NCBI GenBank assembly: GCA_002633005.1 | Contig: NMRA01000060.1 | Location: 890,315 to 954,314 of the forward strand | Reading direction: 5' to 3' | DNA length: 64,000 nt | Source: Phoronis australis | Lineage: Eukaryota > Animalia > Phoronida | Shown here: positions 1-64,000 of the stretch, in pieces | Layout of the letters: every line of letters starts with the position of its first letter | How positions within the stretch are numbered: position 1 is the first letter of the stretch | Program-made: the position numbers and the translations under genes | The notes under the pieces: model-generated | Told to the model about the DNA's origin: nothing | Databases searched by the model: none | What the model saw: the letters and a program-made list of their open reading frames with translations, nothing else

Positions 1-212
1 AGTGAGGGGTTGCTCTCCCTGCCCACAGTGAGGGCTTGCTCTCCCTGCCCATAGTGAGGGGTTGCTCTCCCTGCCCATAGTGAGGGGTTGCTCCCCCTGC
101 CCATAGTGGGGGGTTGCTCTCCCTGACCATAGTGAGGGCTTGCTCTCCCTGCCCATAGTGAGGGGTTGCTCTCCATGCCCATAGTGACGGGTTGCTCTCC
201 CTGCCCATAGTG
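1..212. repeat. 26-bp minisatellite, about 8 copies, runs off window start
   Basis: Unit AGTGAGGGGTTGCTCTCCCTGCCCAT repeated head-to-tail with few substitutions. Confidence 0.95.
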
Positions 213-1132
213 ATCGCACGTGACTGGCCAGAATAGCAGCGTTGAAGACACCTACTCTTAGGACGATTGGCAGGACACCTTTGCGAACTCTCAGATCGTC
301 CATTTAACTCAATATAAAATGCCACAGTCGGACGCTGTAAGAAAACCGGTTGCTAAGTGTCCTGTCATTAGTGGCTGTCTATCATTTCTTCGCCAGTGTT
401 TGCATCAAACAGTTCTCTTCACATGCGTGAATTCCTTAAAATGGATTCCTCGCATTTTTTGCATGAATGTGCAAATTCTTAAGTGCGCTACCACTGAAAC
501 ATCTGTCTCAGAAGTTACATTGGGGAAAAAGAATCAACGCACTAATCTAGCTCAATGTGAAAACGATACAAGTCTGAGCCGAAAAGTCGAACGTTAAAAT
601 CTGTGTACTTCATATCAAGACCTGGCCCAAGCTGTTCAACATGGGGTGATGCAAACGAAATTCAATTTGAAACGACTTGACGCCTCAGGCACCATTTCAA
701 ACCAGTTTGTTTCGCTGACGAAAATAGTACAGGAATGTTCCATACCTACTTGTCAAAGGCACAAGCCGCAAAACAAACACTGGATACGAAACGGCGGAAC
801 GGCGGAAACAAACCAGAAACATAATTGGGGCATCCATTCCTTCCTAGCACTAGCAGAAGAAGTGTTGTGAAAGGCCGATGTACAACCGCTTTTTCATTAA
901 CAATAAGACATTACAGTTGGTTGGGAAATAAAAATTCGGACATTTTGATTGGCTGGATTAGTGTTGAAAAATGCACGAGTACACACCAGTCCATCCCTTG
1001 AGAAATGCTTTAATGGCAGCTTCCGGTTGCTGCTTCAAAAGCAACAGGCTAATCGATGTATTCAGCACAATTTCTTTTTGTTAATACCAAGGCGTCAATT
1101 CACTACAGTGTTGCTGCTCATTTCTGCACCAT

Positions 1133-1490
1133 CAGCCGATTTCATAAAGGTGGTTTAAAGTTAAACCTGGTTTAAACTTGACTTAGTCCAGATTTAAATA
1201 TAATCTGCATTTCATAAAGGTGGCTTATGTTAGAACCTGGTTTAACTCCAGTTTAGACCTGGTCTAAGTCTTTTTTCGTTTCACCAACTAGGTCCATATT
1301 CTTTAGTCCTGTATAACGATCTTAAACCAGGTTGAACTTAGTCAGACCCAGGTTTAACTGTTAAATATGACAGACTTGCATGATATAGGTGCAACTGAAT
1401 GATGCCGCGGTGTGCAATTACGACACAGTTTTAGAACGGAAATGGACTATTTGCAATATTCAGTTTTACGACGACACAAGATCAAGCGTA
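1133..1490 (+). mobile_element. Terminal fragment of a PIF/Harbinger-like element
   Basis: Starts CAGCCGATTTCATAAAGGTGGTTTAAAGTTAAAC, matching the reverse complement of the element end at 5200-5299, and carries repeated AAACC(A/T)GGTTT subterminal motifs. No second end found. Confidence 0.65.
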
Positions 1491-1491
1491 G

Positions 1492-1640
1492 CAGGGGTGG
1501 ATCCATGATTTTTAAGGGGGGTCGGTCAAGGACTTTTTAAAGGGGGGACCAAGTCAACAATTTGAGAATTATAGATTTGAGAACACTGAAAGTAAGGAAA
1601 AAGGGGTCCGGACCCATTGACTCCCTTGGATCCGCCTATG
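1492..1640. mobile_element. Short MITE with GGATCC-type terminal inverted repeats
   Basis: CAGGGGTGGATCCA...TGGATCCGCCTATG termini. Flanks CGTAG/TGTAG may be a decayed TSD. Confidence 0.65.
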
Positions 1641-2084
1641 TGTAGAAAAGTACGTGCTGGATGGTGTCTTGCGGATATGACAGGTCGAGCAAGGCGTCGT
1701 CGTCGTAAGCGCTATGGGTTTGACTGAAGACAGCATCTTTTGGTTCTTCTGAGTTCCACCTCCATTGGTCTTCGATTTAATATTGCCGGGAAGGGGTTTT
1801 GCTCCCTCTTTGGCCCCGAAAACTAAACACCAAATGTCACGGAAATAAATTTGGACATTTATCATGTTGCGGCTAATCGTGAGCATGTACTTTAATGTGT
1901 GTACAGACATTACATTTTTCCTCACGAGAAAAGCTTTTACACCTTTTTCGCAAATGTTTGCACTGAGTGCTACTAGTGAGCATGTGCCATTGTATACCCA
2001 CGTGGTAAAGGTTTCATTGAAGCACTTCAATAGGTTTTTGTTGATTAACAAAGCAGGGTGGTCTAGATACTTTGACGGCTGATG

Positions 2085-2941
2085 GTGATTTTCTGCCGAC
2101 TTCGACTACTGTGGCGCCTCCTAGTGGCATTTTTTGCGCCCATGGCTGTATCTCCTAAACCGTTAACGGAATCTTTACTAAATTTAGCAAGTGTATTTAT
2201 ATGATGTTGACAACGGATGACGACAACTTTCGGATGGATCTGATTACCAGTGTGCCCCCTAGTGGCAATTTTATTTTTTTTACGTTTACACTGTACCTCT
2301 GTATCTTCAAAGGTCTTCAACGGATTTTCATAAAATTTGAAATATAGGCATCTATTGGTGAGATGACTCCATCCTTCTGTTTTCAGATGGAATCGAGGTC
2401 TTTTGCGCCACCTAGTGTCCATTTTTTGCTGTTTTCGGGTCTGTTTTTTGGCTTCCATCCTTCGATCAAGCAAACCATTCTAAGGATGATTTGAAAATTG
2501 GCGTATACATGTATGTTCACAGTGTGAAGAGAACGGTTGACGATGACGACTTCGACTACTGTGGCGCATCGTAGTGGTAGTTTTGTTTTGTTTTGTGCCC
2601 ATAACTGCATCTCTTAAACCAATTGCAGGATCTTTAATTTAGCAACTGTATTTATATGAAGACGGCGTCTTTCAGGCGGATCCAATGAACGCTGTGCCCC
2701 ATAGTGGCAGTTTCTTTTTTTCCGTTTTCCTTTGTTTCTCTGAAGTTCCTTGACAGGTTTTTATGAAATTTAGTAAGTAGCTCTCTATTAAAAAAAACGA
2801 TGGCGTGTTTCTGTTTTCAGATGAATTTGACGTTTTTGCGCCATCTAGTGGCCATTTTTATGAAACAAATAAGCAACCATAGAAGTACACCGTTTGCGGT
2901 GCATTCGTGGGCGCATTTCAACGCTCCGTGTTGCTCTTGTT
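2085..2941 (+). mobile_element. 5'-truncated Helentron/DINE-like non-autonomous element, same family as 32398-34148
   Basis: Shares the internal repeats (TTCGACTACTGTGGCGCCTCCTAGTGGCA etc.) and the 3' end GTGGGCGCATTTCAACGCTCCGTGTTGCTCTTGTT with the copy at 32.4-34.1 kb. Confidence 0.75.
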
Positions 2942-3577
2942 CGAAAAGGCAGTTATCGGAGGAGTTACGAAAAATGGTTTTTGAATTTGAAAAAGCATTC
3001 AGTAGTATCTAGCTACAAATACCTTGGCATACTTTTTACTGTGAAAAATGAGTGGACGAAGACTCAAAAATTCTAGAAGATCAAGTATCCAAAGCTTTGC
3101 TTATATTTCAGTTTGAAGAGGTATCGGTTATCACCTGGCATATTTTTTATTGTAAAATTAAACCAAAATTACAGCATGGTGCGGAGATATAGGGTTTACA
3201 TTCCGCAGCGGATGTAGAAATCATACACAATAAATGTTGTAATTTTTTATCGAGTACTGGGCAAAATGTCCCAAACCTAGCGGCCAGGGAGAACTGGGAA
3301 GAAATACTTTGTTATCATTACGATTTCCTATAATACTAAAATACTGCTTAAACTTAATAAAGAGCAGGTGGAATAAGGTATTAAAAATTTGTTACAACAC
3401 TCAATATGATTTAATTAAACGAAATGTCAACTGTTTGGCGTTTTGTGTTAATCATTTGCAGCCGATTTCATAATGGTGATCAAACCTGGTCTTCCTAAAC
3501 CTGGTCTAATTTCAGACTGGTTTGAAAGTCTGAAAGCATGGTTTTGATAGACCAGGGAGCAGGTTCAGTAAAACCAG

Positions 3578-3869
3578 ACGTGCGTTCAGAAACGCTAGGA
3601 CCTAGCTAAAATTCTAGCCAAAATCACGTATTCTCATTTAAAATAGAAGGCAATATCTCACGTAATTATCCGAAGTTTTGTTTTTAGCGACACCCTAGAG
3701 TTACTGAACGGGAAGCAGCGTCCCGTTCAGTAACGCTAGGACCTCGCTAAAAAGCAAGACTTCGCAAGATTAAGTGAGATATTGCCGTGCATAGTAAATA
3801 AGAACACGTGACTTTTACTAGGTTTTAGTTAGGTCCTAGTGTAGGTACTAGCGTCTACTGTACGCACGC
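3578..3869. mobile_element. Foldback MITE nested in the Harbinger element
   Basis: About 290-bp imperfect palindrome ACGTGCGTTCAG...CTGTACGCACGC with centre GTTACTGAACGGGA-AGCAGCG-TCCCGTTCAGTAAC. Flanks CAG/TAG. Confidence 0.8.
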
Positions 3870-4046
3870 TAGGTTTAAAGTATCTAAGGCACCCCATTGT
3901 GTCGAGTTACGTTAACCCTATAAAGAAACTATTGAAGTGCTTCAATGGAACTGTGATCATGTGGGTATCAATAACAGCACACAGTTGTTGGTAGAATCGT
4001 GCAGTGTTACGTGCACTTCCTGGTGCCTCTGTCATAAACAAAATGG

Positions 4047-4430
4047 GTGGGAAAAGGTTGGGAAATTTGTCTCCCGAAGAAAATTGGTTTCCTTACAGAG
4101 CTGATTACAGAAAAAATCGATGTCACAGAGAACAAGAAAAATGAAGCCAAATGTAGTCAATGGAAGCACCAGGCCTGGAGAGACATTGGGTCCAGAATGG
4201 TTGCACAGTTTGCGAAATCAGAAAAAACTCAGAGATAAACTTTTAAAGAACTTTGGAAACGCTCCAAAAATGTAAGCAAAAAAAGGAATTTTCAACACTG
4301 AAAAAAGCTGCAAAGAAAACTGGTGGAGGACCAAAGGAGATGGAACCCAGTCAGGAAAGACAGGTGTTGCTAGACTTGATCGGAGATGATGGCGTTGTCA
4401 GTACCGCCCGAGACGCTTACAGCAATGACA
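4047..4430 (+). pseudogene. Harbinger Myb/SANT-like DNA-binding protein remnant
   Basis: LTELITEKIDVTENKK...WKHQAWRDI and KKTGGGPKEMEPS motifs typical of Harbinger ORF1, broken by frameshifts. Confidence 0.8.
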
Positions 4431-4591
4431 CCCTGCTCGGCCATTCGTATTTTAAGGAGTCTGAACGACACACTGGAACAGGTACGGATCAACATTTGAA
4501 TGTGTTGTCGTCTAGACAACCACATTCGATGAAATCTACAAAACCCCAGGTGTTGCGTACAGTATGCGGATGTGGCAAGATTCCGGATTCT

Positions 4592-5077
4592 TCATGAACA
4601 AGCTATTCTGATGTGTGTACCATCAATGCAACTGACAACCCCAAGGAAATGCGCCACGGGAAAAATGTTGTTTGATTCTGTTGACTTTTGCCGGATCCGG
4701 CCATGANTGTAGAGTGATTTCAGTGATTCGATCATTTCGCTTACTCTCCGTACAATCCTGCACGCAGATGCCACACTAAAGCCACTCAGATCACCCACGA
4801 CGCGTTCATAGCTACCCCTTGCATGGAATTGCAAACAGGTAAGCACTTATAACTGTAGCATAATAGGCCTACCCTGATTTCTCAGGGTGAAAGGTGCTAG
4901 TCGTTTTCTGTCCAATCTTATGACGTCTGTCATCATGTGTTGTCATTCGGAACCGGTTTTTGAATTCTAGTTTTTTGTGTCGCTAAAATATTGAAATTCT
5001 CGCCCTAAAATTGGGTCGCGACGTCTTTCAGCTTCACCGTTGAGCACATGTGTATGGCGCAATTCTGAGTCAGCCAT
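4592..5077 (-). pseudogene. Harbinger (HARBI1-like) DDE transposase N-terminal remnant
   Basis: LQFHARGSYERVVGDLSGFSVASACRIVRRV and GVVSCIDGTHIRI (first catalytic Asp motif), truncated after it. Likely ATG at 5077. Confidence 0.85.
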
Positions 5078-8000
5078 CTTTAACAGTGAAAAACCTTGGT
5101 CTGACCAGGTCTAAAGTTAAACCTGGTTTAAGGTCTTACTACAGGTCTAGAACAAGTTTAAATTGTAGTTAAACCAGATTTTACTAGACCACTGGTCTAA
5201 AAGTTAAACTACCTTTATGAAATGCAGATTATCCTTAATCCTGGTCTAAGTCCACTTTAAACCAAGTTTAACTTTAAACAACCTTCATGAAACCGGCTGT
5301 TATTGTTCAGATCGGGATTTGGCATCCTATGGGAAATGCAGTCAGTTGGTAACGAGTCTGTATTTTTGAGTGAGTTTAAACAACGGATTTAGATATAGAC
5401 GTGCAGCAGTGGATGCAGGAATTGGTTAGGTTTTAGTAAAATAGGTACTTACGAATTATATAAACAACACTTTATGATGGAAACCTACGTCACAAGTGTA
5501 AAAAGCAGAAAGTATTTGAAGGTTGTGGCAAAATGTGGATGTTCAAACCACAAGCTACAAGTAGAAAGCGGAAGACACGTGAAAACGCCTAGAGAGAGTG
5601 AACTATGTACTGTTTGTGATCTCCATGTTGTAGAAGATGGATATCATTTTTGGTATAATGTCCGCTTTACGACGACCTAAGAACAACTTTCAAAATATTT
5701 AATAATTTGAAGTGTGAATTTACTCAGAAATGTAATATTTTAAATTTAGCTCAGTATTTGTTGGCTGGTGGTAGAAGAAGAGACCATGTAAATACGATTT
5801 ACTTTGTATTATTAAACTATGTATTTGAGTCGGAGGCCTTTGTACTAGAAAGATATATCAAAAAAGTTCCCTTTTTGATAACGCTCATACAATTCCTAAT
5901 AGCATTTTCGAGAATCATAGCGCACAGAACATACAGCAGCGTGTCATTTGAATCCGACCAGGCGTTTCTGAAATATAACGTTCCCAAGTTATCCCAATTT
6001 TGATATCTTTCGAGGGTCTTGCATAATTTTATCGTAATGCTTTTATGCTGACTGTGAACACCGCAGCAGGTTTGCTTGCGTTTCGCCTTTAAAATTGCAA
6101 TTTCTGGTCCCGAGTTTAGCGAAAAAGATGACTAACTTTCAAATTAGACGCAGTCTCTTGTATGTTATACGTTCTTACTGAGTTTAACAACGTTTCTTAA
6201 ATCATGCAATTTCAACTATGATATTTGATAATTTCACCAATATAAACAAAATAAAAGAATTAACTGGTCACTTGATTCGAAGCCAACTGAAGTAGCCAAT
6301 CATAGCCGGCTCAAGCAAGCAGTATGAATAAGATGATCTATTCCCAAAAGGAAGCAAACCATCAAAATGATTTCAAATGGATTTTCAGTTACAGTGTACA
6401 TTGATGATAAATCGCAGAACACGAAACCAATCACATTATGATGTAATCTACATGTACCATGGAGCGGATGCTCGAAGAAAAAGATTTCTACAAATTTAAA
6501 GAATGGAATTGAAAAAGGGAACCCATTTGGATTGAAGAAGCCTTAGAGTTTAGAAATAGTGCCCCTTCCGTAAAAAGTAAACCGCGTGAGCTGTGGACCT
6601 TTTTTCACCCTTTCAGATGGAAGTTTGTCGGAAATGGCACCCTGTTGGAGAGACAAAAAATCACCCTTCTAATCAACACAACTTGTAAACTTTTTCTTGG
6701 GAGTAACCTTTCGTAAAGGGTTTGTTTTTATAGTCCAAAATAAAGCTACATGACGCTAACGTAGGCAATTGCTTAACTCAGTCGCATAGACCAAACACCA
6801 CACAATGACACCAGCAACCACAGTATTTAAACTGGTTTGTTGTGCCTGAAACTTGCGACCATTCTTGACGTTTCAGGCAATGTATTGTACCCCTTCCTCA
6901 TAACTGAGTTGGGAGAGAATTCAAGTCCCAATGACCTTTCCTGAAAGTAGAAAAGTCATGCAAAGGAATAATGCAACCCTTTCATTATTCAGGGAGAGCG
7001 GGCAGCATACGAATTTAAAAAATGAAGAAAATTGCTTTTTGGGTACGAACACTGAAGTCTCGTGGCTCAAAATAAAACAATTCTTACTGTTGTCATGTCC
7101 TTTCAAAAGGTCTTACCAACTGGGTTTGTATTTCCTATTATGAAAGGAATAACAAAACTTGAGTATTTTTTGTTTCTGGACCCCTGGTAATCCAACTGAT
7201 TTAAAAAGCACTGTCTTAATCACGAACTGCTGTACTGTTACAGTGTTAGCCAGTTTATCAATTTAGGAATAAGAGCACGTAACACTTTAATGTTTTCATG
7301 CGTTTACGAACGGCACCAGTTACAATAAAATGCAATAACTATGCCTAGATTAAAGGAGTGCGCTGTAACATGTAACAACAAAACGATTGGAAATTCCACA
7401 GTTATGTTATTAAAGAAAATAAATGCTTTGGTTAAGACTTGCTCTGAAAATTCTTGGATTTTGCAGGTAACATCTCTGTCTGAGTAATTTCACGTGTTCT
7501 CTTGAGCAGGGCAGCCAGTCTCAAAGTACACCCCTTTCCGGTGTTGGTGTAACTTCCTGTTTTGTCGTCAACGGAAAGCTGGATATACAGATTTTCAATT
7601 AATGAAACAATAGTAAGACACTCAAAAGTATCTAAAAACATATAAAAACACAGCGATTGTTAAAAAAATTGACCAGAGCTACCATGTTGAACTCGGAGCA
7701 TGTGCAGTGGCGTTTACATAGAAATTCCTGGGTTGCGTTCCGTCAACGCGAAACCATCACGAAAACTAAAGATCACTCAAGACTTCACGAGATTGCATGC
7801 ATTGCAAGCAAAGGTTCCTTGACGCGAGTGCGCCTACGGAACTCAAACCGAGTGCTACGGCGTTGACATATGCAGCGCCAACCTCACCGCACGAGAGAGC
7901 CGCGAGGTAATGTATGACTGTTGTTCAGGATCTCGTTTTACATGTTGTGACAAGTAATACCCGAGTAGAGATGACAGTGCGTTCGTATACTATAGAACCC

Positions 8001-10939
8001 GAGCCTCCAGGTTCGCAACAATGACATAACTGTCGTAATTTCTAGTCATGTTGCTGTAATTTTGACAACAGGCGTTACAGTATTTGAAATATGGAACAGC
8101 AATTCTTTCGTTTTTCACAATTGGATGACACTGTTTTATCACTTGTGTATGATAAGGTCTTTTACATGGTTATTCTAAAGCGTCGCCTACGTGCTAAAAT
8201 TACCGTACATGTATGATAAACTGCCAACATAAGGTATCAGTGTCTTACCACCCAATTTGATTTTAGATAAGTCAGTGATAGCAGCGTCCCTTGCCATGAT
8301 AGCAGACCATATGGCAGAATCCATGTGGTCACGCATGTCGATACAGTGTGTTAAGGTAACTGAAAGTGACCTTTAACAAGAAATTGTTGAACTGAAACTT
8401 TATTCTGAAGTAGTAGTAAATATCCCAATATGTAAAGTTACATGATTTGCGCTGACACGAAGTAGTTGATTTCTTACATAACACCAGATCTTCGTCCATA
8501 TATGCTAGCTATTCTTAAGCTTAACCTACACAACATCGTTACTCACACTGCGTGCACCATTGTTGAAGTTGAATAAACCCTTGCATTTTTAGTGCCAGAT
8601 AAAACTTACTAGGGGCCCATATACTAGTACAAAAAGTGTGGCGAACCTGAGCGTCAAAATTGCCGGTCGCCCATGTGTTCTAGCTATCCTTTCCCACAAT
8701 TTCCTCCCCTCCCAGTCACCACAATATCCGCAACCCTTTCGATCGTTACGATGAACTACTGCTCCCACCTATCGAAGAAACCATTGAGATATCCCAATGA
8801 CGGTTAGATGGACTCCTCTTTTGTGCGAGGCTCCACGTTGTAGGATATCTGGCTAAATGGTTAATGGCCATTGGTCTTTTACGGTGAAATTTTCATATAT
8901 CCGATTAGGGTTACCTGGATTTATTTTCTCTATTCCCATGACCTATTGAGCTCTAAAGAGGGTCGATGGCCGACATTCTGAAAAAGTAAGTCAAGAATAA
9001 ACTACCAATAATGTTATGTTACCTATTTTGTTACTGAAATGACACACCTATCCGGACTAAGGTATAATTTCGACCACGCGTGGTGGACCAATTTTCAAAC
9101 ATCCGTACTATACGACTGTGCTCCATTACAGTCGTAGGTCTGCTCTGATCCACAATAGTATAGCCAAACGCATTAGCGATTTCTTTATCACTACTAGACA
9201 CTGCTGAAGGATGCCTTGACGTCATCGTGACTGAGACATCTGCCAAAGCGCAGTATGTAGAGTATGGGACGCCCAGGGGAGAGACAATTTCTGTCGCGTG
9301 AACAGGTGTGCTGATTCTTTCTACGACGTCAAGTGATATTTTTAGAAGACTTCAGTTACACCTCCTTTCACTAAAGTGACTAGAGAAAGGGTTTAATCTC
9401 CAAATCGAACTGAAAATTATGTGTTGCCTTTTTGATCCTGATGAATACGAGTACTTGAAAATCCATGGATTCAAGCTTCAAACTTGAGTTCAGACTCTAT
9501 CATGTAGTTTTGAAATACCAAATATGGTTAGAAAGTTGTCCAGGTAAACCATTCTGTTGCCGAGCGTAACGTAATACACGCTTACCACATACTCTGAGAG
9601 TATGGAATGGGAAATGTTCAATGCAGTTTGTAGCTCGATTTCGAGTCGATTCACAGTGATTGCACCATGGACCCTAACCTTGACTGTCGGCTTGTACTAT
9701 TCAGTATATTAAATGTCCATAATTGATGACTTAATGAAAGTATGTCCACAGTCGGAAGCAAATATTCCCAGCGAAATATGCAGTCTTCATTTCTGTCGAG
9801 GTGAAGGTCATCAGCCCCGGTCTGTTTACAAGGGGTGGTATCACTGGCGCGGCAGCGCCTCTACCATGGTACGGTATATTTATTAAAGCTATAAACAAAC
9901 ACAATACTGTTCTCAAATATGGCCATTGTGAGAAAGGAAATATTGGGAACTTATCTAATCAAAGGATATTGGATATATTGAAATTGAAATATAGTTACAA
10001 TTAAACATGATACAGCAAATATAGAACAACATAGTGACAATCATACAGTTAAACATTAACCAGACACCTAGATTTAAAGATGAATACTTGGATTCATAAG
10101 ATTTCAGCTACAATCCTTTAAGCACCAGTGCAGGAGCAGAAAACAACAAACTCGCGGCACAAATCCCCAGACTTGATCCCCTTAGTGAGGGACACACAGA
10201 TGCTCCAGAGACAAGGTGACTAAACTCCAGTCCGGGGGACCAGAGTCCTCATCCGGATTTTAAATCCGTTGGTGATGTTTGGAGTTAATGGGCACGACTC
10301 TGGGAATTTGTTTTAAGCAAAATATCATAGCTGGAATTTAAAGGCAACGACATGGAATTGTTTTCACCCCCTTGTATATGGAACCAACCTATATCTGTCA
10401 GAGACGTTCATCTCGACCTACATTATTGTCGTGTACATGTGACTACGTCACCACCCACGAGAGGGCACGAGAGTCAACATATGTTTTACAGAATTAGTTT
10501 AGCGCTGATAATGATTCCCTATAAAAGGAAAACAGAATCCGATCATATCATCTTCCAAGGATCACTAGGAAAACGGTAAGCACACTTTTATTTTTTCTGA
10601 CTTCACCAGCAATCAAATTAACGGTAGATTTTTGCGAGCCGTATTGGGGACCATTTAGACTTTTCAGTTGTCAGCACGTTTGAATTTCATGATGAATTTG
10701 AATTTGCTTGAACAATTTTAGTAAGTATTTCAAAAAAAATCGTAAATTTATGGCCATGTTCCCAATTAGGTGGAATCCACAGAAGCTAGTATAGATTTTA
10801 ATGTCACTTAAAGGAATTGGAATGTACTCACTGCACGTTGTTACATTTAGAGCGGCTTTCAACCAACGTTCCGTCAAAGAAACTAATTTTTGCTTAAGCT
10901 ATTTCGTAAAAACTTATATGAGAAAAAGTTTTGGGCATA

Positions 10940-11136
10940 AAAAATGGTTGGGCGATCTTTATGGCTTGAGATCTTGCACAATGCAAAAAGAAACACGCGA
11001 TGACAAGCTAACATGTAGAGACTGGTCGCTAAAACAACGAGTTTTCAATTTCCTTGAAGACATTGGATTACCTATATATTGGTTAAATAACAATTTTAAA
11101 CCATTTTCAGAATACCAAGAGTTTAAGCTAATATGA
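10940..11136 (+). mobile_element. Possible small LINE ORF2 C-terminal remnant
   Basis: DWSLKQRVFNFLEDIGLPIYWLNN resembles the W..V..LL...G...W segment seen in the LINE at 2.9-5.8 kb. Confidence 0.3.
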
Positions 11137-11471
11137 GTTTGAGTGACGGAATGCCATTACCCAAAAAGTCCACGTGGCGTCAGAAATCTAATAATGTTCC
11201 TAGTTAAAAAGTAGTACTGAGGCGAATGCCAACAAACACCCTAAGGCCATGTAAATTTTGTTTTCCAAACTGGCAAAAAGATCGGGAACGGATTGAAACA
11301 GCTCATTTTTGGGAAGATGTAAACACTAGTTAGTTGATTTATAAACCATGACTTTAAGGAGGCAGGCTGTAAGTGACTGAATGAAGCATGCGAATTACTT
11401 TGATGTATTCTTTGTCTAACAACTGGACAAAAGCATAGTAATGCAATAATTATTATTACTGTTACAGAATC

Positions 11472-14400
11472 ATGCGGCTGTTATTATTTATCGCCTTTTT
11501 GGCTATTGCAAGAGCACAGGTCTTCGAGACGAGTAAGTAGCGTAGCTTCTATGAAAAGTAAACACAGTGCATTGTAATAAAGAGAACATCTCCACTATAA
11601 CATCATATATTTAAGTTTCACTAGAGCACTTTTGGGTTTCTTTGGAATCGACTCTTCTATCAAATTGTAAATGACTTGCATAGGAAAGATATTACGCCTA
11701 AGCTACAATAATCTCATAAACGGACTATTCAACACAGCGTTAACAATCTTCCGTAGAATGAAACTTAAGTCTTGGTCTCTGAAATAAACTATTTTACCTG
11801 TCTATTTCAGACATCGAGGATGAAGTGTATGAGGTAAGTATTGGCTTAGATCCAAGATAAATGCATAATGAGTTTGAAGCTTCTTCAGGAATGGACAAGC
11901 TCAATCACAGCGACACGTAGTGTTTTACCATGTATGAAATTCTACATGTAAATTACATGTCATTTTTAAAATTTTCAAGATGAATCATATACATAGTCAA
12001 GTGAATTTTGAATGTCAAGACTAATAGTTAATAGTTCAGGTCTGTAAGCTATCTATAAGTTGTTCGTGTAATCTCATAGGAGTTGTTAAACCGTCTCACA
12101 TAAAATCGTTATGCGATACCAATTCTTGTTTCTTGCCGTTAGGATGGTGTCCTGACCAAACTGGAAGCCAAGTTCCAAGAAACAGCCGACAAACTGCTTC
12201 AGGCTATCGAAAAAGGAAAATCGGTAAGAACAGTAATCACAATTATACTACTTCGGCTGGACCAACAGCTGAATACTAGGTCCTGGATTCTACACCAACA
12301 CGTAGTTCAATTTGAGCATGATTAATGTCTGATAGTACGTTTTAGATTATTTTATTAAGCGAAAAATCACTCATAATCCCATTTTAGAAACAATGACGTA
12401 TGCCGGAGTCTATCGAAATCTCGAAAAGTGTATCTTTTACGGATATTTTTACAAACTGTCTGCATGCACTATCTGCAGTGCACTTAACAAACTGTTGCAG
12501 ACCGTGCCAGCACTCTTTGCTGAACTTAAACAACTCTACAAAGACTTGCTTGAGATTGACGGAAACGCCAGAGTCTTCGCCAAACAAGTGGTCGCACAAC
12601 TGAAGGAACAGTTGGCCAAGCTGAAGAATAACCACGTGACCCCAGCCGTGAAACTGGTGAAGGATTTCTTGAACAAGGTTTTCAACAGAGGTCAGTGGAT
12701 TTAATTTGTATCTGAACAACACTTGTAGTAAAAACACACAACAATTGAGTCAAATACTGGGATTTGTTTACTGAAGTTACCGACGTTGCGTCCTTCTCAC
12801 GGACTTCAGCATGGGTAGTGATGCTATCATCGTTCTTGCCCATAAGTGGCGTTTTAACCAAAGGAACTCACCACAAAAGCACCGAGATCCTCTCTCTGAG
12901 TAAACGAGTTGGAATAAGGTTCCATCTGTCACACTTATCTGATAGTGTCCGGACCTCGGTGCCGCGTCTTCTACTTAAACGCCACCTATTGGCCACAACT
13001 ATAATAACACCACTAGCTGCTTCGACAAAATCTTTAACCGAAGTTCGTCAATATTGTTTTCCCATGGGAGTGACTTTGGGCATCTTAAATGTACCTTCTT
13101 TAATTTTGCTATAATTTTTACCATAATCTTAACGTTTTCTGGTTTTATTGGGAGAAAATTCACAACTGAGTGTCAAATGTACTTCACAGTGATCGCGACA
13201 GCTTACATTGAAACAAACATGTCCTCTTTATGGCATTTTCCAACACCATCTAATGTTAGTTTCCCCACAAATTTCCATTTTGCCATTCATATATTATTCT
13301 GGGCTTATGTCTAACATTATTGTCATTGACTTGCTTTCACCGCACGTGATTCACGTCCTTCAGCATTTTTCACCAATGACCAGTCGTGGTGACGCCCGGA
13401 AAAATGTTGTGTTCTATTCTAAAATGAATATTTAAGTTAGTTTTTATAAAGTTTGATGCAGTTTATGTAGTCGATCTCAAGATTATTTTATGAGTAATTT
13501 GATCATTTATTGATATTTTGATATATTTCAATGTGTTATTTATTATAACAAAATGTGCCATTGTGGCATTTTAACACTATTCTAACAAAATACTATATTT
13601 CTAATATTTTTTGTGGTAAGTGATGTTTACTGCTACTCGACTTTTCATGCTACCCAAACGTATATTCTGCTTATATTTTCGCAGGTACCAGGGATCTTGA
13701 GTATCAAGTAAGTTTTAACTATGAATTACACAGCAAAATAAAGGTATAGTCTGAACTGATAGCGACGAGTAACATGGCGACCAAAATACTCATTGAAATT
13801 ACTATCACAACATTTATCTTAATTTTCCAAAACAACTACTGCTCGCCAATCTTCCTTAAACATTAAATAATGGGAGTAAGTTTAACAAGTCTATGCACAG
13901 TCTGAAAGTTTGGCATTTATTATTTGGGCATGTTAAATGACGACGGAGCCGAAAGACAGCACAACTGGATCAAAAAGAACCTCTTCTTGACACAGCGAGG
14001 GAAGATTGTTGAGATTAATAACGATTTCGCTCCTACGGAAAATTCTAATTCCTCAATGGCAATTGACAGACCCAGATTAATTTTGTATAAAATCATTGAG
14101 GAGCATTAAAGCGGCCACGCATCAAGATCTGTTAAAGATCCCCGAGGTGTTTATGTAATCTCATATGTGTTGTTAAATCACGAGAGAATGTATAGGGATG
14201 CCAATTATTGTTTCTTGCTGTTAGGATGATGTCCTGACCAAACTGGAAGCCAAGTTCCAAGAAACAGCAGACAAACTGCTTAAGGCCATCGAAAAAGGAA
14301 AATCGGTAAGAACAGTAATCAAAATTATACGACTGCGGCTGAACCGACCTCTGAATACTAGGTCCCGAATTCTACATCAGAAAGTGGAGACATTGGGACT

Positions 14401-17400
14401 TAAATGTAGTGTCATGAGTGCCCGCGTCATTTGCTCGAGGACGCGTGTTTGAGTCCCCTTGGGCCACACTGATAGACCTTTAGTCAAGTTTCTAACTCCT
14501 CACCTAGGTTTAAACAATATGCTAATAAAGCTCAACAATAGGTCCAGTAGATCAGTGCAATGGCCCTACGTATGCGGCCTGCACACGTCTTGTACAACGT
14601 GTACCATGTACCAGACGACTTGCAATAACTCATAACGTTTTGGACTATTTTATAAAACGAAAGTTCATTAATTATTCCATGTTATAAACAATTAAGTATG
14701 CTGTAGACGCTTGCAGTGTTTTACAAATTGTCTGCATGTAACACGAAATCCACAATGCATTGTACATTCTGTCGTAGACCGTGCCAGCTCTCTTTGCTGA
14801 ACTTAGACAACTCTACAAAGACTTACTTGAGATCGACGGAAACGCCAGAGTCTTCGCCAAACAAGTGGTCGCTCAACTGAAGGAACACTTGGCCAAGCTG
14901 AAGAATGACCACGTGACCCCAGCCGTGAAGCTGGTGAAGGAATTCTTGAACAAGGTTTTGAACAGAGGTCAGTGGATTTAGTTTGTATCTGAACAATGCT
15001 TGTAGCACAAACACAGAACAATTGAGTCAAATACTGGAATTTGCTTACTTAAGTTAGCAACGTTGCGTTCGCCCCTCACGGACTTCAGCTTGGGTAGTGA
15101 TGCTATCATCGTTCTGGCCAATAGCAGCGTTTTAACCAAAGGAAATCAACTCAAATACACCGAGAGCCTCTCTCTCTGAATAAACGAGGTGGATTAAGGT
15201 TCCATCTGTCACACTTATGGGATAGTGTCCGGACCTCGATGCCGCGTCGTCTACTTAAACGCTATTTATTGGCCAGAACTATAACAACACCACTAGCTGC
15301 TTCGACAAAATCTTTATGACAGATTCGTCAATATTGCTTTCCCATAGCATGGAAGTGATTTTGAGCATCATAAATGTGCCCTCTTCAATTTTGCTATAAT
15401 TTTTACCATAATCTTAACGTTTTCTGGTTTTATTGGGAGAAAATGCACAAATGAGTGTAAAATGTATTTCACAGTGATCGCGACAGCTTACATTGAAACA
15501 AACATGTCCTCTTTATGGCATTTTCCAACACCATCTAATGTTGGTTCCCCCCAAATTCTCATTTTGCCATTGATATATTATTCTGGGGTTATGTCTAACA
15601 TTATTGTCATTGCCTTGCTTTCACCGCACGTGCTTCACGTCCTTCAGCATTCTTCACCAATGACCAAACGTGGTGACGCCCGGAACAATGTTGTGTTCTA
15701 TTCTAAAACGAATATTTAAGTTAGTTTTTATAGAGTTTTATGTAGTTTATGTAGTCGATGTAAAGATTATTTTATGAGTAATTTGATCATTTATTGCTAT
15801 TTTGATATATTTTAATGTGTTATTTACTTTAACAAAATGTGCCATTGTGGCATTTTAACACTATTCTAACAAAATGCTATGTTTCTAATAATTTTTTGTG
15901 GTAAGTGATGTTTACTTATACTCGACTTTTCATGCTACCCGAACGTATATTCTGTTTATATTTTCGCAGGTACCAGGGATCTTGAATATGAAGTAAGTTT
16001 TAACTATGAATTACACAGCAAAATAAAGGTATAGTCTGAAGTGATAGCGACGAGTAACATGGCGACCAAAATACTCATTTAAATTATTATCACAAATTTA
16101 TCTTAATTTTCCAAAACAACTACTGCTCGCCAATCTTCCTTAAGCCTTAAATGATGGGAGTAAGTTTAGCAAGTTTTTGCACAGTCTGAAAGTTTGGCAT
16201 TTATTATTTGGGCATGTTAAATGACGGCGGAGCCGAAAGACAGCACAACTGGATCAAAAAGAACCCCTTTTTGACACAGCGAGGGAAAATTTTTGAGATT
16301 AATAACGATTTTGCTTCTATTGGAAATTCTAATTCCTCAATGGCAATTGATAGAAGCAGATTTGTATAAAATCGTTGATGAGCATTAAAGCGGCTACGCA
16401 TCAAGATCTGTTAAAGATAATCGAGGTGTTTATGTACCAATTATTGTTTCTTGCTGTTAGGATGGTGTCCTGACCAAACTGGAAGCCAAGTTCCAAGAAA
16501 CAGCGGACAAACTGCTTAAGGCCATCGAAAAGGGAAAATCGGTAAGAACAGTAATCAAAATTATACGACTGCGGCTGAACCGACCTCTGAATACTAGGTC
16601 CCGAATTCTACATCAGAAAGTGGAGACATTGGGACATAAATGTAGGGTGATGGGTGGCCGCGTCATTTGCTCTAGGACGTGTGTTTGAGTCCCAGTGGGC
16701 CACACTGATAGACACTTTAGTCAAGTTTCTAGCTCCTCACCTCGGTTTAAACAATATGTTAATAAAGCTCAACAATGGATCCAGGTGATCAGTGCAATGG
16801 CCCCACGTATGCGGCCTGCACACTTCTGGTACAACGTGTACCATGTACCAGACGACCTGCAATAACTCAGAACGTTTTGGACTATTTTATAAAACGGAAG
16901 TTCATTAATCATTCCATGTTATAAACAGTTAAGTATGCTGTAGACCCTTGCCGCGTTTTACAAATTGTCTGCATGTAACACGCAATCCACAATGCACTGT
17001 ACATACTGTTGTAGACCGTGCCAGCTCTCTTTGCTGAACTTAGACAACTCTACAAAGACTTGCTTGAGATCGACGGAAACGCCAGAGTCTTCGCCAAACA
17101 AGTGGTCGCTCAACTGAAGGAACACTTGGCCAAGCTGAAAAAAGAACATGTGACTCCAGCGGTGAAACTGGTGAAGGACTTCTTGAACAGGGTTCTCAAC
17201 AGAGGTCAGTGGATTTAGTTTGTATCTGAACAATGTTTGTAGTACTGCAAACTTTTATGAGGATTTGCATGGGCCTGTAGCCTACACGAATAACATCGAG
17301 AGACAATGACCTTGAGCTAGCCTCAGAATAAAAAGGCGAACATGCGTTCTCTGTGGCATTGAATCAAATGCACGAAAACCACGGTGTTCTCTTTTAAATT

Positions 17401-20400
17401 ATAAGTTTTTATTGTTCTATTGTGACGTACAATGGTAACTCTTACAGGTACCCGACAAACCGACGCCATCGCTACACTTGAGCAGAAGTTGAAGGAAACA
17501 AGCGATAAGCTGGTTAAAGCCATCACTGAGGGGAAACAGGTAAGGACCACGGTTGATTACAGGATAATGTCTTGAAATGTCTGAAACCATATTCGAGCTT
17601 AGGCAGTGTAAGCATTACTGATGGACAGATCCAACCCTGACGAATAAGAATTTGTCGACACGAGCTTCGTTGGAAGCTCATGAACACGGGTAAATTTGAA
17701 ATTTCAACAAAACATGACTTAAACAGTTTGACTGAGTTCATAACTCGTTATCCACACAGGGAGTGTTGAAACTGTTTGCTGAATTCCGTCAATTGTACAA
17801 AGATCTCACCGCCATCGACGGAAAAGCTAGAGTGTTCGCTAAAGACCTCGCTGAAAAAGTGAAAGTTGCCATTCAGAAAGTTAAAGATGAACACCTCAGC
17901 CCCGCATTGACGCTCATCAAAAACTTCTTCGACAAAATCTTTAACAGAGGTTCGTCAATATTGTTTTCCAATAAAGTGGGTGTGACTTTTGGCATCATAA
18001 ATGTTGCCCTCTTTATTTTAGTGTAAGGTTTGCCGTCATTTTAATTTTCACTGGTTTGTATTGGTTGAAAATGNNNNNNNNNNNNNNNNNNNNNNNNNNN
18101 NNNNNNNNNNNNNNNNNNNNNNNNNNNNNNNNNNNNNNNNNNNNNNNNNNNNNNNNNNNNNNNNNNNNNNNNNNNNNNNNNNNNNNNNNNNNNNNNNNNN
18201 NNNNNNNNNNNNNNNNNNNNNNNNNNNNNNNNNNNNNNNNNNNNNNNNNNNNNNNNNNNNNNNNNNNNNNNNNNNNNNNNNNNNNNNNNNNNNNNNNNNN
18301 NNNNNNNNNNNNNNNNNNNNNNNNNNNNNNNNNNNNNNNNNNNNNNNNNNNNNNNNNNNNNNNNNNNNNNNNNNNNNNNNNNNNNNNNNNNNNNNNNNNN
18401 NNNNNNNNNNNNNNNNNNNNNNNNNNNNNNNNNNNNNNNNNNNNNNNNNNNNNNNNNNNNNNNNNNNNNNNNNNNNNNNNNNNNNNNNNNNNNNNNNNNN
18501 NNNNNNNNNNNNNNNNNNNNNNNNNNNNNNNNNNNNNNNNNNNNNNNNNNNNNNNNNNNNNNNNNNNNNNNNNNNNNNNNNNAGAACAATCCTTCCATTG
18601 GGCTGCGAAAGTTTATGAAAACATTGATAGGGAGTTTTTTATTACTTGAAAGCAGGGTTCAGTCAATATCACTAATGACTTATTGCTTATGTTTACTTTA
18701 GGGCATTTCTAAACTTCTGGTTGAGTTCAGAAAGCTATACCAACAACTGAAGGAAATTGGCGGGAATGCAAAGGCGTTCGCTAAGGTTGTCGCCGACAAA
18801 TTAAAGCAAGCTATTGACAAAGTGAAAACTGAACACATCAGCCCTGCTGTGAAACTTGTGAGGGAATTCTTGAAGAAAGTTCTTAATAGAGGTATTGTAA
18901 AGGACTACGATGACCCATCTATACAACCGTTCATGTTTCCACTTACGACTTTTTGTTGAACTGAGGATCAAACCGCAATTAAAACTTTCTAGAGAATTGA
19001 ACATTAGTTCACGTAAATGACTTGTGAACAATTTCAGGTAGCTCTTTAGCAGCCTGTCGTGTCAGTTACACACATTACGCCAACCAAACAAAGGCTGGGT
19101 ATTGATATGGATAATACTGGCGACAAAAAAAATTAACTAACCTTATACTACTATTGCAGCTCTTAAGTTTTACAGTTTTTAAACTTGTTACTTTTGCACT
19201 TATGTTTGGGGAAAATACCGAGGTATTTTATCACAAAATTTCGATTTCAGGTACCAGAGATGTCGTTTCTGATCTTGAGAAGAAATTGGTCGAAGCAACA
19301 ACGAAACTGACAACAGCCATCGAAACCGGAAAAGGGGTACTCCGAATTAAATCATTCTAAAAACAATAATTATACTTCAATGTAGCGGTGACAAGCATGT
19401 AGCGACATAAGAGATTTCTTTAGATGGCGATAGAGTTTTCGTGAACGCCGTTCAGCGTTACCTTCAGTTCACCTGTGTTGGGTTTAGGCAGGAAGGTTTC
19501 AAGTCATGTCTGAATATTCCTTCTATGATATTCTACTGATTCCCTAAAAATGAAGTTAACATACTGAAATTCTTGTTATTGACTAATCATCTCAGTCAGA
19601 AATTCCACTCAACCATATGTGATCAAATACAACACATAGTGTGTACAACTAGACTGCATGAGTAAATTGACGTCCATTTCTTCAAAGAAAGTTTCCTTAT
19701 TGAAAACTTGTATCAATGCACGAAAAACTAATTGATCTACACCAGGAATTAAAGCATGCCTGAAACTAAGGTTAGGAAATTAACAAAATTCCAGAATGTT
19801 CTGAAAGCGTTTGCTGAGTTCCGTCAGCTTTACAAAGACCTCCTCGAGATCGACGCTGGTGCCAAGGTTTTCGCCAAAACATTAACGCAGAAGATCAAAG
19901 AAGCCATTGAGAAAGCTAAGAATGACCACATTTCACCAGCCGTCGCTGCGGTCAAAAGGTTCATCGATGCTGTTTTTGGTAGAGGTGAGAAACATTGATT
20001 TTTAGTAAGAGATGACTAAAGTTCACAGTCAGAAAAGATATCCACATTGATAAGTTTGTCACCGACAAACTAATCCAATTTTTAAAGACTTTTACCCTTC
20101 TATACTTTCGGTGCAAATGCTCTTAAAATAAGCTTAATGCTAGTGAAGTGCTTTAGACCCAAAATTATGCACTTTTTCATAAAAATATAAAAATTGGTGT
20201 ACTTCCTAATTTAGGTTTATCAAAATCAGCCTAGGTACCCATCACAATCACCGTGGTAACTATCCGCCACCTTGTATATGAAAAAGCTGATTCATCAATT
20301 TTAACATGTTATATTACATTTTGTAACAAAAATCGTAACTTTTGCATCCAGTCATAATGAAGATATCGCACAAAAATTTTATGCAAAAAATCAACAAAGA

Positions 20401-23400
20401 AAGGTGGCCGCTCTGTGGTATTGCATTTCATTATGGTTGCCAGATTTTCATAAGCATACTCGCTCTTGCTTATTCAAAAACGGTAATACTGCCACAACTT
20501 TTTATCAATACCCTGCCCCCATTTATCTGAAAAGCTGAAAAAGAGGTGGAATGTAATTCCGGCAATCACATCAGCTGGGATCGAGTATTATCCCAAGTTC
20601 CTTCCGATTGCTCCAAGATCGACTGCATAGTCCATCACGTGGTGATTATTCAAATGGATAAAATTGACTAAGAAAAACTTCATCATTTTTTTTATTAAAG
20701 TTGCTGTCTCAGGATCATTTTTGAACAATTCTGAGGTGCTAAGGTACTTTATCACGAACTTTCGATTGCAGGCACCAGAGACGTCATTTCAGATCTGGAG
20801 AAGAAATTGGTCGAAGCAACAACAAAACTGACAACTGCCATCGAAACCGGCAAAGGGGTACTCCGAATTAATTCATTTTAAATATAATAGGCATTTCTCA
20901 AACTCTCGGAATCATGCATGCAATGCCATAAGCTACCCGTTAAATCTTGATACAGACTGTATAGTGTTGGTGAAGAACGTTAAGCGTCACCATCAATTCA
21001 CCTGTGATGAATGTAGGCAAGAATATTGCGACCCGTTTCGTTGTGGTTAGCGCGACCGTCTTGCGTAAGAAGTTTGAGTGAAGCAATAGTCGCTTTCGTG
21101 TTTTCACTCCGCAAGTTTTGTAAGCCGGATGTTTTGGATTTATTTTTGATGAAACATATTAGTATAAATTTAGGCTCAAATGTCTTTGATCAAATACAGC
21201 ACCTGCTCTGTTCAAAGTTGTACAACTAAACTGCGTGGAAAATTGATGCATCTTTTTCTAGAGAGTTCCTGCGGGTAGATAGTATGAAATACAGCATGTC
21301 AAACTATGAAACGTGACTGCATGTCAAGCTGCTTGTATTCCACCAGAAATATTGTTAAAGCCTGAAACTATAGTTAAGAAATTTACAACCTTCCAGAGCG
21401 TTCTGAAAGCGTTTGCTGAGTTCCGTCAGCTTTACAAAGACCTCCTTGAGATCGACGCTGGTGCCAAGGTTTTTGCCAAAACATTAGCGCAGAAGGTCAA
21501 AGAAGCCATTGAAAATGCTAAGAATGACCACATTACACCTGCCATCGCTGCAGTCAAAAGGTTCATCGATGTTGTTTTTGGGAGAGGTGAGACCTACTGA
21601 TTTTTAGTAAGATATAACTAACGTTCACAGTCAGTAAAGATATCCACCTTGTTAAGTTTGTCAGCGACAAACTTAACAAATCTTTTAAAGGTTTTTACCC
21701 TGCTATATGTTCGGTGCAATTGATCTTAAAATAAGCTTAATGTCAGAAAGTGCTTTAGACCCAAAGTTGAGCACTTTTAATAAAGATATGAAAATTGGTG
21801 TACTTCATGATTTAGGCTCATCAAAATCAGTCTAGACATCCCTCACAATCACCGTGGTAACCATCCGCCATCTTGGTTATGAAATATCTGATTTATCAAC
21901 TTTAGCCTTTTATATTACATTTTGTAATAAAAATCATAACTGTCATATCGAGTCAAAATGAAGATATGGCACAAAGATTTTATACAAAAAATCAACAAAG
22001 AAAGGTGGTCGCACAGGCGTATTGCATTTCAATATAGTTGCCAGATTCTCATAAGCATACTCGCTCTTGCTTATTAAAAAGGATAATACTGCCACAATTT
22101 TTAACAATACCCTGCCCCCATGTATCTGACAAGCTGAAAAAGAGGTGGAATGTGATTCAGCCTATCACATCAGCTGGGTTCGAGTATTATCCCGAATTTC
22201 TTCCGTTTGCTCCAAGATTGACAGCATAGTACACCACGTGGTGATTATTCAAATGCATAAAACTGACTAAGAAAAACGTCACCATTTTTTATAAAAATTG
22301 CTGTTTAGGATTATTTTTGAACACTTCTGAGGTACTAAGATGCTTTATCACAAACTTTCGATTGCAGGCACCAGAGACGTCATTTCTGATCTGGAGAAGA
22401 AATTGGTCGAAGCAACAACAAAACTGACAACCGCCATCGAAACCGGCAAAGGGGTACTCCGAATTAATTCATTTTAAATATAATAGGCATTTCCCAATAC
22501 CTCGGAATCATGTATGGAATGACATATGCTATTCCGTAATTGCTGATAGAGTGTTGGTGAACAACGTTAAGCGTCACCTTCAATTCATCTGTGATGGATG
22601 TAGACAGGGATATTGCAAACTGTTTCGTCGTAGTTTTCGCAACCGTCTTGCGTAAGAAATTTTAGTGAAGCAAAAGTCGCTTTCGTGTTTTCACTCCTCA
22701 AGTTCTGTTCTATACCGGATGTTTTGGATTTATTTTTGATGGAACATATCAGTAGAAATTTAGACTCAAATGTCTTTGATCAAATGCAGCACTTGCTCTG
22801 TGCAAAGTTGTACAACTAGACTGCGTGGGATATTAATGCACCTTTTTCTAAAGAGTTCCTGCGGTTAGATATTATGAAATACAGCATGTCAAACTATGAA
22901 ACGTGACTGCATGTCAAGCTCTTTGTATTCCACCAGAAATAATGTCTAAGCCTGAAATTACCGTTAAGAAATTTACAATATTCCAGAGCGTTCTGAAAGC
23001 GTTTGCCGAGTTCCGTCAGCTTTACAAAGACCTCCTTGAGATCGACGCTGGTGCCAAGGTTTTCGCCAAAACATTAGCTCAGAAAGTCAAAGAATCCATT
23101 GAAAATGCTAAGAATAACCACATTACACCTGCCGTCGCTGCAGTCAAAAGGTTCATCGATGCCGTCTTTCGCAGAGGTGAGTTTCATTGCTTTGAGTAAG
23201 AAATGTCAAACCTTCACATTGAGCAAGATATCTGCCTTTGTGTTTATTTTTTTTCTGCCGCTTACTCATTAAATCTGCTATAGCCATAATTCATATATTC
23301 ATTAAAATATCTAGAAAATATCCTAGGTCTTTCAACGATTGTACCGCGCACGTGTGTGACACGCTGAGCTAACAATATGTCCTACAATTTTCTTGTGTCG

Positions 23401-24607
23401 AGGTGTAATGCTCAATGCTTCAATGCCTCTACCCGTACCGACAAAGCACATGACATTGTAAGTAAGTCAAGAACATTTTCTTGGGTTAGATACTCAAATA
23501 AGATTTAGCGTGGTTAACGGAAATCATGCTGCCTTCAATTTATGTAAAAATAAAGAAATGCAAACATTTAAATGATGCAAATTGTTAACTTATTGGACCG
23601 TTCAACGAAATTGACATAACTCGTTTCTCTTTTCAGGAAGCAGAGAGGTTGACTTCGAGGAAGATGATGTAAGTTGAAACACGTTTGTATCTCGTTGCAA
23701 ATGAATTTTTGTGCCGGCGCTTGTCAATAGTTAAGACTTTCGTTATTAGAGAAGAATGGTGCCCTTATTTGCCGAAATATTCGAGCGCGTATAAAAACTT
23801 ACTAAGTGAGATATTGTAATCTTTTAACTATAACAGGGAACTCATAAAAAGGCCGTCTTTGTTACATGTAAATTGTCTTTTAAGGTGGTTGCTCTGCGCC
23901 GACGTGGTTTGATCAAGGATTTCTTCGGCAAACTGTTCGATACTGCTAAGGATATCGTCAACAAGCTCGTAACTGGTCTCCATGGCAAATTCAAGGAACT
24001 TGGGCAATTCCTTGGTCAACTGTTGAAGGACCACGTGGAGAAGGCGAAACCTCACATGGAAAACATCAAGCAACTGGCAAAGGAGGTGAGCTCTTTGACA
24101 AATTTAGCTCCTGTTAGTTTAACTTTTTTTACTGTCCCAAGTCATGTACGAGTGATTATCGGCGGAAACGCTGCCTTACGCAACGGGAATAGTGGACAGC
24201 GCTTTATTCTCATGAAGCAACTGTCCGCTTTGTCGTCAAGTTGTGGCTAGCGTAAGTGACCTTTTTCCAGCGACATCTTACGGTATATTGTGAAACGTGC
24301 TAGGTGCCAGCTTTGATTAATTCGTCTCGGTTGATTTCGTTTTAAATAAACCCAATTTACAACACTGTTTCTAATAACAACGGCAATTTCAGAAGCATTT
24401 GTGTTATTTCATCTGTACGGCGATAAAGTAACGTCTTTGTTCTAGTTTTTGGGACACGCCAAGGAAGCCACGTTACAGACTCTGGAGGAAGCCAAAGAAT
24501 TCTTCGGCAATTACAAAAACGATCTCGGCGATCTGTGGAAAAAATTGTTGGAAACGATCAACACCGCTGAGAAGACTTTGAAGGCAACCACACCGACTCC
24601 TGCTTAA
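11472..24607 (+). CDS. Secreted tandem-repeat amphipathic-helix polyprotein (~905-910 aa), unknown family
   Basis: In-frame GT-AG exons: 11472-11532 (signal MRLLLFIAFLAIARA-QVFET), 11811-11833, 12143-12223, 12501-12690, 13685-13707, 14225-14305, 14778-14967, 15970-15992, 16461-16541, 17015-17204, 17448-17539, 17760-17949, [exon(s) in N gap], 18702-18891, 19251-19336, 19795-19984, 20772-20857, 21397-21586, 22368-22453, 22987-23176, 23637-23668, 23885-24085, 24446-24607 (TAA). No stops, all phases compatible apart from the gap, AATAAA at 24653. Confidence 0.92.
12100..17245 (+). repeat. Intragenic tandem duplication, repeat units 1-3 (about 2.1-2.3 kb period, introns included)
   Basis: Exons and introns are highly similar, e.g. 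12690-14150 vs 14967-16430 and 14225-15000 vs 16461-17240. Confidence 0.92.
18074..18582. other. Assembly gap (N) inside the polyprotein gene
   Basis: Run of about 509 N. Confidence 0.99.
19220..23235 (+). repeat. Intragenic tandem duplication, repeat units 6-8 (about 1.5-1.6 kb period)
   Basis: 86-nt + 190-nt exon pairs and their introns are repeated three times. Confidence 0.92.
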
Positions 24608-24652
24608 TCAATTAAAATATGATGTTAGATGTACCTAAATACCTTCAAAGTA

Positions 24653-24658
24653 AATAAA
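24653..24658 (+). terminator. Polyadenylation signal of the polyprotein gene
   Basis: AATAAA about 45 nt after the stop codon. Confidence 0.65.
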
Positions 24659-27600
24659 GTTATACACATGTGAAAGTCATCTTTTCATTAACAGCCTCTA
24701 ATAGATTTATGAGGTAACATTCACCATTTTGAGAATTGGGATGGTTTGTTATGACAATCTCTAACGAGAACAAAGCGATCGTGCTAGATTGCGCAAAATA
24801 GCGCGTCATTGAACTCGTATTTACATTCAGCCCACCGTAGCGTATGTTATATTATTGATATCTGGTGGGAGTTATCTTATACTATACCATATGCTACTAC
24901 ATCCGCTAGATATTTTCAGTAGAAACATATTTACAATTACCTTGTAATCTCGGGCCTCAAAACCAATGCCATGCGAGCAGTTTTGCTGCTTCCGTTACTC
25001 GACTTAAAATGTTCCTTCACTGAACTATTTTTTAAGCGAGCTTAAGAAATGTCATCGATTTCCGCAACAGTTGTTGATGAGCCAACTCGCTGTCGAGCTG
25101 GTCTCGCCACCTGGTGACTAAGCTTGGAACCTTACTGGCGTTCAACAACAAAATAGACGCCACTGAATTGATTTGTAAACGAGACTGGATGATGAGGGAC
25201 ATTTCGTCGGTTTCTGTTCCATTGGTGGTGCACTTACGGAACGCAGCACTGATCAGATTTCAAGACTCAAATGTAGCTTATCGTGAGCGTCGCAGTAAAC
25301 ATTGGAACACTGTAAAGTTAGCAAAAAAATCTTTGTATTATGTAATCGAGATAACTGTTGCCAGGTGAACACGCCACCTATGTTTTAAAAAAGAGAAGGC
25401 ACGTGCGGCCGTGGGCACCTGTTTTCGAAGACAAGTTGTCCAGACAGTGTAATAGAAGGAATTTCAGATGAAGGTGGCACCGGAAGGATGAGTGTGCAAT
25501 TCGCAACACGAACCTTAGACTGTTTCAGCAAACTCAAGTGCAAAAGCGTGCAGGGATGAAATCATTCGAGTTACGACATGTACTCACGGAAAATGTCAGA
25601 CGTGACTATGTTCTGTGTGGACATTTTTTGACGAAGTACCGCTATGTGATACCACAAGCAAAGCCATCTAGTGGAACACCTCGGATGTTTTCGTACATGT
25701 AGCCTCAAATTTCCCCTCGTGCATCGGTCGTACGACTGAAGTTAGCATATGCTAAGATAACATTCACCTACAAGAGGAAATTTGAGGCTAAGGAAATACG
25801 CAGGTGTTAGATAGAAGCGTAAAAAGTGACTTCAAAAGGTTTGACTGGTGAGCATCCTGCGTTGGAACGGCCACGTGATCTGCTGAGGTGCTTGATTTTT
25901 AATACGTACTTTGTACAATAAAAACGACGAAAAAGAAAACACCGGAAATTCTTATCTACACACCCACACACACAATTTTACTCTTGTTGATACTAATATA
26001 AGTTGTTACAGCAATATTTATAGATATTCCAACTATAAGTGATATGAATAAAACGTACCAGCTTCTGGTTTATATGATGATGAAATTGCCACCTTTGTGA
26101 GACCGTGGTAATATTTTTATATTTGCAAAAAATAGCCATAACTGCTTGACATCCCTTGAAATGTTTTAATCAACCGTAGCATTTATATGAAATTGATCGC
26201 AAATCTGCATTCTTGAAATGTTGCTTCATAGCTTGAGAGTTCGTAAACCCGTGTTCATGTACACATAAATAACAATCAAGAAACAATAACAGTATAAATT
26301 CATCGTGTTCGTTCATCGTCTAAGTGGCGCTTAATGAAATGTCTTGATTTTAATGACATATTTCCCAGTCTTCGCAGGTGGTCAAGACAAAAATAACCTC
26401 CAAACTTCGGGAAAGATTCCCTATGTAATGTAATCAAGCAACAAAGTCTTTTGACGAAATAACACTCATTTTACTTTTAAACTTGGTCTACTTAATCATT
26501 TACGCTGGCGTAACGTCAACCCGAAAAAAGCAATTTATAATAATTAAGTACTATACTATGTGCCATCACCCGCTAGGCGGAGCCTGGCGCGGGAGGGTAC
26601 TAAAGAGATAAATACAAATATAGGTGATTTATAAACGGTTACCTTCTTTTGAAAGAAATCTATTCAAGCGTGACTAAATGTAGTAATGGACTCTGTTCCA
26701 GACCTCTCAGGTAAGACAATAACACGGATCGAAGTTTTTTCGAGAGATTTCTCGCCCTTTGACGGTTAGTACAAACCCACCTATGCAACCACAACATTAG
26801 TTTATGTAATTCCAATTTTCGCCAGAACCAAAGCCAGAGTTTCCAATTCTTAGGTGATTGAGGGACAGAGATTCTTTTCCAGTGGTCCGGTGTATAAGCT
26901 TCAATCACGATGTACCTGTATATCTGAGCATATTTTGTAACCTATCCAGCGTTCATTCTTGAACATCCGGAGTTCGATCGCCTCACGGGGACAGAACGAA
27001 CTTGTGCAAAATTCATAGCAAATCCTTGGACACTATAGTATAGTCTCAATTTCATCAATCGAATGTTTCAAACGTGAGTGGATAAGTGCACCTGAGTGGT
27101 CTCTTATTTAAGCAGTTGACAGCGGTAACCAAGGCAGTGTTTCTTATCTATCCATGGTACCTCAGTGCACCATGGGTACCTCCAAATACTTCGCACATGG
27201 AGCCTGCAGACTCGTCACAGTCGCTGCTATGGTGTAGGTCTACGTCCCTAGCAGCTGAGGTCGACTTGTAGCTTTAGGCAAGAACTCACATATGTCAACT
27301 GCATTGCATTTTTTGTATTTGATTACTCTCGTTAAATTCTTGGCTTTTCACTGGTAAAAACATTTATCTGAGCTTGGTTAAAGAGGGGGGGACGTCAAAC
27401 ATCCTGTATTCAATTGTAGTTTTGTCATAGTTATCATATCAATGCCACTTTTTACATCACATGTCTAATAGAAATAAAACGACTTACTTGTTTTAAGTTA
27501 AGACAAGGATACTTTGACGAAACTGGTTAGTTTAATATTTGTTTTCGAGAGATATAGTGTTCGTTTTTCATACACCTTACATGATTATCTCAAAATGCAA

Positions 27601-27659
27601 AGTGAATTCTGTTATCGATGTAGATTTTTATGCTTTGTGACGTGTGAAAAAACATCACC

Positions 27660-28452
27660 ATTCCTTTACTAAATGTTTAATTGAACGGAGGACGTAGAAG
27701 ATTTTCTCGATCAATAGTGACTTAAAATTTCATACACAAAACATTTCATTTTAATTTGCCATAAATATTTTTAAATATTTATTGTAAGCTTGGATGCTGT
27801 AAATGCAGTTTCGAAAAGCATCATCTTTAACTGTAGACGATTTCGAATTTCGCGAATTTGGGGAAAGAACAGCTGAGTGTTTCACATTCGCTTACGAGGT
27901 ACAGATTTACGTTTGTTAACAACCAAATTTATCCTTTATTTTAAGATTACATTGTCCTGATTCACCCAACCGTGATATTTACTCATACATGTATATGTTT
28001 TTAAATAATTGAATTGGTTGATCAGCTTAGGTTTAAATCCCAGGTGGCTTATCTGNATTCCTTTACTAAATGTTTAATTGAACGGAGGACGTAGAAGATT
28101 TTCTCGATCAATAGTGACTTAAAATTTCATACACAAAACATTTCATTTTAATTTACCGTAAATATTTTTAAATATTTATTGTAAGCTTGGATGCTGTAAA
28201 TGCAGTTTCGAAAAGCATCATCTTTAACTGTAGACGATTTCGAATTTCGCGAATTTGGGGAAAGAACAGCTGAGTGTTTCACATTCGCTTACGAGGTACA
28301 GATTTACGTTTGTTAACAACCAAATTTATCCTTTATTTTAAGATTACATTGTCCTGATTCACCCAACCGTGATATTTACTCATACATGTATATGTTTTTA
28401 AATAATTGAATTGGTTGATCAGCTTAGGTTTAAATCCCAGGTGGCTTATCTG
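27660..28452. repeat. 396-bp direct duplication around a single N (probable unmerged contig overlap)
   Basis: 27660-28055 and 28057-28452 are identical apart from about 2 substitutions. N at 28056. Confidence 0.9.
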
Positions 28453-29365
28453 TTGTGTTAGCAATAACTAATGTTTCAATAAATTAACCATTCACAAATT
28501 ATCTTCATTTCACAGAGTACGAAAAAGACAATGCATGTAGTTTAGGTTTGGCACTCCATGAGAAGCGAACAAGAAAAAGTTTAAAAACGAATAACATGCT
28601 CGTGATACAATCGTAATATATTGGACACAGGATAGGTAACATATTTTGCTAATGTTCATTAAAATCCATTTTGATCGGCCTGACCTAAATATAAAGCGGC
28701 CATATACCCGCCTACGGTCACAGAAAATAGTTGATTTAGAACACTTGCCGTTATGAAAATTAATCTGAAATTGTTCCTTAGTTAAAATAGATGCGATTCA
28801 TGGGCTTGGAAAAAGCTGCCAGTTCAACATTGCTTGAATCTACTTTTCTCTATGTGATCGAAATCGAAATTAAACTCGAAATTGTTTTTGACATTGTTGT
28901 TCTACGTCTGTTGTTCTGTGCTCGAGTGCATTATGGTTTGTGTATATTATTGTCTAGTTCTGGCTCAGTTACGATGACCTCTACTTAGATTCGTGCTATA
29001 AACGCGAGTTTAAACTCGTGATTTCGAGTAAAATCTTGAAATATTTTCTATAATGTTGGGATTATCAAGTAGAAACTAAGATTAAACAGTTATTCACGTA
29101 AATCGTTAGGTACCCGAGAACTAGATAATAGACAATTATCCAATTGTACACTAGAAACTGTCAAAACTAATTTCGTGTTCCACTACGAATATAAAGATCA
29201 GAGCCCGGGCGGGCTAAGGCTACACAAGCTGACTTGTCACGATGGGTCATTTTATACACTGAGACTAGTCTCAAGCAAAAACGAACTGGCATTTTTCTGC
29301 AAGACGAAAATCACAAACAAGCTGAGACCAGATGTGGAGCGGTAAGTGTCTAAATCATGATTTAA

Positions 29366-29908
29366 AGGCGAAGGCAACCATGTCATTTTGAGCTAAAATA
29401 AGGTTGATTGCTTATCCTAGACATATTTTCCACTTAATTACAGCTTTTCGTAATTTTATTAATTACTCGTCCGCTACTCCGGAAGTGACGTTTTAGGAGG
29501 CAAGCATTTCGCGCCAATTTCTTTTCATACAGTGTGACTGTGAGAGCTGTCGAGTCAGTCATTGTTCTACCTCGGTTGTGTTAAGTTCCGTCGTCATTTG
29601 CTTTCATTTACTAGTCAGTCAACATGCCACACTATTGCTGCGTACCAGCATGTACTTATTCTCGGCTCACGCGCGCTTTGGGAATACCTTTGCATCGCTT
29701 TCCGATGGATGACATACAGATTCGCACGGTAAAGTCAACGCAAAACCAAGTGGCGGGAAACGCTTGCCTCCTAAAACATCACTTCTGGAGTTGCGGACGA
29801 GTAATTTATAAAATTACGAAAAGCTGTAATTAAGTGGAAAATATGTCTAGGATAACCAACCAACCTTATTTTAGCTCAAAATGACATGGAAAAAGGTTGC
29901 CTTCGCCT
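29366..29908 (+). mobile_element. Kolobok-type non-autonomous element with THAP-domain remnant
   Basis: TTAA TSDs, about 120-bp TIRs (AGGCGAAGGCAACC...GGTTGCCTTCGCCT), and internal ORF 29624 MPHYCCVPAC...LHRFP matching a THAP zinc-finger N-terminus. Confidence 0.85.
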
Positions 29909-31616
29909 TTAAGTTTCTGTCAACGGAACGTAGGTTCATAGCCGCTTTAACTGTTCATGCAGTATCCGTTGCGCAGCTCAGTGACTGACTGAATGACTGA
30001 CGGAAGACACAGTTTCCTAAAAAACAAACGCTGTTGATTTCAATGCTTTACAAGCAACAAGATACTTTGAACATTAGCTGTAAAACTGCGGAATGTATCA
30101 GACGTTTTTAAATGAAAATTCTGGTCTCTTCTCATTAGTTTGTTTATTGGTAAACAGAAAAAAAACACAAAACAAGAAATACAAACATCTTGTAAGACAC
30201 CTTGCGTGTTGAAATCGCCAGCTGAGAATTTACATTGTACCAACGAACCAAACGCAAGTTCACAAAACATAAATTGCAAGAGCAACAAAGCTCACAAACT
30301 TTGAAATTCGCAATGGCACGTGTTATATTATTTAACATAGCGGCATCTCAAGGATAAGAAATAATTCAGCAGAAAGACCTAAGCTTACATACATCACCTG
30401 AAAAAAGCGGTTCCTATAAAAAGAACATTTAGTGCGCTCAAACCTTACCCCATCGAAATTAACAATGACCGCTGACTGTATTTGTCTTCAACCGGTTACA
30501 GTTGACCAGCCGGGCACAGATGGCCAGCTTAAAACCTTACACACCCGCTGGCTTACTGCCCTTGTACTTTCCGTGTCGTGCCAACTGATATACAAACTTG
30601 TTGAAACCGCTACTAATACTCTATTTATTCAGTAACCTTGGTGTCTTTCATGCCAATGTGTTCCCATGTCAACGGCGTACGGGATGGATTGTCTGGGTAA
30701 ATGATTGTATCTCAGCAACGACAACATTGGATTGTTGCTATCTCAATACTTGGTGTCCTTAAAATAACCCTATCACTTATTACACAGTCAGTTAATTTTA
30801 ATAAGTCTATTTTAACGTTCTGTGTCCGCTCTGTTATATAAAGCAAATGATAAGTGCAAAACACTTAATTTCTAAATTTAGAAAAATTATCAGCACCGTA
30901 ATGTGTTACTTGTTCTCTATTTATTAACTACTGTAATAATAGCGCACTGATATGAAAACGAGTTCGAAGGTTACCATTTATGTTTTTGATAAAAATGAAA
31001 CGAGCATGAACTAAATGATGTTGAACACAACGTCATCATTATGTCCATGAATAACCCTTAACAACACACGAGTGTTATTCACCATTATGTCTCATTTTCC
31101 GAATAAGCATGTGCACCTTATTTACCGGTGAGTTGAGGTGTTAGAATATTGAGTAATTTTTTAGGAGTTAATTGAGGATGAAGTTTGGGTTTCGGTTATG
31201 TTCGGGATTTAAACTTTATTCGGACCATTTGGCTCAACGGCATGCTCCCGAAAGCAGCAATCCATCGGTTAATCAAAATACATGTATGAGCGCCCACTAA
31301 CCTCGGGTTTGGATGTAAAACCGCCCATTAATCACGCATTTAGTTCGTCGCTATGTTTATGTCGAACCAGGCTATTGTAACGTGCCTTCGAAGACCGTCA
31401 TTTGACCAGGTGTGATGAAATATCTGAAGTTAATACGACCATACGTATGCAAGTTTAGAAATCATTTTGTTTGATGAGGATTACCAGCTTGCAGTGACCA
31501 TCTTATGCTAAAATGGTTGGGACGAGACTGCTGAATAAACCCAAGAGCCTAATATGTCGTAAGTTGATTATTGTTCTCCTTTTACGTAAGAATGTTTGTT
31601 TAGGCCTATATATGTT

Positions 31617-31713
31617 TTATGTGATATTGTCTACATATCCTATAATGCATTTATGTGATATTGCCTACATATCCTATCATGCATTTATGTGATATTGTCT
31701 AAATATCCTATAA
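31617..31713. repeat. Short tandem repeat, about 35-bp unit x3
   Basis: TTATGTGATATTGTCTACATATCCTATAATGCAT repeated. Confidence 0.85.
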
Positions 31714-32397
31714 TTCATGCATAGATAGAGCAGTTCAGAAATAATGAAAATTTCATTGCAGGTCGTACCATAAGCTCAACTGAATCATGTGCCACGATGC
31801 CTTTTACCAAAACTTAAATATGTTAATTGGGTCAACAGATCGTGGCCTGATTTTCAATCAAATTAGGATCTAACTCACTCATGGCACTTACAACTTCAAC
31901 GTCTTCTTTTCGCTCATTCATGTTGCAGTCGCTTTGCTCTAGAACGAATTAATTACATTCTTACAATACTTACGAAATTATGAGCGGACTAAATGGCTTA
32001 GAACAGGTCACGTGTTCTGATGAGATGTACCGAGGTATTTCAGCTTCATGATACTGAGTCATGAATGGTGATAAATAAAAAGAATTGAAATTTGTAACAA
32101 ATGTGTATTTCCAGGTAATGGTGCCGTATTTTTAATTAACAAACTTGTCTAGCAGTTTGCCGGTGTGTGTTCCACTGTAAATTACATAGGGTGAAGGGTC
32201 AACATAAGCTTAGATCAAGCGAAACAGGTTTATGGAGAAATATGTCCGGTATCGGTGAGGGCTAAAAACTACTTTCAGTTTACAATGTGTGGCAGCTTAC
32301 TTGCAATAAGAATTCGTCGACTGTTGCTTCCATAATGATTTCAACTTGTGCATGTGCATATGAGCCATTACTTCGTGCGTGTGAAGTATGGGAAGTG

Positions 32398-34148
32398 TTT
32401 TTATGCGCCCACATATTTATATGTGGACGCATTATGACGTCATCTCGGTCCGTCCGTCCGTACGGGCGTCCGGAGCCCGGCGTCTGGCGTCCGGGGTCGG
32501 CTGCTCTATCTCCAAAACCCTTTGACATATGTTCATGAAGTTTGGCACATATGTTTCATTCATGAATGGGACGGTATGTGCGAACTTTAGGACGGATCCG
32601 ACTACCGGTGTGCCCCCTAGTGGCAATTTTAGTTTTTACGCTTACCTTTGTATCTTCAAAAGACCTGAACGGATTTTCATGAAATTTGGTATGTAGGCAC
32701 CTATTAGTGAGATGACGCTATCCTTCCGTTTTCAGATGGATTCGACATAGTTTGCGCCACCTAGTTGCATTTTTAGTGTTTTCGAGTCTGTTTTTGTGCG
32801 TCCACCCCTCTATCAACCAAACCGCTCAAAGGATGATTGTGAAAATTGGAATGTATATGCTTACTATGTAGAGGACGGTTGACGATGATTTTCCGACGAT
32901 TTCGACTACTGTGGCGCCTCCTAGTGGCAGTTTTTTTTTTTCGCCTATGGCTGTATCTCCTAAGCCGTTCGCAGGATCTTTACGAAATTGTGTAAGTATA
33001 TTTATATGATGTTAACAACGGAACATGAGTCTTTATTTTTGCCTCCACCCCTCTATCAACCAAACAGCTCAAAGGATGATTGTAAAAATTGGCATGTATG
33101 TGCTTACTATAAAGAAGACAGCTGACAATGATTTTCAGATGATTTGGACTACTGTGGCGCCTCCTAATGGCAGTTTTTGCGCCTATGGCTGTATCTCTTA
33201 AACCGTTCGCAGGATCTTTACGAAATTTAATAAGTGTTTTTGTATGATATTATCAACAGACGATGACGACTTTTGGACGGATCCGCATACCAGTGTGCCC
33301 CCTAGTGGCAATTTTATTTTTTTACGTTTACCTCTGTATCTTCACAAGTCCTTAACGAATTTTCATGAAATTTGGTATGTAGGCACCTATTAGAGTGATG
33401 ACGCTATCCTCCCGTTTTCGGATGGATTTGACCTAGTTTGCGACACCCAGTGACCATTTTTATTGTTTTTGAGTCTGTTTTTTGGCGTCCACCCCTCTAT
33501 CAACCAAACCGCTCTAAGTAAGATTGTGAAAACTGGCATGTATGTTCTTACTATGAAGAGGACGGTTGACGCTGAATTTCCCTTGACTTTGATTACTGTG
33601 GCGCCTCCTAGTGGCAGTTTTTTGCGCCCATGGCTGTATCTCCCAAACCGTTTGCAGAATCTTTACTAAATTTAGCAAGTGTATTTATGTGATGTTGACA
33701 ACGGACGATGATGACTTTAGGATGATTCTGACTACCGGTATGCCTCTAGTGGCAATTTAAGTATTTTACATTGACCTCTGTATTTTCATAGGTCTTCAGG
33801 TGTATACTTTGTGTTACTTCGTGACTATGAATGAAAAGTTTCAAGTAGAAATTTGTTTCTGGCATTCTAATGCTGTTCTAATCTCGTATGTTGGTAAATT
33901 TGTTTTTAATTCTATGTTTCTGTGGTGCTTTAAGCAACTGATGTATAGGATGTGCTTGTATTATGAAGATCACTCACATTTTGCCCCTTAGCCTATTGAG
34001 GAGACAATGACCATGCCTTTTTGCAAAGTACAACATAGTACATATATGCTGTACTGGCCACTTTATGGTACCAATAAACAACCATAGAAGGATATCGTAT
34101 ACGGTGCAATTGTGGGCGCATTTCAACGCTCTGCGTTGCTGTTGTTTT
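32398..34148 (+). mobile_element. Helentron/DINE-1-like non-autonomous element with internal tandem repeats
   Basis: T-rich flanks, 5' subterminal ATGCGCCCAC with a local hairpin, a (TCCG)n-like microsatellite, internal repeats, 3' subterminal GTGGGCGCAT and 3' stem-loop CAACGC-TCT-GCGTTG. Confidence 0.8.
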
Positions 34149-34310
34149 TTTCTTCTTGCCGCAAGTCCTTTGGAAAGTATTTAAATATACATGTACATGT
34201 AGGCGTTATACAACAGATATGAAATTCTATTCCGGAGGAATATAAATGTAACTAGGTCTGCCCAACGTCAGACTATCTGTGCCGTGAGGGGTCACTGTAT
34301 GTCTCCTTAA

Positions 34311-34532
34311 AGAGTTCCCACTATGCATTTTCTTAATTTTACAGATTTCAGTTAGCTAAATTGAAATGTATATCATGAAATCTAACTAAATAAGCACTTT
34401 TTATGCCAAATAGTCGCGAACTTTTTAACTTTAAAGAAAATCGTTTGGTCACTTGACAATCAGGCGATTAAATCTCTTATAAGTTGTATTAATAAATTTC
34501 CGTTTGAGGCACATGGTCATAGTGGGAAGTCT
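34311..34532. mobile_element. TTAA-flanked MITE
   Basis: TTAA|AGAGTTCCCACTATG...CATAGTGGGAAGTCT|TTAA. Confidence 0.8.
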
Positions 34533-34838
34533 TTAACAAAGAAGTGGTTAACTGTGAATTATTCCTAATTAAAATGGAAATCTAATCCAAGTTTGTATAG
34601 TTTGTAGTCCAGATAACAATTCGCAATAAGTGTCAACAATTCACTTACAAATTCTTTACCATTGTTGCTTCAATTAAAAAAGAATGTGAAATAGGAAACA
34701 CTCTCTAGCTCTGTCAGACTTTGAAGGAGGGGGCAGGGTAGCTCCAAATGCGTCTGGTGGAAATAAATGAGCAATCGCCTCTTCGTTTCTTCTGAGTCTA
34801 TTACTCACGTTACTTGTTATGCGTTGGACAGCAAGAAC

Positions 34839-37800
34839 ATGCATGACCTTCTACCGGAAGGATACCTACTTACTCAAAAAGAACACTGCAATAGCAGTCT
34901 GGGTTGATATCAATAAATCTATCAAGTGGAAACCATTATAGTCTATAAGAGATGATTTTGGTGCGTATATTTTTGTCGTTTTCAGTCACAAGTGACAGCT
35001 TGTCTGATTCATGGCTAGAAGACTGCTTTAAAACTTCGTGCACTTCTGAATACCAACTACCAGACGTCGCACCGGCCGGGATTGATGAGAGCGGAAGTGT
35101 CCGTATAACAGGTAAACCGATGGGTTATCACCTTTCATGAAATGATAGGTAGATGAAACCACGGATTGTTTCCTTAGTGATTTCTATGTTAGATTTGCAC
35201 TTTTCTAGTTTATTCGTAAGCCTTCTACGTGGCTTACTCAGTCCGCCACGCTAGCTCCTTAATTGTGTACGATACATGAGTCCTCCACGGGCAGTCCCAA
35301 TTTACACAGAAACAACGCGACTCACCTAATAATTCACAATGGACTGTAGCCTAAAAACAAGATTATTGCTTATATAGAGAGTATACAAGTCTGATAACTA
35401 AAGCTATTCGGGTTTATTGTTGAAAGAGCGTCTCTGTGCATTTAGCTAATGTCTGGAAACTCTAAAAATAAGCCTTAAGTTAAATGTCTTTAAATGTATA
35501 TATTGTCTGAGAGTAGAAAGCCTGCAGACTTTGATTTGTAACTTTACATTAATTTGTCATTTGTTAGGTCACGTGACCATTTCTATTTATTAAATTTAAC
35601 AGAAAATAATGCCAGATCCATTGCAAAACAACGGCATCAATAACGCGCCCAAATTTGATACATAAGTTGAAGATTGAAAACGGTTCATAAAACATTTTAT
35701 GCAACTTAAGATTTCTTTCATGAAAATCAAATTTTTGATAGCCTCTATTGCAAAAGTGAGAGACATTTTGAAGATCAGTGCATGGGGTATACACAAAGTA
35801 TATGAAAGTTTCATACGAACCCGATCAGTCACTTCTCAGATAAGACGCTCCAAAGTTAGCCAAATTTAAACATTCATTCCATAATCCTACTTGTCTCATT
35901 AAAACCATTAATATTTGAATTTGTAGCTAGCGCCACCTTGTGACTTCCTGGAGATCTATGTGTACAAGAATGATCAGGAAAATATGTAAATAAAATGCGG
36001 TTTTAAAGAAAACACCTCAACTGATACACTGAAAAACAAGTGTACATATAGAAAACCCCAGTAATTCCACAGATTACGTGACCGTTATTCAATAGTTAAA
36101 TGAACAAATAATAAAACTTTGCCATGTTTATTAGGCTAACGATGACATTTAACCATATTTGTTTACATGAAACTAGTCTCGCAAAACTAGAATTTCACGA
36201 GATTGTATTGGTAACTGTTTCTTGGATGGTTTCTGGCACACCGACAGACCCGGGGTTTGTTTGTAAACTAGAACTTCATTTGCATATAAACAATTTAATG
36301 AGACTTAGCATCTTTAACTTTAACTGAATGTAATTTCCATCGTTTAGGTGCCGTAGGTGAGAGGACCAACCAGAGAAGAACACCATCAAAGCCACATTCC
36401 ACGCCACTCACATTAAAATGGTAACGTTGTTAATTTTCTTAGAAATCATCACATACGGCACGTACTTTTATTTCCAAAAACATCTTCTTCAGCTTCCATA
36501 GTCTACATGTATATTTTCAATAATGAAGACCTTAAAATAATATACAGTAAATCTAAACTTTTAAAACATTTACGTGTACATGTATATTTTGTTGCTAGGT
36601 TGGACGATAACTACGAAATTGTTGAAGGCGTGTGCATCCCACGGAGTACTTTATATGTCCATTATCTGGACTTCTGTGAAAAGAACGATTGTCAACCGGT
36701 CAACGCCGCTAGTTTTGGCAAGGTAACAATTATTCGTGTTCACAAACTTAAGATATGTGTAAATGATTAAAAATAAGCGCCAACCAGAAGGGAAAGTTGC
36801 TGGCTTCAATCTAGCTAGACAGCTAACGGTCACGTCATGGACATTATCTTGACGTACATTTGACAAGGTACCAAACACGATTTTCTTTAGTGAGCAATAA
36901 ACATATATGAAACATCTTAACCTGGTAGCCACCAAATTCTCTTCTTCCTCCTAACGGTCGGTTTTCATGAGTTTCGCCAAGCCATCCCCTGTCGCTTCTG
37001 GTTTGCATCCACCCTGATCGTAGTTACAGAACGATTCAACGGATAAGTCTTCTAGGGATGACGGGAGGGGAGAGGGGTTGGGGGCTCTGCCCATAAACGG
37101 CGGAAACGCTGTCTACTTCTAGCTTTATACTCTCATGTATCAGACAGTGATTGTGATTGTGACAATTAAACATGATATAATGTTGCTGTGGTTGTTTCTG
37201 GTTTTCACGTATAGCCACCTGCTACTAAAATTTTAAATATAAGTTTTATCAGATCAGATATATAATTTATTCAATTGTAGATCATTCGACAACAATTTCC
37301 CCAAATAACCACCAGGAGGCTTGGTACTCGAGGCCAGTCAAAGTAAGTTTTTTTTTCATAATTTTATTCTTCAATAATATACATTGATAATTTTTAAAGG
37401 GTGAAAGGGTGAACAAGGAAAAGGGGCAAGGACTTTCACTCACACACTCGCACACTCATTCACACACTTCATCATTTATTGATAATACTACTAAACAATA
37501 TATGAGTTAAGTATATTACAGATATCACAGATTCATTGCATGGCAGCACTGAGGCTCTCCCACATTTTAATATTAATATTGTCCGGTTCTTTTTGTTTTT
37601 GAAAATTAACTATTGAAATTTTAATATATTTTGACATGAATATTTTAAGGGTAGACCAATCTGGATGCAAGTGCTGTTGGCTACGTAAATAAATAAAATA
37701 TTGGGCGATAGTGATAACATAATTAATCAACAGGGAGAATTCAGAACCTAAATGGCAAAACATGATTTCATTTTTGGTTATTCTGACTTCATCCTTAAGG

Positions 37801-39222
37801 GAAGATGTCAAAATATCCTGAACATTAATCAACAATCTTTGCACTACATCGCAAAGGAAAAACATGTGTTCAGTACTATGTACTAGATTACAATAGGGAC
37901 ATTTATCTGAATTAACAATCTTCATCTTATATAACAAAGAGTTAGTATACACTCTGTTATGTAACAACATATACTTAAAAGATTTAATGCATGGTTCGAG
38001 GGGAAGTGTAAAAGGCATAGAGTAAATTTTTCGGATATCTTGTTTGGAGTAATGCTGCAACAATTTTTCATAATTGTCTGGTTTTTTGCAATACTTTTGT
38101 ATCAAAATCCTCTTGATTTTTTCTTTTGGAATTTTGTTATAATCTAAGCAAATTTTATTGTTGCAGCCAACCAATCGCTGATGACCTTGATCAATTTTTC
38201 TAGAGAAAACAATACATATTGAATTAAAACTCAGAATTTGAGAATTTACCAATTTATATTTTGCCAGTCAAAGTAAGTTAACAATTAAAGCTAGCTAGGA
38301 TTTACGGCATCGTCTCCTACATAGGCTTCCGTGTTGGTGGGATTGTCTCAAATCGCCGTTGTATCTGCTTCGTTAGTCTTCGCGATTTCATAAAACTAGG
38401 AGTTCTGTTGACCAGTTCTTTAATACATGTATGGAAAACGAATATCAGCATGTCGTCCGTGGCATTCAATATCTTTCACCATTTATGTTCCTCGGGGGGA
38501 GCGATATGTTCTCTTCTTCATCAAAGCCAGAAAATATGATGAATACATGTACGCAGGTACTAACACTTCCCTTAAGCAAAAAAACGCACTTTAATAGAGC
38601 GTTTTTACCTTTGTGGCCATTACAATCCAAGACGTTCATCAACAAAAAAGAGAAAAAAACGAGCAGAACACACAAAATTGGTAATTTTCAAAACAAAACC
38701 ATAACTCGCATGCGACTACTAGGCACCAACTGACACCGCACTCAGAATGTCAATCAGCCCATATTCCAAATATTTGGTGGACAGTGCATAAATCCCCATG
38801 AATTCTTTTTTTTTGCTTGTCTGAATTGTCTATCCGACAGGGATATATAAGAAAAATAAGTCAAAAGAACAATAAATTGCATTTGTTATCAAAAAATTAA
38901 CATATCCAACAAATACCATTCTTATCCACCACATAGTGAGTGAACATCAAGATGCGAACCAGCACTGACAAATTCCACTGAAATTGGAGGGGGATTTGAT
39001 TGTGGCTCAAAAAATTGAGCGCCACCTTTTCAGTACTTAACGTATATTCATATTTGGAGCATATACCCGACTTACACGTGATTTATTGTTGTGTTCTTTA
39101 CACATTCCTAGGTATCACTACTACGGTGTCGGCGTGAAAGAATCCTCACCATATTACGACGTCATCTATTCAAGTAAAGGAGTTCAGAAGTTGGTACAAT
39201 AAATTTAATGGACACTTGATTT

Positions 39223-39254
<32 letters not shown>

Positions 39255-42200
39255 NCCGGAGTAGCGGACGAGTAATCTATAAAATTACGAAAAGCTGTAA
39301 TTAAGTGGAAAATATGTCTAGGATAACCAACCAACCTTATTTTAGCTCAAAATGACATGAAAAAGGTTGCCTTCGCCTTTAAAAGCCCACTGCTGAATGA
39401 TTTTCCTGAGGTAAGCAACACAAGTTTCCACCACGTTTTCTGAAAGAGTTCCCTGGGGGCTTTTGTGAAAGCAAAATGACTTCGGAAAATATAAGAGGTC
39501 CTATTTTGGAAATTACAGGTTTGTTTGTGATCACCTTTACCCGCCAAGATGTAATCGAAACTGCCTCTTTTCTATATATGAAACGTTCCCTGAAGCACCG
39601 ACATTACACAAGTGATAATCCGCACATGAACGGGTCTTTCTTTTTAGGTTGTAACATTTTTAATGATGTATCGAACGCATTGTCAACGAATTCTGGACAC
39701 AGTGATCAGGGCCAATTTTGATGAGGTCAGTATGGCACGAACGACTTTTAACTCGATGTATTCTTAAATCTTGACATAACAATGACAGCTTCAAACTATT
39801 GAAAGCAACAATTGCTTTAAGGATTTGTGCAATGTTCAATTGGTACTTTTATATGAACGTTTGTTGAAAAGCCAATGAGACGACAGTTCTCCCCTTAAAT
39901 GTAATTCTGGTAATCACATGAGACCTTTTCCATACGGACGCCTCCACGCACATCTTTCGGCCGACACTTTATTCAGATTATAAAAAGAGTGTCACTTTCA
40001 CCATCACCACCCACCCAGAGCCCAACCATTTTCCGTAGAGGAATGTCTCCCTTGCTGCCCCTTTCAGGTGCAGAGCTTCTTGCTACATTTCTGGCAGGGC
40101 ATGCCTCAGCACATGGTGCCTATCTTAGGCTCAGCTTGCATCACCAACCTGGTGGGTGTCTGTGACTCTATCTTGTACAAAGCTATATCAGGAGTTCTCA
40201 TGCCCACCGTTTTACAAGCTCTACCGGAGAGGTGAGTCTTGAGTCCACAAACAGATTCAGTCATCTGATGTCTCTGATAGCAACACGACATATTCACCTT
40301 GATCGTTGGTGTTATACTCCTTTACATAAAGCATGAATGTTTATCTTGTACAAGTGTACATATTACAATGAAGTGATAGCCTTACTGAGCGGATATCTAT
40401 CAGCTTTCGAAAAACATAACTTTTAAAATACTGACTTACTGTAAGCACCAAGCAGAAACTGAAGGATCACAGAGACTGTGTTCACAGCAGCACTGTTGAA
40501 AGGATGCCAAATATAGATTGATTTCGTATTCATGATTTGTGATTACAATATTGAACAGAGTGCAATTGACACTTTATTTCTCGTAAGCTTGATTTGTCAC
40601 TTAAGAAGTATTTCAATCTAATGTTCTCTTTCAGTCTGACTCAAGTCATCAAGAAGTTTGCAAAGCAACTGAGAGACTGGATAAATGCTGCTCTAGAGGG
40701 GCTGCCGCAGACGCTCAACAATATGAAATCAACATGTGAGTATACACGTGTTTTGTAGGCCGGTACCGGGTACGCTCTTCTACAGCGCCACATCTGAAGG
40801 AGTGCTGGAAAGAGTGCAGCGCCTAGGTGGAGCCAATGAAGCCATAGACACAGTTGGATGACACATTGATTGCGCATCCCAGTGCTTGGTTCAATGTTAT
40901 ACATTTTGGTCTTTAGCCGTTATCAAACAAGGGAACAGGTACCCCATGACGCGAGGCTCTGTTTCAAAGTGCATTGTCTAAGCCGTGTAGAAACACATTT
41001 GAAATTGTTTTCAATTAAACAAACCAACAGTTCCTGCTTTCTGATTATGTCTACAAAAAGCATGACGTCTGGAACGTCACCCACGTTTCCACTATCACTC
41101 TAAGGACCATTTTCACTGATTAGAACACCTGGGTCCCATTGCGTCGGGTGTAACATGAGGTCATACACAGCAGTGAGCATACCTTCATCCCTATTCAATG
41201 TATAATGGGACATTTGTTTTTTTGTGGACAACTTCTTTGATTTTACTTGAATGCCATTTCCTCGGTACGGTGACCAGCTCCAATGCGTGTCCATTACCGA
41301 GTGCTTCTCTTTCCTGTTCAGTGATCCTTGATATTTGTGACCATGCACGTGGCCAGAGTGTGTTTGGTCTCTGGATGTGCAATGCGAGGGGTCTTCTTTC
41401 CAGAATAATTGATTCATAACATGCTATTTAGTATTCAGTTTCCGGAATGGAAGGGGAGGGGGAGGAGGCGTTGGCTGTAGATTGCAGCCCCGGTAACGCT
41501 GTCGCGAGTTTTATGGTAGGATAACGGCCCAAATCTCATAAGTGTTTGCCCCGGCACAGAACCCTGAGGATGTGAGTGATTTCGTTTTCGCGAATTAATC
41601 AAGAATCACGCAGTTCTTCGTTCTGTTGAGAGTGTGCACAACAGATCATTTCTATAGGACGGGTAGCACATATGTTGATCAATGGGTATAAACCGCATTC
41701 ACGCAGTGGCCATTTTAAAAGTGAGCCCTATTTAGGTTTTAAAAATATTACATTTTGAGCCGAACTACAGCCGCAAAGTGCAATTTTTTGTGTGCCTCGT
41801 TGTATTCATGTCTCAAATGCATTGTTTTCAAACCTAAAAAGAGGCTCACTACTAAAATGGCCACTGCGTGGATAAGGTCTATAGAGTGATGTTTTTGGAG
41901 CTGTCACCTCCAGAGAGCAACGCTTTTACTCAAGGGAAGTCTACACAAGAACCAGACGCCACAACGTGAATAAAGACCGAGTTGTGCAACACACCTCTGC
42001 GTATAACCCCACCTTGCATCCGTGCTATTTATGACGCGGGAATTCCAGTTACTGAAGAACAACCTAAGACTAGGGGGAAACATCTGAAGGTCTGAGCAAC
42101 ATGCCTTCTTGTAAGTGAAATTACCCTGAGCAACAGCTAAGTAGTCCCAGACGTTTAAGTGCGGGGTTATGCATTTATTAGCAAAACAATGCTGATATGT

Positions 42201-45200
42201 TTTAGTGGCCACAACATTTGCTCAATCCCTACGCCGGCAGACGTCGCTCAACCACCTTTGCCAGGCGTCCAGGACAGTCGTCCACTCTGGAGATATCACA
42301 GCGCAAATGTTGGAAGACTGGTACAGCGTGGACATTAACAGCGTTTGTAAACAGACACTCTATACCATGCAAGATTACAATAGCAAGGATTACGGCTTGA
42401 TTACATCCTGTGAGTATATTGCGTTTTCCATCCAATACTGGGATCGTACTGCGGGTTCACGTCCGTCTGGACCGTGATAGTGGAACCGAGTAAACGCTCA
42501 CAACTACGGAGGAATGCGATGAAATTGCAGGAGCGTTAGATTGAAGGTTATACATGTACAGTCAGTTGTTTTTGTAGTTGTCAACATTGCAGAACAGCCG
42601 TGTGAAAAAACAATTGTTGTCATGGTCACTGGGATGGTACAACGGAATCATGGCGCCTGCTCATGATTGCGAAAATCTCTCCCACGGTTGAAATTAATTT
42701 CGACCCAGGTTGCCACGGATTTCCGCTTCCCTCGATCGCTCGCCAGTGCCTAAGTATTCGACGTGATACAGTGGACGTCACCCCACGTGCTCGCGGCTTC
42801 ATGAGCCCATGCAATCAGTTTTTACGTTTTGGCCTGAATGATACAATGAACAAGCAACGTAAATTATATGAATGCTGATGGTGGCAAACTATAAAGTAAC
42901 TCTTGATTTTCCCCGTCTCTATTTGATTGATCATTTGTCACACAACTGCTTTGATAGTTTGTCCGGTTTGTTTCAGTGTGTAAGGAGTTTGAGAATCTCA
43001 TGGAGGACCAGGAACCTATAGAACTGTACACAGAATGGCTAGACAGAATGATAGACACATGTGTCATTCAGATGGTAATTAACAATACAACAGCACGAAC
43101 CCTACGCAGTTTATCGAGTTATCCAATTTAAACCTCGAGAATATTATGACCAGGGTCTCTCCTTATTTACTGGTGATAATGAATATATCCAAATATTTTT
43201 AACATCTGAATAGATTGAAACCTAGCGTACTGTTTGTACAGCGAGTTTGTGCAACCTTGGCGAGGTAACGCACGCATGCGTTGTCAGAGAGGAGACCCTG
43301 TACATTTCTCAGTGACTGGATTTTGTCTAGAAGGGCACACTCATACATGTACCTCAGGACTTGTCGTCTTTCTTTCACGCCATCGATAATTATATGAGCA
43401 AAATGCAAAGTTGGGGTACATTTCACCTCAAATGCGCTTCACAAGATCAAACACTGTCTGATGTTTTGGCCATTTCACTCCCAGGTAGGAAGTCAAGCTC
43501 ACATAAATGTGGCACAATGCAAAAGTGACGCTTTCCAAACTAAAACCCACACTTTTCTCCAATGCAGGCGTCTGGCAAACAGTAGATTCTGAAGACAAAT
43601 TTACCACAAGTTCCACAAAGGGGTCTTAATTTCAAGTTTTTAAACCAGACTTTTTGCAATTCTGTTGCTGCATATTCTTTAGTCACAGCAGTACGTGCAA
43701 CACTGCCACAGCTAGGGAGCCGCTATTTTGCATAACAGGTAATCGACAACCGAACTCTGAGTGTACTTTTCTCAATCAAAATATAGTTCACAAGCAACAA
43801 CTAACCAGATTAATGAAACCTGTTATGTTATTGGATGAGATGTGATTACTTTATAATCAGACGATATAAGTCATAGTAAAATTCTATTGTCTTAACTCAC
43901 TAACATCATAGAGGAAGAAGGGCTGCATTATGGGTCAGGCCCATTGGAACTAATGCTAACAGGTCTTACTAATAAATGTTACGGCACCTCCCCTTTTTGA
44001 AGAAACACAGAGTTATGAAGCTAGTGTAAAAAGTCTGATGTCCTTTAAACTACGACAGTAAATGTTCCATGTAACACTTAAGGTGTTTTAAAACTAATTA
44101 AACTAAATATTCCGTACACAAGTCCATCCACTGAGGTTTTCACACAACACGCCCACTTCGGCTAGTCGCAGGAGTATCAGTAGGAGTTTCGTCAGGGATA
44201 TTTGGTTCTTCTGGCATCGATGTGTCGAGTTCGGTCTGCTAGTCAATATTGAACTGTTCTGAAGTTTTACGCAAATGTCTTCTTTTGTGACGGAAAGTTC
44301 CTCGATTGGTTGCCACCTTGTATGATCGGGGTGTGGCTTCCAGACTGATAACCTTTCCCACATCTTGGTAGCTGTATTGAGCATGCGTATGTTGTCGCTC
44401 GGGTATAGTGGGGGTAACTGTTTCGAACCTGGGAAGTAATGCGCTTCTGTGCCTCTTGGCGCATTTGTAGGGCTTCATTGGTCTCGCCGTTCCCCTTCTT
44501 AGGCAAAGTAGGTAGCATGGTGCGATACTTTCTGCCGTTGAGCAGTTCACTTGGACAATGAGTTTTGTGCTCAGTCGGCGTTGATCGTAAGCACATCATT
44601 GCCAAGTGGAAGGGATCGCTTCCTTTCTCGAAGCCCTTGATGAACAGATTCTTGACTGTCTGTACCATTCTTTCGACGAACTCGTTCGCATAGGAGAAAC
44701 ATCGGTGATGTCGTAACATGTTCCAATTCATACACTTCCGCGAACTGTTTGAACTCGTACGATGAGAACTGTGGTCCGTTGTCTGAGACGACCTTCTCGG
44801 GGAGACCGTGTTCATCAAATATAGTTTTCAAATGATTGATGACAGAAACGGTCGTACTTGAGTGCAGTCTTCGTACGATGGGAAACTTGGTATACATGTC
44901 AGCGACTAAAGTCCTTTCGCTGCCAGTAGAATAGGTCCATACCAATCGTGTGCCCGGTCTGAGTGGAACGTCTTGTGGTAACAGAAGTTCTTTGGTGTTG
45001 GCATTCTGGTGATTCCATCCCAGAATACTGACGCTTATGCTGCACTAGCGCCACCAGTCTGATGACTTCCGATTCACTCGTTTGTGTAGTTCCACTTGGT
45101 TTGTTGCCACCGTGTTAATGTAGCCACCCACTCCAAGTGCCAAGCCGCTGTCATCCAATACATTTTGACCACACCTGAGGAATGATATACATTTAGCTCA

Positions 45201-48200
45201 GTTTTTAAAGGGCTTTGACCAATATGTGGAAATTGTGAAAAATAATGAGCATAAGCTCAACAACTATTGTTGTCAACAACTACACTGTTTTACAAAATAT
45301 ATTGAAGGGTACCACTGGTAACTACATTGTAGGCGAGTGAAAAGCAACCCGGATCTGTGAAGCAGAAAGCCCGACAATTCTTACTCACGTGGTCTTTCTT
45401 TGGTACCAGAATCATACGGGAACTGACGCTACACAGTGCTCCGAGTTTTGGTAAGTAGTGTCGCCAGGTCCTTGACACATGCCTCAAAGTATCTAGTGAT
45501 ATCACTTAAGCTGGCGTGCATGAGGTGAACTTTGAACCACCACCGTAATACTCAGCACAAGGAAACTTCGTACACATATGCTCCACGACAAAGGACAAAT
45601 AAACCATTCAAGGACCTGCCAAGTGTCTGAATTAATGCCTTCAAATTTTGTCAAGTGCCTTTGGTATTTATACCTTGGGAACGTGGGGCCCGTTCAAAGA
45701 AAACTGACATGCCTATGACAAATCTTAAGTTTCAGTCAATTTTAAGATAAAAATTGTCTCAATTCTGTTCCAAGAAAGTGATCGTACATGTAGGTTTTAC
45801 TTAAGCTTTTGACTCAAGTTTTGTCTTGATTTAGACTAACTTACCGGATGTGGAAGTAAGGGTTACAGCATCACATATAACAGAACAGTTTTAAACTCAT
45901 AACATTCGGTTCTCTTCCTTTTCTCTACTCGGTGCTCTTAACATGTCCCTTTGTTAGAACGATGTTGTATTTTCATCTTCTTTAGGATCGTTCCATTTGT
46001 TGCATCTCATGTTTGACGATTACGTAATGTACAGAGTGGAATCGTTATGTAGTCAAGAAACAGCCAATCAGCTCCTCATGGCTGCAAAAGGAGAAAAAAC
46101 AAACGGTAACAAATCTCTTCTAAGTCCTATGTTTCAACAGTTCTTAACTTACAATGTACAAAGAAAAAATGAAAAGTCGTAAACAAATGTTCATTCTTAG
46201 CTTTGAAGTAATGCTTGGTATACCTGGTGTCAGCACGAAAAAAAACCGAAAAACTTGTGGTTATACCAGTGGCGGATTTAGACGAGGGCCAAGGGGGCCG
46301 TAGCCCCCTAAATTATCCCAGACTACATTTTGGCAGTTTGGGGGTACAAATCTCTGAAGGGCAAAATCCTGGCTAATACTCTGCCCCCCCCCCCCAACTC
46401 AAAAGGCTGTATACTGCGTACACAAGCTTTCCGATCAACCATATGATAATAACATGTGAACGCTCGTCTAACATCTAGTCTCGTCCTTGTCATCCGAGCC
46501 CACATCAGAGGCCGTATTTTCGGCAACAGCCTGCATTCCAGGGGTATGATTTGTGGTCAGGGCTCTTGGTAATCACGCGTACTTGCTGAAGCGTACGATC
46601 ACTTAAGACTGCGAGAAATGGTGCAAGCGAATAGCGAGCCTTAGTCACGACATTCTTGTGTCTACTGAACGCAACCCAAAATAGAAACGTGTTGCACATT
46701 AATGTCATACTAATTAGTCGAAAGGCAGCATACAGAACTAACGAGGGTTGTTCAGGGGAAAGCGTCCCCTTTACTTTCGCTCGTAATTACTACGGAGGCT
46801 TCACTCGTGTTTTGCGACCGTAATCGTTGTATCCAATGAAAAATTGGTTTGTAAGTGACTTGAACTGCGCGTTATACGGGTGTAAAGTATCCTCGTATTT
46901 TGTTCTCGTAATTTTACACTCGTAATTTTACGATCGTAATTTTACGATCGTAAAATACGAGTGTGAGATTGAGTGATCTGTTAATAAGGTCATGTACAAC
47001 GCTAAAATGGCGAAATTTGGCTACTTTCGGAGCGCTGTATCTCAAGAATACCGCTCACTGGATGTAAACGAAACTTTCAGATACTATGCTTTATGCTCTG
47101 TTCTCCTCCGGAACACTTGGGCGTGACTTACACCCTAATTTCTCATTGGATATAACGACTGCAGTCGTAAAACAGGATCGAAATCTTGGTAGTAACTGCG
47201 ACCGTAAATATGCGCGACACATTTCCCGAACGGTCCAAGATAGAAACGTATTTGTGATAGCTTGTCTTAAAGATGTTCTGTCTCATTAAAACCGTGAATA
47301 TTTAAATTTGTAGCAAGGGCTCCCTTGTGGCTTCTTGGAGAACTATATGTACAAGTATAATCAGGAAAAAAAACAATTTGTAAGTAAATTGCGGTTTTAA
47401 ACAAAACACCAAAACTGATACACTTAAAAACCATTATGATCCTATAGGAAACTCTAGTAATTCCAAATATTACGCAACTGTTATTTGATAGTGAAATGAA
47501 AAAAAAAATAAAAACTGGGTCTTGTTTCATTAGAGTAACAATGACGTATTACCATATTCATTTACATAACAATAGTATCGCAAAACGAGACTTTCGCGAG
47601 ATTGTAATGGTAACTGATTCTCGGGTGGTTTCCGGCACACTGAAAAACCCGGGGTTGTTCGTAAACTAGTTCTTCCTTTGCATATTCGCAATTTAATGAG
47701 ACATTGCATCTTTAAGCGGCCGGTCTCCCGTCCGATCAGACGTCCTATGTGCCTTGGTGTAAAAGTTCGTCATCTAAACTAAACGCAGTTCGTGTTGCCT
47801 TGGGTTACGTAAAAGTGACTAGTCATTTTCAGTTTTCCGTTCACGCTTTCAATGTTGTAACAGGCTGTTTTATACTGGAAAATTTGGTAATTGTGTATTT
47901 TCATCTTTATTAAGTGATCACGGAAGAAGTCATTCTACCCAATCCGTCAATTACTCTATCATCGCCAAGTGCATTTGATGCAAGCTTGTCGACGCCTGCA
48001 CTTCCAACGTCGTCATTAGACGACCACTGTCGGACGTCGTGTTCCATCGGTTACGAAAGCAGCAACAGTAAGATGAATTAAACAAGGATTGGGCAACGGC
48101 AAATAAAGACGAAACAATGAAATGTTCGTCTCTGTCAGTCTTAATAGGATATTAAAAGAGTGGTGAACCCGGTTTAGGCCTGTTATCAGATAACAACTGC

Positions 48201-51051
48201 GATTTTCCACCAATCAATAAAAACAAACTCTAAAACTCTCGTCAACCCTCAACAGTTTGCTGCAGCAAATTTTGAAAGCTGCTGAACAACTAAGCGTGGT
48301 CTGCGCTTTGGGCTTGTTGCCTGATAAGTGCAGGAAAAGACCACCCACCCAGAGCAATAACATCCATCACGTGGCACAACGAGTATGTATTTTTAGTTGA
48401 GTCTTGCTTTTATCACTGACGGAAAAGAATTAAGGAGGATTGACTGAAATCACCAGAACTGTTTAGTGCCCTTTTGAACGCTAGCTTATTTGGAGATTTA
48501 AGCCTAAACAAAATTTGTCTCGATTGCTATTGCCCAGTCATGATTATTTTTAAAAGACATGAAAGCTTCCCGTATTCAGTATAAGGTGTGGCAGTAGAAT
48601 TCATTGTGGACAGCTTATATCTTCATAACTCACGGTGTACAGTTTATATCTTCATAACTCACTGTGGACAATCTCTATATCTTCATAACTCACTGTGGAC
48701 AGTCTCTATATCTTCATAACTTGACAGTCTCTACAGCTTCTTAACTCACTTTGGACAGTCTATTTATCTTCATAACTCACTGTGGACTGTCTCTATATCT
48801 TCATAAATCACTGTGGATAGTCTCTATATCTTCATAACTCACTGTGAACAGTCTATCTTCATCTTCATAACTCACTGTGGACAGTCTTTGTATCTTCATA
48901 ACTCACGGTGGACATTGTGTATATCTTCATAACTTACTGTTGACAGTCTCTATATCTTCATAACTCACTGTGGACAATGTATATCTTCATAACTCACTGT
49001 GGACAGTCTCTATATCTTCATAACTCACTGTTTACAGTCTCTATATCTTCACAAGTCACTGTGGACAGTCACAATATATCTTCATAACTCACTGTGGACA
49101 TTCTCTATATCTTCATATCTCACTGTGCACATTCTCTACTATAACTCACTGTGGACAGTCTCTATATCTTCATAACTCCTTGTGAAAATTCTCTACTATA
49201 ACACACCGTGGACTGTCTCTATATCTTCATAACTCACTCAAATTTAAAACGAATTTGTGATAATTTCTAATTGCGAAAACATATTCATGTTTTAGTCCGT
49301 GTTTAAAAGTACTTTCGCTACCTGACCATGTGATTTAAAAACAATTAGGTAAAGGATGGTTTAATTTAGTACTACACGTACCCCATACCATTAATTGGAA
49401 ATCACTGCGGACGTTAGCATACACAGCATATTAGTAATTTGGAATTATTCCCAAAATGTATCCTACTAAAACAAATTTAGATGTACAGCCATCTTAAAAC
49501 CACCGCACCATACACAAGATTCTGTTTACACACCCTTTGCCTCCTTTTAGACATTCTGACGTCACCACTGGCCTCAGTTCAGCAGCACTTTGATGGAAGT
49601 CTTCAAATGGTAAATAACATCAGTCTGGAAATGCACGAGCCCTGTACACCTAGGTAGGCGTTACGTTAAATACCGCCAATGCAATTTCTTTACTATAAAC
49701 AGAATCCATTCTGTGCATTCGATTTATTGCTTCATAACCTTTTATTCAAACGCACCTTGTATGGAAGCCTGAAGTGAGAAACGATAAATGAGCTTAAATA
49801 TTTGGAAAAGACGTAATAAAATACTAATGTTGTAGTGTTGTTTCAGCTCTTACGGTGTGGACTCATTTTGTCGCAGCAACAATTCCTTATCCATACAAGA
49901 ACCTGTCTTCAACTCTTACGGATTCAACGGAAGTCAGGTATCGTGCCCACTTGGTTCGTGCGATTAATTACATACCTCATTAAAAGTTCAATCTCATAAT
50001 ACGTTGTCCTTTGCGTGTTTCCTACTAATCGTTATTGGAAGAGATTGTCTAGGGAAGAGAGATCTTGATGCAGAATATGACAGTCTAACAAGGTGTTCTT
50101 CAGTTTTCAGCCATTCCCCCGTACAACAACTGCCTTCGGAGAACAGATTCCAATCATTGGGCTATGACGTCACAACCAGCATTCCAAACAGCCATACAAA
50201 ACACCACGTAAATGTTTATTTATTATTTCTCGGCTAAAGCGTTGATACCATTGATGAAGTACATGAGGTGATGATTAATTCCTAGTTTGTCGTCATCAAA
50301 ACAAGCTAAACCCTTTTCAAGGAAAGGTGCGAAATAACACCATTGTTAGTACTACTTCGCTACTTAGATCAACTAGTACCTTTAATTTTTGTACGCTGTG
50401 TATTTCCTGGAATTGTACAACAGAACAGTTATATTCGCAATTTAGTATGCAGCTAAACATATTTTTCTTATACCCAAAAAGTACATGCGATTGTTGATTC
50501 AAGTTTCATTTTAGTCTAACAATTCATCATCGTCCGTACATGTATATGCCAAATTTAATTGCAACTATTGTATTTAGCAAATTTAAACGTTCCCAGATTA
50601 TATCCGTGTTTTGACTTTTATGTTACTGCTTGGAGTTAAGACTTTTGTCATGACCAGTGGGTCGACCGCCCGTTTCAGTGCTGGTACGGTAAAATCTTGT
50701 TTATGGGGCCACAGTAGTACATGATGTGCCATGACCTTATTTGCAGGATTGTACCATTTTAATATTTGGAAATGAAACGAAATCCAAGCTAGCCCAATCA
50801 TTTTTATGAATGCTTAGAGCAATTATTGTCTTTTCAGGCCAGACATAGGTAGCTACGAATACAGTGCTTTTACAAATTTTACGAGACCTCATAACCCAGA
50901 AACGTATCAGGCTTTCACCGAAAGTTCCCCATTTTATGACGTAAGTTCCGGGAAGAGGCCCATCGAGTCTGTGAATGAATCAGACGGAACGAGAGTACAG
51001 AGTACAGACTCCACGTATACCCCGCTACCACATTCCTACCAGTTATCATGA
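34839..51051 (+). CDS. RFX4: Regulatory factor X4-like winged-helix transcription factor
   Basis: Exons: (34839-34902 tentative), 34986-35111, 36348-36420 ([10 protein letters not shown]), 36599-36722 ([41 protein letters not shown]), 37281-37342 ([21 protein letters not shown]), 39112-~39189 (YHYYG), [missing exons], 40068-40231 ([13 protein letters not shown]), 40635-40735, 42206-42409 ([10 protein letters not shown]), 42977-43074, 45333-45450 ([11 protein letters not shown]), 45986-46105 ([13 protein letters not shown]), then less certain 47915-48067, 49551-49653, 49847-49937, 50104-50207, 50838-51051 (TGA). The DNA-binding and dimerisation motifs closely match vertebrate RFX4 as I recall it. 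Confidence 0.93.
35893..36313. mobile_element. TTAA-type MITE, same family as 47271-47711
   Basis: GTCTCATTAAA...TTTAATGAGAC inverted ends, right end AGCATCT|TTAA, alignable with 47271-47711. Confidence 0.75.
37350..38262 (-). mobile_element. 5'-truncated L1/Tx1-like LINE, antisense in an RFX4 intron
   Basis: Perfect 17-bp TSD GCCAGTCAAAGTAAGTT (37333-37349, 38263-38279), A-tail and AATAAA on the minus strand, and open ORF 37533-38252 with the zf-RVT-like motif [20 protein letters not shown]...EHMFFLC. Confidence 0.92.
39225..39254. repeat. (TG)n microsatellite ending at a single-N contig join
   Basis: About 15 TG units, then N at 39255. Confidence 0.95.
39256..39378 (+). mobile_element. 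Right TIR of a second copy of the Kolobok-type element
   Basis: Near-identical to 29787-29908 and ends CCTTCGCCT|TTAA. Confidence 0.85.
41700..41870. mobile_element. Hairpin MITE
   Basis: CACGCAGTGGCCATTTTA..AGTGAGCC..TTTAGGTTT / AAACCTAAA..GGCTCACT..TAAAATGGCCACTGCGTG inverted arms. Confidence 0.7.
43840..45020 (-). mobile_element. Ty3/Gypsy LTR retrotransposon remnant (integrase, polypurine tract, possible 3' LTR)
   Basis: Minus-strand VADMYTKFP...[28 protein letters not shown]...HVTTSP and [12 protein letters not shown] (rve DDE core, frameshifted). AAAAAGGGGAGG-TG at about 43990-44000. LTR boundary is uncertain. Confidence 0.85.
47271..47711. mobile_element. TTAA-flanked (Kolobok-type) MITE
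   Basis: TTAA|AGATGTTCTGTCTCATTAAA...TTTAATGAGACATTGCATCT|TTAA. Confidence 0.85.
48601..49238. repeat. 31-bp intronic minisatellite, about 20 copies
   Basis: Unit CACTGTGGACAGTCTCTATATCTTCATAACT. Confidence 0.95.
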
Positions 51052-53504
51052 TAATGTTTTGACAGTAGTATATATGGTTTGATTTGTCACCACACGCTTC
51101 ACACCTGTGCACAATATAGCTATAACAATAGTTTTATACGATCCACTGTGTTGGGGATATGTGCCCCGTTGAAAGCAACAGTCCCAAATATCGACTCAAC
51201 TAACTTCCCTAAATTTACTGCGTACTGGGTCTTTAAAAACACCTGTCTTATTTTGTTTATTTCGAGTCTCGTTAATAAGTCAATGTTTGGCATTAATATA
51301 AATCGAGAGTGAACTTAACGCTAACTTTTCAAGACCCATTGAAAATAAGTAGGTATCTTTTCATGCAACGCCCCTAATTTAAGGACTAAGTCCCTCAATC
51401 GTTTTGGCTGAATTAAGGGGTCAGTTTTTATTTGTATTATTAAAAATGCCATTAGATAAAGAAGAGCTCACAACAAAGATACATTTTGTTGAAAAATATT
51501 ATATATGTGCCTTAAGATTGAAACACATACGAAAAGATTTAAGGAACTTAGTTGAGTCCCTATTTGGGTCTATTTTATGCAACTGGGCACCGTAGTCCAC
51601 ATACCTAGTGTGTTTGAATTCGTGTGTAAATGTCACCGCAAAAATTTGCCTTAGCCTTAAAACGTGTAAAATATTCTCAGATACCCTTGAAATTGTGTTT
51701 GTCAACAATGTGGAACAAATAGGTATTAAAGGAAATTGAAAAGGCAGTGTACGAATTTTTTGAGTCAACTGCACCAACACGTCATCAATTTAAGACTGAA
51801 GATGGCCTTCCGAGGAGTCCAAACAATAGTTTGGGAATGGGTGTCATGAATAACTATGTAATCTGTATAAGATATCATTAACAATGTTGATGTTACATCA
51901 ACCGAAATTCCCATATAAATGCATCTGTAATCTAGAGATACGAATTGATAACAGAACAAGAAGAAAATATTCTAACAGGCCGGACTCCTTCCCTCTTAGT
52001 GTTAATTACTGCTAAGGACACTAAAAATATGCCTAATGTTTCGTGATGTCCTCAATAATGTTAAACTCCAAAGTTACGTATTGTATATAACGTTTTTCAA
52101 CAATCACATTCATTATAAAGAAGGATTTTAATGCACGTGGATCCAGTTACCTCCACGTTTTATATTTCGGTCAAGACTCACTATTGTGGAGTTGCGTGGT
52201 ATCCGTAAAAACACAATTTCGTAACTTAAAACATGACTATGTGACTACAAACGAACAGTAATACTGATTTTGTGCGTATGGTGTGATTCTTCTACCTACC
52301 AAAAACATTGAGATTTCATGATTAAAGATGTAGAATTTTAAAATATTTGAAGAATTATTATCCTTGGTATTCGGTTACATTTCTATACAGTTGGGTTTAG
52401 TATCTTATGAGGTTATACTTAAGGAGGGTATGATTATTTTCTGTCCCCGAAAACTGCTACAGTCGCCTTGTTGTTTACCGATCTGTGTCATGTCTGGTCG
52501 ATTTAACACCAATTGTATGACATGCTACGTGTTCTTTTGTAATTAAGAGTTTTCCCCATTGAATGGATGCATTTGATTGACTTTACCAGTCCCACCAGGT
52601 CAACTGGCTAAGCCACTTGATTGGTTTTCGACGTGGACTTCCAGATTGCAGACCAACCAGAAGTCTTAGGCAATTGACCAGGCGGAATCCGATGAGCACG
52701 TATTGCGATGTTTAATTTTAGCATCTTGGATCGAAGTGTTGACGCCTTGGAATGAGACAAAATATGTGTACTCGGTCCCCTAAAAATGTCAGGTTTGCGT
52801 ATGTTCGCCAGAGAATGGTGTTAACAGTAGATGACCTTTGATTGTCGGAATATAGTGCATTCAGACAGGGAATATCACAGAAGATGGCTAGGAATTGTTT
52901 GAAGTCAAAGCCTGTGCATTGTTTATTTTGAGTTGACACCAATCAAAACAAACGACCCTGTATTCCGTGCAGGACATACATCACAAGATATCTGTGCAGA
53001 AATCATTTTTATTGACGTTATTGTAATTGTACACAAGCTAAATTGAATACATGTCAGTAAAATAACATTATATTAATATATTAAAAACAAATAATGAACT
53101 TATGCCAACGTGGTGTATAAAGTTACATGTAGGTTTAACTGACAATCATCCAGTTTCTTCACTCTCACAACACGCACGAAGGTTAACATTAATATCGCCC
53201 TTCTCTCATTAACATAATGTTTGGTTTCGAGGTTAACTTATTTTCTTTAAAAACACAAGGCTATTCTTTTGGTTTCAATTCTCTTGTAATTGCACAGCCC
53301 ATATCCCAACTGATTTACCGCTAAAGCTTGATAGAAAAGAATTGTGTAAACTAGGTTATTAATGGCAACGGCTGTGCGGTTAGTGAGAAATGATTACATA
53401 CAAATTCAGTCTCAAATGTCCAGTTAGAAAATAAACATAAATATAAACATAAACATAAGCATAACAAATGTTAATTCAAACAATATATGCATGGTAAGTA
53501 CTGT

Positions 53505-54083
53505 TTATGGACGAGTGGATTCGTTTGTTGACGATGTTCTCGAGCAAAAGCATACACCATTTCGTTTACTTCTCTTCAGAGTTTTATGCATGTGATAGCA
53601 GACCTTTGACGATTTCACAGTACGATGTCCAGTCATAGTGATTTTATCCACCGAACATATGCTTGCGGCTGCCTTTAAGGTGAACTTGGTAGGTCGTACA
53701 GCCGAGTTGTGCAACGGATACCGATCGATGAAGAACGTGTCGTCGACACGTTTTAGTCCCAGCAAATAGAACTCTCCGGGAGAAACTTTTGTGACGTCGC
53801 AGCCTGCCATCATCGACACGGCGTCTTTTATTCTAATTATGTGAGATATAGGTTTGCGAGGTTCGTCGTTTTTCAATACGCAATCCACGACGAATGTTCC
53901 CTCAGTCGTGTATTCCAACAGCGTCGTGTTAATGTACTGTCCGTAAATTAAAACGTTGAAGCGGTCCATCAGCTCAACGTTGCTCATTTTACGCGGGCGT
54001 TCCATCAACAGGCACGCCCTGGTGACGTCACACAATATCAGTGCGCTGGTAATAGTAAGCATAAGCCTGTGCAATTTTGCCAT
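53505..54083 (-). CDS. Secreted 192-aa Cys-containing protein, TIMP-like / agrin NtA-like OB-fold
   Basis: Intact ORF with a hydrophobic signal (…DVTRA|C), pattern NVLIYG...VVDCVLKN...IIRI...C....SPGEFYLLGL, splice acceptor TTTTCAG directly before ATG, candidate upstream donor at about 55228 and minus-strand AATAAA at 53008-53013. Confidence 0.8.
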   Translation of the reverse strand: MAKLHRLMLTITSALILCDVTRACLLMERPRKMSNVELMDRFNVLIYGQYINTTLLEYTTEGTFVVDCVLKNDEPRKPISHIIRIKDAVSMMAGCDVTKVSPGEFYLLGLKRVDDTFFIDRYPLHNSAVRPTKFTLKAAASICSVDKITMTGHRTVKSSKVCYHMHKTLKRSKRNGVCFCSRTSSTNESTRP

Positions 54084-55816
54084 CTGAAAATAAAGATTAC
54101 ATTACAAAATTGAAAATATGGTTCACGATTTACCGTCGTTATGAGGTCGCTTCAAACTCTAAAACTACTCCGACCGAGGGGTGTATAATCTTACCCAAGA
54201 TTTTTTTTCAGAATAACCGGATGAATTCAATGAAAACGCTACAAATGCAGATTTGTTTAAAGCCTGAAGATGACGGTATTGTAGCCGGAAGATCTTAAGT
54301 GGGCGATTTATGATAGAACCTATGGAATCAAATAAAAAGAAATCCACATGACCCGTCACTGAATATTGACCGAAATTTTGCCAGTGGACTCAAATTCACC
54401 TCAAACGACACCAACCACCAAAAGACACCCATTGACCTCTTCGTGTATCTTTGAAACATGCAAAAATTTCAGTTTAAAAATTACCTCATTTGGCAACAGG
54501 ACTTATCCGTGTAGATATTCGATACAGTGTAGGCAGTATAATATTCATTCCCCAGTCCAATAATATAATTTTCAAACGAATGAAATTACCCCGACCCTTC
54601 GTGGGGACACTCGTTTTTCCGTACCACCTAATTTAATTACCCAAACTTGAACTAAGTTATTGGTAACTCATCGTAAGGATGCAGGAAGCTGCAACACAAT
54701 GACTTGAAATTTGCAGGGTGTGAATAACAGTTACAACACTAAAGGTCCTAAGTCTAGTCTTCTTTTGATTTTCTTTTATATAAAGGGGACTGTTTTTACT
54801 TTCAGGCCAATTATATAAGAATTAACTTACAAAGGCAGGTTTTTGGGTGCACACGAATCCAGAAAATTTGTGTCCTAAATAATTGATGCAGTCAGGATTC
54901 TTTCCGTGTGGCCGCTCAAGCGTTTAGACTAAAACGCTGAACTAACTACATAACTCTTAGCCCAGAAAAAAATCACAAATAAGAGACGATTTTGTACAAT
55001 AATCTGTAGGTATATAGGCGGCTAATGATTAGATTACTACATATGTAAATATCGGAATAATGGATTAGTTTGCCAGGTATTTTCCTTAGAAAAATACAAT
55101 CTCCATCACTACTGCGGCGCCCCAGGTTCGCCAGTGACTGCAGTTTCATGGATGTGCAAATAATACTCAGTCTTTAATATGCAACACTACAATCATACGT
55201 TTGTCAATTTTCAAATGAAGCAACTCACCTCGCTAACGTTAATGAGGATGTTTCACTGGCCCTCTAATTGTGAGAACGATTGAACTGCGAATCTTCTTGA
55301 AGGGTACCCGGTTCAACACTGCCTCAATCCGGTTTCCCAAGCATTTTATACCAGAGCGCCCACACGTAACACTTCTTACTGAACGAATTGCTCTTAAAAC
55401 TGACCTAGATGATGTAAAATATTTAGTTAGGCGAGTTTGTTTACACCAAACGTCCACTATATATAACTCAGTTCCAAATGATGTTATTCGATATCACCCG
55501 CTCCGAATATCGGTAACAAAACACAGCCATTTGTTGAAAGCTACGGCGTATGAATGTAGTCAATGCTGTGTTTACCAAGCAATTAAGTGCATGCTTGAGG
55601 ATTAGTATACGTATCATACGTATTTGTCTCTGTAGAGATTTGCCAATTCCTGGATCAACATTATTTGAGGCCAATAAATTATAAAACAATATAAATATTT
55701 TCAGCGGAATTTGTTCTATAACAGGTTAAACTAATGACAACGATAAATGCTACAATTTTAGACAAAAAACCGATCTCTGGTCTGAACACTCCGTAACAGG
55801 ATATCTTTCGGTGATA

Positions 55817-55951
55817 CAGGGTTAGAGTTAGGGATAGGGTTAGGGTTAGGTTAGGCGTAGGCTTAGGGTTAGGGTTAGGGTTAGGGTTAGGCTTAGGGTT
55901 AGGCTTAGGGTTAGGGTTAGGGTTAGGGTTAGGGTTAGGGTTAGGGTTAGG
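55817..55951 (+). repeat. Telomeric (TTAGGG)n tract with proximal variant repeats
   Basis: TTAGAG, ATAGGG and TTAGGC variants grade into perfect TTAGGG, ending at the N gap. Confidence 0.97.
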
Positions 55952-56793
55952 NNNNNNNNNNNNNNNNNNNNNNNNNNNNNNNNNNNNNNNNNNNNNNNNN
56001 NNNNNNNNNNNNNNNNNNNNNNNNNNNNNNNNNNNNNNNNNNNNNNNNNNNNNNNNNNNNNNNNNNNNNNNNNNNNNNNNNNNNNNNNNNNNNNNNNNNN
56101 NNNNNNNNNNNNNNNNNNNNNNNNNNNNNNNNNNNNNNNNNNNNNNNNNNNNNNNNNNNNNNNNNNNNNNNNNNNNNNNNNNNNNNNNNNNNNNNNNNNN
56201 NNNNNNNNNNNNNNNNNNNNNNNNNNNNNNNNNNNNNNNNNNNNNNNNNNNNNNNNNNNNNNNNNNNNNNNNNNNNNNNNNNNNNNNNNNNNNNNNNNNN
56301 NNNNNNNNNNNNNNNNNNNNNNNNNNNNNNNNNNNNNNNNNNNNNNNNNNNNNNNNNNNNNNNNNNNNNNNNNNNNNNNNNNNNNNNNNNNNNNNNNNNN
56401 NNNNNNNNNNNNNNNNNNNNNNNNNNNNNNNNNNNNNNNNNNNNNNNNNNNNNNNNNNNNNNNNNNNNNNNNNNNNNNNNNNNNNNNNNNNNNNNNNNNN
56501 NNNNNNNNNNNNNNNNNNNNNNNNNNNNNNNNNNNNNNNNNNNNNNNNNNNNNNNNNNNNNNNNNNNNNNNNNNNNNNNNNNNNNNNNNNNNNNNNNNNN
56601 NNNNNNNNNNNNNNNNNNNNNNNNNNNNNNNNNNNNNNNNNNNNNNNNNNNNNNNNNNNNNNNNNNNNNNNNNNNNNNNNNNNNNNNNNNNNNNNNNNNN
56701 NNNNNNNNNNNNNNNNNNNNNNNNNNNNNNNNNNNNNNNNNNNNNNNNNNNNNNNNNNNNNNNNNNNNNNNNNNNNNNNNNNNNNNNNNNNNN
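55952..56793. other. Assembly gap (N)
   Basis: Run of about 842 N. Confidence 0.99.
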
Positions 56794-59700
56794 GCTATGG
56801 CTAGCTGTAGCTAGCTATGACTAACACGGGATAGCTCTGGCTAAATATCGCGAGCTTTGGCTAGCTATGGCTAGCTCCGGATAGCTCTGGCTACTTCTGG
56901 GTAGCTATGGATAGCTATGGCTAGATATGGATGGCTCCGGCTAACTATGGCTAGCTATGGATGGCTATGGCTAGCAGTAACTAGCTATGGCTAACACTGG
57001 ATGGCTCTGGCTAGCTATGGCAAGCTATGAATGGCTATGGCTAGCAATGGCTAGCTATGGCTACCTCCGGATAGCTCTGGCTAGTTTTGGGTAGCTATCG
57101 CTAGCTATGGCAAGCTATGGATGGCTATGGCTAGCTCCGGATAGCTCTGGCTAGTTTTGGGTAGCTATGGCTAGCTATGGCTAGCTATGGCTAGATATGA
57201 ATTGCTATGGCCAGCTATGGCTAGCGATGGCTAACTCTGGGGAGCTCTTGGTAGTTCTGGCTAGTTATGGCTAGCTATGGATGGCTATGGCTAGCTGTAG
57301 CTAGCTATGACTAACACTGGATAGCTCTGGCTAACTCTGGCGAGCTTTGGCTAGCTATGGCTAGCAATGGATGGCTATGGCTAGCCATGGCTAGCTATGG
57401 CTAGCTATGGATGGCAATGGCTAGCTATGGCTAGCTCTGGATAGCTCTGGCGAGCTCTGGCTAGCTCTGGCTAGCCCTGGCTAGCTCTGGTTGGCTATGG
57501 CTAGCTATGGATGGCTATGGCTAGCTATGGCTTGCTCTGGCTAGATCTGGATAGCTCTGGCTAGCTCTGGCTAGCTATGGCTAGCTAGGGATAGCTTTGG
57601 CTAGCTATGGCTAGCTCTGGATAGCTCTGGCTAGTTCTGGCTAGTTCTGGCTAGCTAAGTAGCTATACCTAGCTATGGATGGCTATGGCTAGCTATGGCG
57701 AGCAATAACTAGCTCTGGATAGCTCTGGCAAGCTCTGGCCAGCTCTGACTAGCTCTCGCTACCTATGGCTAGCTATGGCTAGCCATGGATAGCTCTGGCT
57801 ACCTTTGGCTAGTACTGGATAGCTCTGGCTAGCTCTGGCTAGCTATGGCCAGGTATGGATGGCTATGGCTAGGTATGGCTAGCTCTGGATAGCTCTGGCT
57901 AGCTCTGGCTAGCTCTGGCTAGCTCTGGCTAACGCTGGGTTGCTCTGGCTAGCTATGGCTAGCTATGGCTAGCTTTAGCTAGCTCTGGCTAGGTATGGCA
58001 AACTTTGGCTAGCCATGGCTAGCTCTGAGTAGCTCTGGCTAGTTCTGGCTAGCTATGGCTAGCTTTGGCTCGCTCTGGCAAGCTCTGGCTCGCTCTGGCT
58101 AGCTATTGCGAGCTATGGACAGCTATGGCTAGCTAGGCCTAGCTATGGCTAGCTATGGCTAGCTATGGCCAGCTCTGGCTAGCTCTGGTTACCTCTGGTT
58201 AGCTCTGAGTAGCTGTGGCTACCTTTGGATACCTATGGCTAGCTTTGGCTGGCTATGACTCGCTCTGGGTAGCTCCTGCTATCAAAGGCTAGCTATGGGC
58301 AGCTAGGGCTAGCTATGGCTAGCTCTCGCTAGGTATGGCTAGATATGGCTATCTATGGACAGTTATGGCTTGCTAGGGTAACTTATGGCTAGCTCTGGCT
58401 AGATTTGGATAGCTATGGCTAGCTATGGCTCGCTCTGGCTAGCTATTGCTAGCTGTGGACAGCAATGGCTAGCTAGGCCTAGCTATGGCTAGCTATGGCC
58501 AGCTATGGCTAGCTCTGGTTACCTCTGGCTTGCTCTGGCTAGCTCTGGCTAGCTGTGGCTACCTATTGATACCTATGTTTAGCTATGCCTGGCTATGGCT
58601 CGCTCTGGCTAGCTATGGATAGCTATGTGAAGCTATGGATAGCTATGGCTATGTAGGGCAAGGTGTGGCTAGCTCAGGCTATCTCTGGCTAGCTCTGGCT
58701 AGCTCTGCCTAGCTATGGCTAGCTCTGGCTATCTATGGCTATCTACTGCTAGCTATGGTTAACTCTGGCTATCTCTGGGTAGCTATGGCTAGCTATGGAT
58801 AGATATGGCTAGCTAGGGCTAGCCAGGGCTAGCTTTTTATAGCCCTGGCTAGCTCTGGCTAGCTCTTGCTAGCTATGGCTTGCTATAGCTAACTATGGCT
58901 AGCTATTAAAAGCTCTGACTAGCTATGGCTTGCTTTGGCTCCCTCTGGCTCGCTCTGGATAGCTATCACTAACTATGGCTAGCTATGTAAAGCTAGGGCT
59001 GGCTAGGGCTATCTATGGCTAGTTGTGGCTAGCTATGGCTAGCTATGGATGGCTATGGCTACCTATGGCTAGCTATGACTAGCACTGGATAGCTCTGACT
59101 AGCTCTGGCGAGTTTTGGCTAGCTATGGCTAGCTATGGATGGCTAAGGCTAGCTATGGCTAGCTCAGGATAGCTCTGGCTACTTCTGGCTAGCTATGGCT
59201 AGCTATGAATGGCTTTGGCTAGCTATGGCTAGCTATGGCGAACTCTGGATAGCTCTGGCTAGTTCTGGCTAGCTATGGCTAGCTATGGATGGCTTTGGCT
59301 ACCTATGGCTTGCTATGGCTAACATTTGATAGCTCTGGCTAGCTCTGGCTAGTTATGGATGGCTATGGCTAGCTATGGATAGCTTTGGTTAGCTATGGCT
59401 TGCTCTGGCTAGCTCTAGCTAGCTACAGATAGCTATGGCTAGCTATGGATGGCTATGGCTAGCTATGGCTAGCTATGGCTAACACTGGGTAGCTCTGGCT
59501 AGCTCTGGCTAGCTATGGCAAGCTATGGATGGCTATGGCCAGCTATGGCTAGCTCCGGATAGTTCTGGCTAGCTCTGGCTAGCTCTGGCTAGCTCTGGCT
59601 AGCCCTGGCTAGCTCTTGTTGGCTCTGGCTAGCTATGACTAGCTATGGCTAGCTATGGCTAGCTATGGCTAGCAATGGCTATTTTTGTATAGCTCTGGCT

Positions 59701-62700
59701 AGCTCTGGCTACTTCTGGCTAGCTATGGCTAGCTATGAATGGCTTTGGCTAGCTATGGCTAGCTATGGCGAACTCTGGATAGCTCTGGTAAGTTCTGGCT
59801 AGCTATGGCTAGCTATGGATGGCTTTGGCTTGCTATGGCTAGCTATGGCTAACTCTGGATAGCTCTGGCTAGCTATGGCTAGGTGGGGCTAGCTATGGCT
59901 TGCTATGGATAGCTTTGGTTAGCTATGGCTTGCTCTGGCTAGCTCCAGCTAGCTTCGGATAGCTATGGCTAACTCTAGCTAGCTCTGGCTAGTTTTGGTT
60001 AAGTATGGATAGCTCTGGATAGCTCTGGCTAGCTCTGGCTAGCTCTGGCTAGCTCTGGCTAGCTCTGGTTAGCTCTGGTTAGCTCTGGGTAGCTATTGCT
60101 AGCTATGGACTGCTATGGCTAGCTAGGCCTAGCTATGGCTAGCTCTGGCTAGCTATGGCTAGCTAAGGCCAGCTATGGCTAGCTCTGGTTACCTCTGGTT
60201 AGCTCTGAGTAGCTCTGGCTAGCTATGGCTAGCTATGGCAAGCAATGTATGGCTTTGGCTAGCTATGGCTTGCTATGGCTAACACTTGATAGCTCTGGCT
60301 AGCTCTGGCTAGTTATGGATGGCTATGGCTAGCTCTGGCTAGCTATGGCTAACTCTGGATAGCTCTGGTTAGCTGTGGCTAGCTACGGCCTGCTCTGGCT
60401 AGCTATGGCTTCCTCTGGCTAGCTATGGCCAGCTCGGGATAGCTGTGGGTAGTTCTGGGTAGCTATGGCTAGCTATGGATGGCTATGGTTAGCTTTGGCT
60501 AGCTATGGCTTACTCGGGAAGGATCTGGGTAGCTCTGGCTAGCTATGGCTAGCTATGACCAGCTCTGGATAGCTCTGGCTAGCTTTGGCTAGCTCTGGCT
60601 AGCTATGGCAACCTTTGGCTAGCTATGGCTAGCTCTGGACAGCTCTGGAAATTCTGGGTAGCTATGGCTAGCTTTGGCTAGCTTAGGATTGCCATGGCTA
60701 GCTATGGCTAGCTATGGCAAGCTTAGGATGGCTATGGATGGCTATGGCTAGCTATGGCTAGCTATGGCTAGCTATGGCTAGTTATGGCTAGCTCTGGCTA
60801 GTTCTGGCTAGCTATCGCTAGCTATGAAAAGCTATGGATGGCTATGGCTAGCTATGGCTAACTCTCGATAGCTCTTGCTAGTTCTGGCTAGATATGGCTA
60901 GCTCTGGATAGCTCTGGTTAGCTTTGGCTAGCTAAGGCTAGCTCTGGCTAGCTATGGCTAGCTCTTACTAGCTATGGCCAGCTCGGGATAGCTCTTGCTA
61001 GTTCTGGCTATCTATGGCTAGCTCCGGGTAGCTCTGCATATTTCAGGCTAGCTATGGCTAGCTATGGCTACATATGGATGGCAATGGCTAGCTATGGCTA
61101 GCTATGGATAACTCTGGATAACTCATGCTATTTCTGGCTAGCTATGGCTAGCTATGGATGGCTATGGCTACCTATGGCTAGCTATGACTAGCACTGGATA
61201 GCTCTGACTAGCTCTGCCGAGTTTTGGCTAGCCATGGCTAGCTATAGATGGCTATGGCTAGCTATGGCTAGCTATGGCTAACTCTGCATAGCTCTGGCTA
61301 GCTCTGGCTATATATGGCTAGCTATGGCAAGCTATGTATGGCTATGGCTAGCTATGGCTAGTTCCAGATAGCTCTGGCTACTTCTGGCTAGCTATGGCTA
61401 GCTATGAATGGCTTTGGCTAGCTATGGCTAGATATGGCGAACTCTGGATAGCTCTGGCTAGTTTTGGCTAGCTATGGATGGCTTTGGCGTGCTATGGCTA
61501 GCTATGGCTAACTCTGGATAGCTCTGGCTAGCTATGGCTAGGTGGGGCTAGCTATGGCTAGCTATGGATAGCTTTGGTTAGCTATGGCTTGCTCTGGCTA
61601 GTTTTTGTTAAGTATGGATAGCTCTGGATAGCTTTGGATAGCTCTGGCTAGCTCTGGCTAGCTCTGGTTAGCTCTGGGTAGCTATGGCTAGCTATGGATA
61701 GCTATGGCTAGTTATGGATGGCTATGGCTAGCTATGGCTAGCTCTGGCTAACACTGGATAGCTCTGGCTAGCTCTGGCTAGCTATGGCAAGCTATGGATG
61801 GCTATGGCTAGCTATGGCTAGCTCCGGATAGTTCTGGCTAGCTATGTATAGCTATGGCTAACTCTGGATAGCTCTTGCTTGTTCTGGCTAGCTATGGCTA
61901 GCTATGGATGGCTATGGCTAGCTATGGCTAGCTATGACTAACACTGGATAGCTCTGCCTAGCTCTGGCTAGCTATGGCTAGCTCTGGATAGCTCTGGCTA
62001 GTTCTTGCTAGTTCTGGCTAGCTAAGTAGCTATACCTAGCTCTGGCTACCTATGGCTAGCTATGGCTAGCCAAGGATAGCTCTGGCTAGCTTTGGCTAGC
62101 TCTGGATAGCTCTGGCTAGTTCTGGCTAGCTCTGGCTAGCTCTGGCTAGCTCTGGCTAACGCTGGGTAGCTCTGGCTAGCTGTGGCTAGCTATGGCTAGC
62201 TCTGGCTAGCTCGGGCTAGCTCTGGCTAGCTTTGGGTAGCTCTTGCTAGCTATGGCTAGCTATGGATGGCTATGGCTAGCTATGGATGGCTATGGCTAGC
62301 TATGGCTAGCTATGGCTAACACTAGATCGCTCTGGCTAGCTATGACAAGCTATGGATGGCTATGGCTAGCTATGGCTAGCTATGGCTAGCTATGGCTAGC
62401 TATGGCTAGCTATGGCTAGCTATGGCTAGCTCCGGATAGCTCTGGTTGGTTCTGGGTAGCTATGGTTGGCTATGGCAAGCTATGGATGGCTATGGCTAGC
62501 TATGGCTAGCTATGGCTCGCTCCGGATAGCTCTGGCTAGTTCTGGGTAGCTATGGATAGCTATGGCTAGATATGGATGGCTACGGCTAACTATGGCTAGC
62601 TATGGATGGCTATGGCTAGCGATGGCTAGCTATGGCTAACACTGAATGGCTCTGGCTAGCTATGGCAAGCTATGGATATCTATGGCTAGCAATGGCTAGC

Positions 62701-64000
62701 TATGGCAAGCTATGGATCGCTATGGCTAGCTCCGGATACCTCTGGCTAGTTCTGGGTAGCTATGGCTAGCTATGGCTAGATATGAATGGCTATGGCTAGC
62801 TATGGCTAGCGATGGCTAACTCTGGAGAGCTCTTGGTATTTCTGGCTAGTTATGGTTAGCTATAGATGGCTATGGCTAGCTGTAGCTAGCTATGACTAAC
62901 TCTGGATAGCTCTGGCTAACTCTGGCGAGCTTTGGCTAGCTATGGCTAGCTCTGGATAGCTCTAGCAAAATCTGGCTAGTTATGGCTAGCTATAGCTAGC
63001 AATGGATGGCTATGACTAGCTATGGCTAGCTATGGATGGCTATGGCTAGCTATGGCTAGCTATGGCTAACACTGGATGGCTCTGGCTAGCTATGGCAAGC
63101 TATGGATAGCTATGGCTAGCTGTGGCTAGAAATGGCTAGCTCCGAATTGCTCTGGCTAGTTCTGGGTAGCTATGCCTAGCTATGGCAAGCTATGGATGGC
63201 TATGGCTAGCTATGGCTAGCTATGGGTTGCTATGGCTAGCTCCGGATAGCTCTGCCTAGTTCTGGGTAGCTATGGCTAGATATGGATGGCTATGGCTAGC
63301 GATGGCTAACTCTGGAGAGCTCTTGCTATTTCTGGCTAGCTATGGCTAGCTATGGATGGCTATGGCTAGCTGTAGCTAGCTATGACTAACACTGGATAGC
63401 TCTGGCTAACTCTGGTGAGCTTTGGCTAGCTATGGCTAGCTCTGGATAGCTCTGGCAAGTTCTGGCTAGCTATGGCTTGCTATGGCTAGCAATGGATGGC
63501 TATGGCTAGCTATGGCTAGCTATGGCTAGCTATGGCTAGCTATGGCTAGCTCTGGAAAGCTCTGGCGAGCTCTGGCTAGCTCTGGCTAGCTCTGGCTAGC
63601 CCTGGCTAGCTCAGGTTGGCTCTGGCTAGCTATGGCTAGCTATGGCTAGCTATGGCTAGCAATGGCTAGCTATGGCTAGCTATGGCTAGCTATGGCTAGC
63701 TATGGCTAGCTCTGGAAAGCTCTGGCGAGCTCTGGCGAGCTCTGGCTAGCTCTGGCTAGCTCTGGCTAGCCCTGGCTAGCTCAGGTTGGCTCTGGCTAGC
63801 TATGGCTAGCTATGGCTAGCAATGGCTAAATTTGTTTAGCTCTGGCTAGCTCTGGCTAACTATGGCTAGCTATGGATGGCTATGGCTAGCTATGGATGGC
63901 TATGGCTAGCTATGGCTAGCTCTGGCTAGATCTGGATAGCTCTGGCTAGCTCTGGCTAGCTATGGCTAGCTGTGGATAGCTGTGGCTAGTTCTGGCTAGT
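56794..64000. repeat. 10-bp satellite (GGCTAGCT[A/C]T)n, >7 kb
   Basis: About 720 diverged decamers, running off the window end. Confidence 0.98.

Follow-up and report, generated by a model that had tools for sequence, protein, structure and literature searches.

A spliced phoronid gene for a putative convertase-cut polyprotein of eight amphipathic helical units and a distinct C-terminal domain

The window analysed here (64,000 nucleotides of Phoronis australis) holds one spliced gene whose GT-AG model encodes a signal-like N-terminus, eight amphipathic units joined by R-G-T/S-R linkers, and a distinct C-terminal domain (C-domain). Secretion of the chain, roughly 910 residues long, is likely, and so is its cutting by a furin-type convertase behind every R-G-T/S-R linker; this would yield eight units of 10-12 kDa and one C-domain of 12.7 kDa. 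We propose, with about even confidence, that this is a polyprotein releasing about nine proteins of 10-13 kDa that bind lipid surfaces. Units and C-domain would then behave like exchangeable apolipoproteins, possibly carrying lipid, or acting as an emulsifier/surfactant, within a secretion or body fluid. The polyprotein design is known; the family is undescribed.

The splice model confirms the signal peptide-like start and the eight similar Cys-free units, mostly of 92-98 aa, that the earlier note had assembled by hand (Table 1). AG/GT ends bound each of the 22 visible coding exons, which together form a single open frame, and the translation flanking the assembly gap (408 and 470 residues) is free of internal stops; the 878 residues read contain no Cys and one Trp, sited in the C-domain. 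Introns measure 216-1002 nt and each unit is made of two or three exons. The RNA reads, a check that the earlier note had proposed, support this splicing: 14 of the 22 coding-model junctions are among the joints displayed and two appear as loose ends at the gap, while the other six, located in look-alike repeats where reads are assigned to a sister copy, are not among the 15 of 158 joints displayed. Unit 2 illustrates this, its two larger exons being covered by reads and its linker reads mapping to the sister copy at 15970. Together with these joints, the even read depth (5300-6300 per exonic base across all five parts) supports one gene carrying all units, as opposed to separate genes or mutually exclusive exons; one contig of X5 also spans the end of unit 3 to the end of unit 4. 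The earlier note had overlooked a 5' non-coding exon: an 8-letter loose end before 11467 (838 and 921 reads) has a single match in the window, at 10567-10575, followed by GT. Two joints that suggested exon skipping (12690>15970 and 19984>22368) were dropped as read assignment to sister copies, since the summed depth over units 1-3 and 6-8 equals that of the single-copy parts; minor skipping may nevertheless occur beside the main transcript. At the 3' end, a poly(A) loose end follows 24675 in X5 and molecules end at 24670 in X6 and X7. No further paralogs of the gene were found inside the window. Expression is very high and sample-specific: the gene takes 0.87% of the reads in X6 and 0.97% in X7 (raw-read RNA samples) and is absent from a third RNA sample, X8, with 48 ill-fitting reads among 11.0 million.

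Table 1. Positions of the gene's features in the window
Feature	Position	Strand	Details
TATA-like box	10520..10525	+	upstream of the 5' non-coding exon; motif found, putative function
5' non-coding exon, 3' end	10567..10575	+	donor GT at 10576
Coding exon 1	11472..11532	+	ATG, 15 signal-peptide-like residues (by eye); exon begins 11468; joint to 11811
Unit 1 leader exon	11811..11833	+	23 nt, acidic, no Arg; sequence and RNA reads
Unit 1 short exon (helix 1)	12143..12223	+	sequence and RNA reads
Unit 1 long exon (helices 2-4, R-G end)	12501..12690	+	sequence, alignment, RNA reads, model
Unit 2	13685..14967	+	linker exon 13685-13707, exons 14225-14305 and 14778-14967
Unit 3	15970..17204	+	linker exon 15970-15992, exons 16461-16541 and 17015-17204; sequence and RNA reads
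Unit 4	17448..17949	+	exons 17448-17539 and 17760-17949; sequence and RNA reads
Assembly gap (N run) with first exon(s) of unit 5	18074..18582	+	loose ends of >4000 reads each side, X6 and X7
Unit 5 long exon	18702..18891	+	sequence and RNA reads
Unit 6	19251..19984	+	exons 19251-19336 and 19795-19984; sequence and RNA reads
Unit 7	20772..21586	+	exons 20772-20857 and 21397-21586; sequence and RNA reads
Unit 8	22368..23176	+	exons 22368-22453 and 22987-23176; sequence and RNA reads
Linker exon (end of R-G-S-R site, acidic spacer)	23637..23668	+	sequence and RNA reads
C-terminal domain	23885..24607	+	exons 23885-24085 and 24446-24607; stop 24605-24607; conserved family core
Polyadenylation signal and poly(A) site	24653..24675	+	AATAAA at 24653

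The units fall into four lineages (units 1-3, unit 4, unit 5 and units 6-8), 87-94% identical within and 44-59% between. The earlier statement that the unit diverges strongly outside its linkers does not hold throughout: 16 of 63 columns of the long-exon alignment are invariant, each unit has one invariant Pro and one invariant His, and the linkers are not the only conserved positions. Synonymous sites between lineages are saturated (pS 0.68-0.81) and dN/dS is 0.18-0.27 among recent copies, showing purifying selection with no sign of diversification. In all unit residues read, Cys and Trp are absent. The units are basic (pI 9.2-9.6, net charge +3 to +5).

Several features point to amphipathic helices of the lipid-binding kind. 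Structure prediction gives all-helical models in which the unit forms four helices (pLDDT 64 for a partial unit, 44 for the relative P0001), and hydrophobic periodicity peaks at 99 degrees. On the Pro-punctuated 11/22-residue repeats of exchangeable apolipoproteins, the observations are a period of 3.64, between 3.6 and 3.67, and the one invariant Pro per unit. The polar face has Asp/Glu in its middle and Lys/Arg where it borders the nonpolar face, both in the units (p 0.004) and in the C-domains (p 0.0006-0.008), in a permutation test on related sequences with no ordinary helical-bundle control set; according to PMC8146922, this is the class A layout of apolipoproteins. Sub-threshold Pfam matches to ApoC-I, Apolipoprotein A1/A4/E, ApoLp-III, Perilipin and Gp-FAR-1 recur, the best apolipoprotein scores being 19.5, 18.4 and 18.2 bits against cut-offs of 90, 28.3 and 36.3, and they sit amid many unrelated coiled-coil matches. 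Similarity to exchangeable apolipoproteins (PF01442, PF04691, PF07464) thus lies in the lack of Cys, the predicted all-helical fold and the class A layout, whereas all Pfam matches stay under their gathering thresholds. Exchangeable apolipoproteins are not known to be made as multi-unit convertase-cut precursors. Of the three functions offered in the earlier note, class A helices favour the apolipoprotein-like one over the surfactant/mucus protein and the cytolytic or antimicrobial effector.

The last of these is the strongest rival, although we regard it as unlikely: the cut products could act on membranes, in defence or predation, as antimicrobial or cytolytic helical proteins from mucus, skin or a gland. 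A signal peptide, an acidic spacer, a dibasic site and a Gly-starting amphipathic helix recall antimicrobial and venom precursors and would favour a lytic product, as would the basic units and an on/off expression reaching 0.9% of reads, which fits a gland; two Argonauta C-domains also match HblB weakly, with 17 bits (E 0.002) where the cut-off is 750. In linear cationic antimicrobial or cytolytic precursors, however, the acidic spacer and dibasic site precede a short, strongly cationic mature peptide, whereas the window products are far longer and less cationic (92-113 aa, complete pieces net 0 to +5), and the C-domains begin with 24 residues of net charge 0 to +1. The class A layout differs from a cationic charge centred on the polar face, purifying selection proceeds with no sign of diversification, and no toxin or antimicrobial peptide family matches at the Pfam threshold.

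Release of single pieces would depend on the junctions between units. The seven visible ones read NRGTR (four), GRGTR (two) and RRGSR (one), exactly as the earlier note had worded them, and the one hidden in the gap after unit 4 is likewise R-G-T-R: RNA reads with loose ends (4865 and 4371 of them after 17950, 4587 and 4507 before 18700) reveal an exon inside the gap whose translation opens with G-T-R-D-L-E and closes with the usual G-K-Q. All eight junctions thus carry R-x-x-R, a motif otherwise missing from the 878 residues read; unit 1 has no Arg upstream. Given the joints and even depth, the gene shows a design feature of tandem polyproteins, namely regularly spaced putative proteinase sites between similar units of one transcript. 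The four unit lineages reduce the eight linkers to about four to five independent observations. PMC8999023 gives R-x-x-R as the minimal motif for efficient cleavage by furin; all eight junctions have Thr or Ser at P2, so that only this minimal form is present. The P1 Arg is retained through synonymous codons (AGG, CGA, AGA). Conservation of the R-G half is helped by the splice consensus, because this half straddles the splice donor (the exon ends AGA G and the Gly codon is split).

This last point, the P2 residue, and the K-G-T or R-G-D found in place of R-x-x-R in one-unit relatives would also suit an improbable alternative, in which most of the protein remains one amphipathic beads-on-a-string chain of ~100 kDa (a large apolipoprotein-like belt, or part of a film, gel or adhesive), with R-G-T-R as a conserved turn at exon junctions and the C-domain as the sole piece cut off. 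However, both Arg are kept at eight of eight junctions across synonymously saturated lineages, though Arg makes up 5% of the long exons, no R-x-x-R falls inside a unit, and the P1'/P2' residues (D/Q/E then L/T/V) suit furin.

The C-domain, which counts 113 aa and follows a tribasic R-R-R site, connects the gene to a wider family. The earlier note had expected about nine helical proteins; eight units stand, but the ninth piece differs from them, being a domain of another kind and the conserved core of this family, and homology between unit and C-domain was rejected (hhalign 10%, reversed controls 7-11%). Four records (P0001, P0003, P0004 and P0006) have a C-domain 64-69% identical to that of the window and one unit each, 34-46% identical to the window units; two transcript-sized records share the layout of the window gene, with one unit. 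Argonauta hians proteins of LOC115221216 and LOC115221193 (P0007-P0011) have a C-domain 39-41% identical. All are true homologs, the Argonauta proteins sharing by sequence the C-domain only: their middle region has no detectable homology to the unit (hhalign probability 2.8%). The one-unit relatives differ from the window protein in carrying a single unit, against eight, and in lacking R-x-x-R. Across five sequences, 28 C-domain columns are invariant, three of them His. The earlier note recognised no family, which is right insofar as no characterised relative was found, yet these uncharacterised relatives exist. Literature searches with both LOC names and short family motifs gave no match, supplements, a possible home of gene names, being outside the search, and no paper on such a repetitive polyprotein was found, judged by title. 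The family, of undescribed function in the records and literature searched, reaches octopods.

Other searches were less informative. HMMER over 1.84 billion representatives gave two matches, the true relative P0001 and P0002, which was dropped as a repetitive junk ORF with 20 matching residues. Searching longer proteins by word index with the alignment of the long exons gave none of 7994 candidates, which is weak evidence. A metagenome scan gave none in 231 stretches, and a candidate (L001) from one of 595 metagenome stretches was dropped as a bacterial-type gene of unrelated layout. The best Atlas matches, 0.75 (viral) and 0.82 (a rotifer hypothetical protein), are below 0.9 and thus leads only. 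PDB sequence searches gave designed bundles and chance matches only, and apolipoprotein, toxin, antimicrobial peptide and metal-binding families of Pfam gave no match at threshold. With the models, Foldseek found nothing at E 0.001 and the best VIA score (Z 8.4) is generic for helical models, the pLDDT of 64 and 44 being too low to call the fold new.

Among known systems the closest in design are the nematode polyprotein allergens (NPA/ABA-1), described in PMC3079579 as very abundant, with tandem helical units and regularly spaced basic sites in a secreted-type precursor. The window gene resembles them as a large precursor of tandem similar units, but there are key differences: (i), the NPA unit has an absolutely conserved Trp and two Cys in that source, and the window units have neither; (ii), the ABA-1 unit has seven helices and the window unit, of ~95 aa, four predicted ones; (iii), the NPA motif is given there as K/R-x-K/R-R, whereas R-G-T-R lacks a basic P2; (iv), repeats of tandem polyproteins have tiny introns or none according to the same source, unlike the window gene with introns in every unit; (v), the window gene has a distinct C-domain. 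The expectation that the units are not homologous to these allergens was thus borne out, and no ABA-1 fold is among the fold-search matches listed (query models of pLDDT 64 and 44). Helical products that bind lipids or membranes are also released, several per precursor, from prosaposin/saposin-like proteins, insect Bla g 1 repeats and multi-peptide antimicrobial or spider-venom precursors. Saposin-like proteins have six conserved Cys per unit, a pattern that the Cys-free window units lack, and Pfam gave no match of the window protein to prosaposin/saposin-like, Bla g 1, multi-peptide antimicrobial or spider-venom families. Least probable is that the pieces are closed helical bundles that serve for storage or carry a metal ion or a small ligand (pigment, fatty acid, haem) instead of lipid-surface binders: the conserved His of C-domain and unit, the best PDB match of the relatives' unit region (the designed binary-patterned four-helix bundles S-824/S836, E 0.0006-0.002) and the way nematode units work in PMC3079579 would fit, but a four-helix unit of 92-98 aa leaves little cavity next to the seven-helix ABA-1 unit, no metal-binding family matches, and the low-confidence model yields no pocket.

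PMC3079579 presents tandemly repetitive polyproteins as rare, filaggrins and nematode allergens being the best known, and their format as lacking a satisfactory explanation. To these the window gene would add an unrelated case whose every repeat contains introns. Tentatively, and with some doubt, we place it in an undescribed, probably lophotrochozoan family of apolipoprotein-like convertase-cut precursors, in which this species would have independently invented a tandem polyprotein by exon-block duplication, new furin sites arising at the joins. The one-unit ancestor would have comprised a signal peptide, an acidic pro-piece, the unit, an acidic spacer, a dibasic site and the C-domain; tandem duplication of the unit exons with their introns may have produced the eight-unit gene, and the polyprotein format would raise unit output 8:1 over the C-domain. 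If so, the one-unit relatives show the starting state, making the origin and benefit of the format directly testable. If it binds lipid surfaces, the product would be a candidate for these animals' biosurfactant or small exchangeable apolipoprotein, and at about 0.9% of reads a very abundant one for a family reaching octopods and of undescribed function in the records and literature searched. Processing into pieces looks ancestral, because RR or KR stands immediately ahead of the C-domain in five of five relatives examined and Arg precedes the D-L-E start in three of four one-unit sequences, as in window units 2, 3 and 5; an acidic spacer and basic site precede the window C-domain too. P0001 has Cys where Arg would precede its unit.

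The putative polyprotein locus is well supported as a real, expressed gene. All 22 visible coding exons are AG/GT-ended with consistent phases (script boundary test on 10500-26000), introns measure 216-1002 nt, and the translation on either side of the 509-N gap (408 + 470 residues) holds no stop, no Cys and a single Trp. RNA evidence comes from four of the eight runs listed for the same organism: 111,534 of 12.75 million reads (0.87%) in sample X6 and 109,862 of 11.31 million (0.97%) in sample X7 fall on the gene, nearly all from the strand expected of a plus-strand mRNA, and contigs from a second study (X5) are spliced identically. The gene is off in a further sample, X8, because it draws 48 of 11.05 million reads, 98% of which continue into unlike sequence. 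Coding junctions are displayed directly in 14/22 cases and as loose ends at the gap in 2/22; the remaining 6/22, outside the displayed alignments, are located in near-identical repeats. The earlier note had spliced a signal peptide and eight Cys-free units, and exon boundaries, open frame and RNA splicing all agree with it. Since depth per exonic base is similar over all parts (5300-5600 in units 1-3, 4 and 6-8, ~6300 in unit 5, 5500-5800 in the tail), each part occurs about once in the transcript pool, a single full-length molecule being beyond the proof of short reads. This evenness rules out separate genes or mutually exclusive exons, which that note had raised against its own model.

Cut in silico after R-G-[TS]-R, the chain falls into a first piece of 121 aa that holds the signal and unit 1, then units 2 and 3 (98 aa each), unit 4 (94 aa, linker included), units 6-8 (92 aa each) and a 128-aa tail in which an acidic spacer and R-R-R precede a C-domain of 113 aa; the first exon of unit 5 lies inside the gap, and including it we estimate ~910 residues. 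The seven visible R-x-x-R all stand at unit junctions, with none elsewhere in the residues read, and all have the R-G-T/S-R form first reported for them. RNA loose ends show that the gap exon starts G-T-R-D-L-E, therefore R-G-T/S-R is present at 8/8 junctions. The periodicity of hydrophobic residues has its peak at 99 degrees. When the long exon is modelled by itself, AlphaFold returns three helices (pLDDT 64); its low-confidence model (pLDDT 44) of a one-unit relative (P0001) is all-helical, with four helices across the unit. Fold searches with these models were uninformative. With the hydrophobic face defined charge-blind, 31/52 K/R in the units (15 helices, four lineages) lie at 60-120 degrees, nearer the boundary, and 25/32 D/E at 120-180 degrees, the polar-face centre (permutation p 0.004, sequences related). 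The same layout holds for the C-domain of the window protein and for those of three relatives (p 0.0006-0.008 by permutation, among related sequences). Basic boundary and acidic centre correspond to class A, the layout of apolipoproteins (PMC8146922). Pfam returned only sub-threshold matches, several apolipoprotein-type families among many coiled-coil families, and NCBIfam no match near cut-off.

On sequence grounds, we consider a convertase-cut secreted precursor of lipid-surface-binding proteins the most likely reading, at roughly an even chance. The chain would go into the secretory pathway and be cut after each R-G-T/S-R and after R-R-R; the eight resulting units, mildly basic and four-helix, would together with the C-domain open up on contact with lipid surfaces and serve as carriers or emulsifiers. 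The same helices could instead belong to lytic or antimicrobial effectors, a possibility we consider rather improbable. R-x-x-R is the minimal furin site (PMC8999023), but R-G is partly fixed by splice consensus, the P2 residue is non-basic and one-unit relatives lack R-x-x-R, all of which count against cleavage; an uncut ~100 kDa amphipathic chain nevertheless appears unlikely. Least probable are closed carriers of a small ligand or metal, which the three invariant His of the C-domain would favour.

Relatives bear on how such a precursor might have arisen. HMMER, run with a profile of the long exons, picked up P0001 (289 aa, E 1e-10), which as query matched another one-unit protein, P0006 (67%), as well as three proteins of Argonauta hians (E 2e-26 to 6e-11), with five matches among 5622 candidates of lengths 158-506 only, in databases of patchy eukaryote coverage. 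The Argonauta proteins, uncharacterized LOC115221216/LOC115221193, are the sole named relatives. GT-AG introns, the RFX exon and TTAGGG repeats mark the source of the window as an animal, and these named relatives make it probably lophotrochozoan. P0001 and P0006 (unit-profile scores 76 and 67 bits) start with a signal and an acidic pro-piece, followed by a single unit, an acidic spacer, R-R and the C-domain. The window C-domain is identical to theirs at 70/110 and 75/109 positions and to those of Argonauta at 39/101, 43/104 and 40/99 (alignment scores 185-380 vs <=56 in 200 shuffles each). Because unit homology is undetectable in the Argonauta middle region, a C-domain preceded by a dibasic site forms the family core; the C-domain itself has no detectable homology to the unit. 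From two one-unit clusters, we infer that the form with eight units is derived, by expansion. In the one-unit relatives K-G-T or R-G-D follows the unit, and in 3/4 sequences Arg precedes a D-L-E start; duplication, by bringing a unit end up against a unit start, appears to have created the furin-type linker. One Argonauta protein (P0007, 393 aa, partial) carries two seemingly identical tandem C-domains, each after Q-K-R, either an independent expansion or an assembly/annotation artefact.

By sequence, the long exons group into four lineages (87-94% identity inside a lineage, 44-59% from one lineage to another), so that the strong divergence described in the earlier note holds between lineages but not within them, and 16/63 alignment columns are invariant. 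dN/dS among recent copies is 0.18-0.27; synonymous sites are saturated between lineages. Decayed unit-4-type exon ends in the introns that follow unit 1 and unit 2 look like traces of lost units.

The precursor would share its working design with nematode allergen-type tandemly repetitive polyproteins, but those carry a Trp and a Cys pair absent from the window units, their cleavage motif differs from R-G-T/S-R, and introns lie within each window unit, unlike theirs (PMC3079579). These differences rule out membership, and direct homology had already been judged unlikely. Exchangeable apolipoproteins have a similar helix type, but the window protein stays below the cut-offs of their profiles. 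Further comparisons are offered by prosaposin, Bla g 1 and multi-peptide venom precursors. This is an uncharacterised protein family of already known design, with no description found in the literature searched (main texts, few of them from subscription journals).

Features of the putative polyprotein gene and of the rest of the window
Position	Strand	Feature	Remark
10575	+	end of 5' non-coding exon	TATA-like box upstream
12337-15008 vs 14635-17245		intron-containing block duplication	recent, 89% identity
13017-13159, 15297-15445		decayed copies of unit-4 long-exon end and following intron (17924-18073)	77-79%
19758-21650 vs 21360-23238		intron-containing block duplication	recent, 88% identity
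24675	+	poly(A) directly after	
27660-28452		pair of head-to-tail 397-base copies (99%)	duplicated recently, or misassembled
36600-36737	+	exon of RFX DNA-binding domain gene	PF02257, E 3e-12
37536-38267	-	retroelement fragment	zf-RVT (LINE-type)
44574-45044	-	retroelement fragment	rve integrase
48601-49238		minisatellite	31-base, ~21 copies
53508-54083	-	single-exon ORF, 192 aa, signal-like start, several Cys	TIMP/NTR-like in appearance, but no notable Pfam match, 0 homologs among 59 candidates
55818-55951		TTAGGG telomere-type array	followed by 842-N gap
56794-63999		10-base satellite	~720 copies
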